A DNA stretch of 64,000 nucleotides from Candidatus Nanohaloarchaea archaeon (GCA_047617745.1 JBLGBN010000002.1:6746-70745), one strand, 5' to 3'. Shown: positions 1-64,000, counted from the stretch's first letter. Numbers and translations: made by a program. Notes: generated by a model from the sequence alone, not told the origin.

Positions 1-707
1 TAGATAATCTTGAGTACTTTGTACTGGACGAAGCTGACAGAATGCTTGACATGGGATTCCAGGACGAACTTGAACAGATCATCGATTTCTGCCCGGAAGA
101 GAGACAGAACCTATTGTTTGGTGCAACCATCCCGCGGGAACTCAAGAAGATGTGCGACCGGTACGATATAGATCCGGAAACAATCAGGATTAAAGCATCG
201 CACCACACAAGAAATCTCGATGAGAAGTACCTTGACGTGGACGAGAACCGGAAAATATCTGCGCTCTACACACTTCTCAAAGAACGTGATACTGATCTAT
301 CCATTGTTTTCTGCCGGACCAAGGCAACAACTCGATGGTTGACTGACAAACTGAAGAAAAACGGAATTAAAGCGCAGACTCTGAACGGCGATATGAGCCA
401 GAACCAGAGAGAAAAAACGATCAAGGACTTCAAGAACGGAGAGTTCAATGTGGTTGTTGCGACAGATGTCGCGGCCAGAGGCCTTGACGTGGAAAACGTC
501 ACACATGTCTTCAACTACAACGTCCCCGACAAACCTGACACCTATACACACAGAGTTGGAAGAGCAGGTCGACAGGGCAAGGAAGGAGAGGCAATCACAC
601 TGCTCGAGTCAGACGAACATTCCAAGTTCCGGAGAATCAAGAGAAAGAAAGACGGGATCGAGAGAATGGATAAAGAAGAACTGGATCTGAGAAGCGTAAA
701 GACCTGA
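1..707 (+). CDS. DEAD-box ATP-dependent RNA helicase, C-terminal part (5' end outside window)
   Basis: The frame is open from nt 3: DNLEYFVLDEADRMLDMGF (DEAD motif II). Helicase-C motifs VATDVAARGLD and HRVGRAGRQG follow. Stop at 705-707. Confidence 0.9.
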   Translation, partial: DNLEYFVLDEADRMLDMGFQDELEQIIDFCPEERQNLLFGATIPRELKKMCDRYDIDPETIRIKASHHTRNLDEKYLDVDENRKISALYTLLKERDTDLSIVFCRTKATTRWLTDKLKKNGIKAQTLNGDMSQNQREKTIKDFKNGEFNVVVATDVAARGLDVENVTHVFNYNVPDKPDTYTHRVGRAGRQGKEGEAITLLESDEHSKFRRIKRKKDGIERMDKEELDLRSVKT

Positions 708-721
708 AGTTGGGGCCAACT

Positions 722-730
722 GATTTAAAT
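722..730 (+). promoter_or_regulatory. TATA-like box GATTTAAAT about 25 nt upstream of the 751 start
   Basis: The same GATTTAAAT/C element recurs at a similar distance from start codons at 4332, 55462 and 61130. The spacing fits archaeal TATA-to-TSS distance with leaderless mRNAs. Confidence 0.4.
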
Positions 731-750
731 CTGGAAACATATTTTTACTA

Positions 751-1905
751 TTGAAAGGTGAAAACTTGACCTCCCAGAATTTTGTTAACGCCCAGATCAG
801 ACACTCAAAGCCGGAAGACGCCGAACCTATAACAGAGGAATTCAAGGACGAATACGTAGACTACTACGGTAAATTTGTCGATGAACCCGAGCTAAGAGAT
901 TTTATTGACGAAATGCACAATGATCTGGACAGAGGTGAACAGCCTGAGGAAATTCTCAGAACAGTTATAGACGCGGATAGCGAGGAGTTTATCGGTGTCG
1001 GATCTATAAAGTTGAACGGCGATAGAGCAGAACTGGGTTCAACTATAATAGAACCTGAAATGAGAGGTCGGAAAGCCGAGACAGGCAACAAAATTTACGA
1101 CGAACTTTTCCAGAACCGGCTTGATACAGTCAGAAATATGATAGAAGATCCAACAGAAGATATCACAAAAGCACACACCCAGCTTCTTGCCGATAAATCA
1201 GCTGCAACCCAGAACGTAGCAGACAGGTACGGATTTGGCGTTACCGGTGTTTACGACAGCAAGTTCCCCACCGCTTACGAAGGAAAAGGAAGGGTAACAG
1301 TTGTTGACATGTACTGGGGTGACAGCGACTTCGGAGAGCAGGAAGAAGTCTACGTGCCTTCAGATGGCCTCAACATGGTAGAATCTGCGCTCAGCAACAT
1401 TAATGAGAAAAGAAGCCATGATAGAGCTCCGGTCACACGGGAAACTACAACCGAAGGATGGGAAACCGAATCCCGTTACTCGGTCAAATCAAAAGTAGTC
1501 GGAGAGCCTATGAACTTCGCTGAAATCGAGGTAGTACACGACGAATACGGATCATACACCTGGGATGAACTGCTGGAGGAGGTAGAATCGGTCGAGAACG
1601 ATATAGGTGATGAGGAACACGACTACTGGATAGGGATCTCAGTCGATGCAAACCATCCGGAAAGCATCGAAACCGTGCAGTCGCTTAAGGATCGCCTTGG
1701 AATGGACTATGCAGGATTTAACCCTGGAAAGATAGAGTATGGCGGAGAGAAAAAGGATTCCATCGAACTCCAGGACCGATGGGAGGAAAGATTTGAGAAG
1801 CAGTTCATCAGAGAAGCTGCCCAGTTCCTGAAGACTACAGGAATAGAACCCGAAGACTCAAATTTAACAACCGACTACAATAATTCTGTATACCTGGAAA
1901 TATGA
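751..1905 (+). CDS. hypothetical acidic protein (N-terminal part weakly GNAT-like)
   Basis: 384-codon ORF with a TTG start. Its stop overlaps the next gene's ATG (ATGA at 1902-1905), implying co-translation with the M20 peptidase. I could not name a strong motif. Confidence 0.6.
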   Translation: MKGENLTSQNFVNAQIRHSKPEDAEPITEEFKDEYVDYYGKFVDEPELRDFIDEMHNDLDRGEQPEEILRTVIDADSEEFIGVGSIKLNGDRAELGSTIIEPEMRGRKAETGNKIYDELFQNRLDTVRNMIEDPTEDITKAHTQLLADKSAATQNVADRYGFGVTGVYDSKFPTAYEGKGRVTVVDMYWGDSDFGEQEEVYVPSDGLNMVESALSNINEKRSHDRAPVTRETTTEGWETESRYSVKSKVVGEPMNFAEIEVVHDEYGSYTWDELLEEVESVENDIGDEEHDYWIGISVDANHPESIETVQSLKDRLGMDYAGFNPGKIEYGGEKKDSIELQDRWEERFEKQFIREAAQFLKTTGIEPEDSNLTTDYNNSVYLEI

Positions 1906-2993
1906 GCCACGAAATATCCGAGAGTATCACAAAACTTACAGAAGACCTAGTAAGACTCAGGACGGTCAAAGGCAATGACGAAGAGTTCAGGAAAGCTTTC
2001 AATTATATTGAAGATTACTTTTCCGGTACAGATCTGGAAATCCGGAGACATGAATTTGACGGTTACACGACCATGATGATTCTATCCGATCCGGATCCAG
2101 AAATTCTTCTCCACGGACATATCGATGTTGTCTCAGCTGACGACGAAATGTTCGAACCTGAAGTCAGAGACGGAAAGATTTTCGGCAGAGGTACAGGCGA
2201 TATGAAGGCTGGAGTTGCCCTCCTTATGGAACTAATGAAGAAAGAAGTCGCCGAGAAAGATCTCTCTGCAGGTTTAATGATTGTTTCGGACGAGGAAATC
2301 GGCGGTTTCAACGGCGCCAAGAAAATAGTTGACGAAAAGCTTTACAGCCCGGAATTTGTGATAAGTGCAGAGCCGAACAATACAGAGGGATACCTGAAGA
2401 TAATTACAGAGCAGAAAGGAGTGATTAGAGCAGTGATATCCACGGAGGGAGAAAACGCTCACGGTTCCCAACCCTGGAAAGGAGAAAACGCAGCGGAAAA
2501 TCTATGGGAAATGTACAGCCAGCTGAAATCTAACTTTGAAGGAGCGGAAGACAACTGGAACACAACAGTAAACCTAGGTGCTTTCCACTCCGGCGAAGCA
2601 TTCAACGTAGTCCCAGACAAAGCGGAGGCCAAACTGGATATCAGGTGGACAGAAGATTACAGTCCCGAAGATATTGAATCCGACGCAGAGAAAATCGAAG
2701 GACTGGAACTCGAAGTCCTATCAGTCGATCCAATGCTGAAGACTGATCCGGAAAACCGCTACATCCAAACTCTACAGAAAGTTTCCCAGCCGGTTTTAGG
2801 CGAGGAAATTGAGGTAACCCGGAAAGAAGCCGCCAGCGACATGAGACACTTCTCAGGTAAAGGAATACCTGGAATAGTTTTCGGCCCAGAAGCTTACGGC
2901 ATTCACGAAGATGGCGAATATGCGGTGATAGAAAGCTTTGAGGACTACTATAGAATACTGGAAAATTTCCTGGATGAAAACGAGGGGAACTAG
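1902..2993 (+). CDS. M20 family metallopeptidase (ArgE/DapE-like deacylase)
   Basis: Motifs LHGHIDVV, GRGTGDMKAG and SDEEIGG, plus the C-terminal HEDGEY region, are typical of the M20 ArgE/DapE/CPG2 family. Confidence 0.85.
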   Translation: MSHEISESITKLTEDLVRLRTVKGNDEEFRKAFNYIEDYFSGTDLEIRRHEFDGYTTMMILSDPDPEILLHGHIDVVSADDEMFEPEVRDGKIFGRGTGDMKAGVALLMELMKKEVAEKDLSAGLMIVSDEEIGGFNGAKKIVDEKLYSPEFVISAEPNNTEGYLKIITEQKGVIRAVISTEGENAHGSQPWKGENAAENLWEMYSQLKSNFEGAEDNWNTTVNLGAFHSGEAFNVVPDKAEAKLDIRWTEDYSPEDIESDAEKIEGLELEVLSVDPMLKTDPENRYIQTLQKVSQPVLGEEIEVTRKEAASDMRHFSGKGIPGIVFGPEAYGIHEDGEYAVIESFEDYYRILENFLDENEGN

Positions 2994-4258
2994 CTGAACT
3001 TATTTTTCCTCACATCTACTTCATCTATTATCTTCTGATCGTCAAACATTCTCAGTTCACCTTCCCTAACAACTATCCTGCCGTCAATTATAACGTCGGA
3101 AACGTCCCCGCTGAATGAGTAGATCAAGTTGGATACTAAACCTTCTTTTCCGTGAACCGGATTCATCTCCGGCCGATCCAGATCAATTATTACCAGATCT
3201 GCTTTCTTTCCGATCTCGATAGACCCAATCTCGTCCCCCCTTCCGAGAGCTTTCGCGCCGTTGATCGTCATCATATCCAAAACTTCCTGCTCATGGATTT
3301 CCCTGGGATCATCTCTCTTGTGGAGCAGAGCTGTGAGCTTTCCTTCCTCGAACAGGTTCAGGTTGTTGTTCGATGCAACTCCGTCCGTTCCTAAAGCCAC
3401 ATTTATTCCTCGTTCAAGCATCACCGGTACTTCAGCAATACCGGAACCAAGCTTCAGATTGGCGGAAGGATTGTGAACAACTGAACCACCTTTCTCCGAT
3501 AGGATATCAAGATCCTCCTCTCCCAGCCAGACACCATGAGCTGCAATCAGATCCTGATTCACAAGTCCAAGACTGTCAAGATACTGGACCGGGGTTTCCC
3601 CCGTTTCCTCTATACAGTCCTTCACTTCTTTCCTTGTCTCGGAAACATGGATATGGTACGGAACATCGAAAACTTCCGAATAATCACGGGCCTCTAGCAG
3701 AGCAGATTCTGACGCAGTATAAACCGCATGTGGAGCGAAGCCTGGAGTCACCAGTTCGTGATCCTGATATTTTTCAACAAAGTTCAGTGCTTCATCAATG
3801 TCTTCCCGATCTCCGTCCTCATCGATTATTCCACGAGAAAGAACTGCACGGATACCAGAATCTTCTACCGCCTCCGCGACTTTATCCATGTGGAAGTACA
3901 TGTCATTGAAAGTAGTGGTACCGGTTTTCAGCATTTCGGAAATACCAAGCATCGCGCCTAGATATGCATCTCTCGGCTCGATCTTATCCTCCGCAGGGAA
4001 AATATCCTCCTCAAGCCAGTTCTGTAACTGCTTGTTGTCGGATAATCCTCTGAGAAGCGTCATCGAAATATGGGTATGAGCGTTCACCAGCCCTGGAATA
4101 ACCGCTTTATCCGAACAGTCAATTACATCATGACCGCGAGCATCAAGTTCTTCACCTACCGCAGCAATTTTGTCGTCAACAACCTTCAGATCAACTTTTT
4201 CTAGAACCCTTCTGTCGCTGTCCTGCTTTATCAAGTACCGGATGTTTTTGAGGATCAT
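2990..4258 (-). CDS. mtaD: amidohydrolase, 5-methylthioadenosine/S-adenosylhomocysteine deaminase-like
   Basis: Metal-binding motifs VNAHTHISMTLLRG, HVSET, HNPSANLKLGSG and GTDGVASNN match the chlorohydrolase/MtaD family pattern. Confidence 0.8.
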   Translation of the reverse strand: MILKNIRYLIKQDSDRRVLEKVDLKVVDDKIAAVGEELDARGHDVIDCSDKAVIPGLVNAHTHISMTLLRGLSDNKQLQNWLEEDIFPAEDKIEPRDAYLGAMLGISEMLKTGTTTFNDMYFHMDKVAEAVEDSGIRAVLSRGIIDEDGDREDIDEALNFVEKYQDHELVTPGFAPHAVYTASESALLEARDYSEVFDVPYHIHVSETRKEVKDCIEETGETPVQYLDSLGLVNQDLIAAHGVWLGEEDLDILSEKGGSVVHNPSANLKLGSGIAEVPVMLERGINVALGTDGVASNNNLNLFEEGKLTALLHKRDDPREIHEQEVLDMMTINGAKALGRGDEIGSIEIGKKADLVIIDLDRPEMNPVHGKEGLVSNLIYSFSGDVSDVIIDGRIVVREGELRMFDDQKIIDEVDVRKNKFS

Positions 4259-4331
4259 AGGTTATGTTGAGAAGGTAAAATTATAATAGGGAAATCCCCT
4301 CCGTCAACGAATGCAATTGTTACTCCGGAGT

Positions 4332-4340
4332 GATTTAAAT
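4332..4340 (+). promoter_or_regulatory. TATA-like box GATTTAAAT about 27 nt upstream of ATG 4363
   Basis: Identical 9-mer to 722-730, at the same spacing to the start codon. Confidence 0.4.
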
Positions 4341-4362
4341 TTACCTGTTCTCTATATTCTAC

Positions 4363-5235
4363 ATGAGCGGCAATTACCAGAGACAGGACCCCTCAAGTGA
4401 TAGATACGTCAATCGGAGAGCTGAAGAAGTAGTAATTGATGAAACTGACGACCATGTCTACGAGGAGAAACAGCGAGGCCCTGAACGTTTCTATGAAGAG
4501 CTAACAGATGGGAATATAGGTCTAAGATCCGGTAATGTGAAATTCGACCCAGATCTCTATATCGATGAAGATTCAGATGTACCGGAGGATATAGACTCCT
4601 TCACCTATATTGACTCAATTACCCACGCGCTTGAGACTTCTCCCACCTTTGAAACAGTTTCGCTGGATTCGGACAGAGGATATATTGAATTTGAGGCTTA
4701 CCGCGGCAATAACTGGCACGTTTTTGTACCTTTCATCGATGAGAATAACGCTTCTCTTCTGATGGAGGTCGAAAACCCGTGGACAGAAGAGTTCTCGGTA
4801 TTCGGATATAACCGGCAGAACAATATACCAGATAATGTTGAAGAGGAAGTAGCCCGGATAAGTTATGATCTCTGCAGGGAGGCAATACCAGAGATCGGCA
4901 TACCTGTCGAAAATAAGAAAGAGGACTGGCTGAAAAGAAAATTAGCAGGATTCCATGATTCAGACGCATTCGATCAGCTTGAAAAAGGCCCTCAGGTAGC
5001 AACTTTCGATGACGATGACAATATAATGAACAATAGAGGGCGGATGATCCCTATAGAAATTAGCAAGTTCAGTAAGGCTCTCAAAAATGCCAGAGTTATC
5101 GACTACACAACAGATATCTTCGCAGGAGACCAGAACAAGATAGAGGTAGAAGGTGGCGGTTACAAGCTTGTAACTGATGCAGAAGACCCAATGGAGTTAA
5201 TTGAAGATCGACTGCCGGACAGATGGAAAAACTAA
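4363..5235 (+). CDS. hypothetical acidic protein
   Basis: 290-codon ORF with a D/E-rich composition like its neighbours. No recognisable motif. Confidence 0.6.
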   Translation: MSGNYQRQDPSSDRYVNRRAEEVVIDETDDHVYEEKQRGPERFYEELTDGNIGLRSGNVKFDPDLYIDEDSDVPEDIDSFTYIDSITHALETSPTFETVSLDSDRGYIEFEAYRGNNWHVFVPFIDENNASLLMEVENPWTEEFSVFGYNRQNNIPDNVEEEVARISYDLCREAIPEIGIPVENKKEDWLKRKLAGFHDSDAFDQLEKGPQVATFDDDDNIMNNRGRMIPIEISKFSKALKNARVIDYTTDIFAGDQNKIEVEGGGYKLVTDAEDPMELIEDRLPDRWKN

Positions 5236-5268
5236 ATAAGAAAGAATTTGCCTGGCAAGCCTCGCTTC

Positions 5269-6741
5269 TCAGTAGTTTTTCGCGAAGTATGCCCACTTCT
5301 TCGCGTTTTCTCCACAGACTGCACATTCCCCGTCGATCACTTCCTCCTCTTCCTGAATCTGGTCTGGCTTCGAGTTCTCTCTGAACGGTAGGACTACGAT
5401 TTCTGCTGAGACTTCGTCCTTGACTTCTTCCTCGCATTCCTCATCTCCGCACCATCGAGCCTTCACGTAGCCGCGATTCTTTCCGATAGTGCCGAGAATT
5501 TCGTTCTTGGACTCTGCCTCTCTGATGTTGGCTTCAAGATAGTCCGCTAGTTCATCGTAGAGTCCGTTCTGAACTGAGTCAAGCAGTGAGTCTGTCTTGG
5601 CTTTTGTTGCTTCAATATTAAATGTTGTCTGTTCCCCGTTATCTCTTCTGACAGCTGTCACTTCCTCGTCCTCCATTTCGTTTGGTCCAACTTCAAGTCT
5701 TAGAGGTACTCCTTTCAGCTCCCATTCGTTGTACTTGTAGCCCGGGGTTCGGTGATCACGGTCGTCCAGCTCTACCCTGAAGTCGTCTTTCAGCTCTTCC
5801 CTGACTTCTTCGGCGTACTCTACCACTTCAGCCCGGTTGTCTCCCTGGTGGATCGGAACAATTACAACCTGGATAGGCGCGATGCTTGGAGGCAGTCTAA
5901 GCCCGTCATTATCGCCGTGCGCCATGATTAAAGCTCCAATTGTTCTAGTTGATAGACCCCAGCTTGTGGTGTAGCAGACAGATTCCTCCGAGTTCTCGTC
6001 TTCGAATGTAATGTCAAAAGCTTCCGCGAAGTGCTGTCCTAGTTGGTGGGATGTACCAGACTGGATGGATTTCCCGTCAGGCATCAGTGTTTCGATTGTA
6101 GTAGTATACTTTGCTCCCGGGAACTTGTCATGCTCCGGCTTGTAACCCAGAATGCTCGGGATCGCCAGATGGTCCTCTATAACTTCCTGGTACTGCTCCA
6201 GTCGCAGCATTGTCTCTTCGTCAGCGGATTCCTCTGTTGCGTGGGCGGTGTGTCCCTCCTGCCAGAGAAACTCTCTGGTTCTGAGGAACGGCCGGGTATC
6301 TGTTGCCTCCCATCGGACCACGTTAGCCCACTGGTTCAGCCTCAGCGGAAGGTCTCGATGGCTTCTGATCCAGTCACTCATGAAAGGTGCAATTATAGAC
6401 TCGGAGGTTGGCCTTACAGCTAGTCTCTCCTCCAGTTCCTCGTTTCCGCCGTGTGTTACCCATGCGACCTCGGGATCGAAACCTTCGACAATATCTGATT
6501 CTTTTTCAAGGTAGCTTTCCGGGATGAAAAGCGGGAAGTATGCGTTTTCAACCCCGGTTTCCTGAATTTTTCCGTCAAAGTCTTCTTTGATCGATTCCCA
6601 GAGCTTCATTCCCCACGGCTTGATAACCATGCAGCCTTTGACCGGCGCGTAATCCGCTAGGTCTGCTTTTTTGACTACTTCTGTATACCATTCATTTGGA
6701 TTCTTCTGCTTGTCCGTGGTTATCCCGAGTTCTTGCGACAT
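5269..6741 (-). CDS. proS: prolyl-tRNA synthetase (archaeal/eukaryal type)
   Basis: The class II core (FPLFIPESYLEKE, RPTSE, WANVVRWE) and the C-terminal zinc/ProRS-C1 tail (CAVCGENAKKWAYFAKNY) are characteristic. Confidence 0.95.
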   Translation of the reverse strand: MSQELGITTDKQKNPNEWYTEVVKKADLADYAPVKGCMVIKPWGMKLWESIKEDFDGKIQETGVENAYFPLFIPESYLEKESDIVEGFDPEVAWVTHGGNEELEERLAVRPTSESIIAPFMSDWIRSHRDLPLRLNQWANVVRWEATDTRPFLRTREFLWQEGHTAHATEESADEETMLRLEQYQEVIEDHLAIPSILGYKPEHDKFPGAKYTTTIETLMPDGKSIQSGTSHQLGQHFAEAFDITFEDENSEESVCYTTSWGLSTRTIGALIMAHGDNDGLRLPPSIAPIQVVIVPIHQGDNRAEVVEYAEEVREELKDDFRVELDDRDHRTPGYKYNEWELKGVPLRLEVGPNEMEDEEVTAVRRDNGEQTTFNIEATKAKTDSLLDSVQNGLYDELADYLEANIREAESKNEILGTIGKNRGYVKARWCGDEECEEEVKDEVSAEIVVLPFRENSKPDQIQEEEEVIDGECAVCGENAKKWAYFAKNY

Positions 6742-6801
6742 AGCTTTTGCCTCTATACTGGTCTTCTTTGAAAAATGTTTTGAAGCTTACTTCGGAACCT
6801 G

Positions 6802-7572
6802 TTACTTCGCTCCACGAACCACATGCCCATACTTCATCAGACCGACGAAAATTGCGCCTCCAAACGCATTTCCAAGGGTCGATAACGACAGGAACGCAAG
6901 GTAATCCATAATTGTGATGCTGGAAGAAGTGAAAAGCCCAAACAATACCTCGACGTTTCCAGCGATGGAGTGAGGAAGGTGAAGCATTCCTATTGTGGCG
7001 GTGACCATCCAGATAACGAATACCCGGCTTAAAGTCTCCTGTGCTGCGCTGACAAGCCACGCCAGTAATCCCATAAGCCAGCCAGCGAATATCCCTGCTA
7101 TGAAAAGCCAGTGAAGCTGGTGGCTGACCAGTTTGTTTGCGATAGTTTCAAACGCTGCGGCCTCAATAACGCCCAGTCCAGGCATTAAAAGTACTGCAAG
7201 AGCTGTGAAAACCACTCCTCCTACAATGTTACCTGCATAGACGACTCCCCAGAGCCTTGCAAGATTCTTCACAGTTGCCTCACCGTCAATCACAGGCATA
7301 ACTGCCAGAGTGGTGTGTTCAGTGAAAAGCTCTGACCTGCCAAGAATAACAAATATGAAACCTACTGAGTAGGCGCTCGCCAGTAAAAGCTCCGTGGTAA
7401 GATCGCCGTAGCTACCTGCTGAAAGGGTCAGTATAACTCCCATAAGCAGTGGTCCGAAACCGATATCAAGTCCTGCCGAGAAGCTGGAGAGCAGAAGCCC
7501 GCTAGTCTGACGGTTGATCTCATGTGAACCTTTGTCGATCATCGACTGCAGGACTTCCCTGGCTGGTTTCAT
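6802..7572 (-). CDS. formate/nitrite transporter family (FNT) channel
   Basis: Polytopic membrane protein with GRSELFTEHTT and LHLPHSIAGNVE motifs typical of FocA/NirC-type channels. Confidence 0.85.
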   Translation of the reverse strand: MKPAREVLQSMIDKGSHEINRQTSGLLLSSFSAGLDIGFGPLLMGVILTLSAGSYGDLTTELLLASAYSVGFIFVILGRSELFTEHTTLAVMPVIDGEATVKNLARLWGVVYAGNIVGGVVFTALAVLLMPGLGVIEAAAFETIANKLVSHQLHWLFIAGIFAGWLMGLLAWLVSAAQETLSRVFVIWMVTATIGMLHLPHSIAGNVEVLFGLFTSSSITIMDYLAFLSLSTLGNAFGGAIFVGLMKYGHVVRGAK

Positions 7573-7634
7573 ACTTGGAATATTAATTTCCGAAGTTTTG
7601 AATACTTTTATTCCGCGCTGAAGAAGTAAGAGCT

Positions 7635-8261
7635 ATGAAGGCAGTAATCTTCGATATGGACGGAGTGATCGTTGATACAGAGAACCAATGGGCGGAAGCC
7701 GAAAAAGAGATTTACCAAGAGGCAACAGGCGAAAATATAGACCCGGAACAGTTCTCAGGTATGAGTATAACTAATACCTACAACGAGCTATCGGGAAAAT
7801 TTGGAACCCGAATCTCAGGTGAAGAGTTCTTCCAGCTATACGATGAACGGGCGGAGAAAATTTACACCCAGAAAGCCTCCATAAGAGAAGGTATGAAAGA
7901 CCTCGTTGACGAACTCGGATCCCAGAACGGGCTCAAACTCGGCATGGTGACAGGGTCTTACTGGCCGGAATACATTCTGAACCGTTTCAACCTGGAATTC
8001 GATGAGGTTATAACGCCGGAAGAGATCTCGGGCAACGGGAAGCCTGAACCGGAAATATACAGTTTAATGCTGGAAAGACTTGGTGTAGAACCTGGGGAAG
8101 CAGTTGTCGTAGAGGACAGCGACCCCGGTGTTTCAGCGGCTAAATCCGCAGGAATTTACTGTATCGGTTTGAGAGGGACAAAAAACCAGACGCTTGAAGA
8201 AGCAGATGAAGTCATGGATTCTCCTACGGACTTAGCTGAACGAGTTCATTCTCTAATCTAA
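7635..8261 (+). CDS. HAD-superfamily hydrolase (beta-phosphoglucomutase-like subfamily IA)
   Basis: Motif I FDMDGVIVDT, GKPEPEIY, and motif IV VVEDSDPGVSAAKSAG. Confidence 0.85.
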   Translation: MKAVIFDMDGVIVDTENQWAEAEKEIYQEATGENIDPEQFSGMSITNTYNELSGKFGTRISGEEFFQLYDERAEKIYTQKASIREGMKDLVDELGSQNGLKLGMVTGSYWPEYILNRFNLEFDEVITPEEISGNGKPEPEIYSLMLERLGVEPGEAVVVEDSDPGVSAAKSAGIYCIGLRGTKNQTLEEADEVMDSPTDLAERVHSLI

Positions 8262-8284
8262 CTGCCGCAATTATTAACGCCGGA

Positions 8285-8941
8285 ATGCAAAAATCCAGTA
8301 TGCCTCTTAAAGCAGTAATATTTGACATGGATGGCGTTCTATCTGCAACCCAGAAACTTCATGCTCAGGCGCAGTCCGAAGTGCTGGAAAAATACGGTGG
8401 CGAAATGTCGCCGGGAGAGATAACGGAGAAATACGCTGGGAGAGAACCAGGGACACTTTTCCGAGAGGAGTCAAACACGGACAGTCCTATGGAGGCACAC
8501 GCAGAAAAACAGGAAATACTCTACAGCCTTGTCGAGAAAGAAGGTGTTGAAAGTATCAAAGGTTCTAAAGAACTAGTAAGAAATCTTCAAGAGGATTACA
8601 GGCTTGCTGTCGCCTCTTCCTCGCAGCCGGATTTTATACAGAAAGTGTTAGAAGACCTTGGAATAGAAGAGTACTTCGACAGCATTGAAAGCGCAAGCAA
8701 TGTGGATAACGGGAAACCGGCTCCAGATGTTTTCCTGAAAGTCGCGGAAGAACTAGGGGTGAAACCCCGTAACTGTCTGGTGATTGAGGACGGTAGGAGC
8801 GGTATGGAAGGTGCAAAGAAAGCCGGTATGACGTGTATCGGCTTGGTTAACGAAGAGGGAGAAAACCCTGCAGATGAAACCATTGAAGGCCTGGAGAATC
8901 TGGACCAGACTTCAATTAAGAAGATATACAGGGATTCCTGA
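8285..8941 (+). CDS. HAD-superfamily hydrolase (second tandem paralog)
   Basis: FDMDGVLSAT, GKPAPDVF and VIEDGRSGMEGAKKAG. Same architecture as the upstream gene. Confidence 0.85.
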   Translation: MQKSSMPLKAVIFDMDGVLSATQKLHAQAQSEVLEKYGGEMSPGEITEKYAGREPGTLFREESNTDSPMEAHAEKQEILYSLVEKEGVESIKGSKELVRNLQEDYRLAVASSSQPDFIQKVLEDLGIEEYFDSIESASNVDNGKPAPDVFLKVAEELGVKPRNCLVIEDGRSGMEGAKKAGMTCIGLVNEEGENPADETIEGLENLDQTSIKKIYRDS

Positions 8942-8990
8942 ACCAGTCACATACAAAACTTGTTTTAACTAGAACTTTCAACCAGTACTC

Positions 8991-9527
8991 ATGAAGGAGG
9001 AGTACCGCTGCAGTGAATGTGGAAAAATTTTCGGGTCGGGGGATACGCTGCTGAAGCACTGGGACCTGGAACACGGCGGTATAGAGCAAAAAAATGAACT
9101 CGCCGAGTTTGGGATACCGGAGACCTCTCTGGACCGGGAGTCAGCTGCAGGCTTCGCTATAGGCTTCCTTCTTACAGCCGCTTTAATCGGCGGATTTGTA
9201 TACATGCAGAGTCAGGAACCAGCGGTCGATATAACCGTTGTAACGTGTGAAAACTGCAGTTACGGCGAGTTCCGCAACACAACCGGAGAACTGTTCAAGG
9301 TCAACTACCATGAAGTCGACTATCGGTCTGAGGAGGGTCAGAGACTGGTTGAGAAGTACGACCTGTACTATGTACCCGGATTCATATTTGACAGGGAAGT
9401 TGAGAACCGTGAGAATTTTACAAGGATAGAATCGGTGGTGGTTGAGTTCGACGACGCGTATGTACTGCCGGATAAAGGTGTTACCGCGGCGCAGAGAGTC
9501 AGTGAAGGCAGAAGCCTTGACCGGTAA
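8991..9527 (+). CDS. membrane-anchored thioredoxin-fold protein with N-terminal C2H2-type zinc finger
   Basis: The N-terminus CSECGKIFGSGDTLLKHWDLEH follows the C-x2-C...H-x5-H pattern. One TM helix (AAGFAIGFLLTAALIGGFVYM) follows. The next part, ITVVTCENCS...LVEKYDLYYVPGFIF, resembles a small thioredoxin/glutaredoxin-like fold with a CxxC and a cis-Pro loop. Confidence 0.55.
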   Translation: MKEEYRCSECGKIFGSGDTLLKHWDLEHGGIEQKNELAEFGIPETSLDRESAAGFAIGFLLTAALIGGFVYMQSQEPAVDITVVTCENCSYGEFRNTTGELFKVNYHEVDYRSEEGQRLVEKYDLYYVPGFIFDREVENRENFTRIESVVVEFDDAYVLPDKGVTAAQRVSEGRSLDR

Positions 9528-9568
9528 GACAACACAGATAAAAGATTCTCTCCTCTCTATTTGTATAG

Positions 9569-10744
9569 ATGAAGATTTCTATAATCAGCGACACACACTT
9601 CGGGTACAAATGGAACGAGGAAAGAGGAGAAGACACTTTTGAGAACGCAAAGGAGGCGTTTGAGAGATCGCTGGACGCTGATTTAATTATACTCCCTGGA
9701 GATATTTTCGATAAGAAAATACCGAAGCAGGAGGTGCTGGACAAAGCCTCAGAGGTTCTGGGAACAGCTATGGAAGGTGAAAGAACTGTAGAAGCCGATA
9801 AAGATCTCGGGATCCATGGTTCAGGTATTCCCTCCGTCGCAATACACGGAACACATGAGAGAAGGCCTCGAGCCTACACAAACCCGATCGAGTTGATGGC
9901 GAAAACAGGCCATCTACACCACCTGGACAACGAGAGAACTATATTTGAGAAAGACGGTGAAAAGGTCGCTATATTTGGTTTAAGCGGTGTACCGGAGAGG
10001 TACGCTCCGAAAGCTCTGGAGAAGTTTAACCCCGAACCGGTGGAGGATGCGTTCAACATTCTTGTAGTGCACCAGTCGATCGAGGGTTTTGTCTACACCA
10101 GCGACGACCACGAGTATCTTTCACTTGAAGATTTTCCGGAAGGGTTTGATCTGATAATTAACGGTCATATCCACTGGTACAACCTGGAAAGGTTCCAGGA
10201 AGGAGAGGCCAAGCCCTTGATCCTGCCTGGGTCAACCGTTACAACGCAGATGAACAAGATCGAGGCCGAGAAACCGAAAGGGTTTGTACGTTTAGATACA
10301 CAGAAAGATGAGCTGGATTTCGAGCCGCTGGAAAACGCGAGGGAGGTACATTATATCGAGATCGATGTCGACGGCGAGGAATGGACAGAGGTCAAGAAGA
10401 GAGCTATCGAAAAACTTGAGGAGATAGACGAAGAGAAGAAACCCTTGGTTAACCTGAAGATAAAAGGTGAGACCTCCGGAAGGGTAAATCCACGGGAACT
10501 AAAGAAGATGTTCCGGGATGACATGTTCCTGAACATTAACTCTTCGCTTGACTCCGTGATGGACAGTAATGGCGGAAACGCTCTGGATGAAGTAGATGAT
10601 CCATGGAGCGAGGGCAAGAAGGTGCTTTCGGAGAAAGTGGACTCTGACTTGGAAGTGGATGAAACCGAGTTACTCGAGATGCTGGAGCAGGGTAAACCCG
10701 ACGAAGCCAGCGACTTCCTGAAGAAGCAGGTGGACAGTAAATGA
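9569..10744 (+). CDS. mre11: DNA double-strand break repair nuclease Mre11
   Basis: Calcineurin-like phosphoesterase motifs ISDTHFG, PGDIFD, HGTHE, VVHQS and NGHIHW. Overlaps rad50 by ATGA. Confidence 0.9.
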   Translation: MKISIISDTHFGYKWNEERGEDTFENAKEAFERSLDADLIILPGDIFDKKIPKQEVLDKASEVLGTAMEGERTVEADKDLGIHGSGIPSVAIHGTHERRPRAYTNPIELMAKTGHLHHLDNERTIFEKDGEKVAIFGLSGVPERYAPKALEKFNPEPVEDAFNILVVHQSIEGFVYTSDDHEYLSLEDFPEGFDLIINGHIHWYNLERFQEGEAKPLILPGSTVTTQMNKIEAEKPKGFVRLDTQKDELDFEPLENAREVHYIEIDVDGEEWTEVKKRAIEKLEEIDEEKKPLVNLKIKGETSGRVNPRELKKMFRDDMFLNINSSLDSVMDSNGGNALDEVDDPWSEGKKVLSEKVDSDLEVDETELLEMLEQGKPDEASDFLKKQVDSK

Positions 10745-13005
10745 TTGAAAGAGTAGAACTCAAAAACTGGAAATCTCACCATGAAACCGAACTGGATTTC
10801 GACGAAGGGGTCAACGCTCTGATCGGAACGATGGGCTCAGGCAAATCAAGCGTGATGGAGGCTGTGGTTTTTGCTTTCTATGGTACAACTCCCGCGCATA
10901 ACTCCCGGGAGATAACTCTAGACGACTTAATCAGACGGAATCCTTCACAGGCAGATGAAGCGATGGTTAAGGTAGATTTTGTTATCGGGGATGAAAGTTA
11001 CTCGGTCAAACGAGAGATAGAAAGAGACAAGGGGACGACTAGAAGCGAGCTCAGGAAGGATGGAGAGTTGATTGAGGCACCTTCAACCCGGGAAGTAACG
11101 GAACAGGTCGAGAAACTCCTAGGCCTGAACTTCAAGGCATTTTCAAGAGCTATCTACTCCGAGCAGAACAATCTGGATCTATTCCTGAACATGAGGCCAG
11201 GAACAAGAAAGAAACGGATCGACGAACTACTTGACATCGACAGGTTTGAGGAAGCCAGAAAGAATACTGTCAAAGTCGAGAACAATATGAAGAAGGAATT
11301 AGATGACCGTCAGGAAGCTCTCGGCGAGATGGAAGACGAAATAGATGAGAAAGAGCTGGAGGAGCTTGAAGAGGATATAGAGGATAAACAGGAAAAACTC
11401 GAGGAACTTGAGGAGTCCCTGGAAAATAGGGAGAAACTGCTTGAGGAGAAAAATGAGGAACTGGAGGAAATACAGAAGAAAAAGGAGAAAGCAGAAGAGC
11501 TGGAGGAAAGAAAAACCCGGCTGGAAACCAAGAAAGACTCGCTTGAAGAGCGGATAAACGAGGCGGAGGAAAAACTGGAAGGATTTGATAAACCTGAGAA
11601 AAAACTTGAGGAAAGCCGGGATAAACTGGAAAAACTTGAAGAGAAAAAGGAGAAGCTTGGAAAGCTTGAAGAGAAGAAAAAATACCTGGAAAAAGACATA
11701 GAGGAACTTAAGGAGGATATAGAAACACTTGAAGAGGAAGCTGAAGAGTTCGAGAAATTTGAACAACTTGAAGATGAGCTGGAAGAACTCGAAGAAGAGA
11801 TAGAAACAATTAAAGAGGAAGGTAATGGCTTCTACGCGGAAAGAACTAATCTGAAGGAAAGTCTCGAAACCCTGAAAGAATCAGACGGAGAATGCCCGAC
11901 CTGCGGCCAGGAAATGAACGAAAAACACCGTGAAAAAGTTGTTTCGGATAGAAAGGAAAAGATCAGGGAACTCAAGAAGAAGGAGAAAAAGCTCCGGGAA
12001 AAACTGGAGAAAAAGACCGAAAGGCAGGAGGAACTTGAAGAGAAAAGAGACAAACTCCTGGAGTTCAAGTCATCCGGTGAGAAGCTGGAAGAAAAACAGG
12101 AAAAACTTGGAGAGAAAAAAGAGAAGCTGGAAGAAATAAGTGAGGAGATCGAGGAGCTGGGAGAACAGGTATCCGGAGAGAAACTTGAGGAACTGAAACA
12201 GAAAATAGAGAAGCTGGAATCTGTTGAGAAGATCGAGGAACTTGAGGAGAAAGAAGAACATATTGAGGAGAAGCTTGAGGAAACAGTAGGAGAGCTAGAG
12301 GATATCGAGTTCGATGAAGAAAAACTTGAAGATCTCCGGGACAAGATATCGGAGCTTAAGGAGAAAAAGTCCGCCGAAAAACAGGAGCTGAAATCCGAGA
12401 AACAGTTACTTGAGGAGAAACAGAAAAGACTGGACCAGATGAAGAAACAGGTTGAGAAAAAAGAGGAGCTAGAACAGGAAGTTGAAAGACTTGATCAGGT
12501 TCTCGACTATATCCATAGCTACAAGACCGGGCTGAAGGAAACCCAGATCGAGCTAAGGCAGAAGTTCGTCTCCAAACTGAACGACCTGATGGATGATATC
12601 TGGACTCAGATTTATCCATACGACGATTACTACTCAATCCGTCTAAACGCAGAGGAAGATTACCTTGTGGAGGTTCTGGATTCAGATAATAACTGGATTT
12701 CGGCCGAGGCAGAAGTATCAGGCGGTGAGAGACATTCCGCCGCACTTGTCATGAGACTTGCACTGAGCTTCACACTATCACCTAAAATACAGCTGCTGAT
12801 GCTGGACGAGCCAACCCACAACATGGACTCCTCTGCTGTAGAGGAATTAGCAGAGACTTTAAGGCAGAACTCGGATCAGCTGGTTAAGCAGATGTTCATA
12901 GTGACACATGATCCCGCACTGGAATCCGCCGCAACCGGGAAACTGTACCGGCTGGAGAAAAAGAATACTGAAACGGGCTTAACTGAAGTAGAGGAGATCA
13001 ACTAG
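10741..13005 (+). CDS. rad50: DNA double-strand break repair ATPase Rad50
   Basis: Walker A GTMGSGKSS, a long E/K-rich coiled coil with the zinc hook CPTCGQ, signature SGGE, and Walker B LLMLDEPT. Confidence 0.92.
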   Translation: MIERVELKNWKSHHETELDFDEGVNALIGTMGSGKSSVMEAVVFAFYGTTPAHNSREITLDDLIRRNPSQADEAMVKVDFVIGDESYSVKREIERDKGTTRSELRKDGELIEAPSTREVTEQVEKLLGLNFKAFSRAIYSEQNNLDLFLNMRPGTRKKRIDELLDIDRFEEARKNTVKVENNMKKELDDRQEALGEMEDEIDEKELEELEEDIEDKQEKLEELEESLENREKLLEEKNEELEEIQKKKEKAEELEERKTRLETKKDSLEERINEAEEKLEGFDKPEKKLEESRDKLEKLEEKKEKLGKLEEKKKYLEKDIEELKEDIETLEEEAEEFEKFEQLEDELEELEEEIETIKEEGNGFYAERTNLKESLETLKESDGECPTCGQEMNEKHREKVVSDRKEKIRELKKKEKKLREKLEKKTERQEELEEKRDKLLEFKSSGEKLEEKQEKLGEKKEKLEEISEEIEELGEQVSGEKLEELKQKIEKLESVEKIEELEEKEEHIEEKLEETVGELEDIEFDEEKLEDLRDKISELKEKKSAEKQELKSEKQLLEEKQKRLDQMKKQVEKKEELEQEVERLDQVLDYIHSYKTGLKETQIELRQKFVSKLNDLMDDIWTQIYPYDDYYSIRLNAEEDYLVEVLDSDNNWISAEAEVSGGERHSAALVMRLALSFTLSPKIQLLMLDEPTHNMDSSAVEELAETLRQNSDQLVKQMFIVTHDPALESAATGKLYRLEKKNTETGLTEVEEIN

Positions 13006-13033
13006 TTTAAAGTAGAAATAAAAGCAAATGGAG

Positions 13034-14494
13034 CTACATAAACGCTTCTACATCTTCATCCATCTGCTCTTCCTCCTCTTTCCAGTCTTTCAGCGCGTCT
13101 TCCAGACCTTCTCCCGAATCGGATTCCTTTGACCTTCTTTCTCTGACGTCGACAAAGGTTGGATGGTTAACTGCTTCACCCATGATAATCCCTTCTCCTG
13201 TTTTCAGTCCAGGTATCTCTGCGGCGACTTCCGAAGTTATTCCCTCGGAACTGGTCTTGATGTGATCGAGGTCGTTCGGATTGGTTACTCTCAAAACCAT
13301 CTTTGTGTTGCACTGGGATAGGGCGGTTGTGGAGAGCTTTACCGGTCTCTGGCTTATGAGTCCGATTGATGCGTGGAACTTTCTTCCCTCCCTTGCCATC
13401 TTTTCGATGACCTGTTTGGACGCTGAAGGTGTCTGCTCGGGAGCGAAGTTGTGAGCCTCTTCCAGGAGGTATAAGAACGGCGGAATTGATCCGGTTCGCC
13501 TCTTGCGGAAGAAGTGCTTGCCGAAGAAGGCGGTGATGATCTGCTTCTTCTGGTTGTTGATTATATCACTCAGATCGATAATATTCAGTTTGCCCGGTTC
13601 CAAGTCTCTGGATGAGGGCTTGTTGGTTTTACCGAAGATATTCATGGATTTCAGCTGGTTCAGCTTTCTGAGAAGGGCGTACTTTACCTTCTCATTCATC
13701 TCCTCGGACTCGACCCGGGATATTACATCTTCCATACTGTAGTCGCTGTTCTCCCCACGGTTTAGAGCGGAGAAAACTTTCTCCAGTTCCTGTCGCTGCG
13801 CCGGTGAAAAATTACCTGTGAAGAAAGAGGCAATCTGGCCGGCGGAAAGCGAGTTAACCGCGATCTGTATATCCTTGTCGTTGAAAACCTTGACGTCCTG
13901 CATGTAGTTCTCGTCGTCCGCGAAACATGTGTAGTCGCCGTGCGGATCTACAGCAAGAATTGCCGGGGAATAGTCGCGGTCAAGTAACTCCTCCAGTAGA
14001 ACGGACGCGGTATAGGATTTCCCGGCCCCTGACTGCGCCAGTATCGCGAAGTGTTTCTGAAGCGTGTCTGTCATGTTGACCGAGGCCTCAATCTCCTGCT
14101 GCTGGACCTTTCCAATGTTTAAACCGTCTTCGTCCAGACCAAGAAACTCTTCAACCCTTTCAGGATCCGCGTTACTTACCTCCATTCCCGGTGAGGGCGA
14201 ACTGGAAACCCTTGAGATCATGCCATCCTGGAACTTACCCATGATCTCGGTTCTTGCAATCCTTACTTCCCATTCGTCTACAGGGAACTTCTCCTTCAAG
14301 TTCTCTGCTGACTCGGAGACGCTCTCCGCGTTTTCAAAGTATTCGTTTGCCCGGAAGACTTCTGATACTCTTCCTATAACCGTTCCATTATTCTCGTACT
14401 CTACAAAGCTTCCCTTCCCAAGGTCTCCGCTATAGACAAAGTAGAACTCTCTCGAGGTCGGGGTATCTCCTCTCTGGATGACAGTCGCGTCCAT
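13034..14494 (-). CDS. herA: HerA-type hexameric DNA helicase/translocase
   Basis: The N-terminus looks like a HAS barrel. It has a Walker A ILAQSGAGKSYT and FtsK/HerA-like core motifs (LLEEAHNF, ISQRP). It is convergent with mre11-rad50. Confidence 0.85.
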   Translation of the reverse strand: MDATVIQRGDTPTSREFYFVYSGDLGKGSFVEYENNGTVIGRVSEVFRANEYFENAESVSESAENLKEKFPVDEWEVRIARTEIMGKFQDGMISRVSSSPSPGMEVSNADPERVEEFLGLDEDGLNIGKVQQQEIEASVNMTDTLQKHFAILAQSGAGKSYTASVLLEELLDRDYSPAILAVDPHGDYTCFADDENYMQDVKVFNDKDIQIAVNSLSAGQIASFFTGNFSPAQRQELEKVFSALNRGENSDYSMEDVISRVESEEMNEKVKYALLRKLNQLKSMNIFGKTNKPSSRDLEPGKLNIIDLSDIINNQKKQIITAFFGKHFFRKRRTGSIPPFLYLLEEAHNFAPEQTPSASKQVIEKMAREGRKFHASIGLISQRPVKLSTTALSQCNTKMVLRVTNPNDLDHIKTSSEGITSEVAAEIPGLKTGEGIIMGEAVNHPTFVDVRERRSKESDSGEGLEDALKDWKEEEEQMDEDVEAFM

Positions 14495-14520
14495 AAACTG
14501 AATCTTGAGGATTAACTGAT

Positions 14521-17500
14521 TTAACTTCTTCCATGGAGGGCAAAGACTGCTGTAGCAGTTACAAACAGCGCCACAATCTGGAATGCCTGGATCCCTGGAA
14601 CTTCCTGATTCCCTACACTACCTGTTCCACCTGCATCCTCTACAACGCTGACCTGAACTGAGTCGGATCCGAGAAGGTTTGAGTTAACCGCGTCAGCCCT
14701 GACTGTAAGAGCGTCATTGTTGAGGTTGAGGTTTCCTCCTCGCACCTCAATGTTGTAGGTTCTGGAGCTCTGCGGTCCTATCGTGGTTCTGAACTCCTGT
14801 CCTTCTTTCTCCACAAAGGATGCGAACTGGTCGGCGGACGGATCGCTGCTATCCTGCTCCATTGTAACATCAAAGGTCTGCTCGGTTCCCCTGACGTTGA
14901 TAACCTCGAAGGAAACCGTTCTGGACTGTCCTAGAGGGACATCAAGCTGGTCCTGGTTGAAGTGGACCGGCCAGTCCGAGAACCATGCACCGTTGAAGCA
15001 GGAAATCTCCGGCTGACCTGTCACATCCTGTATTTCGATCTTGTCGCCCGGCTCAAACACTGTTCTCTCCTCAACATCTGTCTGGTATTTGCTCTCATCA
15101 TCTCCTCTGAATACACAGCTTCCGTCTAGTTTCCCTACGCCCTGAACTGTTCTGTCGGTATCACAGTAACGGGTGTTACATTCCTGGGTCGCGAGATACT
15201 CCGAACCGTCGTCTCCGCCGCAGAATCCTTTTGTAGCTGTTCTATCGAACTGGTTGCCTGTCGGGACAGGTGTTGTTCCTGGTGAACTGGATCCAGGTGT
15301 GGATTCATAGCTTCCGTGCCCTCTCTGGATCATGTGCTCGTTCCAGGAATCATCAATACCTCCTTTAACAGCCTGAGGATAAGTATCTACATAATCCGTG
15401 TCAAACCATCTTACACCCTCGTCTCCATAAAGATTGTTCTGGTTACAGAACTCTGACTGGTAATCCTGATCGTACCATATAGCAAAGTCGTCCTGACCAT
15501 CAATTTTCTGGCAGAACTCCCGATCTTCTTTGAATCTCCCGACGTCCTCTCCAGGCTCCTCGGTGTTGGCATAGTTACCCTGGTCAACAAGTCTCTCTCC
15601 TTCCGGCGCACTAGGATCGTAGCATGAGTTGAGGGAGTCGGCGCACGCATAGTCTCCCCGGTATCTCTGTGAGTTCTCCGATTCTCCTATCTGTTCAACG
15701 AAGTATTCAAGCCGGTCATCTCCGCAGATCGGCTGCTCGAATTCCTCTGCAAGGTTTCCGGAGCTATCCTGTTCCCAGTAGAAGTCTTCCGCAACAACAC
15801 GACAACCACCATCTTTTGTGGAAAGGCATTCAGGACTAGAAACATCTATTCCCAATCCTGTATCAGGCCCTGTAAGATCCATCTTGAAACCTACGTTCGT
15901 ACCGGTCACATCACTTGAACTCAGAGCAGCCTGCCAGCTCCCATCAGAGGGTGTCAGTTTTACATCACCCGCGTTGTTAACCATATCGTCTGGATCAATC
16001 CAGACACCGTCACCTGCCTCTACAGCTACACCTTGATGTTCGTCTGCGGCTTTGAAACCAGATTTTGCAACTGCGGCAAATGAGTTAGCGAACGCCTTCT
16101 TTCTCTTGTCGACCGAGTCGGCATCTGTCGAGCCTCTCTGATCGGATTCATGCCGGTAGTATGTACTGTAAGGCGGATAAGGGACACCTGTAGTATCTAT
16201 ACTCCATGTAAGACTTTTGGTAATAGCCCATGCATCGGCATCGGCTCCGCCGACCGAGTTCTCGTAGAAAGGCTGGTCATTCGGATCGTAGAACTGTGGT
16301 TCCATTCCGTCTTCAAGCTGGTCAGATCTCTCCTGCAACTGGTTTGCATAACCGGTGAAACCTTCAAGCTTGTTCTCTCCATCAGAATCGCCCTGCGGGT
16401 TATAGTCTTCTTCTCTCAGTCCTTCCTGGAAGAAGCTGTAGAAAGTCTGCCCGCTCCCCCTGGAAGGCTTTACAACCGTGTTTTCGGCTGAATCATCACA
16501 GTTAATTTCGTCAAACCTAGGGTTTCCACAGTTATCCTCCATAGCTGTACCTGATCTATCGCCTTCAGGGTTGTGCTCGCTGTGCTGAGGAGGATTCATG
16601 TTATCATGCCAGTAGTAGGCTATATTATGTGGACTGGATTCATCCCCGTTTGTGATAAGATCGTTTCCAGGACCTCTCAGATACTCCTGAGCCAGTTCGC
16701 TGTCTAGATCGTACCATTCACCTCCCGCATCTTTGTAATCAGGGTGAGATGTATCACAGTTCCCGTTCTCGTATGCTTCGTTGTTAATAACGCCTTGATC
16801 GTCCATACAGTATTCATCTCCCTCTAGGTTCCAAGGCTGATCGTAATCAGGCTGTCCAACGCTATCATCTATATTGAGGCAGACCTCCCAGTCAGGGCTG
16901 TTGCCTCCCTCCTCGTATGGATCAGTGGAGCGGTTAGGCGCAACGTTTCCAACATAACCCTCAGAAACTTCGTTTCTCTTCAGTATACAGTCGTTAATGT
17001 TATCGACCTCTCCCTGGAAATGTCCCGGGTTCTCCTCGAACTGATCCTCGTTTATCTCAGGACCTTCCATGTAAACCCAGTAAGTATTTTCTTCGTCTCC
17101 ACCAGGGCCGTGGTAGTCAGACGGCGTTCCTGTACCGCTACCAGTATCATCCCTGTCCGTATCACACTCTATCAGCCTTTCCCCAGTTTGTACACTGACC
17201 TCATTGTTTTCCCAGATGCTGTTAACCTTCTTACAGACCGAGTAGGAATCAGTGACGTAGGCAATTTTCTTCTCAATAGTTATCGCATCCTGAGGATTGT
17301 CCCACTCCGGATCTCCACGAGTACCGGATCCTTCAACCGTCTGCATATCGACATAAACCAGACATGTAGTATCAGAACCACAGTCTTCGTTTAATCTACT
17401 GGTTAACTGTGAATCACTCAGATGTCTAAAACCGGTTCCTCCGTCCGAACGATCAGCGTAGTACCGACCTACAGTATCCTCTCCACTGGGTCCTTCAGTT

Positions 17501-18921
17501 CCAACGACCTCCCCATCATGAATTACTGCCCAGCCATCTCCGTAACCTTTTGGGCCGTCTGCATCAACAGTTAAAGTGTGGTCATAACCACACCAGACTG
17601 AGCCCTCCTCTTCCTTGGTTCCACTCTGAGCATCGAATTCTTTGGATCCCCAACTACTACTGTCATGCGCAGTAAACCGGGTATAAGTACCTGCGGGATC
17701 GTTATCAGGTTTGTCGGAATACCCTTCTATAGAATTACCATCTACATCTCTTTCATTAGTATCAGAGCCTCCATCAACTACGCTGTAACTTTCGTCACAG
17801 TCAACAACTCTGTTGTCATCCCAGTCCCTAGTATCTCCTACTTCACAGTCATAATCATCAGGTTCTCCACACCTATAGCATGTATCAGTATAACCACATG
17901 ATCTATCCTCTCCTTCCCCACTACATTCATAATCACAGGCGTAAGACTCGGTTGTACTACAACTTCCTGAAGCCTCTTGAACAGGCCCCTCAGCATGGCT
18001 CTCACTACAATCTTCCCTCCAGATCTGATCCTGATTCCTTATCTCGTAGTACTCGTTGTCATTCTGGTAATCCTTATTTTCATCAACATTTGAATTACAG
18101 CTATCAAAACCACTTCCACAGGAATCACTGCTGTCGCATTCAGGGTCTAAAGTGGTTTCATCATTATTACAGCTCATGCTTCCCTGACCTTCCGGTATCT
18201 GACGGTCATGTTTCTCGAAAAGCCGGCCGTAATCATACTTACAGTTTATTTCCGGAATATTGGAGCTGTCTGTATCCTCTTCTGACTCCTGACCATCAGG
18301 ATAATCCTGGAGGTTCTGATTATCTATATCCTCATTTTCTTTACCGTCCCCACAGGTAACCGGTTCTCCGCCTACAACATCACCGGACTCGGCCGGAGTT
18401 GGAGGATCGATTACCCTATCCTGGTATGAGTTGGCTGTGTAGACTGTTCCATCCGGGAACTCGCTTCTGTCATATTCATGGTAATCTAGTCGTCCTCCGC
18501 CATAGTTTTCTCCTATTGAGGAGGGCCATCCAGGTTTTAGGTATCTGTAGGCATCATTAATATGTGTCTCATTTAACTGGTCGCTGGAGGACTCCCATTC
18601 GTCCCCTATAACCTCTCCACCTTTCCTGATTTCCCCCTCGTAGAAGACAGAGAAATCAGTCTGTAAGTCTCCAAAGTTACCTTCACCGCCTACAATCAGA
18701 GCGGTGAGGTCTGTGTCCCAGATGTCGAACTCGGATTTATCGTCGTAGTAAGGTGCTACACACCCCGGGTCGTCTCCATCTGTTTTACCGTCATCGTCGT
18801 TATCCACTTCGTCTGTACACTGTGTATCCGGGGATGCTCCTCCATCGGTTACATAGGATGCTCCTCCTCCTAGAAGAAGGAGTGATGCGGTTACTAGAAC
18901 AAGGATTTGGCTGTATTTCAC
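14521..18921 (-). CDS. giant hyper-acidic cysteine-rich cell-surface protein with C-terminal hydrophobic anchor
   Basis: The ORF is open to ATG 18987 (1488 aa). GTG 18921 gives a canonical signal peptide (VKYSQILVLVTASLLLLGGGAS) and lies about 27 nt downstream of a TATA-like TTATTTATAC (18944-18953, minus strand). The protein contains dozens of Cys, very high D/E/N/G content and a CTDEVDNDDDGKTDGDDPGC motif. A C-terminal beta-rich domain (SRTVSFEVINVRG...) follows, then PGIQAFQIVALFVTATAVFALHGRS. Confidence 0.8.
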   Translation of the reverse strand: MKYSQILVLVTASLLLLGGGASYVTDGGASPDTQCTDEVDNDDDGKTDGDDPGCVAPYYDDKSEFDIWDTDLTALIVGGEGNFGDLQTDFSVFYEGEIRKGGEVIGDEWESSSDQLNETHINDAYRYLKPGWPSSIGENYGGGRLDYHEYDRSEFPDGTVYTANSYQDRVIDPPTPAESGDVVGGEPVTCGDGKENEDIDNQNLQDYPDGQESEEDTDSSNIPEINCKYDYGRLFEKHDRQIPEGQGSMSCNNDETTLDPECDSSDSCGSGFDSCNSNVDENKDYQNDNEYYEIRNQDQIWREDCSESHAEGPVQEASGSCSTTESYACDYECSGEGEDRSCGYTDTCYRCGEPDDYDCEVGDTRDWDDNRVVDCDESYSVVDGGSDTNERDVDGNSIEGYSDKPDNDPAGTYTRFTAHDSSSWGSKEFDAQSGTKEEEGSVWCGYDHTLTVDADGPKGYGDGWAVIHDGEVVGTEGPSGEDTVGRYYADRSDGGTGFRHLSDSQLTSRLNEDCGSDTTCLVYVDMQTVEGSGTRGDPEWDNPQDAITIEKKIAYVTDSYSVCKKVNSIWENNEVSVQTGERLIECDTDRDDTGSGTGTPSDYHGPGGDEENTYWVYMEGPEINEDQFEENPGHFQGEVDNINDCILKRNEVSEGYVGNVAPNRSTDPYEEGGNSPDWEVCLNIDDSVGQPDYDQPWNLEGDEYCMDDQGVINNEAYENGNCDTSHPDYKDAGGEWYDLDSELAQEYLRGPGNDLITNGDESSPHNIAYYWHDNMNPPQHSEHNPEGDRSGTAMEDNCGNPRFDEINCDDSAENTVVKPSRGSGQTFYSFFQEGLREEDYNPQGDSDGENKLEGFTGYANQLQERSDQLEDGMEPQFYDPNDQPFYENSVGGADADAWAITKSLTWSIDTTGVPYPPYSTYYRHESDQRGSTDADSVDKRKKAFANSFAAVAKSGFKAADEHQGVAVEAGDGVWIDPDDMVNNAGDVKLTPSDGSWQAALSSSDVTGTNVGFKMDLTGPDTGLGIDVSSPECLSTKDGGCRVVAEDFYWEQDSSGNLAEEFEQPICGDDRLEYFVEQIGESENSQRYRGDYACADSLNSCYDPSAPEGERLVDQGNYANTEEPGEDVGRFKEDREFCQKIDGQDDFAIWYDQDYQSEFCNQNNLYGDEGVRWFDTDYVDTYPQAVKGGIDDSWNEHMIQRGHGSYESTPGSSSPGTTPVPTGNQFDRTATKGFCGGDDGSEYLATQECNTRYCDTDRTVQGVGKLDGSCVFRGDDESKYQTDVEERTVFEPGDKIEIQDVTGQPEISCFNGAWFSDWPVHFNQDQLDVPLGQSRTVSFEVINVRGTEQTFDVTMEQDSSDPSADQFASFVEKEGQEFRTTIGPQSSRTYNIEVRGGNLNLNNDALTVRADAVNSNLLGSDSVQVSVVEDAGGTGSVGNQEVPGIQAFQIVALFVTATAVFALHGRS

Positions 18922-19019
18922 GTCTAAAACTTTTCTCTTCCCTGTATAAATAACCAGTGTGAACCATCTTAGATTAGGCCAGGGCATACGTACTCCGCAA
19001 CTTTTTACAACTAAAGAAC

Positions 19020-19047
19020 AGTAACAAATTCCGTTAGATTTAATAAT
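19020..19047 (+). promoter_or_regulatory. shared promoter block AGTAACAAATTCC-N5-ATTTAATAAT upstream of lipoprotein gene 1
   Basis: The 13-mer AGTAACAAATTCC followed by an A/T box also occurs at 20592-20618, upstream of the paralog. The A/T box lies about 25 nt upstream of ATG 19069. Confidence 0.5.
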
Positions 19048-19068
19048 TCTGCGGTTTCAAATAGGGTT

Positions 19069-20340
19069 ATGGATCTCGGGCATGTAAAGAGCTTCCTGAG
19101 TTCGGAAGACAGATCTCAGGAAAGCATATCACAGGACCGTAGAAAGGTGTTAATGAAGACAGGTATAGCCATGACAGGAGCAGCTGCTTTAGCAGGCTGT
19201 AATGACGGTCAAACAGAGGATCCATTACCCAACGGAACACCCGGAACAGACACACCAACACAAACAACAGAAAACACACCAACAGACGAGCCAAAAGAAA
19301 CACCACAAGAAGAAGGAGAAATAGAAAACCAAGCCGACCCCAACCTATCCTTCGAACAAGTCTACACAATGACTGAAGATGAGTTCCAGTCAGAATACAC
19401 AGAAGCATTCGACCCTAACGCCCAACACCTAGAAGAAGGAGAAATAAATGTTGTATTAGAACAGGACGAGAAAATCGACCAGTTAGAGAAAGCTAAAGAA
19501 ATAATAATTGAAAACGATGACGTAAATCCTAGAGATATAGGATCTGCACTGAAAGAAGTCGCCTACAACCAACTTGAATATGACACAGAAGAAGTAGTAA
19601 TCGATCCAAGAGCAACAGGCGGAGGAGGAAAATACTTCTCAATATTCACCAAGGAAGACGGCGACTGGCAGAAAAGCCTGAACAAACTAACATACCTCCT
19701 AAAAGACGGAGAAGAACCTACCAACAAGAACGAAGAACTTCTCCATGACATCTGGAACCAAGATATAATATCAAAAGGAGCAGCAACAGGATTCGAAACA
19801 TGGAGAGAAGGAGTAGAAAGATCCAACTTCTTCACAGAAAGAATGACTGGGCCTAGATCAGGACTGGCCTCAATGCGCAACCTCAACTACCTCACTGATG
19901 AGATAATTGTAAACGATTACAAGAGAGAAACTGATGCAGAAGGTAATAGGGATGCTAACTTCGGGGACATTAGCTTCACAAGACCTGTTGCTAATATGAT
20001 GAGGGATATCCAGGACTTCGATGAAAACGAAGTATTCAACGCCGAAGTCGAACTCACAAAAAACCTGACAGAATTCTACCACGGATCCTACGAACCAGAC
20101 GAAAATACGTTCATACAGGTAGCAACAGAAGAAGAACTGAAAACCGACTTGGAAGAAGACGTAGCAGATAAACCATACCAGCTAACAACCCTAGACGAAA
20201 CAACACTATACGCATCAGAAATCAACCGGGAAACCCATAAAGAAAACATCTGGAACAATACCGTGCCAGAGAGCCAGTTCCCTGAACATGAATACCCTGG
20301 TAACGTAAAATTACCTGAAGAAATTCTAGAAGACAAGTAG
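19069..20340 (+). CDS. Tat-signal lipoprotein, acidic, unknown function (paralog 1)
   Basis: Twin-arginine motif DRRKVLMKTG, hydrophobic core, and lipobox ALAGC. A T/P/E-rich linker (TPTQTTENTPTDEPKETPQEE) follows. The C-terminal half aligns with the 20641-21951 product. Confidence 0.8.
   Translation: MDLGHVKSFLSSEDRSQESISQDRRKVLMKTGIAMTGAAALAGCNDGQTEDPLPNGTPGTDTPTQTTENTPTDEPKETPQEEGEIENQADPNLSFEQVYTMTEDEFQSEYTEAFDPNAQHLEEGEINVVLEQDEKIDQLEKAKEIIIENDDVNPRDIGSALKEVAYNQLEYDTEEVVIDPRATGGGGKYFSIFTKEDGDWQKSLNKLTYLLKDGEEPTNKNEELLHDIWNQDIISKGAATGFETWREGVERSNFFTERMTGPRSGLASMRNLNYLTDEIIVNDYKRETDAEGNRDANFGDISFTRPVANMMRDIQDFDENEVFNAEVELTKNLTEFYHGSYEPDENTFIQVATEEELKTDLEEDVADKPYQLTTLDETTLYASEINRETHKENIWNNTVPESQFPEHEYPGNVKLPEEILEDK
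19177..19256. repeat. 80-nt patch, 78/80 identical to 20785-20864
   Basis: Hand alignment shows mismatches only at A/G (19227) and A/C (19245). The patch encodes the signal-peptide end, the lipobox and NDGQTEDPLPNGTPGTDT in both paralogs. Confidence 0.9.
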
Positions 20341-20352
20341 GAAGATAGAAGG

Positions 20353-20358
20353 TTTTTT
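20353..20358 (+). terminator. T6 tract 13 nt after the lipoprotein-1 stop
   Basis: Oligo-T is the usual archaeal termination signal. The paralog has a T6 in the equivalent position (21977-21982). Confidence 0.35.
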
Positions 20359-20599
20359 ACCCCCCATATTGGAAGACATCAACCGGATGCCTATTCTCCT
20401 GATAGGTGTTCTGTGGACCATCACTTCCTTCATAATCCTGAGGATATTCTGTTCCTGTCGGGAAGTGCGTGTATGGGTCTTCTCCAGATCCAAGCGTTGT
20501 GGTTGAACCGGATTTCTCACCCAACCACTGCTGCTCAGGATTATCGTTGCTCCCAAAAAACCTAGTGAAGTATATTTTATCACTCGAAGCTAGTAACAA
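20357..20599 (-). pseudogene. remnant of a giant secreted-protein gene (only the last ~60 codons retained)
   Basis: The fragment NDNPEQQWLGEKSGSTTTLGSGEDPYTHFP...QENRHPVDVF aligns with the C-terminus of the 880-aa protein (YDNPEQQWLGEKAGSTTTLGSGEDPYTHFP...QQNRHPRDVF). Its apparent start codon sits inside the shared promoter block, and it has no signal peptide. Confidence 0.6.
20459..20545. repeat. 87-nt patch, 85/87 identical to 22082-22168
   Basis: Hand alignment shows the only differences at 20510 and 20512. The patch covers the conserved C-terminal coding segment of the remnant and of the 880-aa gene. Confidence 0.9.
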
Positions 20600-20618
20600 A
20601 TTCCATCACATTTATAAT
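20592..20618 (+). promoter_or_regulatory. shared promoter block AGTAACAAATTCC-N5-ATTTATAAT upstream of lipoprotein gene 2
   Basis: Duplicate of 19020-19047. The A/T box is about 27 nt upstream of ATG 20641. Confidence 0.5.
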
Positions 20619-20640
20619 GCTGGCCACATAATAAAAACAT

Positions 20641-21951
20641 ATGACCAATTCCGGCAACGACCAAATGGGGAACGCACTGGAACAGGGAAGCAGCAACGAA
20701 CCTGCATCAGCACACCTAGAACCACAAAAGGAAGAAACAAAAATGAGCTCCACAAGGAGAAGCTTTCTAGCAACCATGACAGCAGGAGCAGCTGCTTTAG
20801 CAGGCTGTAATGACGGTCAAACAGAGGATCCATTGCCCAACGGAACACCCGGCACAGACACACCCGGAACACAAACAGAGGAAAACACACCAACAGAAAC
20901 AGAAGAGCCGGAACCAGAAATAGACACAATACAGGAAGTAGACGCAGACTTCGAAGAAGAATACAGAGAAACATACGACCAAGACCAAAACTCAATCCTA
21001 ACAGAACAAGAAGTCGGCGAACTACAACAACTAGACACCAAAATAGACCAGATAGAAAGAGCAGCAGAAATCCTCATAGACAGAAGAGGAGAAGAATGGG
21101 AAAACCTCGGCCCACAACAAAAAATCAACAAACAAATACAGACCGAAATAACAGAAAAACTCCGAGAAATCACCGACAACCAACTCGGATACAACCAAGA
21201 CGGCATCAACGACGTAATAATAAGAGACACAAAAGCCGGCGACTACCAAGACATCGCCTCCATCTTCACAAAAAACGACAACGGAGACTGGGAAAAACAT
21301 CTCGGAAAATGGGACACCATCAGAAAAAACAACGAACCACTTCAAGAACGCCCAGAAACCGAAGCAGAAGGAGTCACAAACGAAGCATGGGAACAAGACA
21401 ACCCATACCAAGGAATGGCAACATCAATCCACGTCTGGAGAGACGGAGTAGAAAAAGGCAACACACTGACCAGACTGCCTAACGAAAAAGAGATTTTAGG
21501 AGGATTTTCAGCTCTAGACCATGGAAATGATTCGATTATTGTAAACGAGAACAAAGAGATAGAAAACTGGGGAGAAATAGGTTACTCCAGAGAAGTATCA
21601 AACCTGCTGGTTGACATACAGGACCTTGATGAAAACGACGTATTCAACAAAGAAGTAGAACTCATGAGGAACCTGACCGAGTTCTACCACGGAGAATACG
21701 AAGCCGGGCCCAACAACTTCATTGCAGTTGCGACAGGGCAACAGCTCGAAGAAGACATGGAGGAAGGACTGGCCGAAGATGCATACGAACTTGTTGAAAT
21801 CAACGACAAAAAACTCTACGCATCAGAAGTCAACCTCGAACAACACAAAGAAGACACTTGGAATATACAGATCCCTGAAAACAAATGGCCGGAAAGAGAC
21901 TACCCAGGCAACGTCAGCCTACCTGAAAGACTCTATGAAGACGATACCTGA
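20641..21951 (+). CDS. Tat-signal lipoprotein, acidic, unknown function (paralog 2)
   Basis: STRRSFLATMTAGAAALAGC (twin-Arg plus lipobox), a T/P/E linker, and a C-terminal region homologous to paralog 1 (RNLTEFYHG.YE, LYASE.N, YPGNV.LPE). ATG 20743 is an alternative start. I prefer 20641 because its TATA spacing matches paralog 1. Confidence 0.8.
   Translation: MTNSGNDQMGNALEQGSSNEPASAHLEPQKEETKMSSTRRSFLATMTAGAAALAGCNDGQTEDPLPNGTPGTDTPGTQTEENTPTETEEPEPEIDTIQEVDADFEEEYRETYDQDQNSILTEQEVGELQQLDTKIDQIERAAEILIDRRGEEWENLGPQQKINKQIQTEITEKLREITDNQLGYNQDGINDVIIRDTKAGDYQDIASIFTKNDNGDWEKHLGKWDTIRKNNEPLQERPETEAEGVTNEAWEQDNPYQGMATSIHVWRDGVEKGNTLTRLPNEKEILGGFSALDHGNDSIIVNENKEIENWGEIGYSREVSNLLVDIQDLDENDVFNKEVELMRNLTEFYHGEYEAGPNNFIAVATGQQLEEDMEEGLAEDAYELVEINDKKLYASEVNLEQHKEDTWNIQIPENKWPERDYPGNVSLPERLYEDDT
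20785..20864. repeat. second copy of the 80-nt near-identical patch
   Basis: See 19177-19256. Confidence 0.9.
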
Positions 21952-21976
21952 AGGCACCTCAATTAATAACACTATC

Positions 21977-21982
21977 TTTTTT
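21977..21982 (+). terminator. T6 tract after the lipoprotein-2 stop, between convergent genes
   Basis: An oligo-T run in the 37-nt convergent spacer. Confidence 0.3.
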
Positions 21983-21988
21983 CCATTT

Positions 21989-24631
21989 CTAATTACCAGT
22001 CTGTAGGAATACATCTCTAGGATGACGGTTCTGCTGATAAGGACCTACTACAGCTGTCTGCCCCGGATATGTATTTTCCTGCGGGAAGTGCGTGTATGGG
22101 TCTTCTCCAGATCCAAGCGTTGTGGTTGAACCCGCTTTCTCACCCAACCACTGCTGCTCAGGATTATCATACTGGTCATAGTAGCTGCCAGGGTACGGAA
22201 CCTGGATAGCACTGGTTTCGGTACTAATTCTCCCAAAACCAGGATCTTCACCGGCTCCATTCGTTCCTTCAACTATATACCCCGTTCCTTCACTGCTTGG
22301 AGCACCACCGTTTTCGTAGAGTGTGACTGCTCCTGACATTCCTGCTGTATCTGCATCATTTATCTTCTGTCTTAAACCGAATGTACATGCGTACTGCCTG
22401 TTGTCCTGTTCTACGTTGGAGTTTGAAGGCATTTCTCCTACAAGGTACATGTCGCCACCTGTGTACTCGGTTGACATTTTAACCAGGTTGTCTCCGGTTG
22501 GCATGTCCTGTGGATCAGCTGGTCCGTGCCAGCACTCCGCCATAGCTTCCAGAGGCTCTGAACCTGCTACACCTTCCGGGTCCACACCTGTTGCTCCCTC
22601 CCATTTCTGGATCTCGGAAGCGTTTATCTGTAGACCTGCGTAGTTGCCAGGTATCTCGGTTGACTGAAGTGCGTAAGTATTGACCGTTATAGCCTGGGCT
22701 TCAGCAGGGAAGTCACATTCCCATGCTCCTGCAGAATCCTCTCCTACGTATGTCCAGACCTTTGGATCCTGGCACTTGCCGGCGAATCCTCCAGCGAAGG
22801 TGTCATAATCACCCATCGTTCCCTCCGAGTAAACGTTGTCGTTAATATCTCCGGCATTAGCTGTCAGCCATGCAGTTTCAAAGTTGTCCGGGTTATCGTT
22901 ATGGTATCCATCCAGTTCCTGCATATTTTTGTCTGCCCAGTTCCGGACTTCGTGTGGCTGTCTAAACCTTGTCTTGTATTCCATTTCTGCCTGGTGAAGT
23001 GTCTGGAAACCTGTGTTCGGGACGAAACCGTTTTCGTTCGCCCATTCAGGTCCGGTAGGTATCGCTTCCAGAGGGACAAAGTACTGTACCGCCGGCATCG
23101 GATCCTGCGCAAAGCCTCCACTGTCGGCAACTTCATTGTAGCTATCTGCACAGAAACTATCTGCATCTCCCACAGAAGGCCCACCGTATGATGTTGCTGC
23201 ACCAATTGTAGTAGCTGTACTCTGGTCAACTGTTTCGGTACATCCAAACTCTACAGGCTCCTTATTTCCATCATAGTCGAGCTGTGACGCCTGCTGTTTC
23301 TGATTATAATCACAGGAAGAGTAAGGAGACTCCGATCCAGGGCTGTACGCGCTCTGTATATCAGAGACTGATGAAACCGGATCGTAGAAAGCAGCTTTGT
23401 TGCCGCTTGAATCCTTAGCTACAACAGGCTGTGTACAGTCCACCTCAATCTCTGCCTGTTCCCTGTTGTTGCTGCATATATCGTCTTCCAGATCCGTTTC
23501 TCCATCATCATTATTGTCTACGCCATCCTCGCATGACTGTACTGAAACCCAGCTGTAAGGTTCCGGTGTACCACCGTAAGGACCTTTAGGTTCAATATTC
23601 CAGTTTGAGCCATCTGTGTAACATCGGTAAAGTCCTTCCTCGAAGTAACTCGTGTTGGTATCAACTGTCTGGCCGCCACTTCCATCTCTACACAGCCAGA
23701 ATCCGTGCCTTCCTGTCTGACCTGCCGGGACCTCCTCAGCACCGACCGCTAGTTCGCTGTATGCTACCGGGATCCCATCCGAGCCCTGTATCTGGTAAGA
23801 CCTTCCGGCATGAATAGGGCTTATATCGTTAGGAAGCCATGAATTAGCCCCATCATTGAACTGGTTATCATCTGTAAAGCTTTTGGTGGCTATAGAGCAA
23901 GGGTCATCATCGCAGTTCCCATCCTGAAATGTACCGCCGCCACTAGCTAACTGGCAGTCACCTCCTCCTTGATCCATCTCAGCCTGATCACAGTCCAGTA
24001 CAGAAGAAAGTTTTGATTCTATTATGCCGTCAGATGCTTTAAAAGTGCCTCGTTCATTTGTAGGGCCGGTATCTGTCTCCCTTATCATCATTACGCCTGA
24101 ATCTGCCTGTGGAGAGGGATTAGTGCTCCATTCTTGGTTAGTTAAGAACATCGCATGTAGAACGTGAGGGTTCACACCAGTCTCCATCTGAATGTAAAGA
24201 TATGGCGCATAGTTCTTGGAACCGGAGTTAGCCTGGACATCAAGAGAACCTCCGGAATGAGTGGTATCTTCTCCCGGAACCGGATCTGTTAAACTTATCT
24301 CAAATTCTCCCAGCGGACATGAGTAATCTCTTGGAACATTTATAGATGTCTTACCATACGGATTAGTTCTAGAGCCTGCCTGATCCTGATACTGTCTCTC
24401 TCCCGTTTCTGTAGTATGAAGTTCAAACGTTTTGGTAACACCACAGATCTCTACCTCGGTACTGGAGCAGTCTGCTCCTGTGACACAATCATAGTTCTCA
24501 ACATCGATAACAAGATTTGTTGACTCACCATAATTTACCTCCTCATTGGGAAAGTTGAACTCCATCTGTGCAGAACCTAAACTTAGCAAGAATGAAGTTA
24601 ACAGTAATACTGCCGCCAGCTTTCTTATCAT
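21989..24631 (-). CDS. large hyper-acidic cysteine-rich secreted protein (no membrane anchor)
   Basis: Sec-type signal peptide MIRKLAAVLLLTSFLLSLGSAQ, many Cys, and a CEDGVDNNDDGETDLEDDIC motif. There is no C-terminal hydrophobic segment. A TATA-like TTTTTATTC lies about 25 nt upstream of ATG 24631. Confidence 0.85.
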   Translation of the reverse strand: MIRKLAAVLLLTSFLLSLGSAQMEFNFPNEEVNYGESTNLVIDVENYDCVTGADCSSTEVEICGVTKTFELHTTETGERQYQDQAGSRTNPYGKTSINVPRDYSCPLGEFEISLTDPVPGEDTTHSGGSLDVQANSGSKNYAPYLYIQMETGVNPHVLHAMFLTNQEWSTNPSPQADSGVMMIRETDTGPTNERGTFKASDGIIESKLSSVLDCDQAEMDQGGGDCQLASGGGTFQDGNCDDDPCSIATKSFTDDNQFNDGANSWLPNDISPIHAGRSYQIQGSDGIPVAYSELAVGAEEVPAGQTGRHGFWLCRDGSGGQTVDTNTSYFEEGLYRCYTDGSNWNIEPKGPYGGTPEPYSWVSVQSCEDGVDNNDDGETDLEDDICSNNREQAEIEVDCTQPVVAKDSSGNKAAFYDPVSSVSDIQSAYSPGSESPYSSCDYNQKQQASQLDYDGNKEPVEFGCTETVDQSTATTIGAATSYGGPSVGDADSFCADSYNEVADSGGFAQDPMPAVQYFVPLEAIPTGPEWANENGFVPNTGFQTLHQAEMEYKTRFRQPHEVRNWADKNMQELDGYHNDNPDNFETAWLTANAGDINDNVYSEGTMGDYDTFAGGFAGKCQDPKVWTYVGEDSAGAWECDFPAEAQAITVNTYALQSTEIPGNYAGLQINASEIQKWEGATGVDPEGVAGSEPLEAMAECWHGPADPQDMPTGDNLVKMSTEYTGGDMYLVGEMPSNSNVEQDNRQYACTFGLRQKINDADTAGMSGAVTLYENGGAPSSEGTGYIVEGTNGAGEDPGFGRISTETSAIQVPYPGSYYDQYDNPEQQWLGEKAGSTTTLGSGEDPYTHFPQENTYPGQTAVVGPYQQNRHPRDVFLQTGN
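22082..22168. repeat. second copy of the 87-nt near-identical patch
   Basis: See 20459-20545. Confidence 0.9.
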
Positions 24632-24699
24632 ATAAAATGGAGCGTTACTCTTGAATAAAAACTTTCGGAAAAAAGAAAGGGAAGAAATGTGGAGACCAG

Positions 24700-25980
24700 C
24701 TACCTTATCATGTTCCAGATCAGCTGGTCCCGGGCTTTGAGCAGATCGGCTTGCTCTCCGCCTGAGGGCATTGCACCCATGACTCCCATGTAGGAGACCT
24801 CCTCTTCTTCCTGTTCCTCGTACTCTTCCCAGTACTTTCTCAAACGGTTGTGAACGCCCGCAACTTCATCACGTGTGTTACCTGCTCCACAGGTGTTGCC
24901 GACTCCGACAACTGCGACTTCTCCATCGAACTCTTTGACCAGTTCTTCGACTTTCGCCACGGCCGGTTTGTAGGCCTCGTAGATCTCCTTCTTCATCGGT
25001 TTCGATGCTTCAGGAGGACTTTGTTTGATAATTATTCCTTCAAGCGGGATGTCGTGCTCTACCGCTACATCCTCTATCTTGGATTTTTCTACTCCTGGAC
25101 CTCCCATCATTACTCCAACTCCTTCTGAGATTGAACCGGTTTCCTCGCCTTCAAACTTTGCTCCGGCGTCTACAGTGATGATCGCTTCCAGGTCGTTTTC
25201 TTCGGCAATTGTCTCAAGTGCGTCGCCGTACTTTCCTAACCGGGATCCAGGCCCGCTGCTTTTGACTACGTGAACTGTTTCATCTGCGATCTGCTCCTCG
25301 CTGTGCACAATGTTTTCAGCTACCTCTTCAACTTCTTCGCTCTCGATCAGCTTCGCAGCCACAAGCGGACCGATTGTGTCACCGATAGGTGCCTGGTCGA
25401 TGAAGGCTCTCGTTGCCTCTTTCTGTGACTCCGCGAGCTCTTTGTAGATCGGAACCATCATTGTAACCATCTGTACAAGGTAGATCATCTGTGTCTTCTT
25501 GATTAACTGTCTGAAATGTCTCATTACCTTGAAGATCTGGTGAGTTCCCATAACTCCCTTGAAAGCCATGTTGAGATCGGCCAGTTCCTCTTCGTCTTCA
25601 GTTTCTGCATTTGCGTGAACGAATCTCTTGAATTTGTCTTCAGAGGAGTCAAGCACGTTCTCCAGCTTTCCGACCATACCTGCCGGGTCTATACCGGTTG
25701 GAGCGGAGAACTTGAAGTCTCGCAATGATTCAAACTTGTTCCTAGTTCCATCCTCCATACCGGAGTTGAACTTGTCCAGGAACATTACCTCGGTGTCGTT
25801 TCTGTAGGCCTCAAGATCAACCAGTGCGGACTCCAGCTTTCTGTCCGCCTGCCATATCATTATTTTCGGGAAAAATACCAGTAAAGCCGGCAGTATCAGA
25901 AATGATAGTATCTGTACAACCATGAAGATTTGCTGGAGTAAACCGTCACCGCCAATAGCGAAAAGTCCTTCTAGAACCAT
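24700..25980 (-). CDS. conserved archaeal membrane-associated protein (DUF1512-like, tentative)
   Basis: N-terminal TM helix (IFMVVQILSFLILPALLVFFP) followed by a soluble domain (GPGSRLGKYGD, VGVGNTCGAGNT). It is on the same strand as the 880-aa gene, 68 nt upstream. The family assignment is from memory and is not verified. Confidence 0.55.
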   Translation of the reverse strand: MVLEGLFAIGGDGLLQQIFMVVQILSFLILPALLVFFPKIMIWQADRKLESALVDLEAYRNDTEVMFLDKFNSGMEDGTRNKFESLRDFKFSAPTGIDPAGMVGKLENVLDSSEDKFKRFVHANAETEDEEELADLNMAFKGVMGTHQIFKVMRHFRQLIKKTQMIYLVQMVTMMVPIYKELAESQKEATRAFIDQAPIGDTIGPLVAAKLIESEEVEEVAENIVHSEEQIADETVHVVKSSGPGSRLGKYGDALETIAEENDLEAIITVDAGAKFEGEETGSISEGVGVMMGGPGVEKSKIEDVAVEHDIPLEGIIIKQSPPEASKPMKKEIYEAYKPAVAKVEELVKEFDGEVAVVGVGNTCGAGNTRDEVAGVHNRLRKYWEEYEEQEEEEVSYMGVMGAMPSGGEQADLLKARDQLIWNMIR

Positions 25981-26137
25981 AGAAACTGGTTAATCTGAAC
26001 CTTTATAATTCCTGTCAACAGCAGATTGAAAAAGCTGAAAAGCGCTAAAAATAGGCCTAAAGAGCCTAGCTATCACTTTTTGTTAAAAACACATCGGCAT
26101 TTATTTCCGGCCCTCAATGAAGGATGTGGAAGAACCC

Positions 26138-26299
26138 TTATTCCTGTTTAGCTGTCTTCAGCTGTGAGTTGATCACAATGTTCTGCTGGCGCGACCACTC
26201 TTCATCAGAGTGATTCTTAATATATTCCACCCATTGCGTGATAAATTCTCTTCTCTGCTCCTTGTTTCTTTCCTTCTTCTGCTCAAGATCTGAGTTCAT
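26138..26299 (-). CDS. small ORF (53 aa) overlapping the 3' end of the nucleotidyltransferase-like gene
   Basis: Hand translation gives MNSDLEQKKERNKEQRREFITQWVEYIKNHSDEEWSRQQNIVINSQLKTAKQE. The ATG at 26299 overlaps the upstream gene by 17 nt. The ORF is below the 60-aa cutoff of the ORF track. Confidence 0.4.
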   Translation of the reverse strand: MNSDLEQKKERNKEQRREFITQWVEYIKNHSDEEWSRQQNIVINSQLKTAKQE

Positions 26300-26750
26300 C
26301 TAGCTCCTCACCTACATCTAGCTTTTTGGCTAGATCGTTAAGTCTTTTTCGATTTAGATCATCCTTAAACAGACAGAATAAATGAAGTGCATCCTCTAGA
26401 TCTTTCTCCGATCCGAGGAATAGTTTATAAGCTATCTGGAGCTCAAGCGGGCTGATAAAAAGTTCTTCATCACTCATTTGAACTTTAATCCTGTTATCAA
26501 GAGCCTCTTCATCAAACTGATCCTCAGGATAGAAAAGCTCAAAATTAGGTATGATGTTTCCTTCCTTGGCAATCCTAACCGATATCCCATCCTCTAGAAA
26601 CAAATCTATCTCATCAAGATCCTGATTTATACACCAGTAACTCTCAGCTCGGAACTCCGCTATCAGTTTATCAAGAGTCTTATCATCAAGACGAGGAATT
26701 ATCACATCTATATCCTCAGTTCCTCTAGACCGGCCTGTCAGTATGGCCAC
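26283..26750 (-). CDS. nucleotidyltransferase-fold protein (possibly 5'-disrupted)
   Basis: GYVAILTGRSRGTEDIDVII resembles the G-x-x-A...G-x-x-R-x-T-x-D-I-D pattern of minimal NTases. The only in-frame start (GTG 26750) falls inside this motif. The frame stays open upstream to 26822 without any start codon. Confidence 0.5.
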   Translation of the reverse strand: MAILTGRSRGTEDIDVIIPRLDDKTLDKLIAEFRAESYWCINQDLDEIDLFLEDGISVRIAKEGNIIPNFELFYPEDQFDEEALDNRIKVQMSDEELFISPLELQIAYKLFLGSEKDLEDALHLFCLFKDDLNRKRLNDLAKKLDVGEELDELRS

Positions 26751-26846
26751 ATATCCACTTACGATAACGTACTCAACTCCTACATTATCGAAAACTTCAG
26801 TAAACTGGACAACTCCATGTTTCTAACTGCTTCTTTCCACCTTTAA

Positions 26847-27410
26847 TCACTTTTCTTTCAGCTCTCCTATCATAGCATTCAGTTCTTCAGGAGATGGGTT
26901 GGATTCAAGTACCGCCTCCACAGTTTTTTCAGGCAGTTCCTGCTTGAGAACCTTTTTCTGACCGTTTTCGACAGATTTTTCCTGTTCAAAGCTGGAGAAA
27001 CTATGCATCAGTATGGCCGCGGCATGGCTCTGGTTAATAGAGGAATACTCTTCCGTGAAAATATGGACAACTGCGTCACACAGTCCAAGTTCTTCTTCGG
27101 TTAGGCCAGAGCTTTCCCTGCCTATCATTATAGATGTCTCACCGGAAGGACTGAACTCCCGAGCTGAAACACCTTTACCCGGTTTCGTACCGACCACATA
27201 ATTCAAATCCTCCACTGCTTTCTCCACAGAATCAAAAATTCTGGCATCCCGAAGCTTGTCCTGAGCGTTCGAGGCGGTTTTCCGCGCCTCAGAAATGTTG
27301 AAACCAGGATTCACCAAACGTAGTTCATAACCAAAATTGGCCGATAAACGGGCTATAAAACCGGTGTTTTCCGGTATCTCAGGTTCAACCAGAACGATTT
27401 TTCTCTCCAT
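26847..27410 (-). CDS. SPOUT (SpoU/TrmH-TrmJ type) RNA 2'-O-methyltransferase
   Basis: The N-terminal VLVEPEIPENTGFIARLSANFG and the knot region MIGRESSGLTEEE...INQSHAAAI are typical of archaeal TrmJ-like enzymes. Confidence 0.8.
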   Translation of the reverse strand: MERKIVLVEPEIPENTGFIARLSANFGYELRLVNPGFNISEARKTASNAQDKLRDARIFDSVEKAVEDLNYVVGTKPGKGVSAREFSPSGETSIMIGRESSGLTEEELGLCDAVVHIFTEEYSSINQSHAAAILMHSFSSFEQEKSVENGQKKVLKQELPEKTVEAVLESNPSPEELNAMIGELKEK

Positions 27411-27450
27411 AACAATTCAGAACTTTACCCGGAAAATCTTTTCTAACTAA

Positions 27451-28128
27451 TTATCCGCCGAAAGTAAATGAGCCTGCTTCAAGCCTTGCGACTTTTCCAT
27501 CCAGTACAACAGTTGAGTTTCTGGGGTAGATAACAATATCTCCCGAGAACGAGTTTATGTTTAGAGGCCTGGAAGAGCTGAACTCTGTTGAAGCTGACTC
27601 CGAGTCGATAGAACCTTTAACCTGGCCAAAGTTGATTTTCGACCGTTCAACCCCGTTGATCTCCAGTCTCGAGGTGTTGAAGCTCTGACTTACAGGTGCC
27701 TGACCTGAAATATTGACTCCTGAAGTGACAGCTCCAGCAACCGTACCTGAAACCATAGTGTCGTTTACCGGTGTAACTGCTCCCTCGAACCCGTAAAAAG
27801 TTATCTCCGAATCGGATTCAACCTTTTTGCTGCCGAGCTGCACGGATTTAGTGGAGTTGGACACCACCTCTGCCCTGCTTATACTCATCGACTCCTCGCT
27901 CAGGCTTTCAACCTTTAACGTTGCCTCGACACTGTTCTCCGGTTCAGGGGTCTCGGTAAACATGTTCCTCAGGTTGTTAACCGGGTTGTCCAGTATATCC
28001 TGGAACTCGAAATCCTCTGTTGTCGGAGTGTCAAGGTCAAGGCTCTGTGCCTCAACTCCCTGACCCGATGATACTGCAATCGCTGTAAGAGTTGCGAGAA
28101 CAGCTGCAAGAATTTTACCGTCTAACAT
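27451..28128 (-). CDS. secreted protein, unknown function
   Basis: Signal peptide MLDGKILAAVLATLTAIAVSSGQG followed by an S/T/V-rich, beta-like sequence. It is the last gene of a three-gene minus-strand operon. Confidence 0.6.
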   Translation of the reverse strand: MLDGKILAAVLATLTAIAVSSGQGVEAQSLDLDTPTTEDFEFQDILDNPVNNLRNMFTETPEPENSVEATLKVESLSEESMSISRAEVVSNSTKSVQLGSKKVESDSEITFYGFEGAVTPVNDTMVSGTVAGAVTSGVNISGQAPVSQSFNTSRLEINGVERSKINFGQVKGSIDSESASTEFSSSRPLNINSFSGDIVIYPRNSTVVLDGKVARLEAGSFTFGG

Positions 28129-28161
28129 AGGTTTAATTTGGAGTAGTCGGGATATAAAACC

Positions 28162-28635
28162 CTAGTCCTCTTTATCGTCCTTCTTCACCTTGTCCAGTAC
28201 AACCTCCTTCGTTGAGCCGGAGTCACTGGATTTGGAGGACTCTCTTTTCTCCTTCTTTCTCTGGTAGTTTCTCAACTTTATCTCCTCCTTCACCTTTTCG
28301 TAAATCTTCTTGAAAGGGTATAATGCCATCATGATCAGGTGGTAAGGTATCTTCAGTACTGTTCTTGCTATTGAGTAGGCTGAAGCCAGAAAGCTATACG
28401 CCATGTAGAAGACTGCGCCCATAAACGCGTAGGTCAGCATCTGGTTAAATGAGAAACTGAAGCTGAATAGCTGCGTCAACGCAACGTAAAATGCTCCGGA
28501 TAGCACAGAGACGGTTATCGTCTCGAACACCATTTTCATGACTTTAAACGCTACTACAAACGCTATTACCAGTAAAACGATAAGAACTGCTGTAGCCATG
28601 TCCTGTGGTAGCTGTGATATTATTGGTATGTTCAT
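28162..28635 (-). CDS. integral membrane protein with Lys-rich cytoplasmic tail
   Basis: About four TM helices and a C-terminal KKEKRESSKSS...KKDDKED tail. Its ATG overlaps the stop of the upstream S-layer-like gene (ATGA at 28632-28635). Confidence 0.6.
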   Translation of the reverse strand: MNIPIISQLPQDMATAVLIVLLVIAFVVAFKVMKMVFETITVSVLSGAFYVALTQLFSFSFSFNQMLTYAFMGAVFYMAYSFLASAYSIARTVLKIPYHLIMMALYPFKKIYEKVKEEIKLRNYQRKKEKRESSKSSDSGSTKEVVLDKVKKDDKED

Positions 28636-31334
28636 CTTCCGAGCACCTTGTAAAGTGGATCTCCTTCCTCAGGGATAAGACTTGTGTAAGCTATGAACCC
28701 TATTACAAGCAGTACAAACACCACTACAGCCAGAATTATTATCATTCCGCTACCGCCTCCCTCCTGGGTGTTCGAAGGTGAAGGAGATCCAGGCTGCTGC
28801 GTATCTCCCTGTGAACCGGCGGTGCTTGAGCGGGCCTCAACCATGTTAACCTTCTGCTCGGTTGCCTCGTAGACTCTCTCCGCTTTCTCGTAGTTCCCTG
28901 CATTGTAGGCGTTTTCAACCTCGGTAACATTAAGCGAGGCAGTGTTCAACGTATTCTGGTTTTCCGTGCTTGAAACCTGTGACTGAAGACTGTTTATTCT
29001 GCTTCTAAGCGTGCTTGCCTGTTCAGAGTAATCCGGAACTACATCCGCGGTTACGTCAATTACTACAGTTGCCTGATCCTGTGAGGACTCTGCTGTTACC
29101 TCGACTGACCCGCTGGAAGATACTTCAGACAAAGTAAGTTCAACTATCTCCGTCTCTCCACCCTCTATCTCTATACTGTCCGCATCTACTGACATCTGAT
29201 CCGAGCTGAATGAAACCGACTCAACTGTCATTGAACCGGTGTTTTCAACTGTGATCTCTCTGGTAACGGTTTCTGATTCTGTCAGTGTTCCCAGATCCAG
29301 GGATTCATTTACAGAGAACGATACTTCCTGTGACTCGGCTTCTGAGTCCAGCTCTACAGGTACTTCCACGTCCTCGATTTCAACCATTCCATTGTAGTAG
29401 CCCGGACCTGAAACTGTGTAGTTTACCTCTACCAACTGCTGGTTGTTGGAGGAGTTGAGTTCTACTGACTCCGGCCCGGTATCTACGAAGCTGGAGATAT
29501 TACCTGTTACATCGGGCCGGATCTCTTCGGAGCTGTTTTCATTTGCGAGATAGTAAACCCTGAAATGTCTGTCGATCTCTTCGTTTTCATCTGAAGACAC
29601 GTTAAGCTCTGTTATCAGCTCAGCACATATCGTCTGGTTCCTGTAATCACATTCAGGAAGGTCCATGTCGACAGTAATCGAGTCGTTGTAAGCGTTGTCC
29701 GCCAGAACCACTTCACCGTTAGCCTCTTCAACTTCTGACATGTTGACGTTGAGAGTGACATTCACCGTGGAGTCTCCAGGGACAAACACATCTGATGTCC
29801 CGTTAACCCATGTGATTCCTTCCAGCTCTCCGGTGACTGAAGGTTCAAGTTCAAGATCGGAGCTCCCAAGATTCTCAACTGTAAAGTTGTAACTATAGTT
29901 TCTACCTGTTATGATTGTATCCTCTATATCGCCCGAAATGTTGAATGTTCTATTTACATCCTCGACGAAAAAGTTGTCCGTAGAAGCGACGTATTCCCCG
30001 TAAATGTTCTGTGATTGAACATCAATATCATAGGTTCCTTCCTCCCAGTCAGAGGGGATCTCCACATCTCTATGGAAAATACCGTTATCGTATTCCATTT
30101 CCTCCAATGTAAAGTTCTTGAGATCGTTTACATCGAGGAATGTTCCGTTAGTTATTGATATATTTCCTTCCTCTATCCTTGATCTCGGTATTGTTTTAGA
30201 GGAGTAAAGACCCTCAAATGCTATCTCGAGGTTGTAGTCTCCCCCCTGCCTAACGGAGGACGAGGCACCAAACCTGATTGTATAGTGCTGTACAGTCACA
30301 TTCAGTCTTTCCACAGCCTCTGTTTCCGGTCCTGTAGCGTTGTAGACGAACTGGACATCATCACCGTAAGCCGTGGTGTTTAGATCCGGGAATGTGAAAT
30401 CTGCGGAATAAACGTTGCCGTCCTCCTGTACATCCATATTTCTTCTCTCCTGCCATTCAGAGGTTGAACGGTTCCAGACATTCATTGTAATATTTACGCT
30501 CTCAGGCTCTTCTCCCGTAACTTCGTACTCTGTGCTGATCTCTGCGCTTCTCTCACAGCTAGGGAAAAGCACTGAGCCGCTGCAGCCCGGCGAATCAAAT
30601 GAATGTATATTCCCCTGCATCGGCGGCTCCGTTGTCACAGGGATCGAAAGCGATCCTGAAGGACTATCGATTGAGTCACCAGTATTTGTTACATTGATAT
30701 GCATCAGGTATTCGCCGCCGAAGTTGTCAGGTACCTCCACAAAACCGTTGAAGTACTCTGATCCTTCCTGATTTCCTAGATTCTGAATTGTGTGAGTGTG
30801 AGTTCCATTTGTGAAGTAAATGTTAGCTGTAGCCCCTGTTTCAGGCTCGTCTTTCCATTCATCTGTTACGTTGATCCTGACGTTCGTGGTTTCCCCTGGT
30901 GGAAGTGTGGTGGAAGTGTCGGAAAGAAGCTCTACGCTATAGTTCCCGAATTCGAGCGTTTCGGAACTATAGAAGGTGTCCTCGGTACCGGTTGTTTCCT
31001 GAAGAGTGTAGTTAACCTGTTTTCCCCTGGAAAGTTCCGGATTAATATCTGCGTACCAGTAACCTTCGCTCAGATGCTGCATATCGCCTATCTCGCCGTT
31101 TGAGGCGTTGTATGTATAATAGAAGTCGAAACCAAATTCTACGTCTGCCTCTGTTACAGGTTCGCCGTTGTTAGTGACTTCAACCATTCTCGCAGAGTCG
31201 GATAATTCGCCAACCGTGGAGGTAGAGTAAGGTTCGTCTAGAGGAGTTATACTGTATGCAGAGGCTGCGCCTGTTAGCAGAAATAGAGATGTTAGAAGGG
31301 TTATTAATGAGGAAAACCTGTTTTTGGTATACAT
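28632..31334 (-). CDS. S-layer-like surface glycoprotein candidate (CARDB-like repeats, C-terminal TM anchor)
   Basis: Start chosen at ATG 31334 (MYTKNRFSSLITLLTSLFLLTGAASAYS signal peptide). The longer ORF to 31421 would overlap the upstream methyltransferase gene. I counted roughly 30 N-x-S/T sequons by eye. Repeated beta-domains resemble FTVENLGSSDLELE and ITVENTGSMTVESV. A helical segment comes next, then an S/T/P/G linker and the TM anchor MIIILAVVVFVLLVIGFIAY. Confidence 0.8.
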   Translation of the reverse strand: MYTKNRFSSLITLLTSLFLLTGAASAYSITPLDEPYSTSTVGELSDSARMVEVTNNGEPVTEADVEFGFDFYYTYNASNGEIGDMQHLSEGYWYADINPELSRGKQVNYTLQETTGTEDTFYSSETLEFGNYSVELLSDTSTTLPPGETTNVRINVTDEWKDEPETGATANIYFTNGTHTHTIQNLGNQEGSEYFNGFVEVPDNFGGEYLMHINVTNTGDSIDSPSGSLSIPVTTEPPMQGNIHSFDSPGCSGSVLFPSCERSAEISTEYEVTGEEPESVNITMNVWNRSTSEWQERRNMDVQEDGNVYSADFTFPDLNTTAYGDDVQFVYNATGPETEAVERLNVTVQHYTIRFGASSSVRQGGDYNLEIAFEGLYSSKTIPRSRIEEGNISITNGTFLDVNDLKNFTLEEMEYDNGIFHRDVEIPSDWEEGTYDIDVQSQNIYGEYVASTDNFFVEDVNRTFNISGDIEDTIITGRNYSYNFTVENLGSSDLELEPSVTGELEGITWVNGTSDVFVPGDSTVNVTLNVNMSEVEEANGEVVLADNAYNDSITVDMDLPECDYRNQTICAELITELNVSSDENEEIDRHFRVYYLANENSSEEIRPDVTGNISSFVDTGPESVELNSSNNQQLVEVNYTVSGPGYYNGMVEIEDVEVPVELDSEAESQEVSFSVNESLDLGTLTESETVTREITVENTGSMTVESVSFSSDQMSVDADSIEIEGGETEIVELTLSEVSSSGSVEVTAESSQDQATVVIDVTADVVPDYSEQASTLRSRINSLQSQVSSTENQNTLNTASLNVTEVENAYNAGNYEKAERVYEATEQKVNMVEARSSTAGSQGDTQQPGSPSPSNTQEGGGSGMIIILAVVVFVLLVIGFIAYTSLIPEEGDPLYKVLGR

Positions 31335-31368
31335 ATAGGGTTGAATTGACTTTGTAGGGTTAAAAAAT

Positions 31369-31893
31369 CTACTCGTACCGCGCAAGTAAAAGCGTTTCAA
31401 ACCAGAGGCTTCTCCTCTCAACTACCTCCAGACCATATCTATCGATTAACCTTTCATGATCAGCTCTGTCCGATACTATCACAAGCGCAAAACCTTCTTC
31501 CTCCAGGTAATCATCGACCTGGTCCAGAAATTTCTCGGTTAACTCGATCCCTGTCTCCCCACCTCTCCAGATTTCCTCATCCCCAGCGCCTTCCTCACCG
31601 GGAAGATAGGGAGGGTTGAAGGTTATCAGATCAAAACTTTCCTCCACATTTTCAAACAGGCCGGATTCTATGACATCGATTTCAAACCCTTCTTCATCTG
31701 CCCTCCTTCTGGTTTCCTCTACTGCCGCGGGGTTGATATCAACCGCAGTAACTCTGGCGCCGCTCTCAGCCATTTCGAGAGCTATTATGCCTGACCCTGT
31801 CCCAATATCGAGAGTTTTCTTGCCTTCTAAGTCCAGCTCTGATACATAGTTTTTCAGCAGAAAAGAATCCTCGGCAGGTTCGTAGACCGTCAT
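31369..31893 (-). CDS. HemK-related N5-glutamine/N6-adenine class methyltransferase (archaeal Mtq2-like)
   Basis: SAM motif LDIGTGSGIIALEMA and catalytic FNPPYLP. The small archaeal hemK-related size also fits. Confidence 0.85.
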   Translation of the reverse strand: MTVYEPAEDSFLLKNYVSELDLEGKKTLDIGTGSGIIALEMAESGARVTAVDINPAAVEETRRRADEEGFEIDVIESGLFENVEESFDLITFNPPYLPGEEGAGDEEIWRGGETGIELTEKFLDQVDDYLEEEGFALVIVSDRADHERLIDRYGLEVVERRSLWFETLLLARYE

Positions 31894-33461
31894 CAGCTGA
31901 TTTGGCGTACAAACTCCAGGTATAGAGGGTTTGGATCTTCGAAGCTTGAGTTGAACTCGGGATGTGCCTGTGTTCCTATAAAGAACGGATGGCCCTCTTT
32001 CTCAAGGTATTCAGCCAGTTTATTATTTTCCGTTGATCTGCCGGTTATCTTCAGGTCGCCGCTCTCTATCTCGCTGTGGTAATCGGGGTTGACCTCGTAT
32101 CTATGTCTATGTCTTTCAACAACCGTATCTGAACCGTATATTTCACGAACTTCTCCCTCTACACTGGCCTGATAAGATCCAAGTCTCATGGTGCCTCCCA
32201 TTTCCTCTACATTTTTCTGGCCGGGCAGCTCCGCTATAACTTTGTGCTCCTCACCATTCTCAAACTCTTCCGAGGTTGCATCCATATCCTTGACGTTTCT
32301 AATGTATTCGACTACCATCAGCTGCATCCCGTAGCATAAACCAAGAATCGGAATACCGTTTTCCCGGCAGTACCTTATTACTTCCATCTTCCCTTCTACT
32401 CCCCGGGAACCGAAGCCTCCAGGTATAATAATGCCGTCGTATTCATCTATACCATTCTTTTCCAGGTTCTCGGTGCTCTGGTACTCTATATCTATGCTGC
32501 CTCCAAGCTCTGCAGATGCGTGCTTCAGGGCTTCCTCTATTGAGACATACGAGTCATCCATTTCTGTATACTTCCCGAAGATCGCGACCGATGCAATTTC
32601 GCCGGATGAAAGGTTTTCCACTCTTTCCTCCCATTCATCGAGTTTGGAGCTTCTGGATGGAAGCTCCAGTTTTTCTGATATGATTTTGTCGACATTCTGC
32701 TGGTCGAACAGCATCGGCAGACGGTATACCGTATCCACGTTGGGGTCGGAGATGACTTCACGGTTATCGACGTCGCAGAACAGCGCTATCTTCTCCTGGA
32801 CAGATTCCTCCAGCCAATCCTTGCTTCTGCCGACTATCATATCCGGCTCAAGCCCTGCCTCTCTTAGATCCTTGACAGAGTGCTGGGTTGGCTTGGTTTT
32901 CTGCTCGCCGGTAGTTTCAAGATAGGGAACAAGCGTAGTATGTATTAGATAAGTTTGATTCTCAGGCAACTCGGAGCGCATCTGTCTCGCTGCCTCAAGG
33001 TAGAACTGGTTCTCCATGTCGCCGACAGTCCCCCCAATCTCGATTATGACAATGTCCGCATCCTCTTCTTCCACAGAATCTCTCCAGTTATCCTTTATCT
33101 CATCTGTTACATGTGGAACCATCTGAACAGTTTTTCCCAGGTAATCACCTTTCCTTTCTTTTTCGATCACGTTCTGGAATATCTTTCCCGAGGTCAGGTT
33201 CCATTCTCCTTTGCCTTTGGCTCCGAGAAATCTTTCGTAGTGGCCGAAGTCCATGTCGACCTCCGTTCCGTCCTCAAGTACAAATACCTCGCCGTGCTCA
33301 TGAGGGTTCATTGTTCCGGGATCCACATTCAGGTAGCCATCACACTTTATAGGGACTATCTCTTGTCCTCTTAGCTGTAGAAGTTTTGAGACGCTCGCGC
33401 TTACAAGGCCTTTACCAAGACCTGAAAGAACTCCCCCTGTGACAAAAATCCACTTCGGCAT
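31893..33461 (-). CDS. pyrG: CTP synthase
   Basis: N-terminal IFVTGGVLSGLGKG, the synthetase domain, and a C-terminal glutamine amidotransferase (GLCYGMQ, HRHRYEVN). Confidence 0.95.
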   Translation of the reverse strand: MPKWIFVTGGVLSGLGKGLVSASVSKLLQLRGQEIVPIKCDGYLNVDPGTMNPHEHGEVFVLEDGTEVDMDFGHYERFLGAKGKGEWNLTSGKIFQNVIEKERKGDYLGKTVQMVPHVTDEIKDNWRDSVEEEDADIVIIEIGGTVGDMENQFYLEAARQMRSELPENQTYLIHTTLVPYLETTGEQKTKPTQHSVKDLREAGLEPDMIVGRSKDWLEESVQEKIALFCDVDNREVISDPNVDTVYRLPMLFDQQNVDKIISEKLELPSRSSKLDEWEERVENLSSGEIASVAIFGKYTEMDDSYVSIEEALKHASAELGGSIDIEYQSTENLEKNGIDEYDGIIIPGGFGSRGVEGKMEVIRYCRENGIPILGLCYGMQLMVVEYIRNVKDMDATSEEFENGEEHKVIAELPGQKNVEEMGGTMRLGSYQASVEGEVREIYGSDTVVERHRHRYEVNPDYHSEIESGDLKITGRSTENNKLAEYLEKEGHPFFIGTQAHPEFNSSFEDPNPLYLEFVRQIS

Positions 33462-33512
33462 AATATATTTCGATCAACTGGAAATAAATATGAAACGGTT
33501 ACCGAGAATTTT

Positions 33513-34307
33513 TCAGATCCGGTCCGCTAAAAATTCAGTTACTTCTTTTAGCTGTATGATTTCAAGTTCGTTTACCCGTTTCTCGGAGTGTGGTAACTTG
33601 TCTCGTATCTCCTTGGCCTCATCTTTGCTGATTTCAAGGATGTGGCGGGCGTCTACAAACGCGTTTCTTACCTTCTTCCTCTTGTGGGTGAATAATGCTC
33701 TGACTATCTTGAAGAAGAACTCCTCGTCTTCTACTCCGTGACGCTCCTCGTTAGGGTAGAGTTTGACTATCGCTGTCTGGACCTCGGGTTCAGGCTCGAA
33801 GCTTGAGGAAGGAACGGTTCTCAGTTTGACAGGTATGAAATAGTAATTGGCGAGCACTGTAAATCGTCCATAATCCGATTCTCCGGGTTCAGCGACTATC
33901 CGGTCGGCCAGGTCATCCTGTACTATCAACGCGCTCTGTATCTGTTCTTCGCCAAGCTTCTCAATGATTTCCGAGGATAGATGAAACGGAATGTTTGAAA
34001 CACATCTGTCTATATCCGGTATTTCGTACTCAAGTATGTCCTCCTGAACTACCTCTACATTTGAATCTTCAAACTCTTCCTTCAGGTGTTTAGCGAGTAC
34101 AGAGTTGTTCTCTACTGCGTATACTTTCTCGGCTTTTCTGGAAAGTTTCTGTGTTATTGCTCCTGTTCCGGCACCAATCTCCAGTACTTCCTTTTCTTCA
34201 ACCTCTCCTGCTTCAACCAGGGCTTCGACTATTACTTCGGAGGTCAGAAAGTTCTGGCCTTTGACAGGTTTGATTCCGAGTTTCCTGAGTGTCTTTACAG
34301 TTTCCAT
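33513..34307 (-). CDS. rsmA: 16S/18S rRNA dimethyladenosine transferase
   Basis: KGQNFL, EIGAGTGAIT and SNIPFHLSS motifs of KsgA/Dim1. Confidence 0.92.
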   Translation of the reverse strand: METVKTLRKLGIKPVKGQNFLTSEVIVEALVEAGEVEEKEVLEIGAGTGAITQKLSRKAEKVYAVENNSVLAKHLKEEFEDSNVEVVQEDILEYEIPDIDRCVSNIPFHLSSEIIEKLGEEQIQSALIVQDDLADRIVAEPGESDYGRFTVLANYYFIPVKLRTVPSSSFEPEPEVQTAIVKLYPNEERHGVEDEEFFFKIVRALFTHKRKKVRNAFVDARHILEISKDEAKEIRDKLPHSEKRVNELEIIQLKEVTEFLADRI

Positions 34308-34327
34308 CAGTTCAAGAGAAAAATTAT

Positions 34328-34864
34328 TTACGATATGAACAGTTTTGTCTTGACATCGCCTTTCAGCTCCTCAACGATCCGGTCCTTGATAACTTTCTTC
34401 GGATCCGGCAGGCTGGATACTCTTTCCTGTATGTCTTCAAAGCTTTCGAAGTCGCCTTTCTCTCTTTCATCCAGAAGTCTCTGCATGTGTTTGCTGCCGA
34501 TTCCTGGTAGAAGTTCGAATGCGTGTCTCCGCGGTGTTACAGGTGTTGCCTCGTTGAAGAATTCGACGAATTCATCTTCTTTTTCATCTATAAGTGCGTC
34601 AAGAACGTATTTTAGTTCGCTTCTGGCGCTTCCGGTAAGATCATCGTATTCAAGTTTGGTCTTGATGTACTTGACCTTTTCTCTTTCTCCTTCTCCGATG
34701 TAGAGTTCTTCTCCTCCTTTCGGTCTTTCCTCGTCGCGCATTACGACCTCTAGAAGGTTGAAGTTTTCTGTTCCAATTCCCTGCGCCGTTGGTTCGTCTT
34801 TCTCACCGGATCTTCCGTGTTCCAGGAAGTCCAGCACCTTGATGTATTCATCTTTTTCTGACAT
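34328..34864 (-). CDS. DUF655 family putative RNA/nucleotide-binding protein
   Basis: An N-terminal OB-like region (VLDFLEHGRSG) and a C-terminal helix-hairpin-helix (FELLPGIGSKHMQRLL). It holds the conserved archaeal position between rpoF/L21e and ksgA. Confidence 0.75.
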   Translation of the reverse strand: MSEKDEYIKVLDFLEHGRSGEKDEPTAQGIGTENFNLLEVVMRDEERPKGGEELYIGEGEREKVKYIKTKLEYDDLTGSARSELKYVLDALIDEKEDEFVEFFNEATPVTPRRHAFELLPGIGSKHMQRLLDEREKGDFESFEDIQERVSSLPDPKKVIKDRIVEELKGDVKTKLFIS

Positions 34865-34924
34865 TTTATCACCTTCTAGGGTTATGAAATAAGAGAGAAC
34901 TTGATAGTTAAAAACTTGCCGACG

Positions 34925-35257
34925 TTACTCTGTTTCGATCGACTGGCAGATATCCAGTATCTGCTCTACTTCAGAGTCGTCAAGCTTCACTCTTTCTTTT
35001 GAGAAAACTGCTCTGACTGTTGACTCGTGCTGTGGAACTACTTCAAGTAGTTTGTAGACATGCTTCTGCTTCAGAGACTCAATATCTGAGAGCTCGTCGT
35101 TGAGTTCTTCCAGAGTATCAAGATCTTTTACTTTGGTGTGTCGTGTAAGGTTTTCCAGTGCGATCTTCTGCTCGTGGACAAGATCTTCCTCATCCCTTTC
35201 CTCTAGAGCTTCAAGCGCTTCTACAGGATAAACGTATTCTTCATCTTTTACTTCCAT
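34925..35257 (-). CDS. rpoF: DNA-directed RNA polymerase subunit F (Rpo4)
   Basis: 110-aa acidic helical protein immediately downstream of L21e. This matches the size and the conserved neighbourhood of archaeal Rpo4/F. Confidence 0.7.
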   Translation of the reverse strand: MEVKDEEYVYPVEALEALEERDEEDLVHEQKIALENLTRHTKVKDLDTLEELNDELSDIESLKQKHVYKLLEVVPQHESTVRAVFSKERVKLDDSEVEQILDICQSIETE

Positions 35258-35266
35258 AGAAATCCC

Positions 35267-35554
35267 CTACTCTACCTTTTCCAGGTGGATCGGCTTAACG
35301 TACAGGGTTTTATCTTTTCCTTTGTCGCTGAACTCAACTTCATAGGCGTCTCCTCTCTTGCCTGTTACTTCAACTGTTCTTCCGTGGTATCTTACGTGGA
35401 CTCTTCCTTCCTGAACTGACGGGTTGATCTTGAGAAGTGCTTTCTCTCCTTCCTCGAACTCTTTGAAATGATCGTTTACTGTTGGTTTATCCCTGTTCTC
35501 TTTTGCGAGAGTCTTCCTTGCGCCCTGCTGAGAGCCACCGGATTTCTGTGCCAT
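35267..35554 (-). CDS. rpl21e: 50S ribosomal protein L21e
   Basis: Basic N-terminus MAQKSGGSQQGARKT and an SH3-like core VHVRYHGRTVEVTGKRGDAYEV. Confidence 0.85.
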   Translation of the reverse strand: MAQKSGGSQQGARKTLAKENRDKPTVNDHFKEFEEGEKALLKINPSVQEGRVHVRYHGRTVEVTGKRGDAYEVEFSDKGKDKTLYVKPIHLEKVE

Positions 35555-35624
35555 TTTAATTATTCACCTTATAACAGAAACTGTCGAGCTAAATCTTTTT
35601 AAACTAGTGACCGCCTGTACCCTG

Positions 35625-36860
35625 TTATTTCTCTATCCAGATCACATCTAACTGCACGCATTCCGCCTGTGTGCCTATAAGATCTGAAATATTTGGCTGG
35701 GTTCTACCCTCATCGCCGTGGATCAGCTCCTTGATGTAAGTCCCGGCTTCCGCCTTAACCTCTAGCTCGAACTCTTTGTCGCCGGTTTTCTCCCAGTCAA
35801 CTTCGTAGACCTCTCTCTTCCTGACTTTTTCTGCTCTTCTATGCTCCACTCTCTGCGGCGTCTCCTGTTCAATCTCACCGACTACCTCGGAAATATTCTC
35901 CAGGTCTTCCTCAGTTACCTCGTCTTCTGTCTCAACCAGCGCCCGGTATTTCTTGTCTGCGTGTTTCTGCTTGATATCCGCGGCTTTATCCTTGTGAGTC
36001 CACTGAAGATCGAAAACCTCGATCTTGTCCGTCGATTCGTTAACCTCTTTCTGTAATTCTTCGAGATCCAGGTGGCGGTTCAGTGGTTCGATTATCTCCA
36101 GCACAAACTCTCTACGGCCAAGACATTTAGCATCTACATCCTCTCTTCCTCCTCCATGGAACTTTGCTTCTATTCCTTTTGTTTCTCTAAGGAATGGTTC
36201 CTGTATCTCTTCTTGGACCGATGTAGGATACTGTTTGCCCGTCCAGTCACATTCCTCACATCCTGTTCCGCGGCAGTTCCTACAGTGCCACTCGGTCTGC
36301 GGAATCTCTCGGGAATACTTGTTGTACTGCCCGTATATCAGCAGAGAGTTGACCTGCATTTCTACCCGGTCCTTGGATTCCTCCATTTCAATTATTGCGT
36401 TTATATCCGGTCTCTCGAAATCTACCTCTATATCCATTCTTTCCTCAAGTCTCTTCCCGATTAACCTTGAAAGCTCTGTCTTGATAGGTTCAACCCATTC
36501 TAGGCCATACTCTTCCCAGAGTTCTTCCTCCGCTTTCAGAACATCACTTGGAGGTCTGATACCTATAAGAAAAGTGTCAAGTTCGTACCTTTCAAATGAA
36601 TCCTCAACCAGATTGGTCCAGTGCTCCAGTTTCTCGAAGACTCCCTGGCAGACCTCACAGCTTCCACCTGCCTCGACATTATCTTCAGGAATATTTTCTC
36701 GGACAAAAGAATCCTCATCTACCTTATCCATTTCTCTCAGTATCGCCCCTCTTTCATAGTTTTCCAGGCCGTGACCCAACTTGGCAAACTGTCTGCCAAG
36801 GCAGTGATCACATAGATCTTCCTCCAGAAGCGCATCGCGTTTTTCCTGAACCGTGTACAT
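35625..36860 (-). CDS. pus10: tRNA pseudouridine(54/55) synthase Pus10
   Basis: N-terminal zinc module CDHCLGRQFAKL...CEVCQG, a second cluster CRNCRGTGCEEC, and a C-terminal catalytic domain (HGGGREDVD, GTYIKELIHGD). Confidence 0.9.
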   Translation of the reverse strand: MYTVQEKRDALLEEDLCDHCLGRQFAKLGHGLENYERGAILREMDKVDEDSFVRENIPEDNVEAGGSCEVCQGVFEKLEHWTNLVEDSFERYELDTFLIGIRPPSDVLKAEEELWEEYGLEWVEPIKTELSRLIGKRLEERMDIEVDFERPDINAIIEMEESKDRVEMQVNSLLIYGQYNKYSREIPQTEWHCRNCRGTGCEECDWTGKQYPTSVQEEIQEPFLRETKGIEAKFHGGGREDVDAKCLGRREFVLEIIEPLNRHLDLEELQKEVNESTDKIEVFDLQWTHKDKAADIKQKHADKKYRALVETEDEVTEEDLENISEVVGEIEQETPQRVEHRRAEKVRKREVYEVDWEKTGDKEFELEVKAEAGTYIKELIHGDEGRTQPNISDLIGTQAECVQLDVIWIEK

Positions 36861-36906
36861 ACAGGAAAACTTCCGGCCCAGTTTTATATACTGAATTAAT
36901 ACAGGG

Positions 36907-38349
36907 CTACTGGCGAAGGGAGGTCTTGAAGCTGTCGAAAAGGTGTTCTCTCAATACCTGGGCTTCTTCAGAATCCATGTCGATTATCTTAGGAAAGCTC
37001 CTTGTAGACCCAGCTGTATCCAGTAGAAGCGTTGACTGCCTCCATCTTCTCTGGAAGATTGTCCGTGTCTCGATAAGGTTCTGAATCCTGAAGTACGGGA
37101 TGACGTACGTTTTACGGTTCCAGAAACCTTTTCTTGTGAAAACCCTTTTCTCATCTAGGTAGTACCCTATGCTCTTCCATTTCAGTTCGGCTGCCTTTCT
37201 GGAAAATAGGATTATTAGAGCTGGGGGAATATAGACGGGCCAGGCAAGATCAACTATCTGGGCTGCCAGGAATGTAAATACTCCCAGCAGAAGACCTGTG
37301 AAAAGGTATCTTCTGAAGTACCTGCTTTTTGCTTTCGGGTCAACTGTTTCGAACTCAGGTTTGGTGTATCCTCCTATCTCCCGAGCAAACCTCTCCAGTT
37401 GATCTCTCTTGGCTAGAGGTATAACCGTTTCTGACCCATCGCCAACTTCTGTTCCCTGCTGCACCGTGCTGCCTGCTGTCTCAACCTTGAGAGACGCATA
37501 CCCGAAGTATCTCTGCACCAGATTTTCCTCAATTATTATATCCTGTATCTTTTCTTCTGGTATGGTGCCTGAAGAACGGTTGAATAACCCTCTCTCGTAT
37601 TCAAGCGCGTTCTCGTGGAACTGGAGCCTGAAGTCGTAGTACTGTGCGAACTTTTTTGCAGCGGTTGAAATCCATATACCCAGCGCCATGAAAAGCCCTA
37701 GCACCAGTATAACCGCTGCGCCGGCTGTCTGAGGTAAAGCCCCGTCAATCTGCGACCACACCGAACCTCCCAGAAATGAAGCCATTACCGCTAGGCCACC
37801 TATCACCCTCATGTCAATCGAGGCGAGGCTTAGAACTGTTAGATCTCTGTCAGATAGTACGAAATCATCCCTCTTCTCTCCCTGTTCCTCATCGGTTCTA
37901 TCTGATTTCCTCCTGTTTTTGAGTTCCCGGACATCTTTCTGAAGTCTCTGGGCGTCTTCATATTCAACGTATTTGAGTGATGCCTCGGTCTGTCCGCCTC
38001 CAGCAGTTTCCACATCCGCTTTTGCAATACCAAGCGCTCTCTGCAGTATATTCCTGTTGATATCCACATTCTGTATCCGTTTGAGCGGGATGTCTCTATC
38101 ATTCTTCGATATAACCCCTGAGATTATCTTCAAGCCGTCTTGTTCCACGGTGTACTCGAAGTTTTTCCAGTAAAGATACTCGTAGATCAGAACCGCAGCC
38201 ACTATACCAAGTATGGAGACCAGCACCGCGAATACGATAGCCAGAGAACCCGTTGCCAGACTCCCTGGTGAGAAGAAGACTATGAAGAAAACTACCGCAA
38301 GCAGTTTCTGTCCGGCCCTGTACGGGATTGACAGTTTTGAAAGTTTCAT
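36907..38349 (-). CDS. YdbT-like membrane protein with three bacterial PH (bPH_2) domains
   Basis: Repeated TM-hairpin plus IPLKRIQNVD / IPEEKIQDI / IPYFRIQNL modules, as in the YdbT family. Confidence 0.75.
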   Translation of the reverse strand: MKLSKLSIPYRAGQKLLAVVFFIVFFSPGSLATGSLAIVFAVLVSILGIVAAVLIYEYLYWKNFEYTVEQDGLKIISGVISKNDRDIPLKRIQNVDINRNILQRALGIAKADVETAGGGQTEASLKYVEYEDAQRLQKDVRELKNRRKSDRTDEEQGEKRDDFVLSDRDLTVLSLASIDMRVIGGLAVMASFLGGSVWSQIDGALPQTAGAAVILVLGLFMALGIWISTAAKKFAQYYDFRLQFHENALEYERGLFNRSSGTIPEEKIQDIIIEENLVQRYFGYASLKVETAGSTVQQGTEVGDGSETVIPLAKRDQLERFAREIGGYTKPEFETVDPKAKSRYFRRYLFTGLLLGVFTFLAAQIVDLAWPVYIPPALIILFSRKAAELKWKSIGYYLDEKRVFTRKGFWNRKTYVIPYFRIQNLIETRTIFQRRWRQSTLLLDTAGSTRSFPKIIDMDSEEAQVLREHLFDSFKTSLRQ

Positions 38350-38807
38350 ACTGCGTCAAAACCTTTCTCAGAGCTTATTGCTGCATCCCTAAGCTTTTTC
38401 TGGAGTTCGGATGCCTCCTGTCTGTCCAAGCCAGGTATTCGTATATCTGCGCCTTTTGATCCTGCTGTGTAGACCCTCAGCGTTGATAGACCGAGGAACC
38501 TGTCGATCGGCCCTCTATCGGTATCGATGTGCTGAACCCTAACGTATGGAACCATTGAATACGTCTTCTTAATTACTCCATGCTCGATGTATAGATGGTC
38601 ATCAACGACTTTGAAACCCCAGTTACTGTATCTTTTAAGCCCGTAAAGAACCCCTAAAAGCGCGAAAACAGGTATAATCACGGCTGATATCGGCCCGGTA
38701 AAAAAGTAGAGAATTCCCACGAAAATCCCAGAAACAATCAGACCCAGTAATGCGCCGAAGAATGCCCAGAGATACTTGATCTTGCTGTTCAGCTTTATGA
38801 GGTTCAT
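38346..38807 (-). CDS. YdbS-like membrane protein with one bPH domain
   Basis: A TM hairpin followed by VPYVRVQHIDTDRGPIDRFLGLSTLRVYTAG. Overlaps the downstream YdbT-like gene by 4 nt. Confidence 0.75.
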   Translation of the reverse strand: MNLIKLNSKIKYLWAFFGALLGLIVSGIFVGILYFFTGPISAVIIPVFALLGVLYGLKRYSNWGFKVVDDHLYIEHGVIKKTYSMVPYVRVQHIDTDRGPIDRFLGLSTLRVYTAGSKGADIRIPGLDRQEASELQKKLRDAAISSEKGFDAV

Positions 38808-38837
38808 ATGTTTTAATTCCAGAGTCTAGCTTTTAAA

Positions 38838-39374
38838 TCACAAGCTGTATCTCTCATTTCTCTCTACCTCTATCTTTCCGTCAGCTAGTTCAAGCAGCTT
38901 TACTTCAAGCCCTTCATCGAATTCAAGGATCATCATTGTGGGGTTAGACTGTCGGGCTGAACCACCGCCAACACCTGTACACGAACCCGGATTCAGAAGT
39001 AGGGTTCCTCCCTCCGCATGTATTTCCTCTTGGTGGGTATGACCGTGTAAAAGAACATCTACTTCCAGCTTGTTTTCAGCGATGTCAAGAAGTGTTTCAC
39101 GATCCCCTCTCGGCGTTATACCGGTTCCATGGTAAACCCCGAATCTTACCCCCTCTTCACTGAATGTTTCAGAGTTCGGGAGTTCGAAGAAATCACAGTT
39201 CCCCTTTACCGCTACAAGATCTTCGTTGAACTTTTTCAGTTCCCCATACACTTCTTCCGATGCGAAATCCCCGCAGTGAACAACTTTGTCCGCTTCCTGA
39301 ACTTTATCCAGTATAGCTTTTGGGATTTCAGGTGCTCGGTTAGGTACGTGTGAATCCGAGATAACTGCTATCAT
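38838..39374 (-). CDS. MJ0936/YfcE-type metallophosphoesterase
   Basis: Motifs ISDSHVP, HCGD, VKGNCD, HGHTH and NPGS. Confidence 0.85.
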   Translation of the reverse strand: MIAVISDSHVPNRAPEIPKAILDKVQEADKVVHCGDFASEEVYGELKKFNEDLVAVKGNCDFFELPNSETFSEEGVRFGVYHGTGITPRGDRETLLDIAENKLEVDVLLHGHTHQEEIHAEGGTLLLNPGSCTGVGGGSARQSNPTMMILEFDEGLEVKLLELADGKIEVERNERYSL

Positions 39375-39495
39375 ACTTCCGTATTTCAGCCGGAGAGTTA
39401 AAACAATTCTACCAATCTTTATATACGGCTTTCAATGAACGTTTTACAGGGGATTTACAGATGTTTTGGGGAGTGAATAAACTGCACTATCAAGA

Positions 39496-39804
39496 ATGAA
39501 GAAAAAAATCAGAAATGTGTACCGGAAAACTCTCCTGGCATTGCTTGGGTTAACCCATATTGTTTCAAGAGCTGATTATACTTTCCCGAGCAAGTGGCTT
39601 GCTGTCTTTGAGAATATCAGAATTTCATCGGATATAGCTCATACAAAACTTTCTACAGTCGATGAAGAGGTTGAGAAACAGTTCCTCGAGAAAGAGGAGA
39701 TAATGGAGAAAAAGCTGGGTAATGAAAAGTTTTACAGTCAGGAAGAACTGGAGTACCTTAAAGCCAATAAAAGCAATATCAAGGTTCAGATTCCCAGATT
39801 CTGA
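39496..39804 (+). CDS. hypothetical protein
   Basis: 102-codon ORF in an otherwise empty plus-strand gap. Its 3' end overlaps the srp54 stop region. No motif found. Confidence 0.35.
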   Translation: MKKKIRNVYRKTLLALLGLTHIVSRADYTFPSKWLAVFENIRISSDIAHTKLSTVDEEVEKQFLEKEEIMEKKLGNEKFYSQEELEYLKANKSNIKVQIPRF

Positions 39805-41078
39805 AGCATATCCTGCATATTTCCTCTCTTCATAGAGCCCTTGTCAAACTTGTCGACCATGTTCTTTGTCTGCCGGTAATGTTTTATCAAGCCTCTTACC
39901 TCGCTTCTGGAGGTTCCTGATCCTTCAGCGATTCTTTCAGACCTGGATTTGCTTATTATGGAGGGATCTTTCATCTCCTCATCCGTCATTGAGTTCATTA
40001 TGACCGAGTACTTCTCGATCTTACCCTCTGTCATGTCCGAGATATTGTCCGGAACTTTGTTCCCTCCAATAGGGAGCTGCTGCATCATCTCCTCCATCAT
40101 TCCAGATCCTGTAACTGATTCCATCTGTTCCTTGAAATCCTCGAGTGTGAACTCGCCTTCAAGTATTGCCTCTGGATCGGTATCCATCTCCTCAATCTTC
40201 TCCAGAAGTGATTCAAGATCCGGCTGGCCCAGCATATCCGAGACAAAGTCGACAGGGTCGTAGATCTCGAGATCCTCCATCTTTTCACCAGTTCCAATGA
40301 ACTTTACAGATGCTCCTGAGTTCTGGCAGGCAACAAGTGCTCCACCACCTTTAGCGGAGGAGTCCATTTTGGTTACTACAACACCGTTGATTCCAACTGC
40401 TTCGTCGAAGCTTTCTGCCTGTTCCCGGGCTGACTGACCTATATCAGCCGGCATAACCAGGTATTTCTCGTCAGGTTCGATTACGCGGTCAATTTCTGAA
40501 AGCTCTTTCTGTAGGTCTTCATCCAGCGAGTTCCTACCTGCCGAGTCAACTATCAGTACGTCGACATCAAGTTCGGTTTTACCGTTTTCAACTACTTTTA
40601 CAGGGTCTTCCGCGTCTTTCTCGCCGTAGAACTCGACATCAATATCTTCAGCTATCTGTTTTAACTGATCATAAGCTGCCGGTCTGTCGGTATCGGCGCA
40701 GATCAAACCTGGTTTCAGTTCTCTTTTCCTGTAGAAATCTGCCAGTTTTCCGGCAGTAGTTGTTTTACCTGCGCCGTAGAGTCCGCAGAGGAGGATAGTT
40801 TTTGGTTCAATCTCGATCTCTGCTTCTTCTCCAAGCAGTTCCTCTAGCTTGTTATAAACTATCTCCAGCACATGCTCTTTCCGGCTGAGGCCTTTAGGCA
40901 GATTCTCCTTCAGCGCCTCCTCCCTTATCTCATCGCTGAGTTCTGAGACTAGGGAAACATCTACATCCGCTCTGATCAGATCTCTCTGTATATCTTTTAC
41001 CAGCTGGTTTACTGCCTCTTCATCCGCTACACTTCTTGAAGAGAACTTCTGCACGGAGTCCTTGATTTTGTCAAACAT
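39786..41078 (-). CDS. srp54: signal recognition particle protein SRP54
   Basis: Start set at ATG 41078 (MFDKIKDSVQKF), the usual SRP54 N-domain beginning. GTPase motifs GLYGAGKTTTAGKLA and DSAGR are present, with a Met-rich M domain at the C-terminus. Confidence 0.93.
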   Translation of the reverse strand: MFDKIKDSVQKFSSRSVADEEAVNQLVKDIQRDLIRADVDVSLVSELSDEIREEALKENLPKGLSRKEHVLEIVYNKLEELLGEEAEIEIEPKTILLCGLYGAGKTTTAGKLADFYRKRELKPGLICADTDRPAAYDQLKQIAEDIDVEFYGEKDAEDPVKVVENGKTELDVDVLIVDSAGRNSLDEDLQKELSEIDRVIEPDEKYLVMPADIGQSAREQAESFDEAVGINGVVVTKMDSSAKGGGALVACQNSGASVKFIGTGEKMEDLEIYDPVDFVSDMLGQPDLESLLEKIEEMDTDPEAILEGEFTLEDFKEQMESVTGSGMMEEMMQQLPIGGNKVPDNISDMTEGKIEKYSVIMNSMTDEEMKDPSIISKSRSERIAEGSGTSRSEVRGLIKHYRQTKNMVDKFDKGSMKRGNMQDMLQNLGI

Positions 41079-41116
41079 AATCAATAATTGATGGATAAAA
41101 GGCATAAAGGGTTTGC

Positions 41117-41449
41117 CTAGATGTTCCAGTACTTGTATACAAGCATCGAGAAAGCGGTTCCAAGTAGAGCCCATCCAAGCGCTCTGTAAAGCGAAGGGTA
41201 GAACTGCATCCCTTTAAGCGCGAAATAGGTGAAAGCTATCAGATAGATATTGAAGAAACTGACAAATGGATTCAGAAGGGTTCCAAGCGAGTTCCAGACG
41301 TTTATGCTGCTTCTAAGGTTGAATAAAACCCAGCCACAGAAAATCAGCACTGTTAAAGCTGATAGAATACCGGCTGTTTCGTAAACACGGAAGGACACTA
41401 TTCCGGCGGCCGCCCCTATTAAGCCCAGCACCGCTAGTTCGGTTTTCAT
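41117..41449 (-). CDS. small integral membrane protein
   Basis: 110 aa with three or four hydrophobic helices. Confidence 0.5.
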   Translation of the reverse strand: MKTELAVLGLIGAAAGIVSFRVYETAGILSALTVLIFCGWVLFNLRSSINVWNSLGTLLNPFVSFFNIYLIAFTYFALKGMQFYPSLYRALGWALLGTAFSMLVYKYWNI

Positions 41450-41488
41450 CCTGTTGAAAAGGTCTTGATATTAAATTGATATAAGAGT

Positions 41489-42310
41489 TTGACGCTCCAA
41501 AGTGATTACATGGATTTCTCGCTGAGAAGAATCAATGGAGAGAACATCCACTACGCAGAATCGGGGACAGAGTCAGATATCCAGCTAGTATTTACCCCTG
41601 GAAGCCTTAATCCAGAGTTGTGGAACAACCAGCTGCGTTACTTCTCAAAGAAGTACAGAACCATTACTTTTCAGCCAACAGAGAGCTACAGAGGGTTTAA
41701 GGGTGAAAAAAGCTGTCTTAAAGCTGTAATAGAACAGGAAGATGTAGAAAACGCAGTCCTGATCTCAAATACGGTCGGTAATTCAGTTGTCAGCTCTTTG
41801 AGCAACCATGAATCCGTTCAGACAACAGTTATGACAGGTTTTGGCAGCAGAAACCTGCCAAATGAGAGCGTCTATAAACTATTCTGGTCAATGTCGAAGA
41901 GAAGCCCTAAAATGCTCAGGAAAAGCCTATTCTCGCAGTATACAGATTACAGGGTTCTGAAAAGCTTTATGAGCGATATTAATGTCCCTGACTATGACGA
42001 TGTGAAATCTTTCATGAACCAGGATATGGTGGAGGGTGACCAGCTATCTCTTATAATCAATGCTGAAGAGGATCGTTTCTCCAATATCGAGGAGGCAAGA
42101 AAGATGAACGCCCGACTGAGCATGATCAACAGGGCCGGAACCTTCAGCTTTTATGAGAAGCCCCAGGACTATAACAAAGCACTGAACGATTTTCTGGATA
42201 TCGTTGAGGAGAAGGTGCGAAAAGATAAAATAATGAGATCAGCAGAGGAGAACCGGTCTCTCATAGAGTTTGACGAGGGCGAGAAAAAAGAACTTGAGGT
42301 TACAAAATGA
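41489..42310 (+). CDS. alpha/beta-hydrolase fold protein (tentative)
   Basis: N-terminal pattern INGENIHYAESG...LVFTPGS, as in alpha/beta hydrolases. The nucleophile elbow is atypical (VGNSVV). TTG start, with an alternative ATG at 41510. Confidence 0.55.
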   Translation: MTLQSDYMDFSLRRINGENIHYAESGTESDIQLVFTPGSLNPELWNNQLRYFSKKYRTITFQPTESYRGFKGEKSCLKAVIEQEDVENAVLISNTVGNSVVSSLSNHESVQTTVMTGFGSRNLPNESVYKLFWSMSKRSPKMLRKSLFSQYTDYRVLKSFMSDINVPDYDDVKSFMNQDMVEGDQLSLIINAEEDRFSNIEEARKMNARLSMINRAGTFSFYEKPQDYNKALNDFLDIVEEKVRKDKIMRSAEENRSLIEFDEGEKKELEVTK

Positions 42311-42819
42311 TTGCAGGACTTATACTTACAGACAACGAAAATGAAGAATCACAGTTAGCCTTCCTTGACGAGGAAAAACAGGTAGAAACCTGCTCAATCA
42401 AGGACACAGGTGAAATAGTGGATAAGATTGTTGAGAGAAAGCCTGAGGTGCTGGCCGCCGACTGTGGTACAGAGTTAAGCGGGAAGGACTTAACCCAAGA
42501 TGAGGAAGAACTCAAGGAAGAAGGTTACAGTTTTACACCCTCTGCGAACGAGAAGAAAAAGGTGGAGAGACTGCGGGCAATTGATAGATCGCTAAAACAT
42601 CATATGGATAATCCTCCTGAAATAATCCGTTTTGACCCGTTCATCAGCTCTCAGGAGCTGGCGCTGGACGGAGATAAATCGATCGAATCACTGGGCATCG
42701 AGACCTCAGGTATAGAGTCCTCAAGAGAATTTGACGCTGTTGTCGGCGCTATTACAGCGCAGTTCTACTCACAGAACCAGTACAGCGAGTCAGGAGTTGT
42801 TATACCAGAGAGTATCTAG
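42307..42819 (+). CDS. hypothetical protein, possibly RNase H-fold (COG2410-like) nuclease
   Basis: Overlaps the upstream stop by ATGA. The N-terminal IAGLIL, VLAADCG and C-terminal EFDAVVGAITAQ loosely follow the pattern of predicted RNase H-fold nucleases. Assignment is weak. Confidence 0.45.
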   Translation: MIAGLILTDNENEESQLAFLDEEKQVETCSIKDTGEIVDKIVERKPEVLAADCGTELSGKDLTQDEEELKEEGYSFTPSANEKKKVERLRAIDRSLKHHMDNPPEIIRFDPFISSQELALDGDKSIESLGIETSGIESSREFDAVVGAITAQFYSQNQYSESGVVIPESI

Positions 42820-42877
42820 CGCGAACACAACACTTAAAAGAGTTTTACGAGTTACAAGTAAATACAGGTAGATACTG

Positions 42878-43219
42878 ATGGGAATGGAAAAATTTTACAG
42901 CACGGTGAGGAAGACTTTCGGAGTAGAGAAAGAACAGATCAAAGATGAACTCAAGGATGAGGTAACCGAAGAACTTAGAGAAGAGTTTGCCGAAGAAATT
43001 TCCTACATCGAGGCACAGATGAAAGAATACGAACAGTTCGTCGCCGAGATCAACCATCTAATGTCCAAGATGAGAAAAGAGAGAATCCAGAAAGGAAGCA
43101 AAGGAGAACAGATCAAGATGGACGAATTCGAGGACGATCTGGAGCCTCTCAAGGCGAAGCTACAGCAGCTCGAAGAATCAATGCAGAAAAGACTTGACGA
43201 ACAGAAAGCTTACAGCTAA
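42878..43219 (+). CDS. hypothetical coiled-coil protein
   Basis: 113 aa, E/K-rich with heptad-like character. Confidence 0.5.
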   Translation: MGMEKFYSTVRKTFGVEKEQIKDELKDEVTEELREEFAEEISYIEAQMKEYEQFVAEINHLMSKMRKERIQKGSKGEQIKMDEFEDDLEPLKAKLQQLEESMQKRLDEQKAYS

Positions 43220-43222
43220 TTT

Positions 43223-43621
43223 ATGACGCTTCTGGAAGCTGCATACCAGGCTTCTGTAGCAGTATTCGGCTATGCCGGAATTAATTTTTCTTATTTCATG
43301 AACGGTGCTGATGAAGCCGAGATAGAAATTTTAACCGGAGGAGGAACAGCAGTTGATGAAATACTTGAGGAAACCTCCTACCTTGAAGACGGCTCGACTA
43401 TAGATACGCTGATACATCCCTATGATCAGGGAAGGCGTTCTCAGGCGGAGAAATACCTTGATCAACTGGAAACCAAAGAAGGCCTTAGAGAGTTTGAAGC
43501 TGAACTACAGAGACAGAAAGAAACTCAAATTGAAATGGACTTCCGAAAGATCAACCATGCATTGGCCGAGGGTGTGGCTAACAAAGCGCCAATCAAAGAA
43601 AGATCAGATTTTTCCCTATGA
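43223..43621 (+). CDS. hypothetical protein
   Basis: 132-codon ORF starting 3 nt after the previous stop. Confidence 0.5.
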   Translation: MTLLEAAYQASVAVFGYAGINFSYFMNGADEAEIEILTGGGTAVDEILEETSYLEDGSTIDTLIHPYDQGRRSQAEKYLDQLETKEGLREFEAELQRQKETQIEMDFRKINHALAEGVANKAPIKERSDFSL

Positions 43622-43661
43622 AACAGTAAGAAAGTCCTAAGCGCGAGAAAATCTAGGAGAA

Positions 43662-44552
43662 TCATTCCAGGATATCTTCCACAAATTCTTCCTTATCGAA
43701 CTCTTCTATATCCCCATACTCCTGCCCTGTTCCAATATACGCGACCGGCTTCCCGCTACGCTCAGAAATAGATATGATTGCTCCACCGTTCTCGTCGACA
43801 TCCATCTTGGTGACTATTACGGCGTCAAACATACCCTCATATGCCTCCGCCTGTTCCAGAACATCGTTTCCTGAAAGAGCGTCAACAACCAGGAAAGTTA
43901 TATCTGGTTCGTTGACCCTGATCATTTTCTCGAGCTCCCCCATCAGGTTCTCATCCGAGTGGGATCGGCCAGCAGTGTCTATCAGAGCGGTTTTACCTTT
44001 CTTCTCAGCGTGCTCAACCGCGTCATACGCTACGGCAGCCGGATCCGACTCGTATTCATGCGATATAACATCAACCCCGATATTCTCGCCATGTTTCTCT
44101 AACTGTTCGATTGAAGCTGCCCGGAACGTGTCACCAGCACCGAGAACTACTTCTCTATCATTTTCCTCTAGGATTCTGGCAAGCTTCGCGGTCGTGGTGG
44201 TTTTACCTGAACCGTTGAAACCCACCATGAAAACTACGGGAGGTTCATCTGCCTCTTCCAGCTCCTGCCCAAAATCAAAACTGTCATCCAGGAGCTCGAG
44301 AAGTGTCTCTTTTACGGCTTCATTTACTTTCTCCTCTGCGGACCCTCTCTTGACATTCTTACCCAGAAGTTGCTCCCTGAGTTTTTCCTCAATGGCTTCC
44401 GCAGCTTCCAGAGAAACATTGTTCTGAAGAAGTTTCAGCCTCAGTTCTTCTAGAAGAGGGTCAAGTGTTCCCTCGTCCAGTTCTTTCTCCGCAACTGTTG
44501 ACTTGACGCTGTCCGAGAATTCTTTGACCGAGTCCTTGAACTTTCCGAGCAT
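43662..44552 (-). CDS. ftsY: SRP receptor FtsY
   Basis: NG domain with GFNGSGKTTTTAKLA, DTAGR and TKMD. Confidence 0.93.
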   Translation of the reverse strand: MLGKFKDSVKEFSDSVKSTVAEKELDEGTLDPLLEELRLKLLQNNVSLEAAEAIEEKLREQLLGKNVKRGSAEEKVNEAVKETLLELLDDSFDFGQELEEADEPPVVFMVGFNGSGKTTTTAKLARILEENDREVVLGAGDTFRAASIEQLEKHGENIGVDVISHEYESDPAAVAYDAVEHAEKKGKTALIDTAGRSHSDENLMGELEKMIRVNEPDITFLVVDALSGNDVLEQAEAYEGMFDAVIVTKMDVDENGGAIISISERSGKPVAYIGTGQEYGDIEEFDKEEFVEDILE

Positions 44553-44561
44553 TTTACCAAA

Positions 44562-44984
44562 TTATTCTTCTGCTGCGCCCTGTCTCTGTTGCTGGATCTG
44601 CTGCTGGATCTGCTGCATCTGGTTCTGTAGATCCTGCATTGTAGAATGAAGTTCTTCCTTTGTATCTTCGAACTGTTCTTTCTTGTCCTGAATCAGGTCT
44701 TCAGCTGCGTCCAGATCTTTCTTCTCAAATGCTTCTCCACCGATGTTTGAGACTACTTTGTCGTTTTCCTTAAGTTCTCCGGTTACAAATACTCCGGACC
44801 CAATCGGGACTAGAATCTCGCTTCCGACTTCCTGATCTTCCAGTTCGTCGATTGCACCGATTGTTTCCTCCATTTCTTCAATGTTGCTTTGTACCTGTTC
44901 GATGAAGTCCTCTACCTGCTCCATCTGCTGCTGAATCTGCTGGTACTGCTGCATCTGCTGCTGAGCCTGCTGTTCATCTGGCAT
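44562..44984 (-). CDS. pfdA: prefoldin alpha subunit
   Basis: Coiled-coil arms rich in Q/E flank a beta-hairpin core (ILVPIGSGVFVTGEL). It holds the conserved position upstream of ftsY. Confidence 0.85.
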   Translation of the reverse strand: MPDEQQAQQQMQQYQQIQQQMEQVEDFIEQVQSNIEEMEETIGAIDELEDQEVGSEILVPIGSGVFVTGELKENDKVVSNIGGEAFEKKDLDAAEDLIQDKKEQFEDTKEELHSTMQDLQNQMQQIQQQIQQQRQGAAEE

Positions 44985-44989
44985 AAGAA

Positions 44990-45166
44990 TTAGACCTCCT
45001 CAACATCGCTTATTGTAATTTTTCCCCTATTAAGCGAATGCTCACTTCCGAGCTGCGAGTAAAGCTTGTCTTCCGCCTGCTTCTCGCTTTCCGCTTCTAC
45101 TTCACGTTCAAAACCTGGAGTGTCACGTCCAAGGTCTATTTCGCCTGAGAACTTGTAAGTTGTCAT
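44990..45166 (-). CDS. rplX: 50S ribosomal protein LX (L18Ae/L20A family)
   Basis: Hand translation (58 aa) gives MTTYKFSGEIDLGRDTPGFEREVEAESEKQAEDKLYSQLGSEHSLNRGKITISDVEEV, which matches the LX pattern (Y.v.G, LGS.H...R..I.I). It holds the conserved position upstream of pfdA and is missed by the 60-aa ORF cutoff. Confidence 0.75.
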   Translation of the reverse strand: MTTYKFSGEIDLGRDTPGFEREVEAESEKQAEDKLYSQLGSEHSLNRGKITISDVEEV

Positions 45167-45208
45167 AAACTAGAGAACCGCTCTCAACTTTTTAAACCCA
45201 TTTGTTCA

Positions 45209-46267
45209 TCATCGAAACTCTATTTGTTTAGAGTGGGGATCAATACATGCCTTTAAACCTAGCTGTAAAGGTATCTTAGGATCTGTATGTCCGAAGTCTA
45301 CATTAAATACTACAGGTGTTTCAGGGCTGTATCGCCGGATTTCTTCTTTAATCCGTCCTTTCAGGCTTTCGTGATATTCCTGCTTTTCCTCCTCTGTTCT
45401 TTCTTCTCCATGAAGCGATTCTCTGACAGGTCTTCCGAACATTATTGCTGAGAACTTTTCGAGTATTCCATTTTCTCCCATACACATCAGCCAGCGTTTA
45501 ACTTCTGTTTCTGAGGGTGCTTCTTCTGAGGTTTCGAGGGCGAGAACCGTTCCTTCGAGTTTTTCTGGTTCTGGCAGGTATTTCTGAGCTGTCATCTGCC
45601 ATTCTATTATCTCGAAGCATCCGCCGAAAAGCCTGCCCTCGACTGTTTCACCATTGAAGTTCCAGAACTCCCAGCCAGGATTATCATATCTTTCTCTGTC
45701 ATCCACTATTTCGTCAGCTGTAATATCAATAAATTCATCCGTGAACTGGCCTGATGATTCCACTGTGCCTAAACTATCTTCAAAGAATGCTTTCTCGAGA
45801 TGTTTGTAGGTGTATTCTCCGAGTTCTCCTTCACACATCAGATCAGCAACGAACTGTCCGCCATAGAAACTCTGAATGCCTAAACTCCAGAGATAGATGT
45901 GCAGGTTAGTGTTGTCGCTGATTCCATAGAACCGTGTTGGGTTATTTTTGAGCCGTTCTGGATCGAGATGCTTGAGGATCCGTAGTTCCTCATCTCCTCC
46001 AGTTACAGGGATTATACCTTTGATTTCAGGATCTTCAAATGCCTGCATAAATTCCTTTGCTTTCTCCTTCGGGTTAGCGTTCAGGTATTCAGTGTCTTTC
46101 TCCGCTGTATCATAGACTACTGGTTCAAGTTCAAATCTTTGTTCGAGTCTTTCTATTCCTTTTTCGAATGCTGCGGGAAACCTTTCCTTGATTCCTGCTG
46201 ATGTCGCCATAACCGCGATCTTATCTCCCCTATCTAGAGAATCCGGTAAGATAAAATCATCAGACAT
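45209..46267 (-). CDS. S66 family serine peptidase (LD-carboxypeptidase / MccF-like)
   Basis: Nucleophile elbow FYGISDNTNL, the C-terminal NVDFGHTDPKIPL histidine motif, and the overall two-domain length are typical of LdcA/MccF. Confidence 0.8.
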   Translation of the reverse strand: MSDDFILPDSLDRGDKIAVMATSAGIKERFPAAFEKGIERLEQRFELEPVVYDTAEKDTEYLNANPKEKAKEFMQAFEDPEIKGIIPVTGGDEELRILKHLDPERLKNNPTRFYGISDNTNLHIYLWSLGIQSFYGGQFVADLMCEGELGEYTYKHLEKAFFEDSLGTVESSGQFTDEFIDITADEIVDDRERYDNPGWEFWNFNGETVEGRLFGGCFEIIEWQMTAQKYLPEPEKLEGTVLALETSEEAPSETEVKRWLMCMGENGILEKFSAIMFGRPVRESLHGEERTEEEKQEYHESLKGRIKEEIRRYSPETPVVFNVDFGHTDPKIPLQLGLKACIDPHSKQIEFR

Positions 46268-46301
46268 ATTAGAAAAATGGTGCTTTATTCGTTAAAAATA
46301 C

Positions 46302-46958
46302 CTACTCTTTTCTAACCATTACTCTGTCCAGTCTTCCGATCTCCGGGCCTGTAGTGTCGTGACCGGTTAGAATGAAGTCATCTGTGGAGACTACTCCGGA
46401 ACCTATGTACGGAGACCCCATGTTGACCGTTCCAATGTTGATGTCGTCAAGCTGTAGAACCTCTTTGACATGTTCAGCCTCTTCCTCGGATGCGTCCCTG
46501 TGGATTACTGCGCCGTGTGAGTTAGCTGATCCACATACTCCTGTATTCTCGATTGAAGCGATTTCCCCGGTTTCAACACTTACTTCGAGCGCGTTTTCTA
46601 TCTCTTCTTTCTTATCTTCCAGTTCCGGGCTGATAATTGCGCCATTATCGTTGGCAAGAATTATATTTCCGAGAGCGTTTTCGATCGAGTCAAGAATATG
46701 ATAGTTAATACCTGCTTCCTCTATCTTTTCAACTTCTCTTTCCTTAACTGATTCCGGGAGTAGGAGACAGTTCGAGTTTCCTGCTGTGAATAGTCCTACC
46801 AGGTTGGTACCTGCTATCTTTGTTTCAACTACTTTCTCCGGGAAATATTCTTTTTGATCAAAATTTCTTGGTACCAGTACATAGCTGTTGCTGGCTGTAG
46901 CGTAGAATCCTATGTTGGTGTCGCCCTGGTAGTTGTATTTTTCTATTTCCATTTTCAT
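46302..46958 (-). CDS. eif6: translation initiation factor 6 (aIF6)
   Basis: The pentein repeat pattern begins GDTNIGFYATASNSYVLVP, with repeated GT.LVG / G..VCGSAN-like segments. Confidence 0.92.
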   Translation of the reverse strand: MKMEIEKYNYQGDTNIGFYATASNSYVLVPRNFDQKEYFPEKVVETKIAGTNLVGLFTAGNSNCLLLPESVKEREVEKIEEAGINYHILDSIENALGNIILANDNGAIISPELEDKKEEIENALEVSVETGEIASIENTGVCGSANSHGAVIHRDASEEEAEHVKEVLQLDDINIGTVNMGSPYIGSGVVSTDDFILTGHDTTGPEIGRLDRVMVRKE

Positions 46959-47007
46959 TAGTGCCTCTTGAGAAAGTAAAGGTAAGGAATAGGTGAGTAA
47001 AGAGAAT

Positions 47008-47181
47008 TTACTCGTCTGTGTCGTTTCTTCTCCAGTGCCGTGACTTTCTTGGCTTGATGGATTTCTTCCGTGCCTTTCCTAGTCCGAATGCTTTGAGCGA
47101 TACCCATCTTGGAGCTGATTTAGCTGTCTTGGCTGCTTTTGCCAGCCTCTTCTTCTTTCCCTTTGACTTGTTTGAACTCAT
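47008..47181 (-). CDS. rpl39e: 50S ribosomal protein L39e
   Basis: Hand translation (57 aa) gives MSSNKSKGKKKRLAKAAKTAKSAPRWVSLKAFGLGKARKKSIKPRKSRHWRRNDTDE, containing the L39e signature KKRLAKA...P.WV...RHWRR. It is missed by the ORF cutoff. Confidence 0.8.
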   Translation of the reverse strand: MSSNKSKGKKKRLAKAAKTAKSAPRWVSLKAFGLGKARKKSIKPRKSRHWRRNDTDE

Positions 47182-47191
47182 AGTATCTTGT

Positions 47192-47518
47192 TCACCTCCT
47201 GAACTTTATATCCGATTGGCTTTCCCGCTTTTCGTTTTCGATTGATTTCAGTATCTGTTTCATCTGATCATCGTCGACCGTTTTGATCCGCCCTGTTTCT
47301 CCCATACGGGCGATCTGCTGGGCGACGCTCAGCGCTTTTCGTTTGTCTGCTACTTTGATATTGGAGAGACGGTCTTTCGCGTCGGAGGTCATGTACTGCT
47401 TGGCCTGTTCCCAGACCTGTTTTTCCATTTCCTCCTGCTGTTCCTCTCGGGTTTCCTGGTTCTCCTGCAGTTCCTGTTTCTTCTCTTCCCGGAGTTTCTC
47501 CAGTTCGTCGTCCTCCAT
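47192..47518 (-). CDS. PDCD5/TFAR19-like DNA-binding protein
   Basis: Acidic N-terminus followed by AKDRLSNIKVADKRKALSVAQQIARMGETGRI, typical of the archaeal dsDNA-binding PDCD5 family. It sits between S19e and L39e, as in other archaea. Confidence 0.8.
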   Translation of the reverse strand: MEDDELEKLREEKKQELQENQETREEQQEEMEKQVWEQAKQYMTSDAKDRLSNIKVADKRKALSVAQQIARMGETGRIKTVDDDQMKQILKSIENEKRESQSDIKFRR

Positions 47519-47528
47519 AGTTCCAGAC

Positions 47529-47939
47529 TTATGCTAGAACTTCATCAGCTTTTTGGTCGAGGAATGACTGTCCTTTCTCTGTGATCTTTCTTCCTTCTCC
47601 TTCTTCCTCTTCAAGTAGACCTGCTTCTTCTAGGTTCTGGAGCGCTGTTCTGATTACTTTGCCGGATGCTTTTTCGTGGTGTTCCGGTCCGTGCCCATTG
47701 TTCTTGTTTCCTCCGTAGATTGTCCGGAGCTTTGATACTCCCAGCGGGCCTTCCATGTAGATTTTTCTCAGGACAGCTGCTGCTCTGATATGATACCAGT
47801 TATCCTGCTGTGGAGGTCTTTCCTTGTGAACGCCGGTTTTTACAAACTGTGTCCATTCCGGAGCTTCAAACTCATCCTCCAGTTCCTTTGCAGTCTCCTT
47901 GATCAGAGGCTCTGCTTTTACATCGTATACAGTTGTCAT
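47529..47939 (-). CDS. rps19e: 30S ribosomal protein S19e
   Basis: TVYDVKAEPLI...PEWTQFVKTGVHKERPP..DNWYHIRAAAVLRKIY...GG is the canonical S19e sequence pattern. Confidence 0.9.
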   Translation of the reverse strand: MTTVYDVKAEPLIKETAKELEDEFEAPEWTQFVKTGVHKERPPQQDNWYHIRAAAVLRKIYMEGPLGVSKLRTIYGGNKNNGHGPEHHEKASGKVIRTALQNLEEAGLLEEEEGEGRKITEKGQSFLDQKADEVLA

Positions 47940-47975
47940 ACAGTAACCACTTAGTTCAAAAACTTTTAAATGGAC

Positions 47976-49901
47976 TCATAGAAGAAAGTCCTGCTCCAGT
48001 TTCTTCTGCTCAACTTCCTGTTTTAACTGTTCTCTGAACTCTCCGATCGTGAAGCCTCTATCCTCGTTTTCTTCTCTATCTCTGACAGAGATTTCTCCTG
48101 CCTCTTTTTCGTCCTCTCCTACGATGACCATGTAAGGAACGCGGTCATCGTGAGCCGCTTGGATCTTCTTCCCGACAGTCCATGACCGATCCTCAATCTC
48201 GACCCGGAAATTGGACAGCTCTTCCTGAATCTCCCGGGCATAATCTAGACTATCATCCGAGACCGGGAGAATTCTGACCTGCTCCGGCGCCAACCATGTT
48301 GGGAAGTCGCCGGCGAAGTGCTCGATCATGACCCCCATGAACCGCTCGATCGATCCAAGAATCGCTCTGTGGATCATAACAGGGTAATGCTCCTCGTTGT
48401 CCTCGCCGACATACTTCAACCCGTAGTTTCTCGGTATCACGAAGTCGAGCTGTACTGTTCCCAGCTGCCACTCTCTGCCGATCGCATCCTCTACCTCGAC
48501 ACCGATTTTAGGGCCATAAAATGCCCCTTCCTCAGGTTTCTCTTCATAGCTGTCAACTTTCTCATCCAGTGCGTTCCGTAGAGAGCTCTCGGCTTCATCC
48601 CACAGTTCGTCCGGACCTTGCGCCTTCTCCGGTTTTGTTTCAAGTATAAAGTTAACCTCAAAACCGAACTCCCTGTACATCTCAATTATGGTCTGAAGAT
48701 GTTTCTTGACCTCCTCCTCGATCTGATCCTCTCTAATGTATGCGTGACCATCATCCTGGGTCATGCCTCTAACCCTTAGAAGACCTGACAGCTCCCCGCT
48801 CTGCTCATTTCTATAGACTGTTCCAAACTCGGAGAGCTTGATCGGCAGCTCCTTGTAGCTTCTCTTCCCGGAATCAAATACATGGGAGTGATTCGCACAG
48901 TTCATCGGCTTTAAACCGTACTCCGTATCGTCCTGCTCCCAGGCGAACATTTCTCCTTCCTCCTTAAACGCCTCGTAGTGGCCTGTTTTCTTCCATAGAT
49001 CGGCTTTGTTTAATTCAGGTGTCCAGACCTCTTCATAACCTAGTTCCTCGTTCTTTTCACGAATGTATTCCTCCAGTTCTCTCCTGATAATCATTCCCTG
49101 TCTGTGGAAGTGGGCGCATCCAGGCGAGTGGTCTGGAATCGAGAATAGATCCATCTCTCGTCCGATCTTTCTGTGATCTCTTTTCTCAGCTTCTCTCCTC
49201 TTTTCAAGGAAATCTTCCAGTTTCTGCTCGGATGGAAATGCGGTTCCATAGACCCTTGTCAGCATTTCGTTTTCCTCGTCGCCTCTCCAGTAGGCGCCTG
49301 CGATCTCTAGAAGCTTGAAGCCGCCAATTTCCCCAGTTGAAGGAACATGAGGTCCTTTACATAGATCCTTGAACTCTCCCTGTTTGTAGAATGAAACCTG
49401 CTCACCGGACCCCGCTTCTTCCTCCAAAATCTGTCTCTTGTACTCGTTATTTTCGAAGAATTCTTCTGCCTCTTCACGCGGCATCATTTTTCTTTCTATA
49501 TCCAGATCCTCCTCGATTATTTTCTGCATTTCTTCCTCGATTTCCTCAAAGTCTTCCTGATCAAGATCAATACCATCTATATCGTAGTAGAAACCTTCAT
49601 CTGTCCACGGCCCGATCGTCAGTTTTGCCTCGTCACCGTAGATTCTCTTTAATGCCTGCGCGAAGACATGCGCAGCTGAGTGCCTCAGAACATCGATGTA
49701 CTCTTCGCTCTGTTCAGTTATGATTTCAATCTCGTCGCCATCCGAAACAGACTCTTCTTTTGCAACCAGTTCGCCGTTAATCTTCCCGGCGACTGTATCA
49801 TCGCCTAACCCTGTCCCGATTTCGTATGCTACATCCTCTACTGTCGCGTCTTCTCCAACCTCTAGTTTTGATCCGTCAGGAAGTTCTACTTCGATGCTCA
49901 T
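47976..49901 (-). CDS. thrS: threonyl-tRNA synthetase
   Basis: A TGS domain at the N-terminus, the editing/second additional domain (HSAAHVFAQA), class II core motifs, and an anticodon-binding domain. Confidence 0.95.
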   Translation of the reverse strand: MSIEVELPDGSKLEVGEDATVEDVAYEIGTGLGDDTVAGKINGELVAKEESVSDGDEIEIITEQSEEYIDVLRHSAAHVFAQALKRIYGDEAKLTIGPWTDEGFYYDIDGIDLDQEDFEEIEEEMQKIIEEDLDIERKMMPREEAEEFFENNEYKRQILEEEAGSGEQVSFYKQGEFKDLCKGPHVPSTGEIGGFKLLEIAGAYWRGDEENEMLTRVYGTAFPSEQKLEDFLEKRREAEKRDHRKIGREMDLFSIPDHSPGCAHFHRQGMIIRRELEEYIREKNEELGYEEVWTPELNKADLWKKTGHYEAFKEEGEMFAWEQDDTEYGLKPMNCANHSHVFDSGKRSYKELPIKLSEFGTVYRNEQSGELSGLLRVRGMTQDDGHAYIREDQIEEEVKKHLQTIIEMYREFGFEVNFILETKPEKAQGPDELWDEAESSLRNALDEKVDSYEEKPEEGAFYGPKIGVEVEDAIGREWQLGTVQLDFVIPRNYGLKYVGEDNEEHYPVMIHRAILGSIERFMGVMIEHFAGDFPTWLAPEQVRILPVSDDSLDYAREIQEELSNFRVEIEDRSWTVGKKIQAAHDDRVPYMVIVGEDEKEAGEISVRDREENEDRGFTIGEFREQLKQEVEQKKLEQDFLL

Positions 49902-49982
49902 ACAGAAGACCGCGTGGAGAATTATTAATTAGGTTTTGGTCACAGCCTTGGGAGCTTACTCTAAAAACGGCTTATAGCTGTG

Positions 49983-50849
49983 TTATACCTTTATTTTCTT
50001 GAGCAGCCTGTCCATATTAGACCAGGAATCAGGCTTTCCTAAAACCGGATTGTGCAACGTCTTTCTTTTAACCGGGTAGAGTGCTGTGTTTGCAGGGTTT
50101 ATTATCTTTGTGAAGTATCCGGTTGGACCCATCTTCCTCTCGATTTTCACTGCCAGCCGCATCCGGCTCAGGGAGGTGGCTGTGGTGGAGGGCACTGTAC
50201 TGTTTACATGTGTTTCGTAGCTGAAAGCTACTTTACCCTTCTCCTGAAGCTTAGTGACTAGAATTCCATCCTCAAGACAGTCCACAGGAGAGGCCTTGAT
50301 GTCTTCATTTTCTTCCATTCGGTATCCGTGGAAGTCCCGGAAATCCTGTGCGGTGAAAGCCATACCTCTTCCTTTAGGGAGCATATCGGAGTTCTGGCAA
50401 GATGCCCATATACGTTTTCTGATCGGTTTTTCCGACGGCTTATGTGGCTTCACAGGTGCGCCGAAAACCTTGTAATCATCCTGAGAGAGGTATTTATCCG
50501 CCTCCTGAACGAAATGTTTTTCAAGAGAGGAGTCTCCCTCCAGCCGGAGAACAATCCCGTCTTCCTCCCCTAACTCGTCTAGAAGGTAATCTGCAGCCTT
50601 TCCAGCGCCGTACTGGGAGGAATATCTTACTCCTGCTCCTTCAAGTATATCAAGATCTACTTCGAAATCTGCATCTTCCGCTATAGCCCGTACTTCCTCA
50701 TGAGTTTTATCTGTGCTTCCGCCGTCTACAACAATGAGCTTGGATATGGAATGGGTCTGGTTTTTGAGTGATTTAATTGCTCTTCCTATACGGCCGCCTT
50801 CGTTTAGAACCGGCATGAAGGCTGCGACCTCTGTCTCAGGCATAGTCAT
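49983..50849 (-). CDS. family 2 glycosyltransferase
   Basis: Start set at ATG 50849 (MTMPETEVAAFMPVLNEGGRIGRAIKSLKNQTH...LIVVDGGSTDKT). The 420-aa ORF extension would overlap the upstream membrane-protein gene in another frame. Confidence 0.8.
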   Translation of the reverse strand: MTMPETEVAAFMPVLNEGGRIGRAIKSLKNQTHSISKLIVVDGGSTDKTHEEVRAIAEDADFEVDLDILEGAGVRYSSQYGAGKAADYLLDELGEEDGIVLRLEGDSSLEKHFVQEADKYLSQDDYKVFGAPVKPHKPSEKPIRKRIWASCQNSDMLPKGRGMAFTAQDFRDFHGYRMEENEDIKASPVDCLEDGILVTKLQEKGKVAFSYETHVNSTVPSTTATSLSRMRLAVKIERKMGPTGYFTKIINPANTALYPVKRKTLHNPVLGKPDSWSNMDRLLKKIKV

Positions 50850-50932
50850 TATCCAGAAGTATAAGCTCTTAAAGGTTAATGATAGCCTCGGAAAAATCTC
50901 TAAACCAGAAAGTATCCTCCCGTAGATGAAAG

Positions 50933-51982
50933 CTACTGTCTTTTCAGGCTGAGCAAGCTTAGATAACCGAATATAACCCCAGGCAGGTAAGTTGCCACCC
51001 GATAGATGATAGCCACACTTGTGGCCGTAGCTGCCGAAACCGGATAGAATGCCAGTACCAGTACTGCGAATCCTGCCTCCATTGTTCCGGTACTTCCAGG
51101 CGTCGGGGAGAACGTTAATATGGCTGAAAGGGATACTACAAGCACCACGGTGTGCAGAACCGGTTCCACACCTACCGCGAGGAGAGCAAAATATGTTGCA
51201 CCTATATGACCTAAAACCGCTAGATGCGAAACCGAAAGAGTCCAAGAAACCTTTTTCGGCTGTTTACCCACTGTTTCAAGCCTATCTAGGACTTCCCGGC
51301 CTCTTTCCTTACCGGATTCGATATAGGGCTTCAAACGACTGTGCTCTATCTCGAAGATGTAAAACTTTCTGACAAGCTTCACGACAGTCCTCGCCCCGTT
51401 GAACCATGCCAGGTAAATCAAAACAGCAGTAAGCAGAAAGGTCAATACCGCAAGCGCGGGCAAGCCTGCAAAAGGCATTTCAAGAGTTCCGAATATAGCC
51501 ACGTAGGCTACGGTGGCCAGACCAAAAGTTGCAAACGGCACCGCATTAGATAGGTCGGCGGAGCTAACGCTTGAAAGCGCCTGCTGATAGGTCGCTTCTG
51601 TTTCATTGCTTACAAGATAGGCTACAAAAGGCTCACCGCCAAACCGGCCGAGAGGCGTCACAGCGTTCAGGAAAAGCCCTGAAAGTAACAGCCTTAAGCT
51701 CTTACCCATTGCCACTTCAATCCTCAGTATGTCAAAGAAGCGGTACCACACTACAGACCACATAGCGAGCGTGAAAAAACCAGAAATTACAGAAAGCAGC
51801 ACATAGTAGCCGCTCGAACTGGAAAGAATGGACACTATCTCTCTGTAATCAGCAAGGTAAACCAGCACGAAAAGTATTAATGTAGAAACAGCGAACCAGG
51901 CTACACTGCTGTTTTTCAAGCGGTTAGCTACAAGCAGAAGCTTGTTCTCTTCCCGGCCGCTCAATAATCTTCTAAGTCTCAT
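50933..51982 (-). CDS. flippase-like (UPF0104 / LPG-synthase-TM type) membrane protein, copy 1
   Basis: About eight TM helices with LLSGLFLNAVTPLGRFGGEPFVAYLV, the hallmark loop of the TIGR00374-type family. Often paired with GT2 genes. Confidence 0.75.
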   Translation of the reverse strand: MRLRRLLSGREENKLLLVANRLKNSSVAWFAVSTLILFVLVYLADYREIVSILSSSSGYYVLLSVISGFFTLAMWSVVWYRFFDILRIEVAMGKSLRLLLSGLFLNAVTPLGRFGGEPFVAYLVSNETEATYQQALSSVSSADLSNAVPFATFGLATVAYVAIFGTLEMPFAGLPALAVLTFLLTAVLIYLAWFNGARTVVKLVRKFYIFEIEHSRLKPYIESGKERGREVLDRLETVGKQPKKVSWTLSVSHLAVLGHIGATYFALLAVGVEPVLHTVVLVVSLSAILTFSPTPGSTGTMEAGFAVLVLAFYPVSAATATSVAIIYRVATYLPGVIFGYLSLLSLKRQ

Positions 51983-51995
51983 TTTCCTGCTCTTT

Positions 51996-52004
51996 CCCCC
52001 CCCC
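51996..52004. repeat. C9 (G9 on the coding strand) homopolymer tract 14-22 nt upstream of the 51982 start codon
   Basis: Direct count of nine consecutive C at 51996-52004. I noticed no other homopolymer run of this length in the intergenic DNA of this window. Confidence 0.9.
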
Positions 52005-52088
52005 TTGGATTTCAGTTATAGGCGGTGCCCTAAAAACCCCCTGACAATTTACTCTAGGGAATAACGAAGGCCACTACTCCCTGAGGAC

Positions 52089-53237
52089 CTAGTTATCTCT
52101 ATCCCGTCTTTCGCCCAGCGTTTTTATCGCCTCCAGCCACATTTTCATGTGTTCGACTGTGAAGTCGATGAATTCAGAGTTGGCATACTCCGAAAAGTCG
52201 TAGCTTTCCACGGCGTCTATCATCTTCTCGTAGGCGTCAAAGTAGTCTTCTGCCTCATCTGGTGCTTCATCAAGTGCCTTCCAGAAATGCTCGTTCAGCT
52301 CTAGAGCCGGCACTTCATTATTCAGATCGCTGAATGTAGATCTCTCTGCCTTGTTGTGCTCGCATAGCGGAAAGCCGTTAATTACCGATTTGTTCAACAT
52401 GTCGGCGGCTTTCTTGAGTGTAAGACCAGACCATATATCATCAAATCGGCCGATATCCCACTTGTTGTCATCCATCGGGAACTGGTAGAACGCCGGGATA
52501 ACTTCTCTTTTGAACGCCAGATTCATTGAGCAGACGGTAAGATAATTACCCTCATCCGCTACAAAATTATGTGCGAAATCTTCTTTTTTCGTCAGTGTCT
52601 GGGCTTGGCCTTTTAGATCGCCGTCCATAAGAATCCGTACCGCGTCGAGGTCCGGTATATTGGTCCACAGCCCCTGTGAGGCGATTATTTCATCTGTCTC
52701 TTTTTCCTCCGTCTTAACATCTTCATCCATTGCGCTATACGGATAACCTCTTGGGTATAAATCATGTCGATCAATGTTCTGGTACAGAACGTTAACCCAT
52801 TTCTCGTCCGATGATACGTGTTCAACTGTTTTCCTGGAATCCAGGTGATCTAGATGTGTTCCGAAGAAGTCAAAGTCCTCGTGTGGCTGGGTGTCGTCGT
52901 CAAGGAAGATACCGTACTCGAACTCCGGATGGGCCCACATGAAAAGAAGACCGAAGCTTGTCTCTGCGTGAGAAGCCGCCGGAACAATATCCGAGTACTG
53001 TTCTATGCCGTTCTTCTTGTACCATTCTTCTCTCTCGGAGCCACCGAAGACCTCTCCTTCAACTCCGAGATCTTCTAGCATTTCCCGCATTTCCTCTTTT
53101 TCGCAGAAGTCTTCGGTTACCAGAACGAGATAGAGTCGGTCTGTATCAAAATTATTTTCTCTCGCGTTTTCAATATAACCTCTTATGAATTCAGGGTTTC
53201 GTATTGTTGGCGTTATTACGCAGATATCCGGTTCCAT
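52089..53237 (-). CDS. reversibly-glycosylated-polypeptide (RGP/GT75)-like glycosyltransferase or sugar mutase
   Basis: N-terminal ICVITPTIR, FLDDDTQP, and especially GRFDDIWSGLTLKKAAD...GFPLCEHNKAERSTFSDLNNE. The latter parallels the plant RGP segment as I recall it (RFDDMWAGW...HSKASNPFVNLKKE). The comparison is from memory, not from an alignment. Confidence 0.6.
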   Translation of the reverse strand: MEPDICVITPTIRNPEFIRGYIENARENNFDTDRLYLVLVTEDFCEKEEMREMLEDLGVEGEVFGGSEREEWYKKNGIEQYSDIVPAASHAETSFGLLFMWAHPEFEYGIFLDDDTQPHEDFDFFGTHLDHLDSRKTVEHVSSDEKWVNVLYQNIDRHDLYPRGYPYSAMDEDVKTEEKETDEIIASQGLWTNIPDLDAVRILMDGDLKGQAQTLTKKEDFAHNFVADEGNYLTVCSMNLAFKREVIPAFYQFPMDDNKWDIGRFDDIWSGLTLKKAADMLNKSVINGFPLCEHNKAERSTFSDLNNEVPALELNEHFWKALDEAPDEAEDYFDAYEKMIDAVESYDFSEYANSEFIDFTVEHMKMWLEAIKTLGERRDRDN

Positions 53238-53373
53238 GATAACTTAATCAAAAAGCTAATTTTTATTAGAACCTGAGAAAAAACCAGTCCTAATCTGATA
53301 TTCATCCCTCATCTATATTCTGGTTGTCAGACTGGATTTGACTGTTAAATAATCTTGTTGAAAAATAGGTTTT

Positions 53374-53895
53374 ATGATCAAAGTTCTCCGGCTGGGACAC
53401 CGCGCAGGAAGAGATGACAGAATCTCGACACATGTAGGTCTAACCGCAAGGCAGTGGGGTGCTGCCGAGATAGTTTTCTCCGGCGAGAAAGATCAGAATA
53501 TGCTGGAGAGCCAGAGAGATATAATTGAGCGGTGGGGAGGCGACATCGAACTCAGATACACTGAAAGCTGGAGGAAAGAGATCAGAGAGTTCGACGGTTT
53601 GAAAGTACATCTGACAATGTACGGCGAGAAGATAGACGATAAACTTGAAGAGTTGAAGAACGAGTACGCTGAAAGAGAAGATATTCTTGTTATAGTTGGT
53701 GCGGAAAAAGTCGAGCGCTGGGTATACGAAAACGTTGACTACAATATTTCGGTCGGAAACCAGCCGCACTCCGAGATTGCTGCACTGGCGGTATTCCTTG
53801 ACCGGCTTCAAGACGGCGATATCAAAGAAGAGTTTGAAGGTGCAGAGATAGAAGTAGAGCCAAGCGAGGATCGGAAACTTACCTGGGAAACCTGA
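53374..53895 (+). CDS. trm56: tRNA (cytidine56-2'-O)-methyltransferase aTrm56
   Basis: VLRLGHRAGRDDRISTHVGLTARQWGA is the characteristic Trm56 N-terminus, and the SPOUT-class size fits. Confidence 0.85.
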   Translation: MIKVLRLGHRAGRDDRISTHVGLTARQWGAAEIVFSGEKDQNMLESQRDIIERWGGDIELRYTESWRKEIREFDGLKVHLTMYGEKIDDKLEELKNEYAEREDILVIVGAEKVERWVYENVDYNISVGNQPHSEIAALAVFLDRLQDGDIKEEFEGAEIEVEPSEDRKLTWET

Positions 53896-53935
53896 AACTA
53901 AAACAATAAAAATTTGGTTAGCTGATTCACAAGAT

Positions 53936-54544
53936 ATGTCCGGCAACACGGAAGAGGAAGAGTCTCTAAAAAGCCAAAACCTTGTAACCGCTGAAACATT
54001 TGAAGACGGCGTTGAAGAAGAAACTAATACAGACAGAAATGAGCTTCCCGAGGATGAACTAATTCCTGAGGAATTCGATATAGACGAACTCCTGGCTCAG
54101 GAAAAAGGTGAGAGATACACTCCACAGGGCTCTAGGAGGGAGCTCGATCTGGGAGGCGGAAACGTGTCGGATCAAGTTGAGCTCTATCTTGTTGAAGAGC
54201 TAGGGTACAATCCTGACTCGGATTACTTCAATATCGCAGGATCGGTCAGTATTTTTGAGGACGATCAGAGTGTTAGCGTGCTATACGAGCTGGAGGAAGA
54301 TTACACAGAGTTTGACGAGGAGGCTGTGCGCACTCCTCTGATCCAGTTCATGGACAGAGACTTACTGGAGAGAGCTGTACAGTCCCAGCTTAACTACTCA
54401 ATGGTCAGCGTTGAAAACGAGGACAGCCTGAAAATCGGATTCAGGTACGACGCAGAGAACTACGACCCTGCATCAGAAGAGGTTGGAAAAGCTATCGACT
54501 GGATAGAGGAAAATATTCCAGATTATGAGGACTCTGGACGGTGA
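53936..54544 (+). CDS. hypothetical acidic protein
   Basis: 202-codon ORF, D/E-rich, with no motif. Confidence 0.55.
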   Translation: MSGNTEEEESLKSQNLVTAETFEDGVEEETNTDRNELPEDELIPEEFDIDELLAQEKGERYTPQGSRRELDLGGGNVSDQVELYLVEELGYNPDSDYFNIAGSVSIFEDDQSVSVLYELEEDYTEFDEEAVRTPLIQFMDRDLLERAVQSQLNYSMVSVENEDSLKIGFRYDAENYDPASEEVGKAIDWIEENIPDYEDSGR

Positions 54545-55434
54545 GGTTTTACCTCAAATTTTTTCCCGTCCTCTCCTAGTTCGGCAGTCTCAAACTCTTC
54601 TTCCGCTTCTTCTCTCAATTTTTCCTCCTCTCCCCGGTAACGCCGGGAAAAGTGTGTTAGGACTAATTTTCCTACATCAGCATCCTGAGCTATTTCTCCC
54701 GCCTGTTTCGCGGAGGTATGGTTCTTCCTTTCCTCGATTATGTCATGAGTGCAGGTAGCTTCGTGGATCAGTAGATCCGCATTCTCAGCGTTTTCAATTA
54801 AATTATCACATTTTGCTGTGTCCCCGGAGTAAACTATTTTCCTGCCGGGAACCTCTTCAACCACCTGTTCTGGTTCTATAGTCTCACCGTTCCATTCTAT
54901 AGCTTCCCCAGACTTTAGATCGCCAATTTTGGGTGAACTGCCAAGGCCGTATTCCTCCATTTTCTGCTTGTCAGCTTTTATCTGTGCGTCTTCCTCAAAT
55001 ACATATCCGAAAGCATTAACTCCGTGTTCAACCTCGAACGGTCTGACCTCGTATCCTTCTCCTGCTATAACGTCGCCCTCTACAAGATCTTCCACGAAGA
55101 TATCGTAGCTGCGGCTGAAGTATCCTGTGTCAAGTATTCTATCAGTAAACTCCTCAGTCCTAGGAGGTCCATAGATGTAGAGCGGATGCTCACGGCCCTC
55201 CATTTCCAGTGTCTGGATTAAACCTAGCAAACCGGAGAAATGGTCGGCATGCCAGTGTGTTATGAAAATCCGGTTTATCTTCATCAGCCCAAGTTTATCC
55301 ATCATTATCCTTCTCTGAGCTCCCTCACCGCAGTCAAACAGTATTCTCTCTCCCTTGTAGTTGATCATATTACACGCGAGAGCTCTTTCTCTAGTGGGCA
55401 CTGCGCTTGAGGTTCCGATTGTCCAGATGTCCAT
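54523..55434 (-). CDS. rnz: ribonuclease Z (tRNA 3' endonuclease)
   Basis: Start set at ATG 55434 (MDIWTIGTSSAVPT). Metallo-beta-lactamase motif ITHWHADH plus a C-terminal HFS. The track's longer version begins at a TTG. Confidence 0.9.
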   Translation of the reverse strand: MDIWTIGTSSAVPTRERALACNMINYKGERILFDCGEGAQRRIMMDKLGLMKINRIFITHWHADHFSGLLGLIQTLEMEGREHPLYIYGPPRTEEFTDRILDTGYFSRSYDIFVEDLVEGDVIAGEGYEVRPFEVEHGVNAFGYVFEEDAQIKADKQKMEEYGLGSSPKIGDLKSGEAIEWNGETIEPEQVVEEVPGRKIVYSGDTAKCDNLIENAENADLLIHEATCTHDIIEERKNHTSAKQAGEIAQDADVGKLVLTHFSRRYRGEEEKLREEAEEEFETAELGEDGKKFEVKPHRPESS

Positions 55435-55461
55435 ACATCGCAATTGTTAGAGTAGCTTTTT

Positions 55462-55470
55462 GATTTAAAT
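55462..55470. promoter_or_regulatory. TATA-like GATTTAAAT in the divergent spacer between rnz and the 55518 ORF
   Basis: The palindromic core TTTAAA lies about 30 nt from the rnz ATG. Confidence 0.35.
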
Positions 55471-55517
55471 CCTGGAATAGGGAAAAAGATATAAGGACCG
55501 AAGAGTAGCAAATCATT

Positions 55518-55946
55518 GTGAAGATAGAAAAGCACGAATCGCTGGACGAAAGCAACAGGTATGTGGCCACATTCGGAAGATCAAACAGGCTGGATATCAA
55601 CAGAGGAACCTTACTCGCTATAACAGATACCGAGACAGGCAGCTACACCTGTCTAGATGATCTGGCAGGCACTTTCTACGAGAGAAGAATTACTGCAGCT
55701 TTAGGCAGACAGAAACATGGAGAAGAAATGCCCGATCCAGAACCAGTAGAGGATCGCTACCATTCCGAGACCGAACTTAAAATAATAGCAGACGGACTGG
55801 AGCCAGGAGAAGATCCACTTGTAGAGGAAAACGGCGTTGAAGGAGCTTTTCAGATGCTAGAAGCCGGCCACCCTGAAAGCCACCAACCTCAAACTCCAGA
55901 CTCTGTAATCGCGAAGAAAAGAATGGAAAGAGAAGATTACATGTAG
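55518..55946 (+). CDS. hypothetical protein
   Basis: 142-codon ORF with a GTG start and no motif. Confidence 0.45.
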   Translation: MKIEKHESLDESNRYVATFGRSNRLDINRGTLLAITDTETGSYTCLDDLAGTFYERRITAALGRQKHGEEMPDPEPVEDRYHSETELKIIADGLEPGEDPLVEENGVEGAFQMLEAGHPESHQPQTPDSVIAKKRMEREDYM

Positions 55947-55947
55947 G

Positions 55948-56856
55948 TCATCCATCCAGAATATAGATATACCTCGTAAGATTCTTGTGGACATAAATCT
56001 CATGATCCGGCTCCAGACCATCCATTTCCGACTCGTTCGACATGAAAACAACTTTTCCCCGGGTTAACTCAGGAGCTTTCTCCAGAAACATCCTGGCCGG
56101 ATCACCTGACTTCTTAGACGACTGGCCGTAAGGAAGATCCGTTACAACCGCATCAAAACTCTGGTCGAAAACATTCTCTATACCCTGTATTTCAGCTTGG
56201 CGTATATCATGGTTCAGAACCCCGTAATTTTCCAGATTCTCTCTTGTTCCCTCCACCATTTCCTCCTGAACATCTGTACCGCATGGAAGTATTCCACAGA
56301 GACCTGCCTCAATCAGTATACCACCAGTACCGCAGAACGGATCCAGGATCGACCCGCCCGCCGGAACCCCGGAAAGGTTGACCATGACACGAGCAAGCAC
56401 CGGATCCAGCGATATCGGAGAGGAAAATGGTCTTTCCTGGTTCTTTCTCTTCTGAAATAATCCTCTATCGATGTCACAAACCACTCTGGCCATACAGTAT
56501 CTCCCGTTGATCCGATATATTTTCAGAGCCTCGTCCGGTTCTTCCAGGTCAACGCTGTTGTCGGAGGTCGATAACTGCTCCCCTAATTGTTTCTCCAGCT
56601 CCCTGTCCGCGTTTTCCGCTCTTACTGCGTAGGTTCCCTCCGGGCGGTAATCGGTCTCCAGATTTTCCGACAGCTCTATAACTTCGCCGACTTCATGGAC
56701 CAGAGCCAGTCTTCTAAGCTGCGAAGGTTCTGCCTCTGTCAGAGCAAACCCGTCATGGAAATCCGGGGGCTCCTCTATACTCTGCGATTCCAGAAATCCT
56801 TTCAGCTCTGCCTGCGCCAGCTCCATATCATCTCCAGCCAGTCTATATACATACAT
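55948..56856 (-). CDS. Trm11/TrmG10-like tRNA guanine-N2 methyltransferase
   Basis: An N-terminal THUMP-like region, SAM motif DPFCGTGGILIEAG, and catalytic VTDLPYG. Confidence 0.78.
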   Translation of the reverse strand: MYVYRLAGDDMELAQAELKGFLESQSIEEPPDFHDGFALTEAEPSQLRRLALVHEVGEVIELSENLETDYRPEGTYAVRAENADRELEKQLGEQLSTSDNSVDLEEPDEALKIYRINGRYCMARVVCDIDRGLFQKRKNQERPFSSPISLDPVLARVMVNLSGVPAGGSILDPFCGTGGILIEAGLCGILPCGTDVQEEMVEGTRENLENYGVLNHDIRQAEIQGIENVFDQSFDAVVTDLPYGQSSKKSGDPARMFLEKAPELTRGKVVFMSNESEMDGLEPDHEIYVHKNLTRYIYILDG

Positions 56857-57870
56857 TTATTTTCCACCTCGTAAAGTTAGAAGCGAGACATAACCTATAA
56901 TCATGCTTGCCCAGTAGTTTGTAAGCCGGAACAGAACCGAGGCGGCGATCGCCGTTGCCAGATCAACTCCAATGAAAAGCGATATCAACCCGCCCTGTGT
57001 CACCTCATAAGCTCCAGAGCCTCCCGGAGTCGGAGCAAAGTTGGCTATACCAGCAAAAGCCAGCACAAAGTATATAGGCGTCAGGTCACTGGAAATACCC
57101 AGAGATGCGAGAACCAGATAAAGGCAGATGACTCTCAGTATAAACTCTGTATGGATTATAACCGCAGTTAAAACCAGATATTTCGGGTCGCCTCCTATTG
57201 TCTCAAAGGCATCCTGAACTCCTCTAAATCTTTCCTGTACCCCTATATAAACATTCTCTCCTCTGCCCGTAAGATCCACTATAAGCCTGATTATTCTCAG
57301 TATTGCGCCCTCTATAGTGCCAGACTTAAACCAGAGCACGTACGCTATAGAACCGCCCAGAACCAGTACAAGACCTGTCAATGCAAGGAGCTGCAGCAGG
57401 AAATCCTGTAAACCTCCCAAGAACAGCAAATATATAGCCCCTCCGGCCACAAATGTGAACGTAGGGATAGCATTAACTATATCCGCAGACAGAACTGTGG
57501 AAAAAGCCTCTTCATACTTCAGATCTGTATTCTCTTTAATTACATAAGCCATAAACGGCTCTCCGCCGAACTGGCCTACAGGCGTTATAGCGTTCATAAA
57601 CTGGCCTCCAAACAGCATCCTAACAGATTTCGGGTACGAAATGTTTTCCCCCACCCTGTTCAGGAACCTGTACCATGTGAATCCATAAACAGCGAAAGGC
57701 AGAAGTCCGAATACCAGCGCAGGTAGAAGGTAAAATATATCGGCAGAGGCGAGAGCCGACATGAAAAGTGAAATATCTGCCAGGTAAATTACAAAACCAA
57801 GTATAGCTGTTGAAACCCCAAACCAGAGCGCCTTAACCAGTCTATTATCCATTAAATCACGCACCTCCAT
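56857..57870 (-). CDS. flippase-like (UPF0104 / LPG-synthase-TM type) membrane protein, copy 2
   Basis: MLFGGQFMNAITPVGQFGGEPFMAYVI parallels the hallmark loop of 50933-51982. About eight TM helices. Confidence 0.75.
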   Translation of the reverse strand: MEVRDLMDNRLVKALWFGVSTAILGFVIYLADISLFMSALASADIFYLLPALVFGLLPFAVYGFTWYRFLNRVGENISYPKSVRMLFGGQFMNAITPVGQFGGEPFMAYVIKENTDLKYEEAFSTVLSADIVNAIPTFTFVAGGAIYLLFLGGLQDFLLQLLALTGLVLVLGGSIAYVLWFKSGTIEGAILRIIRLIVDLTGRGENVYIGVQERFRGVQDAFETIGGDPKYLVLTAVIIHTEFILRVICLYLVLASLGISSDLTPIYFVLAFAGIANFAPTPGGSGAYEVTQGGLISLFIGVDLATAIAASVLFRLTNYWASMIIGYVSLLTLRGGK

Positions 57871-58059
57871 ACCCTTGAGCTAGAGCCAGTCTTGCAAACT
57901 GGCCGATATTAAATGAATATCTATAGTTATCGGCAAAAGTCTTCACTATACCAGATGCCGGCTCCGCGGCAGATACCATAAACTGAAATAAGTTCGATCT
58001 TTTTTTAAGGGATGACCAATAACCGCGGATTGAAATAAATTTGCTCCGCAAGGACTTAT

Positions 58060-58380
58060 ATGGTAACCGAAAAACAGGTTAGAGAACAGTTGAAAGAAGT
58101 AATAGACCCCGAGCTGGATATAAACATAGTTGATCTCGGGCTTATATACGAGATAGATGTAGATGAGGAAAATAACGTCGATATACTCATGACATTAACA
58201 ACGCCAGGCTGCCCACTACACGGCGTATTCGATGAACTGGTGAAGAGAGAAGTCGGAAAACTGGACGGCGTAGAGAACATCGAGGTCGAACTAACATTTG
58301 AACCTAGATGGACGCCAGAGGAAATGAGCGACGAAGCGAGAGACGAGCTTGGTAACGTACCCGGAATGGACGTATTCTAG
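58060..58380 (+). CDS. DUF59/MIP18-family Fe-S cluster assembly protein (SufT-like)
   Basis: VIDPELDINIVDLGLIYEI and LTTPGCPL motifs. Confidence 0.85.
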   Translation: MVTEKQVREQLKEVIDPELDINIVDLGLIYEIDVDEENNVDILMTLTTPGCPLHGVFDELVKREVGKLDGVENIEVELTFEPRWTPEEMSDEARDELGNVPGMDVF

Positions 58381-58671
58381 CAGAGTAGATAAATAAAAGT
58401 TAAAACATTTCTAGGAGATTTTAAACAGCTTAAAACAAATTTAATAGATCTAAAAATACTTAAGTTCTCCTTAGTCACTGGAGGATCATAATATAGGCTC
58501 TTGTCAAGCAAAAGTTTAGTTTTATAAATCGAAAATTTCAATGTCAAAATATCAAGTAAAATAAATTTCACAACCTTAAATCCAACTTAAGATCCACTAA
58601 AGATCAAATTAATCCTCAAGGCTGGAAAAAGCCGCACCAGGACCTCAAGGTGATAGATTATCTGGAAAAGA

Positions 58672-58857
58672 ATGGAAAAACACGAGACAGATGAAAAACC
58701 ACGAAAATGGAAACACCAAAAATCCGGAGAAACAGTCGAAGTCAGGAAGTTTAAGAACGGAACATGGGATACTTTTCACGAAGACAATCTCATAGAGAAT
58801 TACGACTGTAAGGAGAAAGCAATTGAAAGAGGTAACAAACTGATAGGATCTAGCTAA
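58672..58857 (+). CDS. small hypothetical protein
   Basis: 61-codon ORF directly after the low-GC spacer. Basic/acidic mixed composition. Confidence 0.35.
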   Translation: MEKHETDEKPRKWKHQKSGETVEVRKFKNGTWDTFHEDNLIENYDCKEKAIERGNKLIGSS

Positions 58858-58988
58858 TATTTTTACACCCTCCTTTTCAGCTTCAAATTTATTTCTTTAT
58901 TTTTACGAACCGGTTTGGCCAGCTTCTACACCTCTCAAACGGAAAGGTTTGTTTTTAGAGGAAAATAATATACCGGCCTCCAAACAGA

Positions 58989-60050
58989 ATGTACTATGTG
59001 ACCTCGGTAACTCTTAATCACAAAAAGACCTCCTTCTTTCTCATAATGACTGGAGTCTATCTGATTCCAGTCTCTCTTATTTCCAGCTTCCTGCTTTTCG
59101 CCACTACTATCCTTATACAGGACAAAGGTTTCCTGAAGTGGTGCAGCAAAAAGTCAGGATCTCAATCTAGCAGCGACTTCACCGGTCTGCATTTGGCAGC
59201 TCTATCGCTCGGTATGGCTCTAGTCATAACCAATATTCCATCAGAAGAAACTCTGACCGAAAGAAAAGAACCGGATAAAGTCTCATACCAGGAGTACAGA
59301 GAGTTACAGCAGGAGTATAACAGATCGGTTGAAAGCTATAAACAGCTGCAGGATGAATACAGTTCGCTCTACAACAGATCGCGGATCGGTATCTACCCGC
59401 CTTATGTAGTGGCGCATAACCGTACTTTCGAGGTCGCATTCAATTATTCGGACGGAGAGAAAGACTACTACCTGTACGACGGCGAGACATTCTCTGCTCA
59501 GATAATGAACGGGAACTATATGCGCGAGATGTCAGTCCAGCAAATGAAATACCTCGACCTGGATTACCTAGCCGATCGTTTCAAGAATGACACAAAATAC
59601 AGAGAACTAGGTGATTACGGCACCTACTACCAGCTGGAACCTTTCATAGTGCCTGAAAACTTTGAGCATAGCTCCCATCATATATACAGCAAATACGACT
59701 CGGATAAAGAACGGGTCAGAGAGGTCTGGAACGTGGTAACTCAGGTAAACACCTACAGCCCGGAACTTGAGGAGACACCGCGAATGCCTCTGGAAACGCT
59801 GTTAATGGGTGGAGGCGACTGTGAAGACACCGCCATCCTCGCCGCCAGTATGCTGGAGGCAATGCCTGCTGACTGGGATGTAAAACTACTTTACATGGAT
59901 AGCAACAACCCTCAGAACCCTGAAAATATCAACCACGTCCTTGTCTACGTCGACACTGGAGACTACCAGACGTTTATCGAAACAACTTCAGATACTGAAA
60001 TGAACCCCTACGAAGAAGTAGAAGGCTACTACGTCGATATCGGAGGCTAA
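58989..60050 (+). CDS. membrane-anchored protein with transglutaminase-like cysteine-protease core
   Basis: N-terminal TM helices, a coiled segment, then GGGDCEDTAILAASMLEA...NHVLVYVD. This fits the Cys...His...Asp arrangement of the transglutaminase-like superfamily. Confidence 0.6.
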   Translation: MYYVTSVTLNHKKTSFFLIMTGVYLIPVSLISSFLLFATTILIQDKGFLKWCSKKSGSQSSSDFTGLHLAALSLGMALVITNIPSEETLTERKEPDKVSYQEYRELQQEYNRSVESYKQLQDEYSSLYNRSRIGIYPPYVVAHNRTFEVAFNYSDGEKDYYLYDGETFSAQIMNGNYMREMSVQQMKYLDLDYLADRFKNDTKYRELGDYGTYYQLEPFIVPENFEHSSHHIYSKYDSDKERVREVWNVVTQVNTYSPELEETPRMPLETLLMGGGDCEDTAILAASMLEAMPADWDVKLLYMDSNNPQNPENINHVLVYVDTGDYQTFIETTSDTEMNPYEEVEGYYVDIGG

Positions 60051-60199
60051 AAATCTAAAGTTCATTCCCGGAAACAACAAATATACAGCTCCGGTACCAA
60101 TTACTGGGTATGGTGTGGTTCAAGCACTGAGTCAGGTTTCAACTTTACTGAGCCTGTTACTGTGGTTTAGAGGTAGTGATGAACTGGGTTCTGTAGAAT

Positions 60200-60835
60200 T
60201 TACTGTTCTCTATATACCCAATAAGAATAAACTGTAGAGAACAACGCTACTGCAAACGCTGGCACAGCATAGAAGTAAATACTGTATTCAGGTAAAACTA
60301 TTGCAGCCAGAGAGATAGCTGCAGCCAGTTTCATCAACGGAGCAGTCTTCTCGTGTGTCTCCTTCCAGACTCTATCGCTGCTCAATGTCCACGGTGTTCT
60401 TATTCCGATGAACCAGTTTCTATCCGCTTTCTCCATTATCTTTCCAGTTAAGAGGTAAGCTGAGAATATCACTGGGGCAATCATCAATGAAATGTTATAC
60501 TGGTAGCCGAGATTCCAGGCAACAATCAATCCCTGAAGGTAGGTGAATATTCCGACAAGCAGCAACTTTAGCAGTTCGAACAGGTCTTTAAAGCTTTCAT
60601 AGTTTTCTCCTAGAGGGTCAATTTTTGGTAGATACCGGAACAACAGGAACGTGATTATTCCGATTCCTGGCAGAAGCAGAAGCCCTGGAATCAACGGCAT
60701 ATAATTATCTGGCTGCCCAGAAGCGTCAAAGTGTATAGCTATCTCTCCCGGCAGCTCTGTAAACCCGTAGCCTGTAACTGCTATGAGAGCGGCTAAAAGA
60801 AGGGCTGCAAGGTAGTCGGTTTTATTCAAGCCCAT
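60200..60835 (-). CDS. SdpI/YhfL-family membrane protein (DUF1648 + SdpI domains)
   Basis: IAIHFDASGQPDNYMP (DUF1648-like) and NWFIGIRTPWTLSSDRVWKETH (SdpI-like). Confidence 0.7.
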   Translation of the reverse strand: MGLNKTDYLAALLLAALIAVTGYGFTELPGEIAIHFDASGQPDNYMPLIPGLLLLPGIGIITFLLFRYLPKIDPLGENYESFKDLFELLKLLLVGIFTYLQGLIVAWNLGYQYNISLMIAPVIFSAYLLTGKIMEKADRNWFIGIRTPWTLSSDRVWKETHEKTAPLMKLAAAISLAAIVLPEYSIYFYAVPAFAVALFSTVYSYWVYREQ

Positions 60836-60856
60836 AATCCTATCTTTGGCTTTTGT

Positions 60857-61108
60857 TTATGTTAAAGACTTTCGGGAACTGTCAAATTCTAACTTGAGAT
60901 AGACCGAAAGGAAGACAGATATTCCGACCAAGAATGCTGTAGTTATCATCGCTCCTGTAGTCATTGTACCTACGATATTGTTAGGATTTACGCTTACTGT
61001 GAGAGCTGCGTAGTTATCCATTGCGAAACTCGTTATCGGCAGCGACAAGATAGATGCTAAAAAGGCTTTCAGGACTGCTTCTTTTAGGTTTCCTGTTCTA
61101 AAATCCAT
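60857..61108 (-). CDS. small membrane protein
   Basis: 83 aa with two hydrophobic helices. A TATA-like GATTTAAAC (61130-61138) lies about 26 nt upstream. Confidence 0.4.
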   Translation of the reverse strand: MDFRTGNLKEAVLKAFLASILSLPITSFAMDNYAALTVSVNPNNIVGTMTTGAMITTAFLVGISVFLSVYLKLEFDSSRKSLT

Positions 61109-61129
61109 AAGTTTGGTTTCGTGCTTTTG

Positions 61130-61138
61130 GATTTAAAC
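61130..61138. promoter_or_regulatory. TATA-like GATTTAAAC upstream of the 61108 start (minus strand)
   Basis: Same element and spacing as at 722, 4332 and 55462. Confidence 0.35.
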
Positions 61139-61203
61139 TTTCGATGTCAAGCTTGCTTTACATATTTAAATGTTAAGTTTCCTTTACATCTATGTGAGAA
61201 TCA

Positions 61204-61602
61204 ATGAACTTCGAAAAATACGGGCTTGACAGCAGAAAAGCATACTTCATCGTCCTAATACTGGGAATGGCTTCAATGGTAACAACCTTCAATATGGGCT
61301 ATGAACTGGTCGCAGCAGGAATAACAATAACAGCAGTAACACTACTTTACCTGATTGGTGAAAAAAGCGAAAGACCTGTATTCGATGAAAGAGACCTCAG
61401 TATAGCCAAAGAATCGACACATCAAGCCGTTATGTGGACAGGTGTTTTCGGTGGTTTAGCGATGATAGTTATCTCGATAGGAATGGGTCTTAACTACTGG
61501 AGTTACCCAGAATGGGCAGCACCCTACTACCTTTCCTGGGGAGTCATAATAGGTTTAGCGGTTCTGATAGATATAGGCAAAAGGCTTAGAGGAGTCAAAT
61601 AA
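61204..61602 (+). CDS. four-TM membrane protein (DUF2178-like) partnered with an XRE regulator
   Basis: Two TM hairpins separated by PVFDERDLSIAKESTHQA. Membrane proteins of this layout commonly precede 66-70 aa HTH regulators. Confidence 0.55.
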   Translation: MNFEKYGLDSRKAYFIVLILGMASMVTTFNMGYELVAAGITITAVTLLYLIGEKSERPVFDERDLSIAKESTHQAVMWTGVFGGLAMIVISIGMGLNYWSYPEWAAPYYLSWGVIIGLAVLIDIGKRLRGVK

Positions 61603-61625
61603 AAGATGAAGAGAAACCTCTCAGT

Positions 61626-61826
61626 ATGATAGTAACAAACCAGCTCAAACAGCTTCGAACAGAACAGGATATAACTCAGGAAGAACTGGCAAAAGAACTC
61701 GATGTCTCCAGACAGACCATCAACGCCATAGAAACAGGAAAATACAATCCCAGTCTTGAACTGGCGCTGGAAATCGCCAAGTTCTTCAATACAGAAGTAG
61801 AAGAAGTATTCAGCTTGGAGGAGTAG
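61626..61826 (+). CDS. XRE-family helix-turn-helix transcriptional regulator (YozG-like, 66 aa)
   Basis: LKQLRTEQDITQEELAKELDVSRQTINAIETGKYNPSLELALEIAKFF is a textbook HTH_3 sequence. Confidence 0.88.
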   Translation: MIVTNQLKQLRTEQDITQEELAKELDVSRQTINAIETGKYNPSLELALEIAKFFNTEVEEVFSLEE

Positions 61827-61833
61827 AGAGAAA

Positions 61834-62061
61834 GTGGCTCAAAGATTTACATTCAGAAACTTCTTGAAAGACTTCGGAATGAGAATCGGTGCTGCAGCAG
61901 TTGTAGTCGGGATATTCTTCGGACTCGGCTATATCAAGAGAACAGATTTGCTCGGTTTATCGAGCCTTCTTGACGGTCAGCTTGCTTTCTTCACCGCAGC
62001 ATTTGTTTTGGTGACTTTGGCCGCAGTGACCTGGATTCTTTATCAGCAGTCTAAAGCATAA
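61834..62061 (+). CDS. small membrane protein
   Basis: 75 aa with two TM helices and a GTG start 8 nt after the regulator stop. Confidence 0.45.
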   Translation: MAQRFTFRNFLKDFGMRIGAAAVVVGIFFGLGYIKRTDLLGLSSLLDGQLAFFTAAFVLVTLAAVTWILYQQSKA

Positions 62062-62109
62062 ATCTGGAAGAGGAAATTTGTTTAACATTGGCAGCACAAA
62101 CCTATATTC

Positions 62110-62607
62110 ATGCCCTTTACTCCATTCCATTTCGGTGCAGGGATTCTAATCGGGCTGCTGTTAAGGAAATATATTGATTTCCCGACTTTTGTCGCTGCTA
62201 ACCTGATTGTTGATGTTAGAGCTACATTGATTTTCTTCGGATTTATGGACGGGAATTTACACGGATTTCTGCATACCTTTCTGTTCGGCTCTCTCCTCGG
62301 TCTTGGCTTAGCGTTAGTAGCATATCGTTTAAAGCCGTTCACAGGTCAGATAATGGAGTTTTTCAAGTTAGAACAACTGGATAACTGGAAGGGTTTCTTG
62401 GTGGCTGGAGTTCTCGGCACTTGGATTCATATTTTCCTTGATTCGTTTCTCTATGCTGATATTCAGCCGTTTATGCCGTTAACTGTGAATCCTTTCTATG
62501 GGTTGCTTTCAACACCTAATTTCATAATCTACGGTTTCAGCTTGGTTTCGTTGATTCTCGGGGGAGCATACTATCTTTACTTGCTCTGGTTAGAGCCAGA
62601 TATATAG
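62110..62607 (+). CDS. integral membrane protein (N-terminus MPFTPFHFG, DUF4184-like, tentative)
   Basis: 165 aa, with about five TM helices and several conserved-looking His residues. Confidence 0.55.
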   Translation: MPFTPFHFGAGILIGLLLRKYIDFPTFVAANLIVDVRATLIFFGFMDGNLHGFLHTFLFGSLLGLGLALVAYRLKPFTGQIMEFFKLEQLDNWKGFLVAGVLGTWIHIFLDSFLYADIQPFMPLTVNPFYGLLSTPNFIIYGFSLVSLILGGAYYLYLLWLEPDI

Positions 62608-62789
62608 TGGAGTATTGCTAAAGTAAGCCCTATCGTAGTTGAGAATATGTAGTCTGGTTCGCCAATTACCGTGCTTGCTATAAAGGCACAGATAGCTGAA
62701 GTAAAACCGACAAGCACAGCGTATTTAGCCCGCGATAATTCTCTGATTTTTTCATCTATCCTGTTGTATATCTGGCTTGATTTGCTCAT
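62577..62789 (-). CDS. small membrane protein
   Basis: 70 aa with two TM helices. Confidence 0.4.
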   Translation of the reverse strand: MSKSSQIYNRIDEKIRELSRAKYAVLVGFTSAICAFIASTVIGEPDYIFSTTIGLTLAILHYISGSNQSK

Positions 62790-62891
62790 AGATACTGTTT
62801 TCGTCTAAGACCTCAAATAGGTGCGATTTTTTGGTCCTAAGTTCGACCGACCAGACAGGTTTTAAACAGGAAGAAAAACTAATCCTTTAGT

Positions 62892-63053
62892 ATGAATAGA
62901 AGCGAGAAAGCAAGAAATATCGGTCTGTATCTAACCGTTCTCGCTGCTTTTCTGGCAGCATTTGCAGATAACCAGTTATCACTACCAAGCTTCGGACTGG
63001 CAGTAATCGGAACAGTAGTATTCGGATATGGGTTTTTAGCAGGTGATAACTGA
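62892..63053 (+). CDS. small membrane protein (53 aa, hand-called)
   Basis: MNRSEKARNIGLYLTVLAAFLAAFADNQLSLPSFGLAVIGTVVFGYGFLAGDN has two TM helices. Its stop lies 3 nt before the next plus-strand ATG (63057). This is more plausible than the two overlapping minus-strand ORFs in the track. Confidence 0.4.
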   Translation: MNRSEKARNIGLYLTVLAAFLAAFADNQLSLPSFGLAVIGTVVFGYGFLAGDN

Positions 63054-63056
63054 AAA

Positions 63057-63329
63057 ATGGATGAAGGATTACTACACCACGCTTCATTAGCCTTGTTCGG
63101 AGTTGGAATCTCTCTATCTAACGCCGTCAATGCTTACAGAAGCCTTGATATCTTCTCTGTCCTGATGGTTTTAGGCGGTATCGGTTTAGCAGTAACAGCA
63201 GGACGACCTATCATCAACGGAGACTACAAAGATTACGAAGGATACAAAGGCAACTGGACTTACTTCCTAGCTGCAGGAGCTTTAATGATGATAGCAGGAG
63301 CAGCCCTAAGAATCATAAACTCTGTTTAG
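63057..63329 (+). CDS. small membrane protein
   Basis: 90 aa with three hydrophobic helices. Confidence 0.5.
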   Translation: MDEGLLHHASLALFGVGISLSNAVNAYRSLDIFSVLMVLGGIGLAVTAGRPIINGDYKDYEGYKGNWTYFLAAGALMMIAGAALRIINSV

Positions 63330-63351
63330 ATACTCCAAGAGGGCCTATGCT

Positions 63352-63705
63352 ATGAAATTAAAAGATAAAATTTCCAAGGTTAACGGAGGGTTGATACTTT
63401 CTCTAACAGGTTCTACAGGCATACTTCTGTTTGATAGCTGGCTTTACGCCTTCTTTGCTGTTATCGGTGCTGTCGGAGCTGTCCTGATTTTCGGCAGTCA
63501 GCGAAGAGATTCTACCTGGAGTTTCAGTCTGGCAGCGGTTCTCGGCTCTTGGACTTTACTGATGCTTAACGGCGACCACATGAAGCTGGCTCTGATAACA
63601 GGGCTGATATTTTCCTGGTTACTAGTTACAGCAGACATCGACTCCACAGTCGAAATATACAACACAGGAAAAGTGGGGAAAGCAGCGGAAAAATCAGATA
63701 AATAG
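63352..63705 (+). CDS. small membrane protein
   Basis: 117 aa with about four hydrophobic helices. Confidence 0.5.
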   Translation: MKLKDKISKVNGGLILSLTGSTGILLFDSWLYAFFAVIGAVGAVLIFGSQRRDSTWSFSLAAVLGSWTLLMLNGDHMKLALITGLIFSWLLVTADIDSTVEIYNTGKVGKAAEKSDK

Positions 63706-63726
63706 AGAACTGTAGAAGCTCTACTC

Positions 63727-63909
63727 TTATTCCTTACTGCTGTAATAGCTCCCGAAGAATCCTGAGAAGAAGCTTGCGAATCCTACAGCTGTCAACGCCC
63801 AAGTAAGGTCGCTAGTAGGCATAGCCAGTGAAACACCATATGTAGCTACAACGCCGATCACGGCGCTTACAACACCGCTGGTAAGTTCTTCCTGATAACT
63901 AAAGCTCAT
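63727..63909 (-). CDS. small membrane protein
   Basis: 60 aa with two TM helices. Confidence 0.4.
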   Translation of the reverse strand: MSFSYQEELTSGVVSAVIGVVATYGVSLAMPTSDLTWALTAVGFASFFSGFFGSYYSSKE

Positions 63910-64000
63910 AACACTGTCTGCATTTCCTTGAATTAAAAACCACGTGTATAATCAGTAAGGAAAAATCTAACCCTGTAACTTTGAACCTATACCTATCACT

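Follow-up and report, generated by a model that had tools for sequence, protein, structure and literature searches.

The window analyzed in this study is a 64,000-nt stretch of the metagenome-assembled genome of a Candidatus Nanohaloarchaea archaeon (GCA_047617745.1, JBLGBN010000002.1:6746-70745). Positions 14521 to 25980 carry the genes and features listed below. The five elements recognized by the first-pass annotation (G1, Lp1, the remnant of a giant gene, Lp2, and G2) were all located where it had placed them, and the products bear the claimed export signals and anchors. The slot occupied by this island is fixed on the chromosome, between the DUF1512 gene and the herA-rad50-mre11 genes.

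14521..18987, minus strand: G1, ORF of 1488 aa; with the likely start, GTG 18921, the gene spans 14521..18921 (1466 aa)
14545..14601, minus strand: G1 C-terminal TM anchor, hydrophobic residues 1463-1481, preceded by a conserved VPGI(G/Q)
14638..15180, minus strand: G1 membrane-proximal Ig-like beta-sandwich region, about residues 1270-1450
18760..18819, minus strand: G1 acidic, putatively disulfide-clamped loop, C57-TDEVDNDDDGKTDGDDPG-C76; putative Ca2+/metal-binding motif
19003..19042, plus strand: promoter-region repeat copy 1, 5' of Lp1, AGTAACAAATTCC...TTTAATAA; direct repeat family D4
19069..20340, plus strand: Lp1, Tat-signal lipoprotein, 423 aa
20357..20548, minus strand: G2-type 3' remnant, 63 codons and a stop
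20575..20614, plus strand: promoter-region repeat copy 2, 5' of Lp2, AGTAACAAATTCC...ATTTATAA; direct repeat family D4
20641..21951, plus strand: Lp2, Tat-signal lipoprotein paralog, 436 aa
21989..24631, minus strand: G2, 880 aa, Sec signal, no anchor
23474..23533, minus strand: G2 acidic, putatively disulfide-clamped loop, C367-EDGVDNNDDGETDLEDDI-C386
24569-24631, minus strand: G2 signal peptide, Sec type
24700..25980, minus strand: DUF1512 TM protein (PF07431 and PF23542, E 1e-51)

G1 has a Sec-type signal peptide, 40 cysteines, and a C-terminal TM anchor. The ORF is open to an ATG at 18987; the GTG at 18921 is the likely start, given a TTTATA box about 27 nt upstream and the family consensus M...K.LV. 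Eleven full-length homologs sharing 32 to 56% identity were identified, all from Nanohaloarchaea, and G1 is present as a single copy in every nanohaloarchaeal locus examined. In the AF2 model, residues ~1270 to 1450 are the only confidently modeled part (pLDDT 64-81), and Foldseek matched this Ig-like region to MG, PapD, and HYDIN-type Ig folds (E about 1e-6). The TM segment and the preceding VPGI(G/Q) are present in family members, and in the 1488-aa numbering 7 residues follow the TM segment, leaving essentially no cytoplasmic tail. Isolated C termini of the G1 family matched neither PGF-CTERM nor any other NCBIfam sorting-signal HMM, even at an E value of ≤10; with VPGI(G/Q) and a TM segment but no HMM match, G1 was not classed as a PGF-CTERM/archaeosortase A substrate. 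A Nanosalina protein joins the N-terminal module of G1 to three kinds of extracellular binding domain: GEVED, VWA, and C-type lectin.

The 880-aa G2 protein has a Sec signal, 20 cysteines, and no hydrophobic segment beyond the signal peptide. Using a threshold of E ≤ 1e-3, 84 representatives of its family were found among 1.84 billion cluster representatives. Every member with an intact N terminus carries a Sec signal; a second hydrophobic segment was found in 0 of 37 members, and none of the 37 contains an enzymatic or toxin domain. The N-terminal ~240 aa are variable, and the body (residues 400 to 880) is conserved. The AF2 model of G2 is confident (pLDDT 81.3), and its comparison with PDB and BFVD gave no convincing structural match.

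The two giants had initially been described together, but they belong to different families. BLAST and hhalign comparisons aligned them at the signal peptide and at one 20-residue loop (CxDxVDNDDDGxTDxxDxxC) and nowhere else; they are not homologous and have a single acidic loop in common, probably clamped by a disulfide. C57 and C76 of the G1 loop are nearly invariant within its family, while C367, D369, D372, D380, D383, and C386 of the G2 loop are invariant or nearly so across 37 sequences. Against NF033662 (acid_disulf_rpt), the G1 loop gave an E value of 1e-4 (21.5 to 22 bits, under the 41-bit cutoff) and the G2 loop one of 7e-4, also below cutoff; as tandem repeats are absent, this is motif resemblance rather than membership in the acidic double-disulfide repeat family. 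The loop of the orthologous G2 in Candidatus Nanohaloarchaeum antarcticus weakly matched EF-hand and MopE motifs. No internal repeats were detected in either giant, as had been noted at first reading. Similarly, the claim that no enzymatic motif or described family could be named was borne out, as no module product matched a characterized Pfam, PDB, PHROG, or PADLOC family. Searches of PADLOC, PHROG, and phage or viral contigs gave no matches to the module and hence no sign of antiphage defense systems or viral genes. A recognizable polymorphic toxin/immunity cassette was likewise not identified, given the lack of a toxin or enzyme domain and the convergent partner gene.

Cysteine accounts for 2.7% of G1 (n = 40) and 2.3% of G2 (n = 20), compared with roughly 0 to 1.7% in most other ORFs of the window. 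Of the initial description of the giants as hyperacidic and Cys-rich, the second half stands and the first does not: D+E is 21.1% in G1 and 15.8% in G2 against a window background of about 20%, and because these values equal or fall below the background, acidity is a proteome-wide trait. K+R is low (6.5 and 4.4%, respectively), lowering the pI of both proteins. N-X-S/T sequons are ~4-fold below the shuffle expectation in the G1 family (42 observed, 162 expected) and ~2-fold below in the G2 family (170 observed, 324 expected), which is indirect evidence, at the sequence level only, against an S-layer glycoprotein-like status. Only the Sec-exported giants show this depletion; in the lipoproteins, the count matches the expectation (23 in each case). 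A 929-aa Ig-like, C-terminally anchored neighbor (28632..31421; ortholog NAR1_11506) is enriched two-fold (30 versus 14 expected), making it a better S-layer glycoprotein candidate than G1 or G2. The distinguishing traits of G1 and G2 are Cys richness, low K+R, and sequon depletion; their acidity is ordinary.

Lp1 and Lp2 share 42% identity (E 2e-91). In Lp1, the RR pair at residues 24-25 and an LAGC lipobox at Cys44 (nt 19138-19200) are followed by a T/P/E-rich linker; in Lp2, RR is at residues 39-40 (S-RR-SFL) and LAGC at Cys56 (nt 20755-20808). A twin-arginine motif with a hydrophobic core is present in both (QDRRKVLMKTGIAMTGAAALAGC in Lp1 and STRRSFLATMTAGAAALAGC in Lp2), and the lipobox Cys is the sole Cys of each protein. 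Lp2 scored 16.1 bits against TIGR01409 (cutoff, 16.7), and PF10518 matched the Lp proteins weakly. Judged by sequence, Lp1 and Lp2 qualify as Tat-dependent lipoproteins, with predicted export and lipidation. Among 5.8 billion proteins, homologs of the window-type mature domain occur within its own lineage only, and neither Pfam nor PDB gave a match to it. Between window-type and antarcticus-type partners, hhalign matched the signal region only, with no detectable homology between the mature domains; thus, a conserved G2-binding interface is not evident. The antarcticus-type partner is 44% identical to homologs of the same architecture in Haloarcula sinaiiensis, where they lie in tandem on the megaplasmid pHsi540 with no G2-like neighbor gene.

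The TM protein encoded 5' of G2 had also been counted in the module; its presence was confirmed, but its membership was rejected. The DUF1512 stop codon leads into an oligo-T tract, giving the gene a terminator of its own, and a separate TATA-like box lies 22 nt upstream of the G2 ATG. Identity to the ortholog at locus L003 is 92% for DUF1512 and 43% for G2, and at L006, DUF1512 adjoins G1 directly. It is an independently transcribed, conserved syntenic neighbor only.

The remnant at 20357..20548 (minus strand) translates to NDNPEQQWLGEKSGSTTTLGSGEDPYTHFP...RHPVDVF followed by the stop, and it is 69% identical to the C-terminal end of G2 (last 58 residues, about 822-875; E 7e-21) and 47% identical to the G2 of L003. 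At the nucleotide level, 20442-20545 is 90% identical to 22065-22168. It is the genuine 3' end of a lost second G2-type gene, and Lp1 is intact although the adjacent G2 copy has been reduced to this remnant. In the window lineage, the G2 remnant is thus accompanied by a ~1.6-kb repeat (19003-20545 versus 20575-22168), with the two D4 promoter-region copies spaced by 1572 nt. In Nha. antarcticus, identity is 46% between G2a and G2b and 55% between the two lipoproteins, and each pair is closer mutually than to the window genes. These relationships show that the G2-lipoprotein cassette was duplicated as a unit at least twice, independently in Nha. antarcticus and in the window lineage, in keeping with the repeated lipoprotein-giant pairing noted in the first-pass annotation.

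To that annotation, an absence of lipoprotein-giant linkage from related genomes would have spoken against its proposal; instead, G2 facing a convergent Tat-signal protein gene, adjoining G1, recurs in at least eight nanohaloarchaeal lineages. The order DUF1512 > G2 > < Tat protein > G1 was identified at L001, L003/4/9, L005/L011, L007/L013, L010, L014, and L016 and partially at L015. Both RR and the lipobox Cys are found in window Lp1 and Lp2 and in the partners at L003, L005/L011, L007/L013, L015, and L016. The L014 partner has an RR signal and no lipobox Cys, the one exception among partners with a readable N terminus. The partner slot keeps a Tat signal and linker through G2 divergence down to E values of about 1e-10 to 1e-18. 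L006 carries DUF1512 > G1 with no G2/lipoprotein cassette, and L003 has two Lp-like genes, one G2, and toxin-antitoxin genes inserted at the island borders. As the G2 and lipoprotein genes are convergent with separate promoters, they do not form an operon. All linked loci are at orthologous positions; adjacency may thus reflect inherited synteny rather than selection for linkage. A strict G2-lipoprotein pairing is weakened by the unalignable mature domains, the Haloarcula tandem lacking G2, the arrangement at L006, and the intact Lp1.

Compared with L003, the flanking genes are 80 to 95% identical, G1 is 56%, G2 is 43% (with the N-terminal ~240 aa not alignable), and Lp is 34 to 38%. Compared with Nha. 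antarcticus, the values are 65 to 73% for the flanks, 38% for G1, and 26% for G2, with Lp similarity undetectable. Divergence of the module far outpaces that of its flanks (34 to 56% versus 80 to 95% identity in the L003 comparison), for which relaxed constraint could be an alternative cause. Microdiversity at the locus is concentrated in Lp2, which holds 14 of the 24 differences from a 99.9%-identical strain, and the 5' tract of that strain's Lp2 is 100% identical to window Lp1 at 19175-19286, indicating gene conversion. Cultured Nha. antarcticus carries the arrangement as NAR1_11511 to NAR1_11515, all five of which are unannotated in the published proteome. Sequence comparison identifies this locus with L005/L011, as do the sizes given in Table S5 (368/855/386; PMC6642349). 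Orthologs of the module genes are expressed, as the Nha. antarcticus proteome (Table S4; PMC6642349) includes each of NAR1_11510 to NAR1_11515. The lipoprotein ortholog NAR1_11512 is annotated with a pfam10518 TAT signal, and NAR1_11512 to NAR1_11514 constitute "region F," which has anomalous metagenome read recruitment and differs between strains Nha-R1 and Nha-CHl (PMC6642349).

The genes present, their export and anchor signals, their conserved linkage, the two independent duplications, the accelerated divergence, and the expression of the orthologs are established here. On this footing, we tentatively favor, at a probability of roughly 0.45, a lineage-specific, rapidly diversifying nanohaloarchaeal surface island in which G2 is retained via the lipoprotein and/or G1 and which serves as a host-contact surface. 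G1 is the constant element; it would be exported by Sec, with about 20 disulfides and an acidic metal-binding loop lending it stability and its C-terminal helix anchoring it beneath Ig-like stalk domains. The variable element is a cassette of 0 to 2 copies, consisting of G2 and the convergent, putatively Tat-exported lipoprotein. G2, which has no anchor and carries an acidic loop of G1's kind, would be Sec secreted and disulfide rich; the lipoprotein would present a lipid-modified Cys followed by a T/P/E-rich spacer of about 40 to 50 residues. Unable to stay on the cell alone, G2 would be kept there by noncovalent binding to the lipoprotein and/or G1. Together, the three may form an exposed, nonglycosylated recognition surface that contacts the haloarchaeal host. 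Such a surface would inevitably be exposed to viruses too, and this exposure would speed up divergence and promote duplication, gene conversion, and gene loss. The module is plausible as surface or host-contact machinery of salt-loving symbiotic nano-archaea and a good candidate for it.

Rather less probable is that the island is recombination prone and houses unrelated surface or secreted proteins, with adjacency and co-duplication being by-products of synteny and tandem duplication. It would account for the single orthologous slot of every linked locus, the convergent or divergent genes with their own promoters, the lipoprotein mature domains unconserved between lineages, and a lipoprotein family without G2 in Haloarcula. 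The outliving of a G2 copy by Lp1, the two Lp-like genes with one G2 at L003, and the toxin-antitoxin insertions at that island's borders are also in line with it. However, the export and anchor type of the partner slot is constant despite G2 divergence (with the lipobox exception at L014), and both independent duplications copied G2 and the lipoprotein together. Moreover, G2 is anchorless in 37 of 37 members, so some retention mechanism is required if it acts at the surface.

We consider it improbable that G2 is a host-directed secreted effector, acting for example on the S-layer or membrane, with the tethered lipoprotein as cognate immunity in an arms race. G2 is indeed secreted without an anchor, its paired gene diversifies fast, and the duplicated cassette has left an orphan lipoprotein beside a degraded G2 copy, orphan immunity genes being typical of polymorphic toxin-immunity systems. 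Nanohaloarchaea also breach host envelopes (PMC7443923; 10.1101/2023.02.24.529834). Against this, an enzymatic or toxin domain occurs in 0 of 37 G2 members, PADLOC and PHROG gave no matches, the convergent orientation is atypical of effector-immunity operons, and the G2 body is conserved, with the variable part being an N-terminal beta-sandwich region more like a binding module. Similarly improbable are S-layer components, with a G2 lattice on a lipoprotein or G1 stalk as in SlaA/SlaB: nanohaloarchaeal cells have an S-layer-like surface (PMC7443923; 10.1101/2023.02.24.529834), G1 is single copy and ubiquitous at these loci, the proteins are expressed, and the anchorless-anchored pair may recall two-component S-layers, but the cassette is missing from L006 and is variable in copy number, sequons are strongly depleted in G1 and G2, neither of which matches an S-layer family or PGF-CTERM, and Hamm et al. 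apply the label "cell wall protein" to NAR1_11153 instead (PMC6642349).

The preferred surface island can be compared with several known systems. SPEARE proteins, proposed for host attachment in Nanohaloarchaeota, are 3,300 to 8,500 aa, with extracellular parts that vary between lineages; they combine laminin-G, serine-protease, and toxin-like regions with a type III restriction-enzyme domain that is conserved and cytoplasmic (PMC6642349). Like them, G1 is a very large protein of these organisms that lies mostly outside the cytoplasm and is anchored at its C terminus; however, G1 (1466 to 1488 aa) is essentially tailless, and G2 (880 aa) is anchorless. Neither belongs to SPEARE, as both fall short of the length of more than 3,000 aa that defines it and neither they nor their families contain a Pfam domain, including those of SPEARE. 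The acidic loop conserved in G1 and G2, CxDGxDNDxDGxxDxxDxxC, invites comparison with NF033662, MopE-type PF11617 (a putative metal-binding motif), and the teneurin C-rich Ca2+-binding domain, although there is one loop per protein, at 19 to 22 bits versus 41 for NF033662, the rest of G1 and G2 is unrelated to these families, and the match to the teneurin-4 C-rich domain is weak (E 0.33). The Sulfolobales S-layer comprises the SlaA lattice protein and the SlaB membrane stalk. Here, too, a large anchorless exported protein is encoded beside a smaller membrane-tethered protein that may hold it at a distance, but the two systems are alike in neither sequence nor fold, the tether would be an N-terminal lipid carried by a Tat substrate where SlaB has a C-terminal TM helix, some lineages can dispense with the cassette, and N-glycosylation sequons are avoided. 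Haloarchaeal Tat-dependent lipoproteins, known from Haloferax and Haloarcula secretomes, have a twin-arginine signal and a lipobox; Lp1 and Lp2 share S/T-RR-x-F-L, the hydrophobic core, the L-A-G-C lipobox, and a Thr/Pro/Glu-rich linker, and differ in a window-type mature domain restricted to its own lineage. Hypervariable metagenomic islands encode cell surface proteins in environmental prokaryote populations. The fixed slot, the anomalous read recruitment of region F, and the fast divergence, duplication, loss, and gene conversion are all shared with such islands; what sets this locus apart is a specific, recurrent three-family architecture in place of glycosyltransferases or a random assortment.

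ORF analysis of the region from 14521 to 25980 recovered five long ORFs and one fragment, with the five elements and their export signals as the first-pass annotation had described them. The features are as follows.

14521..18987, minus strand: G1, the giant membrane-anchored Cys-rich protein; open frame of 1488 aa with a signal peptide of Sec type, 40 Cys, and a predicted acidic disulfide-clamped loop at C57-C76
19069..20340, plus strand: Lp1, Tat-lipoprotein with twin-arginine motif, L-A-G-C lipobox and Thr/Pro/Glu-rich linker
20357..20548, minus strand: remnant between Lp1 and Lp2, the C-terminal 63 residues of a G2-type protein
20641..21951, plus strand: Lp2, Tat-lipoprotein with twin-arginine motif, L-A-G-C lipobox and Thr/Pro/Glu-rich linker
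21989..24631, minus strand: G2, the anchorless secreted Cys-rich protein; 880 aa, Sec signal, 20 Cys, second copy of the acidic loop (here C367-C386)
24700..25980: DUF1512 protein, at first described simply as a TM protein

The fragment, rightly read in the first-pass annotation as the remnant of another giant gene, matches the G2 C terminus at 69% identity (E = 7e-21), and no internal repeats were found in G1 or G2, in agreement with the first reading. Lp1 and Lp2 are 42% identical, the sole cysteine of each being that of the lipobox. Ig-like sandwiches lie toward the end of G1, whose C-terminal hydrophobic helix follows a VPGI(Q/G) motif; a PGF-CTERM identity for this anchor was rejected. 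As the G1 family consensus begins at residue 23 of the 1488-aa frame and a TTTATA box lies ~27 nt upstream of a GTG at 18921, translation most likely starts at that codon on a leaderless mRNA and yields a protein of 1466 aa. The start annotated for the 1488-aa form (ACI9LV_000177; 18921-18987, minus strand) is probably 22 codons too early. TATA-like boxes 22 to 27 nt upstream of the start codons of Lp1, Lp2, and G2 suggest leaderless transcripts for these genes also.

The description of the giant proteins as hyper-acidic was not upheld, as Asp and Glu make up 21.1% of G1 and 15.8% of G2, not above the ~20% that the other 50 ORFs in the window typically have; the low pI of both proteins is due to their low Lys and Arg content. 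Their cysteine richness was borne out and is the unusual compositional trait, at 2.7% in G1 and 2.3% in G2 versus mostly 0 to 1% in other window ORFs. Homology between G1 and G2 was considered and rejected, as BLAST and profile-profile comparison gave no alignment beyond the signal peptide and the acidic loop of 20 residues. This loop matches the NCBIfam "acidic double-disulfide repeat" below threshold, and the loop of one ortholog has weak matches to EF-hand and MopE metal-binding motifs; it may bind metal.

Window products have identical counterparts among the hypothetical proteins of a MAG named "Candidatus Nanohaloarchaea archaeon" (ACI9LV_000177, _178, and _181). G1 has 11 near-full-length homologs (32 to 56% identity) and a few partial ones; all matches with a source name are nanohaloarchaeal, the rest being unnamed metagenome proteins, and the inspected loci of these have nanohaloarchaeal gene order. 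The N-terminal ~630 aa of G1 recur in the 2372-aa Ca. Nanosalina sp. protein MFB6241322.1 (P0020), fused to GEVED (729-803), VWA (1148-1248), and C-type lectin (2264-2344) domains, and thus behave as a portable extracellular module. For G2, a word-indexed search found one homolog and an exhaustive HMM search gave 84 cluster representatives, of which 44 reach E <= 1e-10; their lengths are mostly 740 to 950 aa. Every one is rich in Cys and lacks a C-terminal anchor, and a signal peptide is present wherever the N terminus is intact. A protein search found no relatives of the window-type lipoproteins outside their own lineage. All products and family alignments were compared with Pfam, NCBIfam, PHROGs, PADLOC, and PDB sequences, which returned only DUF1512 and sub-threshold motif matches and placed the giants in no characterized family, in keeping with the first-pass annotation. 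The protein families of the island are new to curated databases.

An AF2 model of G1 residues 400-1488, built from a 14-sequence alignment, was poor (pLDDT 44.7); its usable part, the C-terminal Ig-like sandwiches, retrieved generic Ig/MG/PapD folds with Foldseek. The model of G2, from 37 sequences, was confident (pLDDT 81.3, pTM 0.56, residues 400-880 mostly >90); it shows beta-sandwiches at the N terminus, an acidic loop modeled at low confidence, and a large alpha/beta body at the C terminus. Whole-model Foldseek searches of PDB and BFVD gave only weak Ig-like matches (query-normalized TM-score <=0.10), and the confidently predicted C-terminal body (~480 residues) appears to have no structural match in this whole-chain comparison.

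Homolog neighborhoods on sufficiently long contigs share the order SpoU ... DUF1512 > G2 > < Tat-signal protein > G1 > HerA / Rad50-Mre11. In the nearest other lineage (L003/L004/L009), where G1 is 56% identical to that of the window, one G2 is followed by two lipoprotein-like genes, while contig NAR1_11 of Ca. Nanohaloarchaeum antarcticus Nha-R1 (L005 and L011, 99% identical; G1 38%) carries two complete G2/lipoprotein pairs. Loci L007/L013 (G1 36% for L007), L014, L015, L016, L001, and L010 have one pair each, some ended by a contig edge, and in L006 (G1 35%) DUF1512 directly adjoins G1 with no pair. A pattern-based genome scan returned L009 alone, with gene lengths and order as in L003, and a metagenome scan returned NAR1_11 alone. 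Partner genes with a readable N terminus encode RR, a lipobox Cys, and a T/E-rich linker in all loci but L014, where RR and a hydrophobic segment occur without the Cys. DUF1512 was rejected as a member of the module on conservation and transcription-signal evidence. The island is bordered at 9569-14494 by mre11 (Metallophos, 9569-10744), rad50 (10741-13005), and herA (13034-14494, opposite strand), a cluster that is the conserved right-hand synteny anchor in every locus and in which no nurA was noted. Elsewhere in the window, and unrelated to the island, are a pair of neighboring basic membrane proteins with the bacterial PH domain bPH_2 (36907-38807, minus strand) and two LPG_synthase_TM-family paralogs (50933-51982 and 56857-57870, minus strand).

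Published data are available for the orthologs of the island in Ca. Nanohaloarchaeum antarcticus, NAR1_11511 to NAR1_11515. Proteins detected by MS in the enrichment (SI Table S4 of Hamm et al. 2019, PMC6642349) include NAR1_11510 ("N-terminal transmembrane helix + DUF1512"), 11511, 11512 ("TAT signal"), 11513, 11514, and 11515, and likewise NAR1_11516 (HerA). SI Table S5 of the same study lists gene IDs ...393 to ...395 at 368, 855, and 386 aa (PMC6642349), sizes that match L011 genes exactly. These three genes constitute "region F," with anomalous metagenome read recruitment, which differs between Nha-R1 and Nha-CHl, the latter having small ORFs in place of the 855-aa gene (PMC6642349). In the literature searched, we found neither a description of this module nor any discussion of its NAR1 locus tags or gene combination.

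Between the window and L003, flanking genes are 80 to 95% identical, compared with 56% for G1, 43% for G2 (with the N-terminal ~240 aa not alignable), and 34 to 38% for the lipoproteins; against Ca. Nha. antarcticus the values are 65 to 73%, 38%, 26%, and undetectable, respectively. The G2/lipoprotein pair underwent independent duplication in two lineages. In Ca. Nha. antarcticus, identity is 46% between G2a and G2b and 55% between the two lipoproteins, each being nearer its paralog than any window gene. The window lineage has a ~1.6-kb direct repeat (19003-20545 versus 20575-22168) running from a shared promoter element through the lipoprotein to the G2 3' end. As the C terminus of the remnant (RHPVDVF) is unlike that of the resident G2 (RHPRDVF) and resembles that of L003 (RHPVEVF), and family-conserved motifs are kept, the remnant is probably the stump of a once-intact second G2, later deleted, rather than a duplication breakpoint.

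Compared with the 99.9%-identical strain L002 (21 kb), 14 of the 24 differences lie in Lp2, and nine of these form one tract where L002 Lp2 has become identical to Lp1 (window 19175-19286 in Lp1 versus 20783-20897 in Lp2; L002 10143-10254 is 100% identical to the window Lp1 tract). This indicates that the signal-peptide/linker regions of Lp1 and Lp2 are still undergoing gene conversion, which explains two ~97%-identity islands (the signal/linker region and the remnant) in an otherwise ~45%-identical duplication. Six further differences fall within 172 nt (11658-11829) of rad50 (10741-13005, plus strand) and look like a short tract of recombination, the rest of the gene being identical. L003 has toxin-antitoxin-like pairs (PIN + MazE; DUF3368 + RHH) at both island borders (2803-3418 and 14488-15282); their absence from the window is consistent with a recombination-prone region.

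Homology of the mature domains of window-type and antarcticus-type lipoproteins was not demonstrable by sequence comparison; collinear motifs picked out by eye, KID..E.A, (F/Y)(H/F)(G/N)E(Y/G), and W(N/D)I...PE...YPE, are without statistical support. Two tandem Tat-lipoprotein homologs of NAR1_11512/11514 are present on Haloarcula sinaiiensis plasmid pHsi540 (NZ_CP073368.1, 7261-9954), 44% identical over 78% of the query, with neighboring hypothetical genes of which none is G2-like. For both antarcticus lipoproteins, a Haloarcula sinaiiensis hypothetical protein was reported as the best BLAST match, at 49% and 42% (SI of Hamm et al. 2019, PMC6642349). The ~44% identity of the plasmid-encoded proteins implies that genes were exchanged between the symbiont and Halobacteria, the host clade, in either direction.

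We tentatively read the island, at a probability of about 0.45, as a diversifying surface-protein locus. G1 would be its constant membrane-anchored element and G2 with the Tat-lipoprotein a variable cassette; the lipoprotein and/or G1 would keep the anchorless G2 at the surface, in an ensemble facing host and viruses. The main alternative, which is less probable, is that the genes share a variable island but function independently of one another, a reading favored by their separate promoters and convergent orientation, by lipoprotein mature domains that cannot be aligned between lineages, by Haloarcula homologs without G2, by Lp1 being orphan yet intact, and by the cassette-free L006. The linkage of lipoprotein and giant genes, whose absence from related genomes would have refuted the first-pass annotation, does recur across related loci, and on this point its prediction holds. 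If the families are independent variable surface proteins, the value of these results is limited to annotation of a metagenomic island.

A role as S-layer components is less likely, given the frequency of N-X-S/T sequons. Relative to expectation from 300 shuffles, sequons are depleted in the G1 family (42 observed versus 162 expected; depleted in 11 of 11 members) and in the G2 family (170 versus 324), match expectation in the Tat lipoproteins (23 versus 23), and are neutral in cytoplasmic neighbors. The adjacent 929-aa Ig-like, C-terminally anchored protein (28632..31421, minus strand; ortholog NAR1_11506) has 30 versus 14 expected. The Sec-exported disulfide-rich giants appear to avoid N-glycosylation, which speaks against a role as S-layer glycoproteins and fits a surface needing to stay unmodified. 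The 929-aa protein, which has weak HYDIN/VesB-like Ig and DUF1573 matches and evolves fairly fast (68% identity with L003, 27% with L006), is a plausible candidate for an S-layer glycoprotein, from which sequon avoidance sets G1 and G2 apart. An effector/immunity pair is likewise less likely. A defense-system or viral origin received no support from PADLOC or PHROGs, and there were no matches to island products in viral contigs or the phage collection.

A further elaboration of the surface-ensemble reading, which we regard as improbable, is that G1, G2, and the Tat-lipoprotein form a novel Nanohaloarchaeota host-specificity recognition complex that is disulfide stabilized, Ca2+ dependent, and unglycosylated, with a ligand-binding tip in the variable N-terminal beta-sandwich part of G2 and a lipoprotein slot refillable with haloarchaeal genes, from the clade of the hosts. 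The partners in Ca. Nha. antarcticus are 42 to 49% identical to Haloarcula lipoproteins, which suggests such a slot; if real, it would mean surface mimicry, or that host envelope proteins had been co-opted. Host contact is put forward here as a hypothesis that bears on how DPANN nano-archaea recognize their hosts and attach to them, and that is testable directly in a cultivated system. The candidate lends itself to this because it is expressed in the cultivable Ca. Nha. antarcticus as the currently unannotated NAR1_11511-11515, evolves faster than any other stretch of a neighborhood that is otherwise conserved, and overlaps a region known to vary between strains.

To our knowledge, attachment proposals for Nanohaloarchaeota have so far been confined to SPEARE proteins and generic lectin/Ig proteins. 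The island adds a second, compact attachment candidate, with three uncharacterized protein families in a conserved architecture. Its proteins are different from the SPEARE proteins, the published attachment candidates (PMC6642349). A hypervariable surface-protein locus in a host-dependent microbe is of a kind already known; the protein families that compose this one are new.
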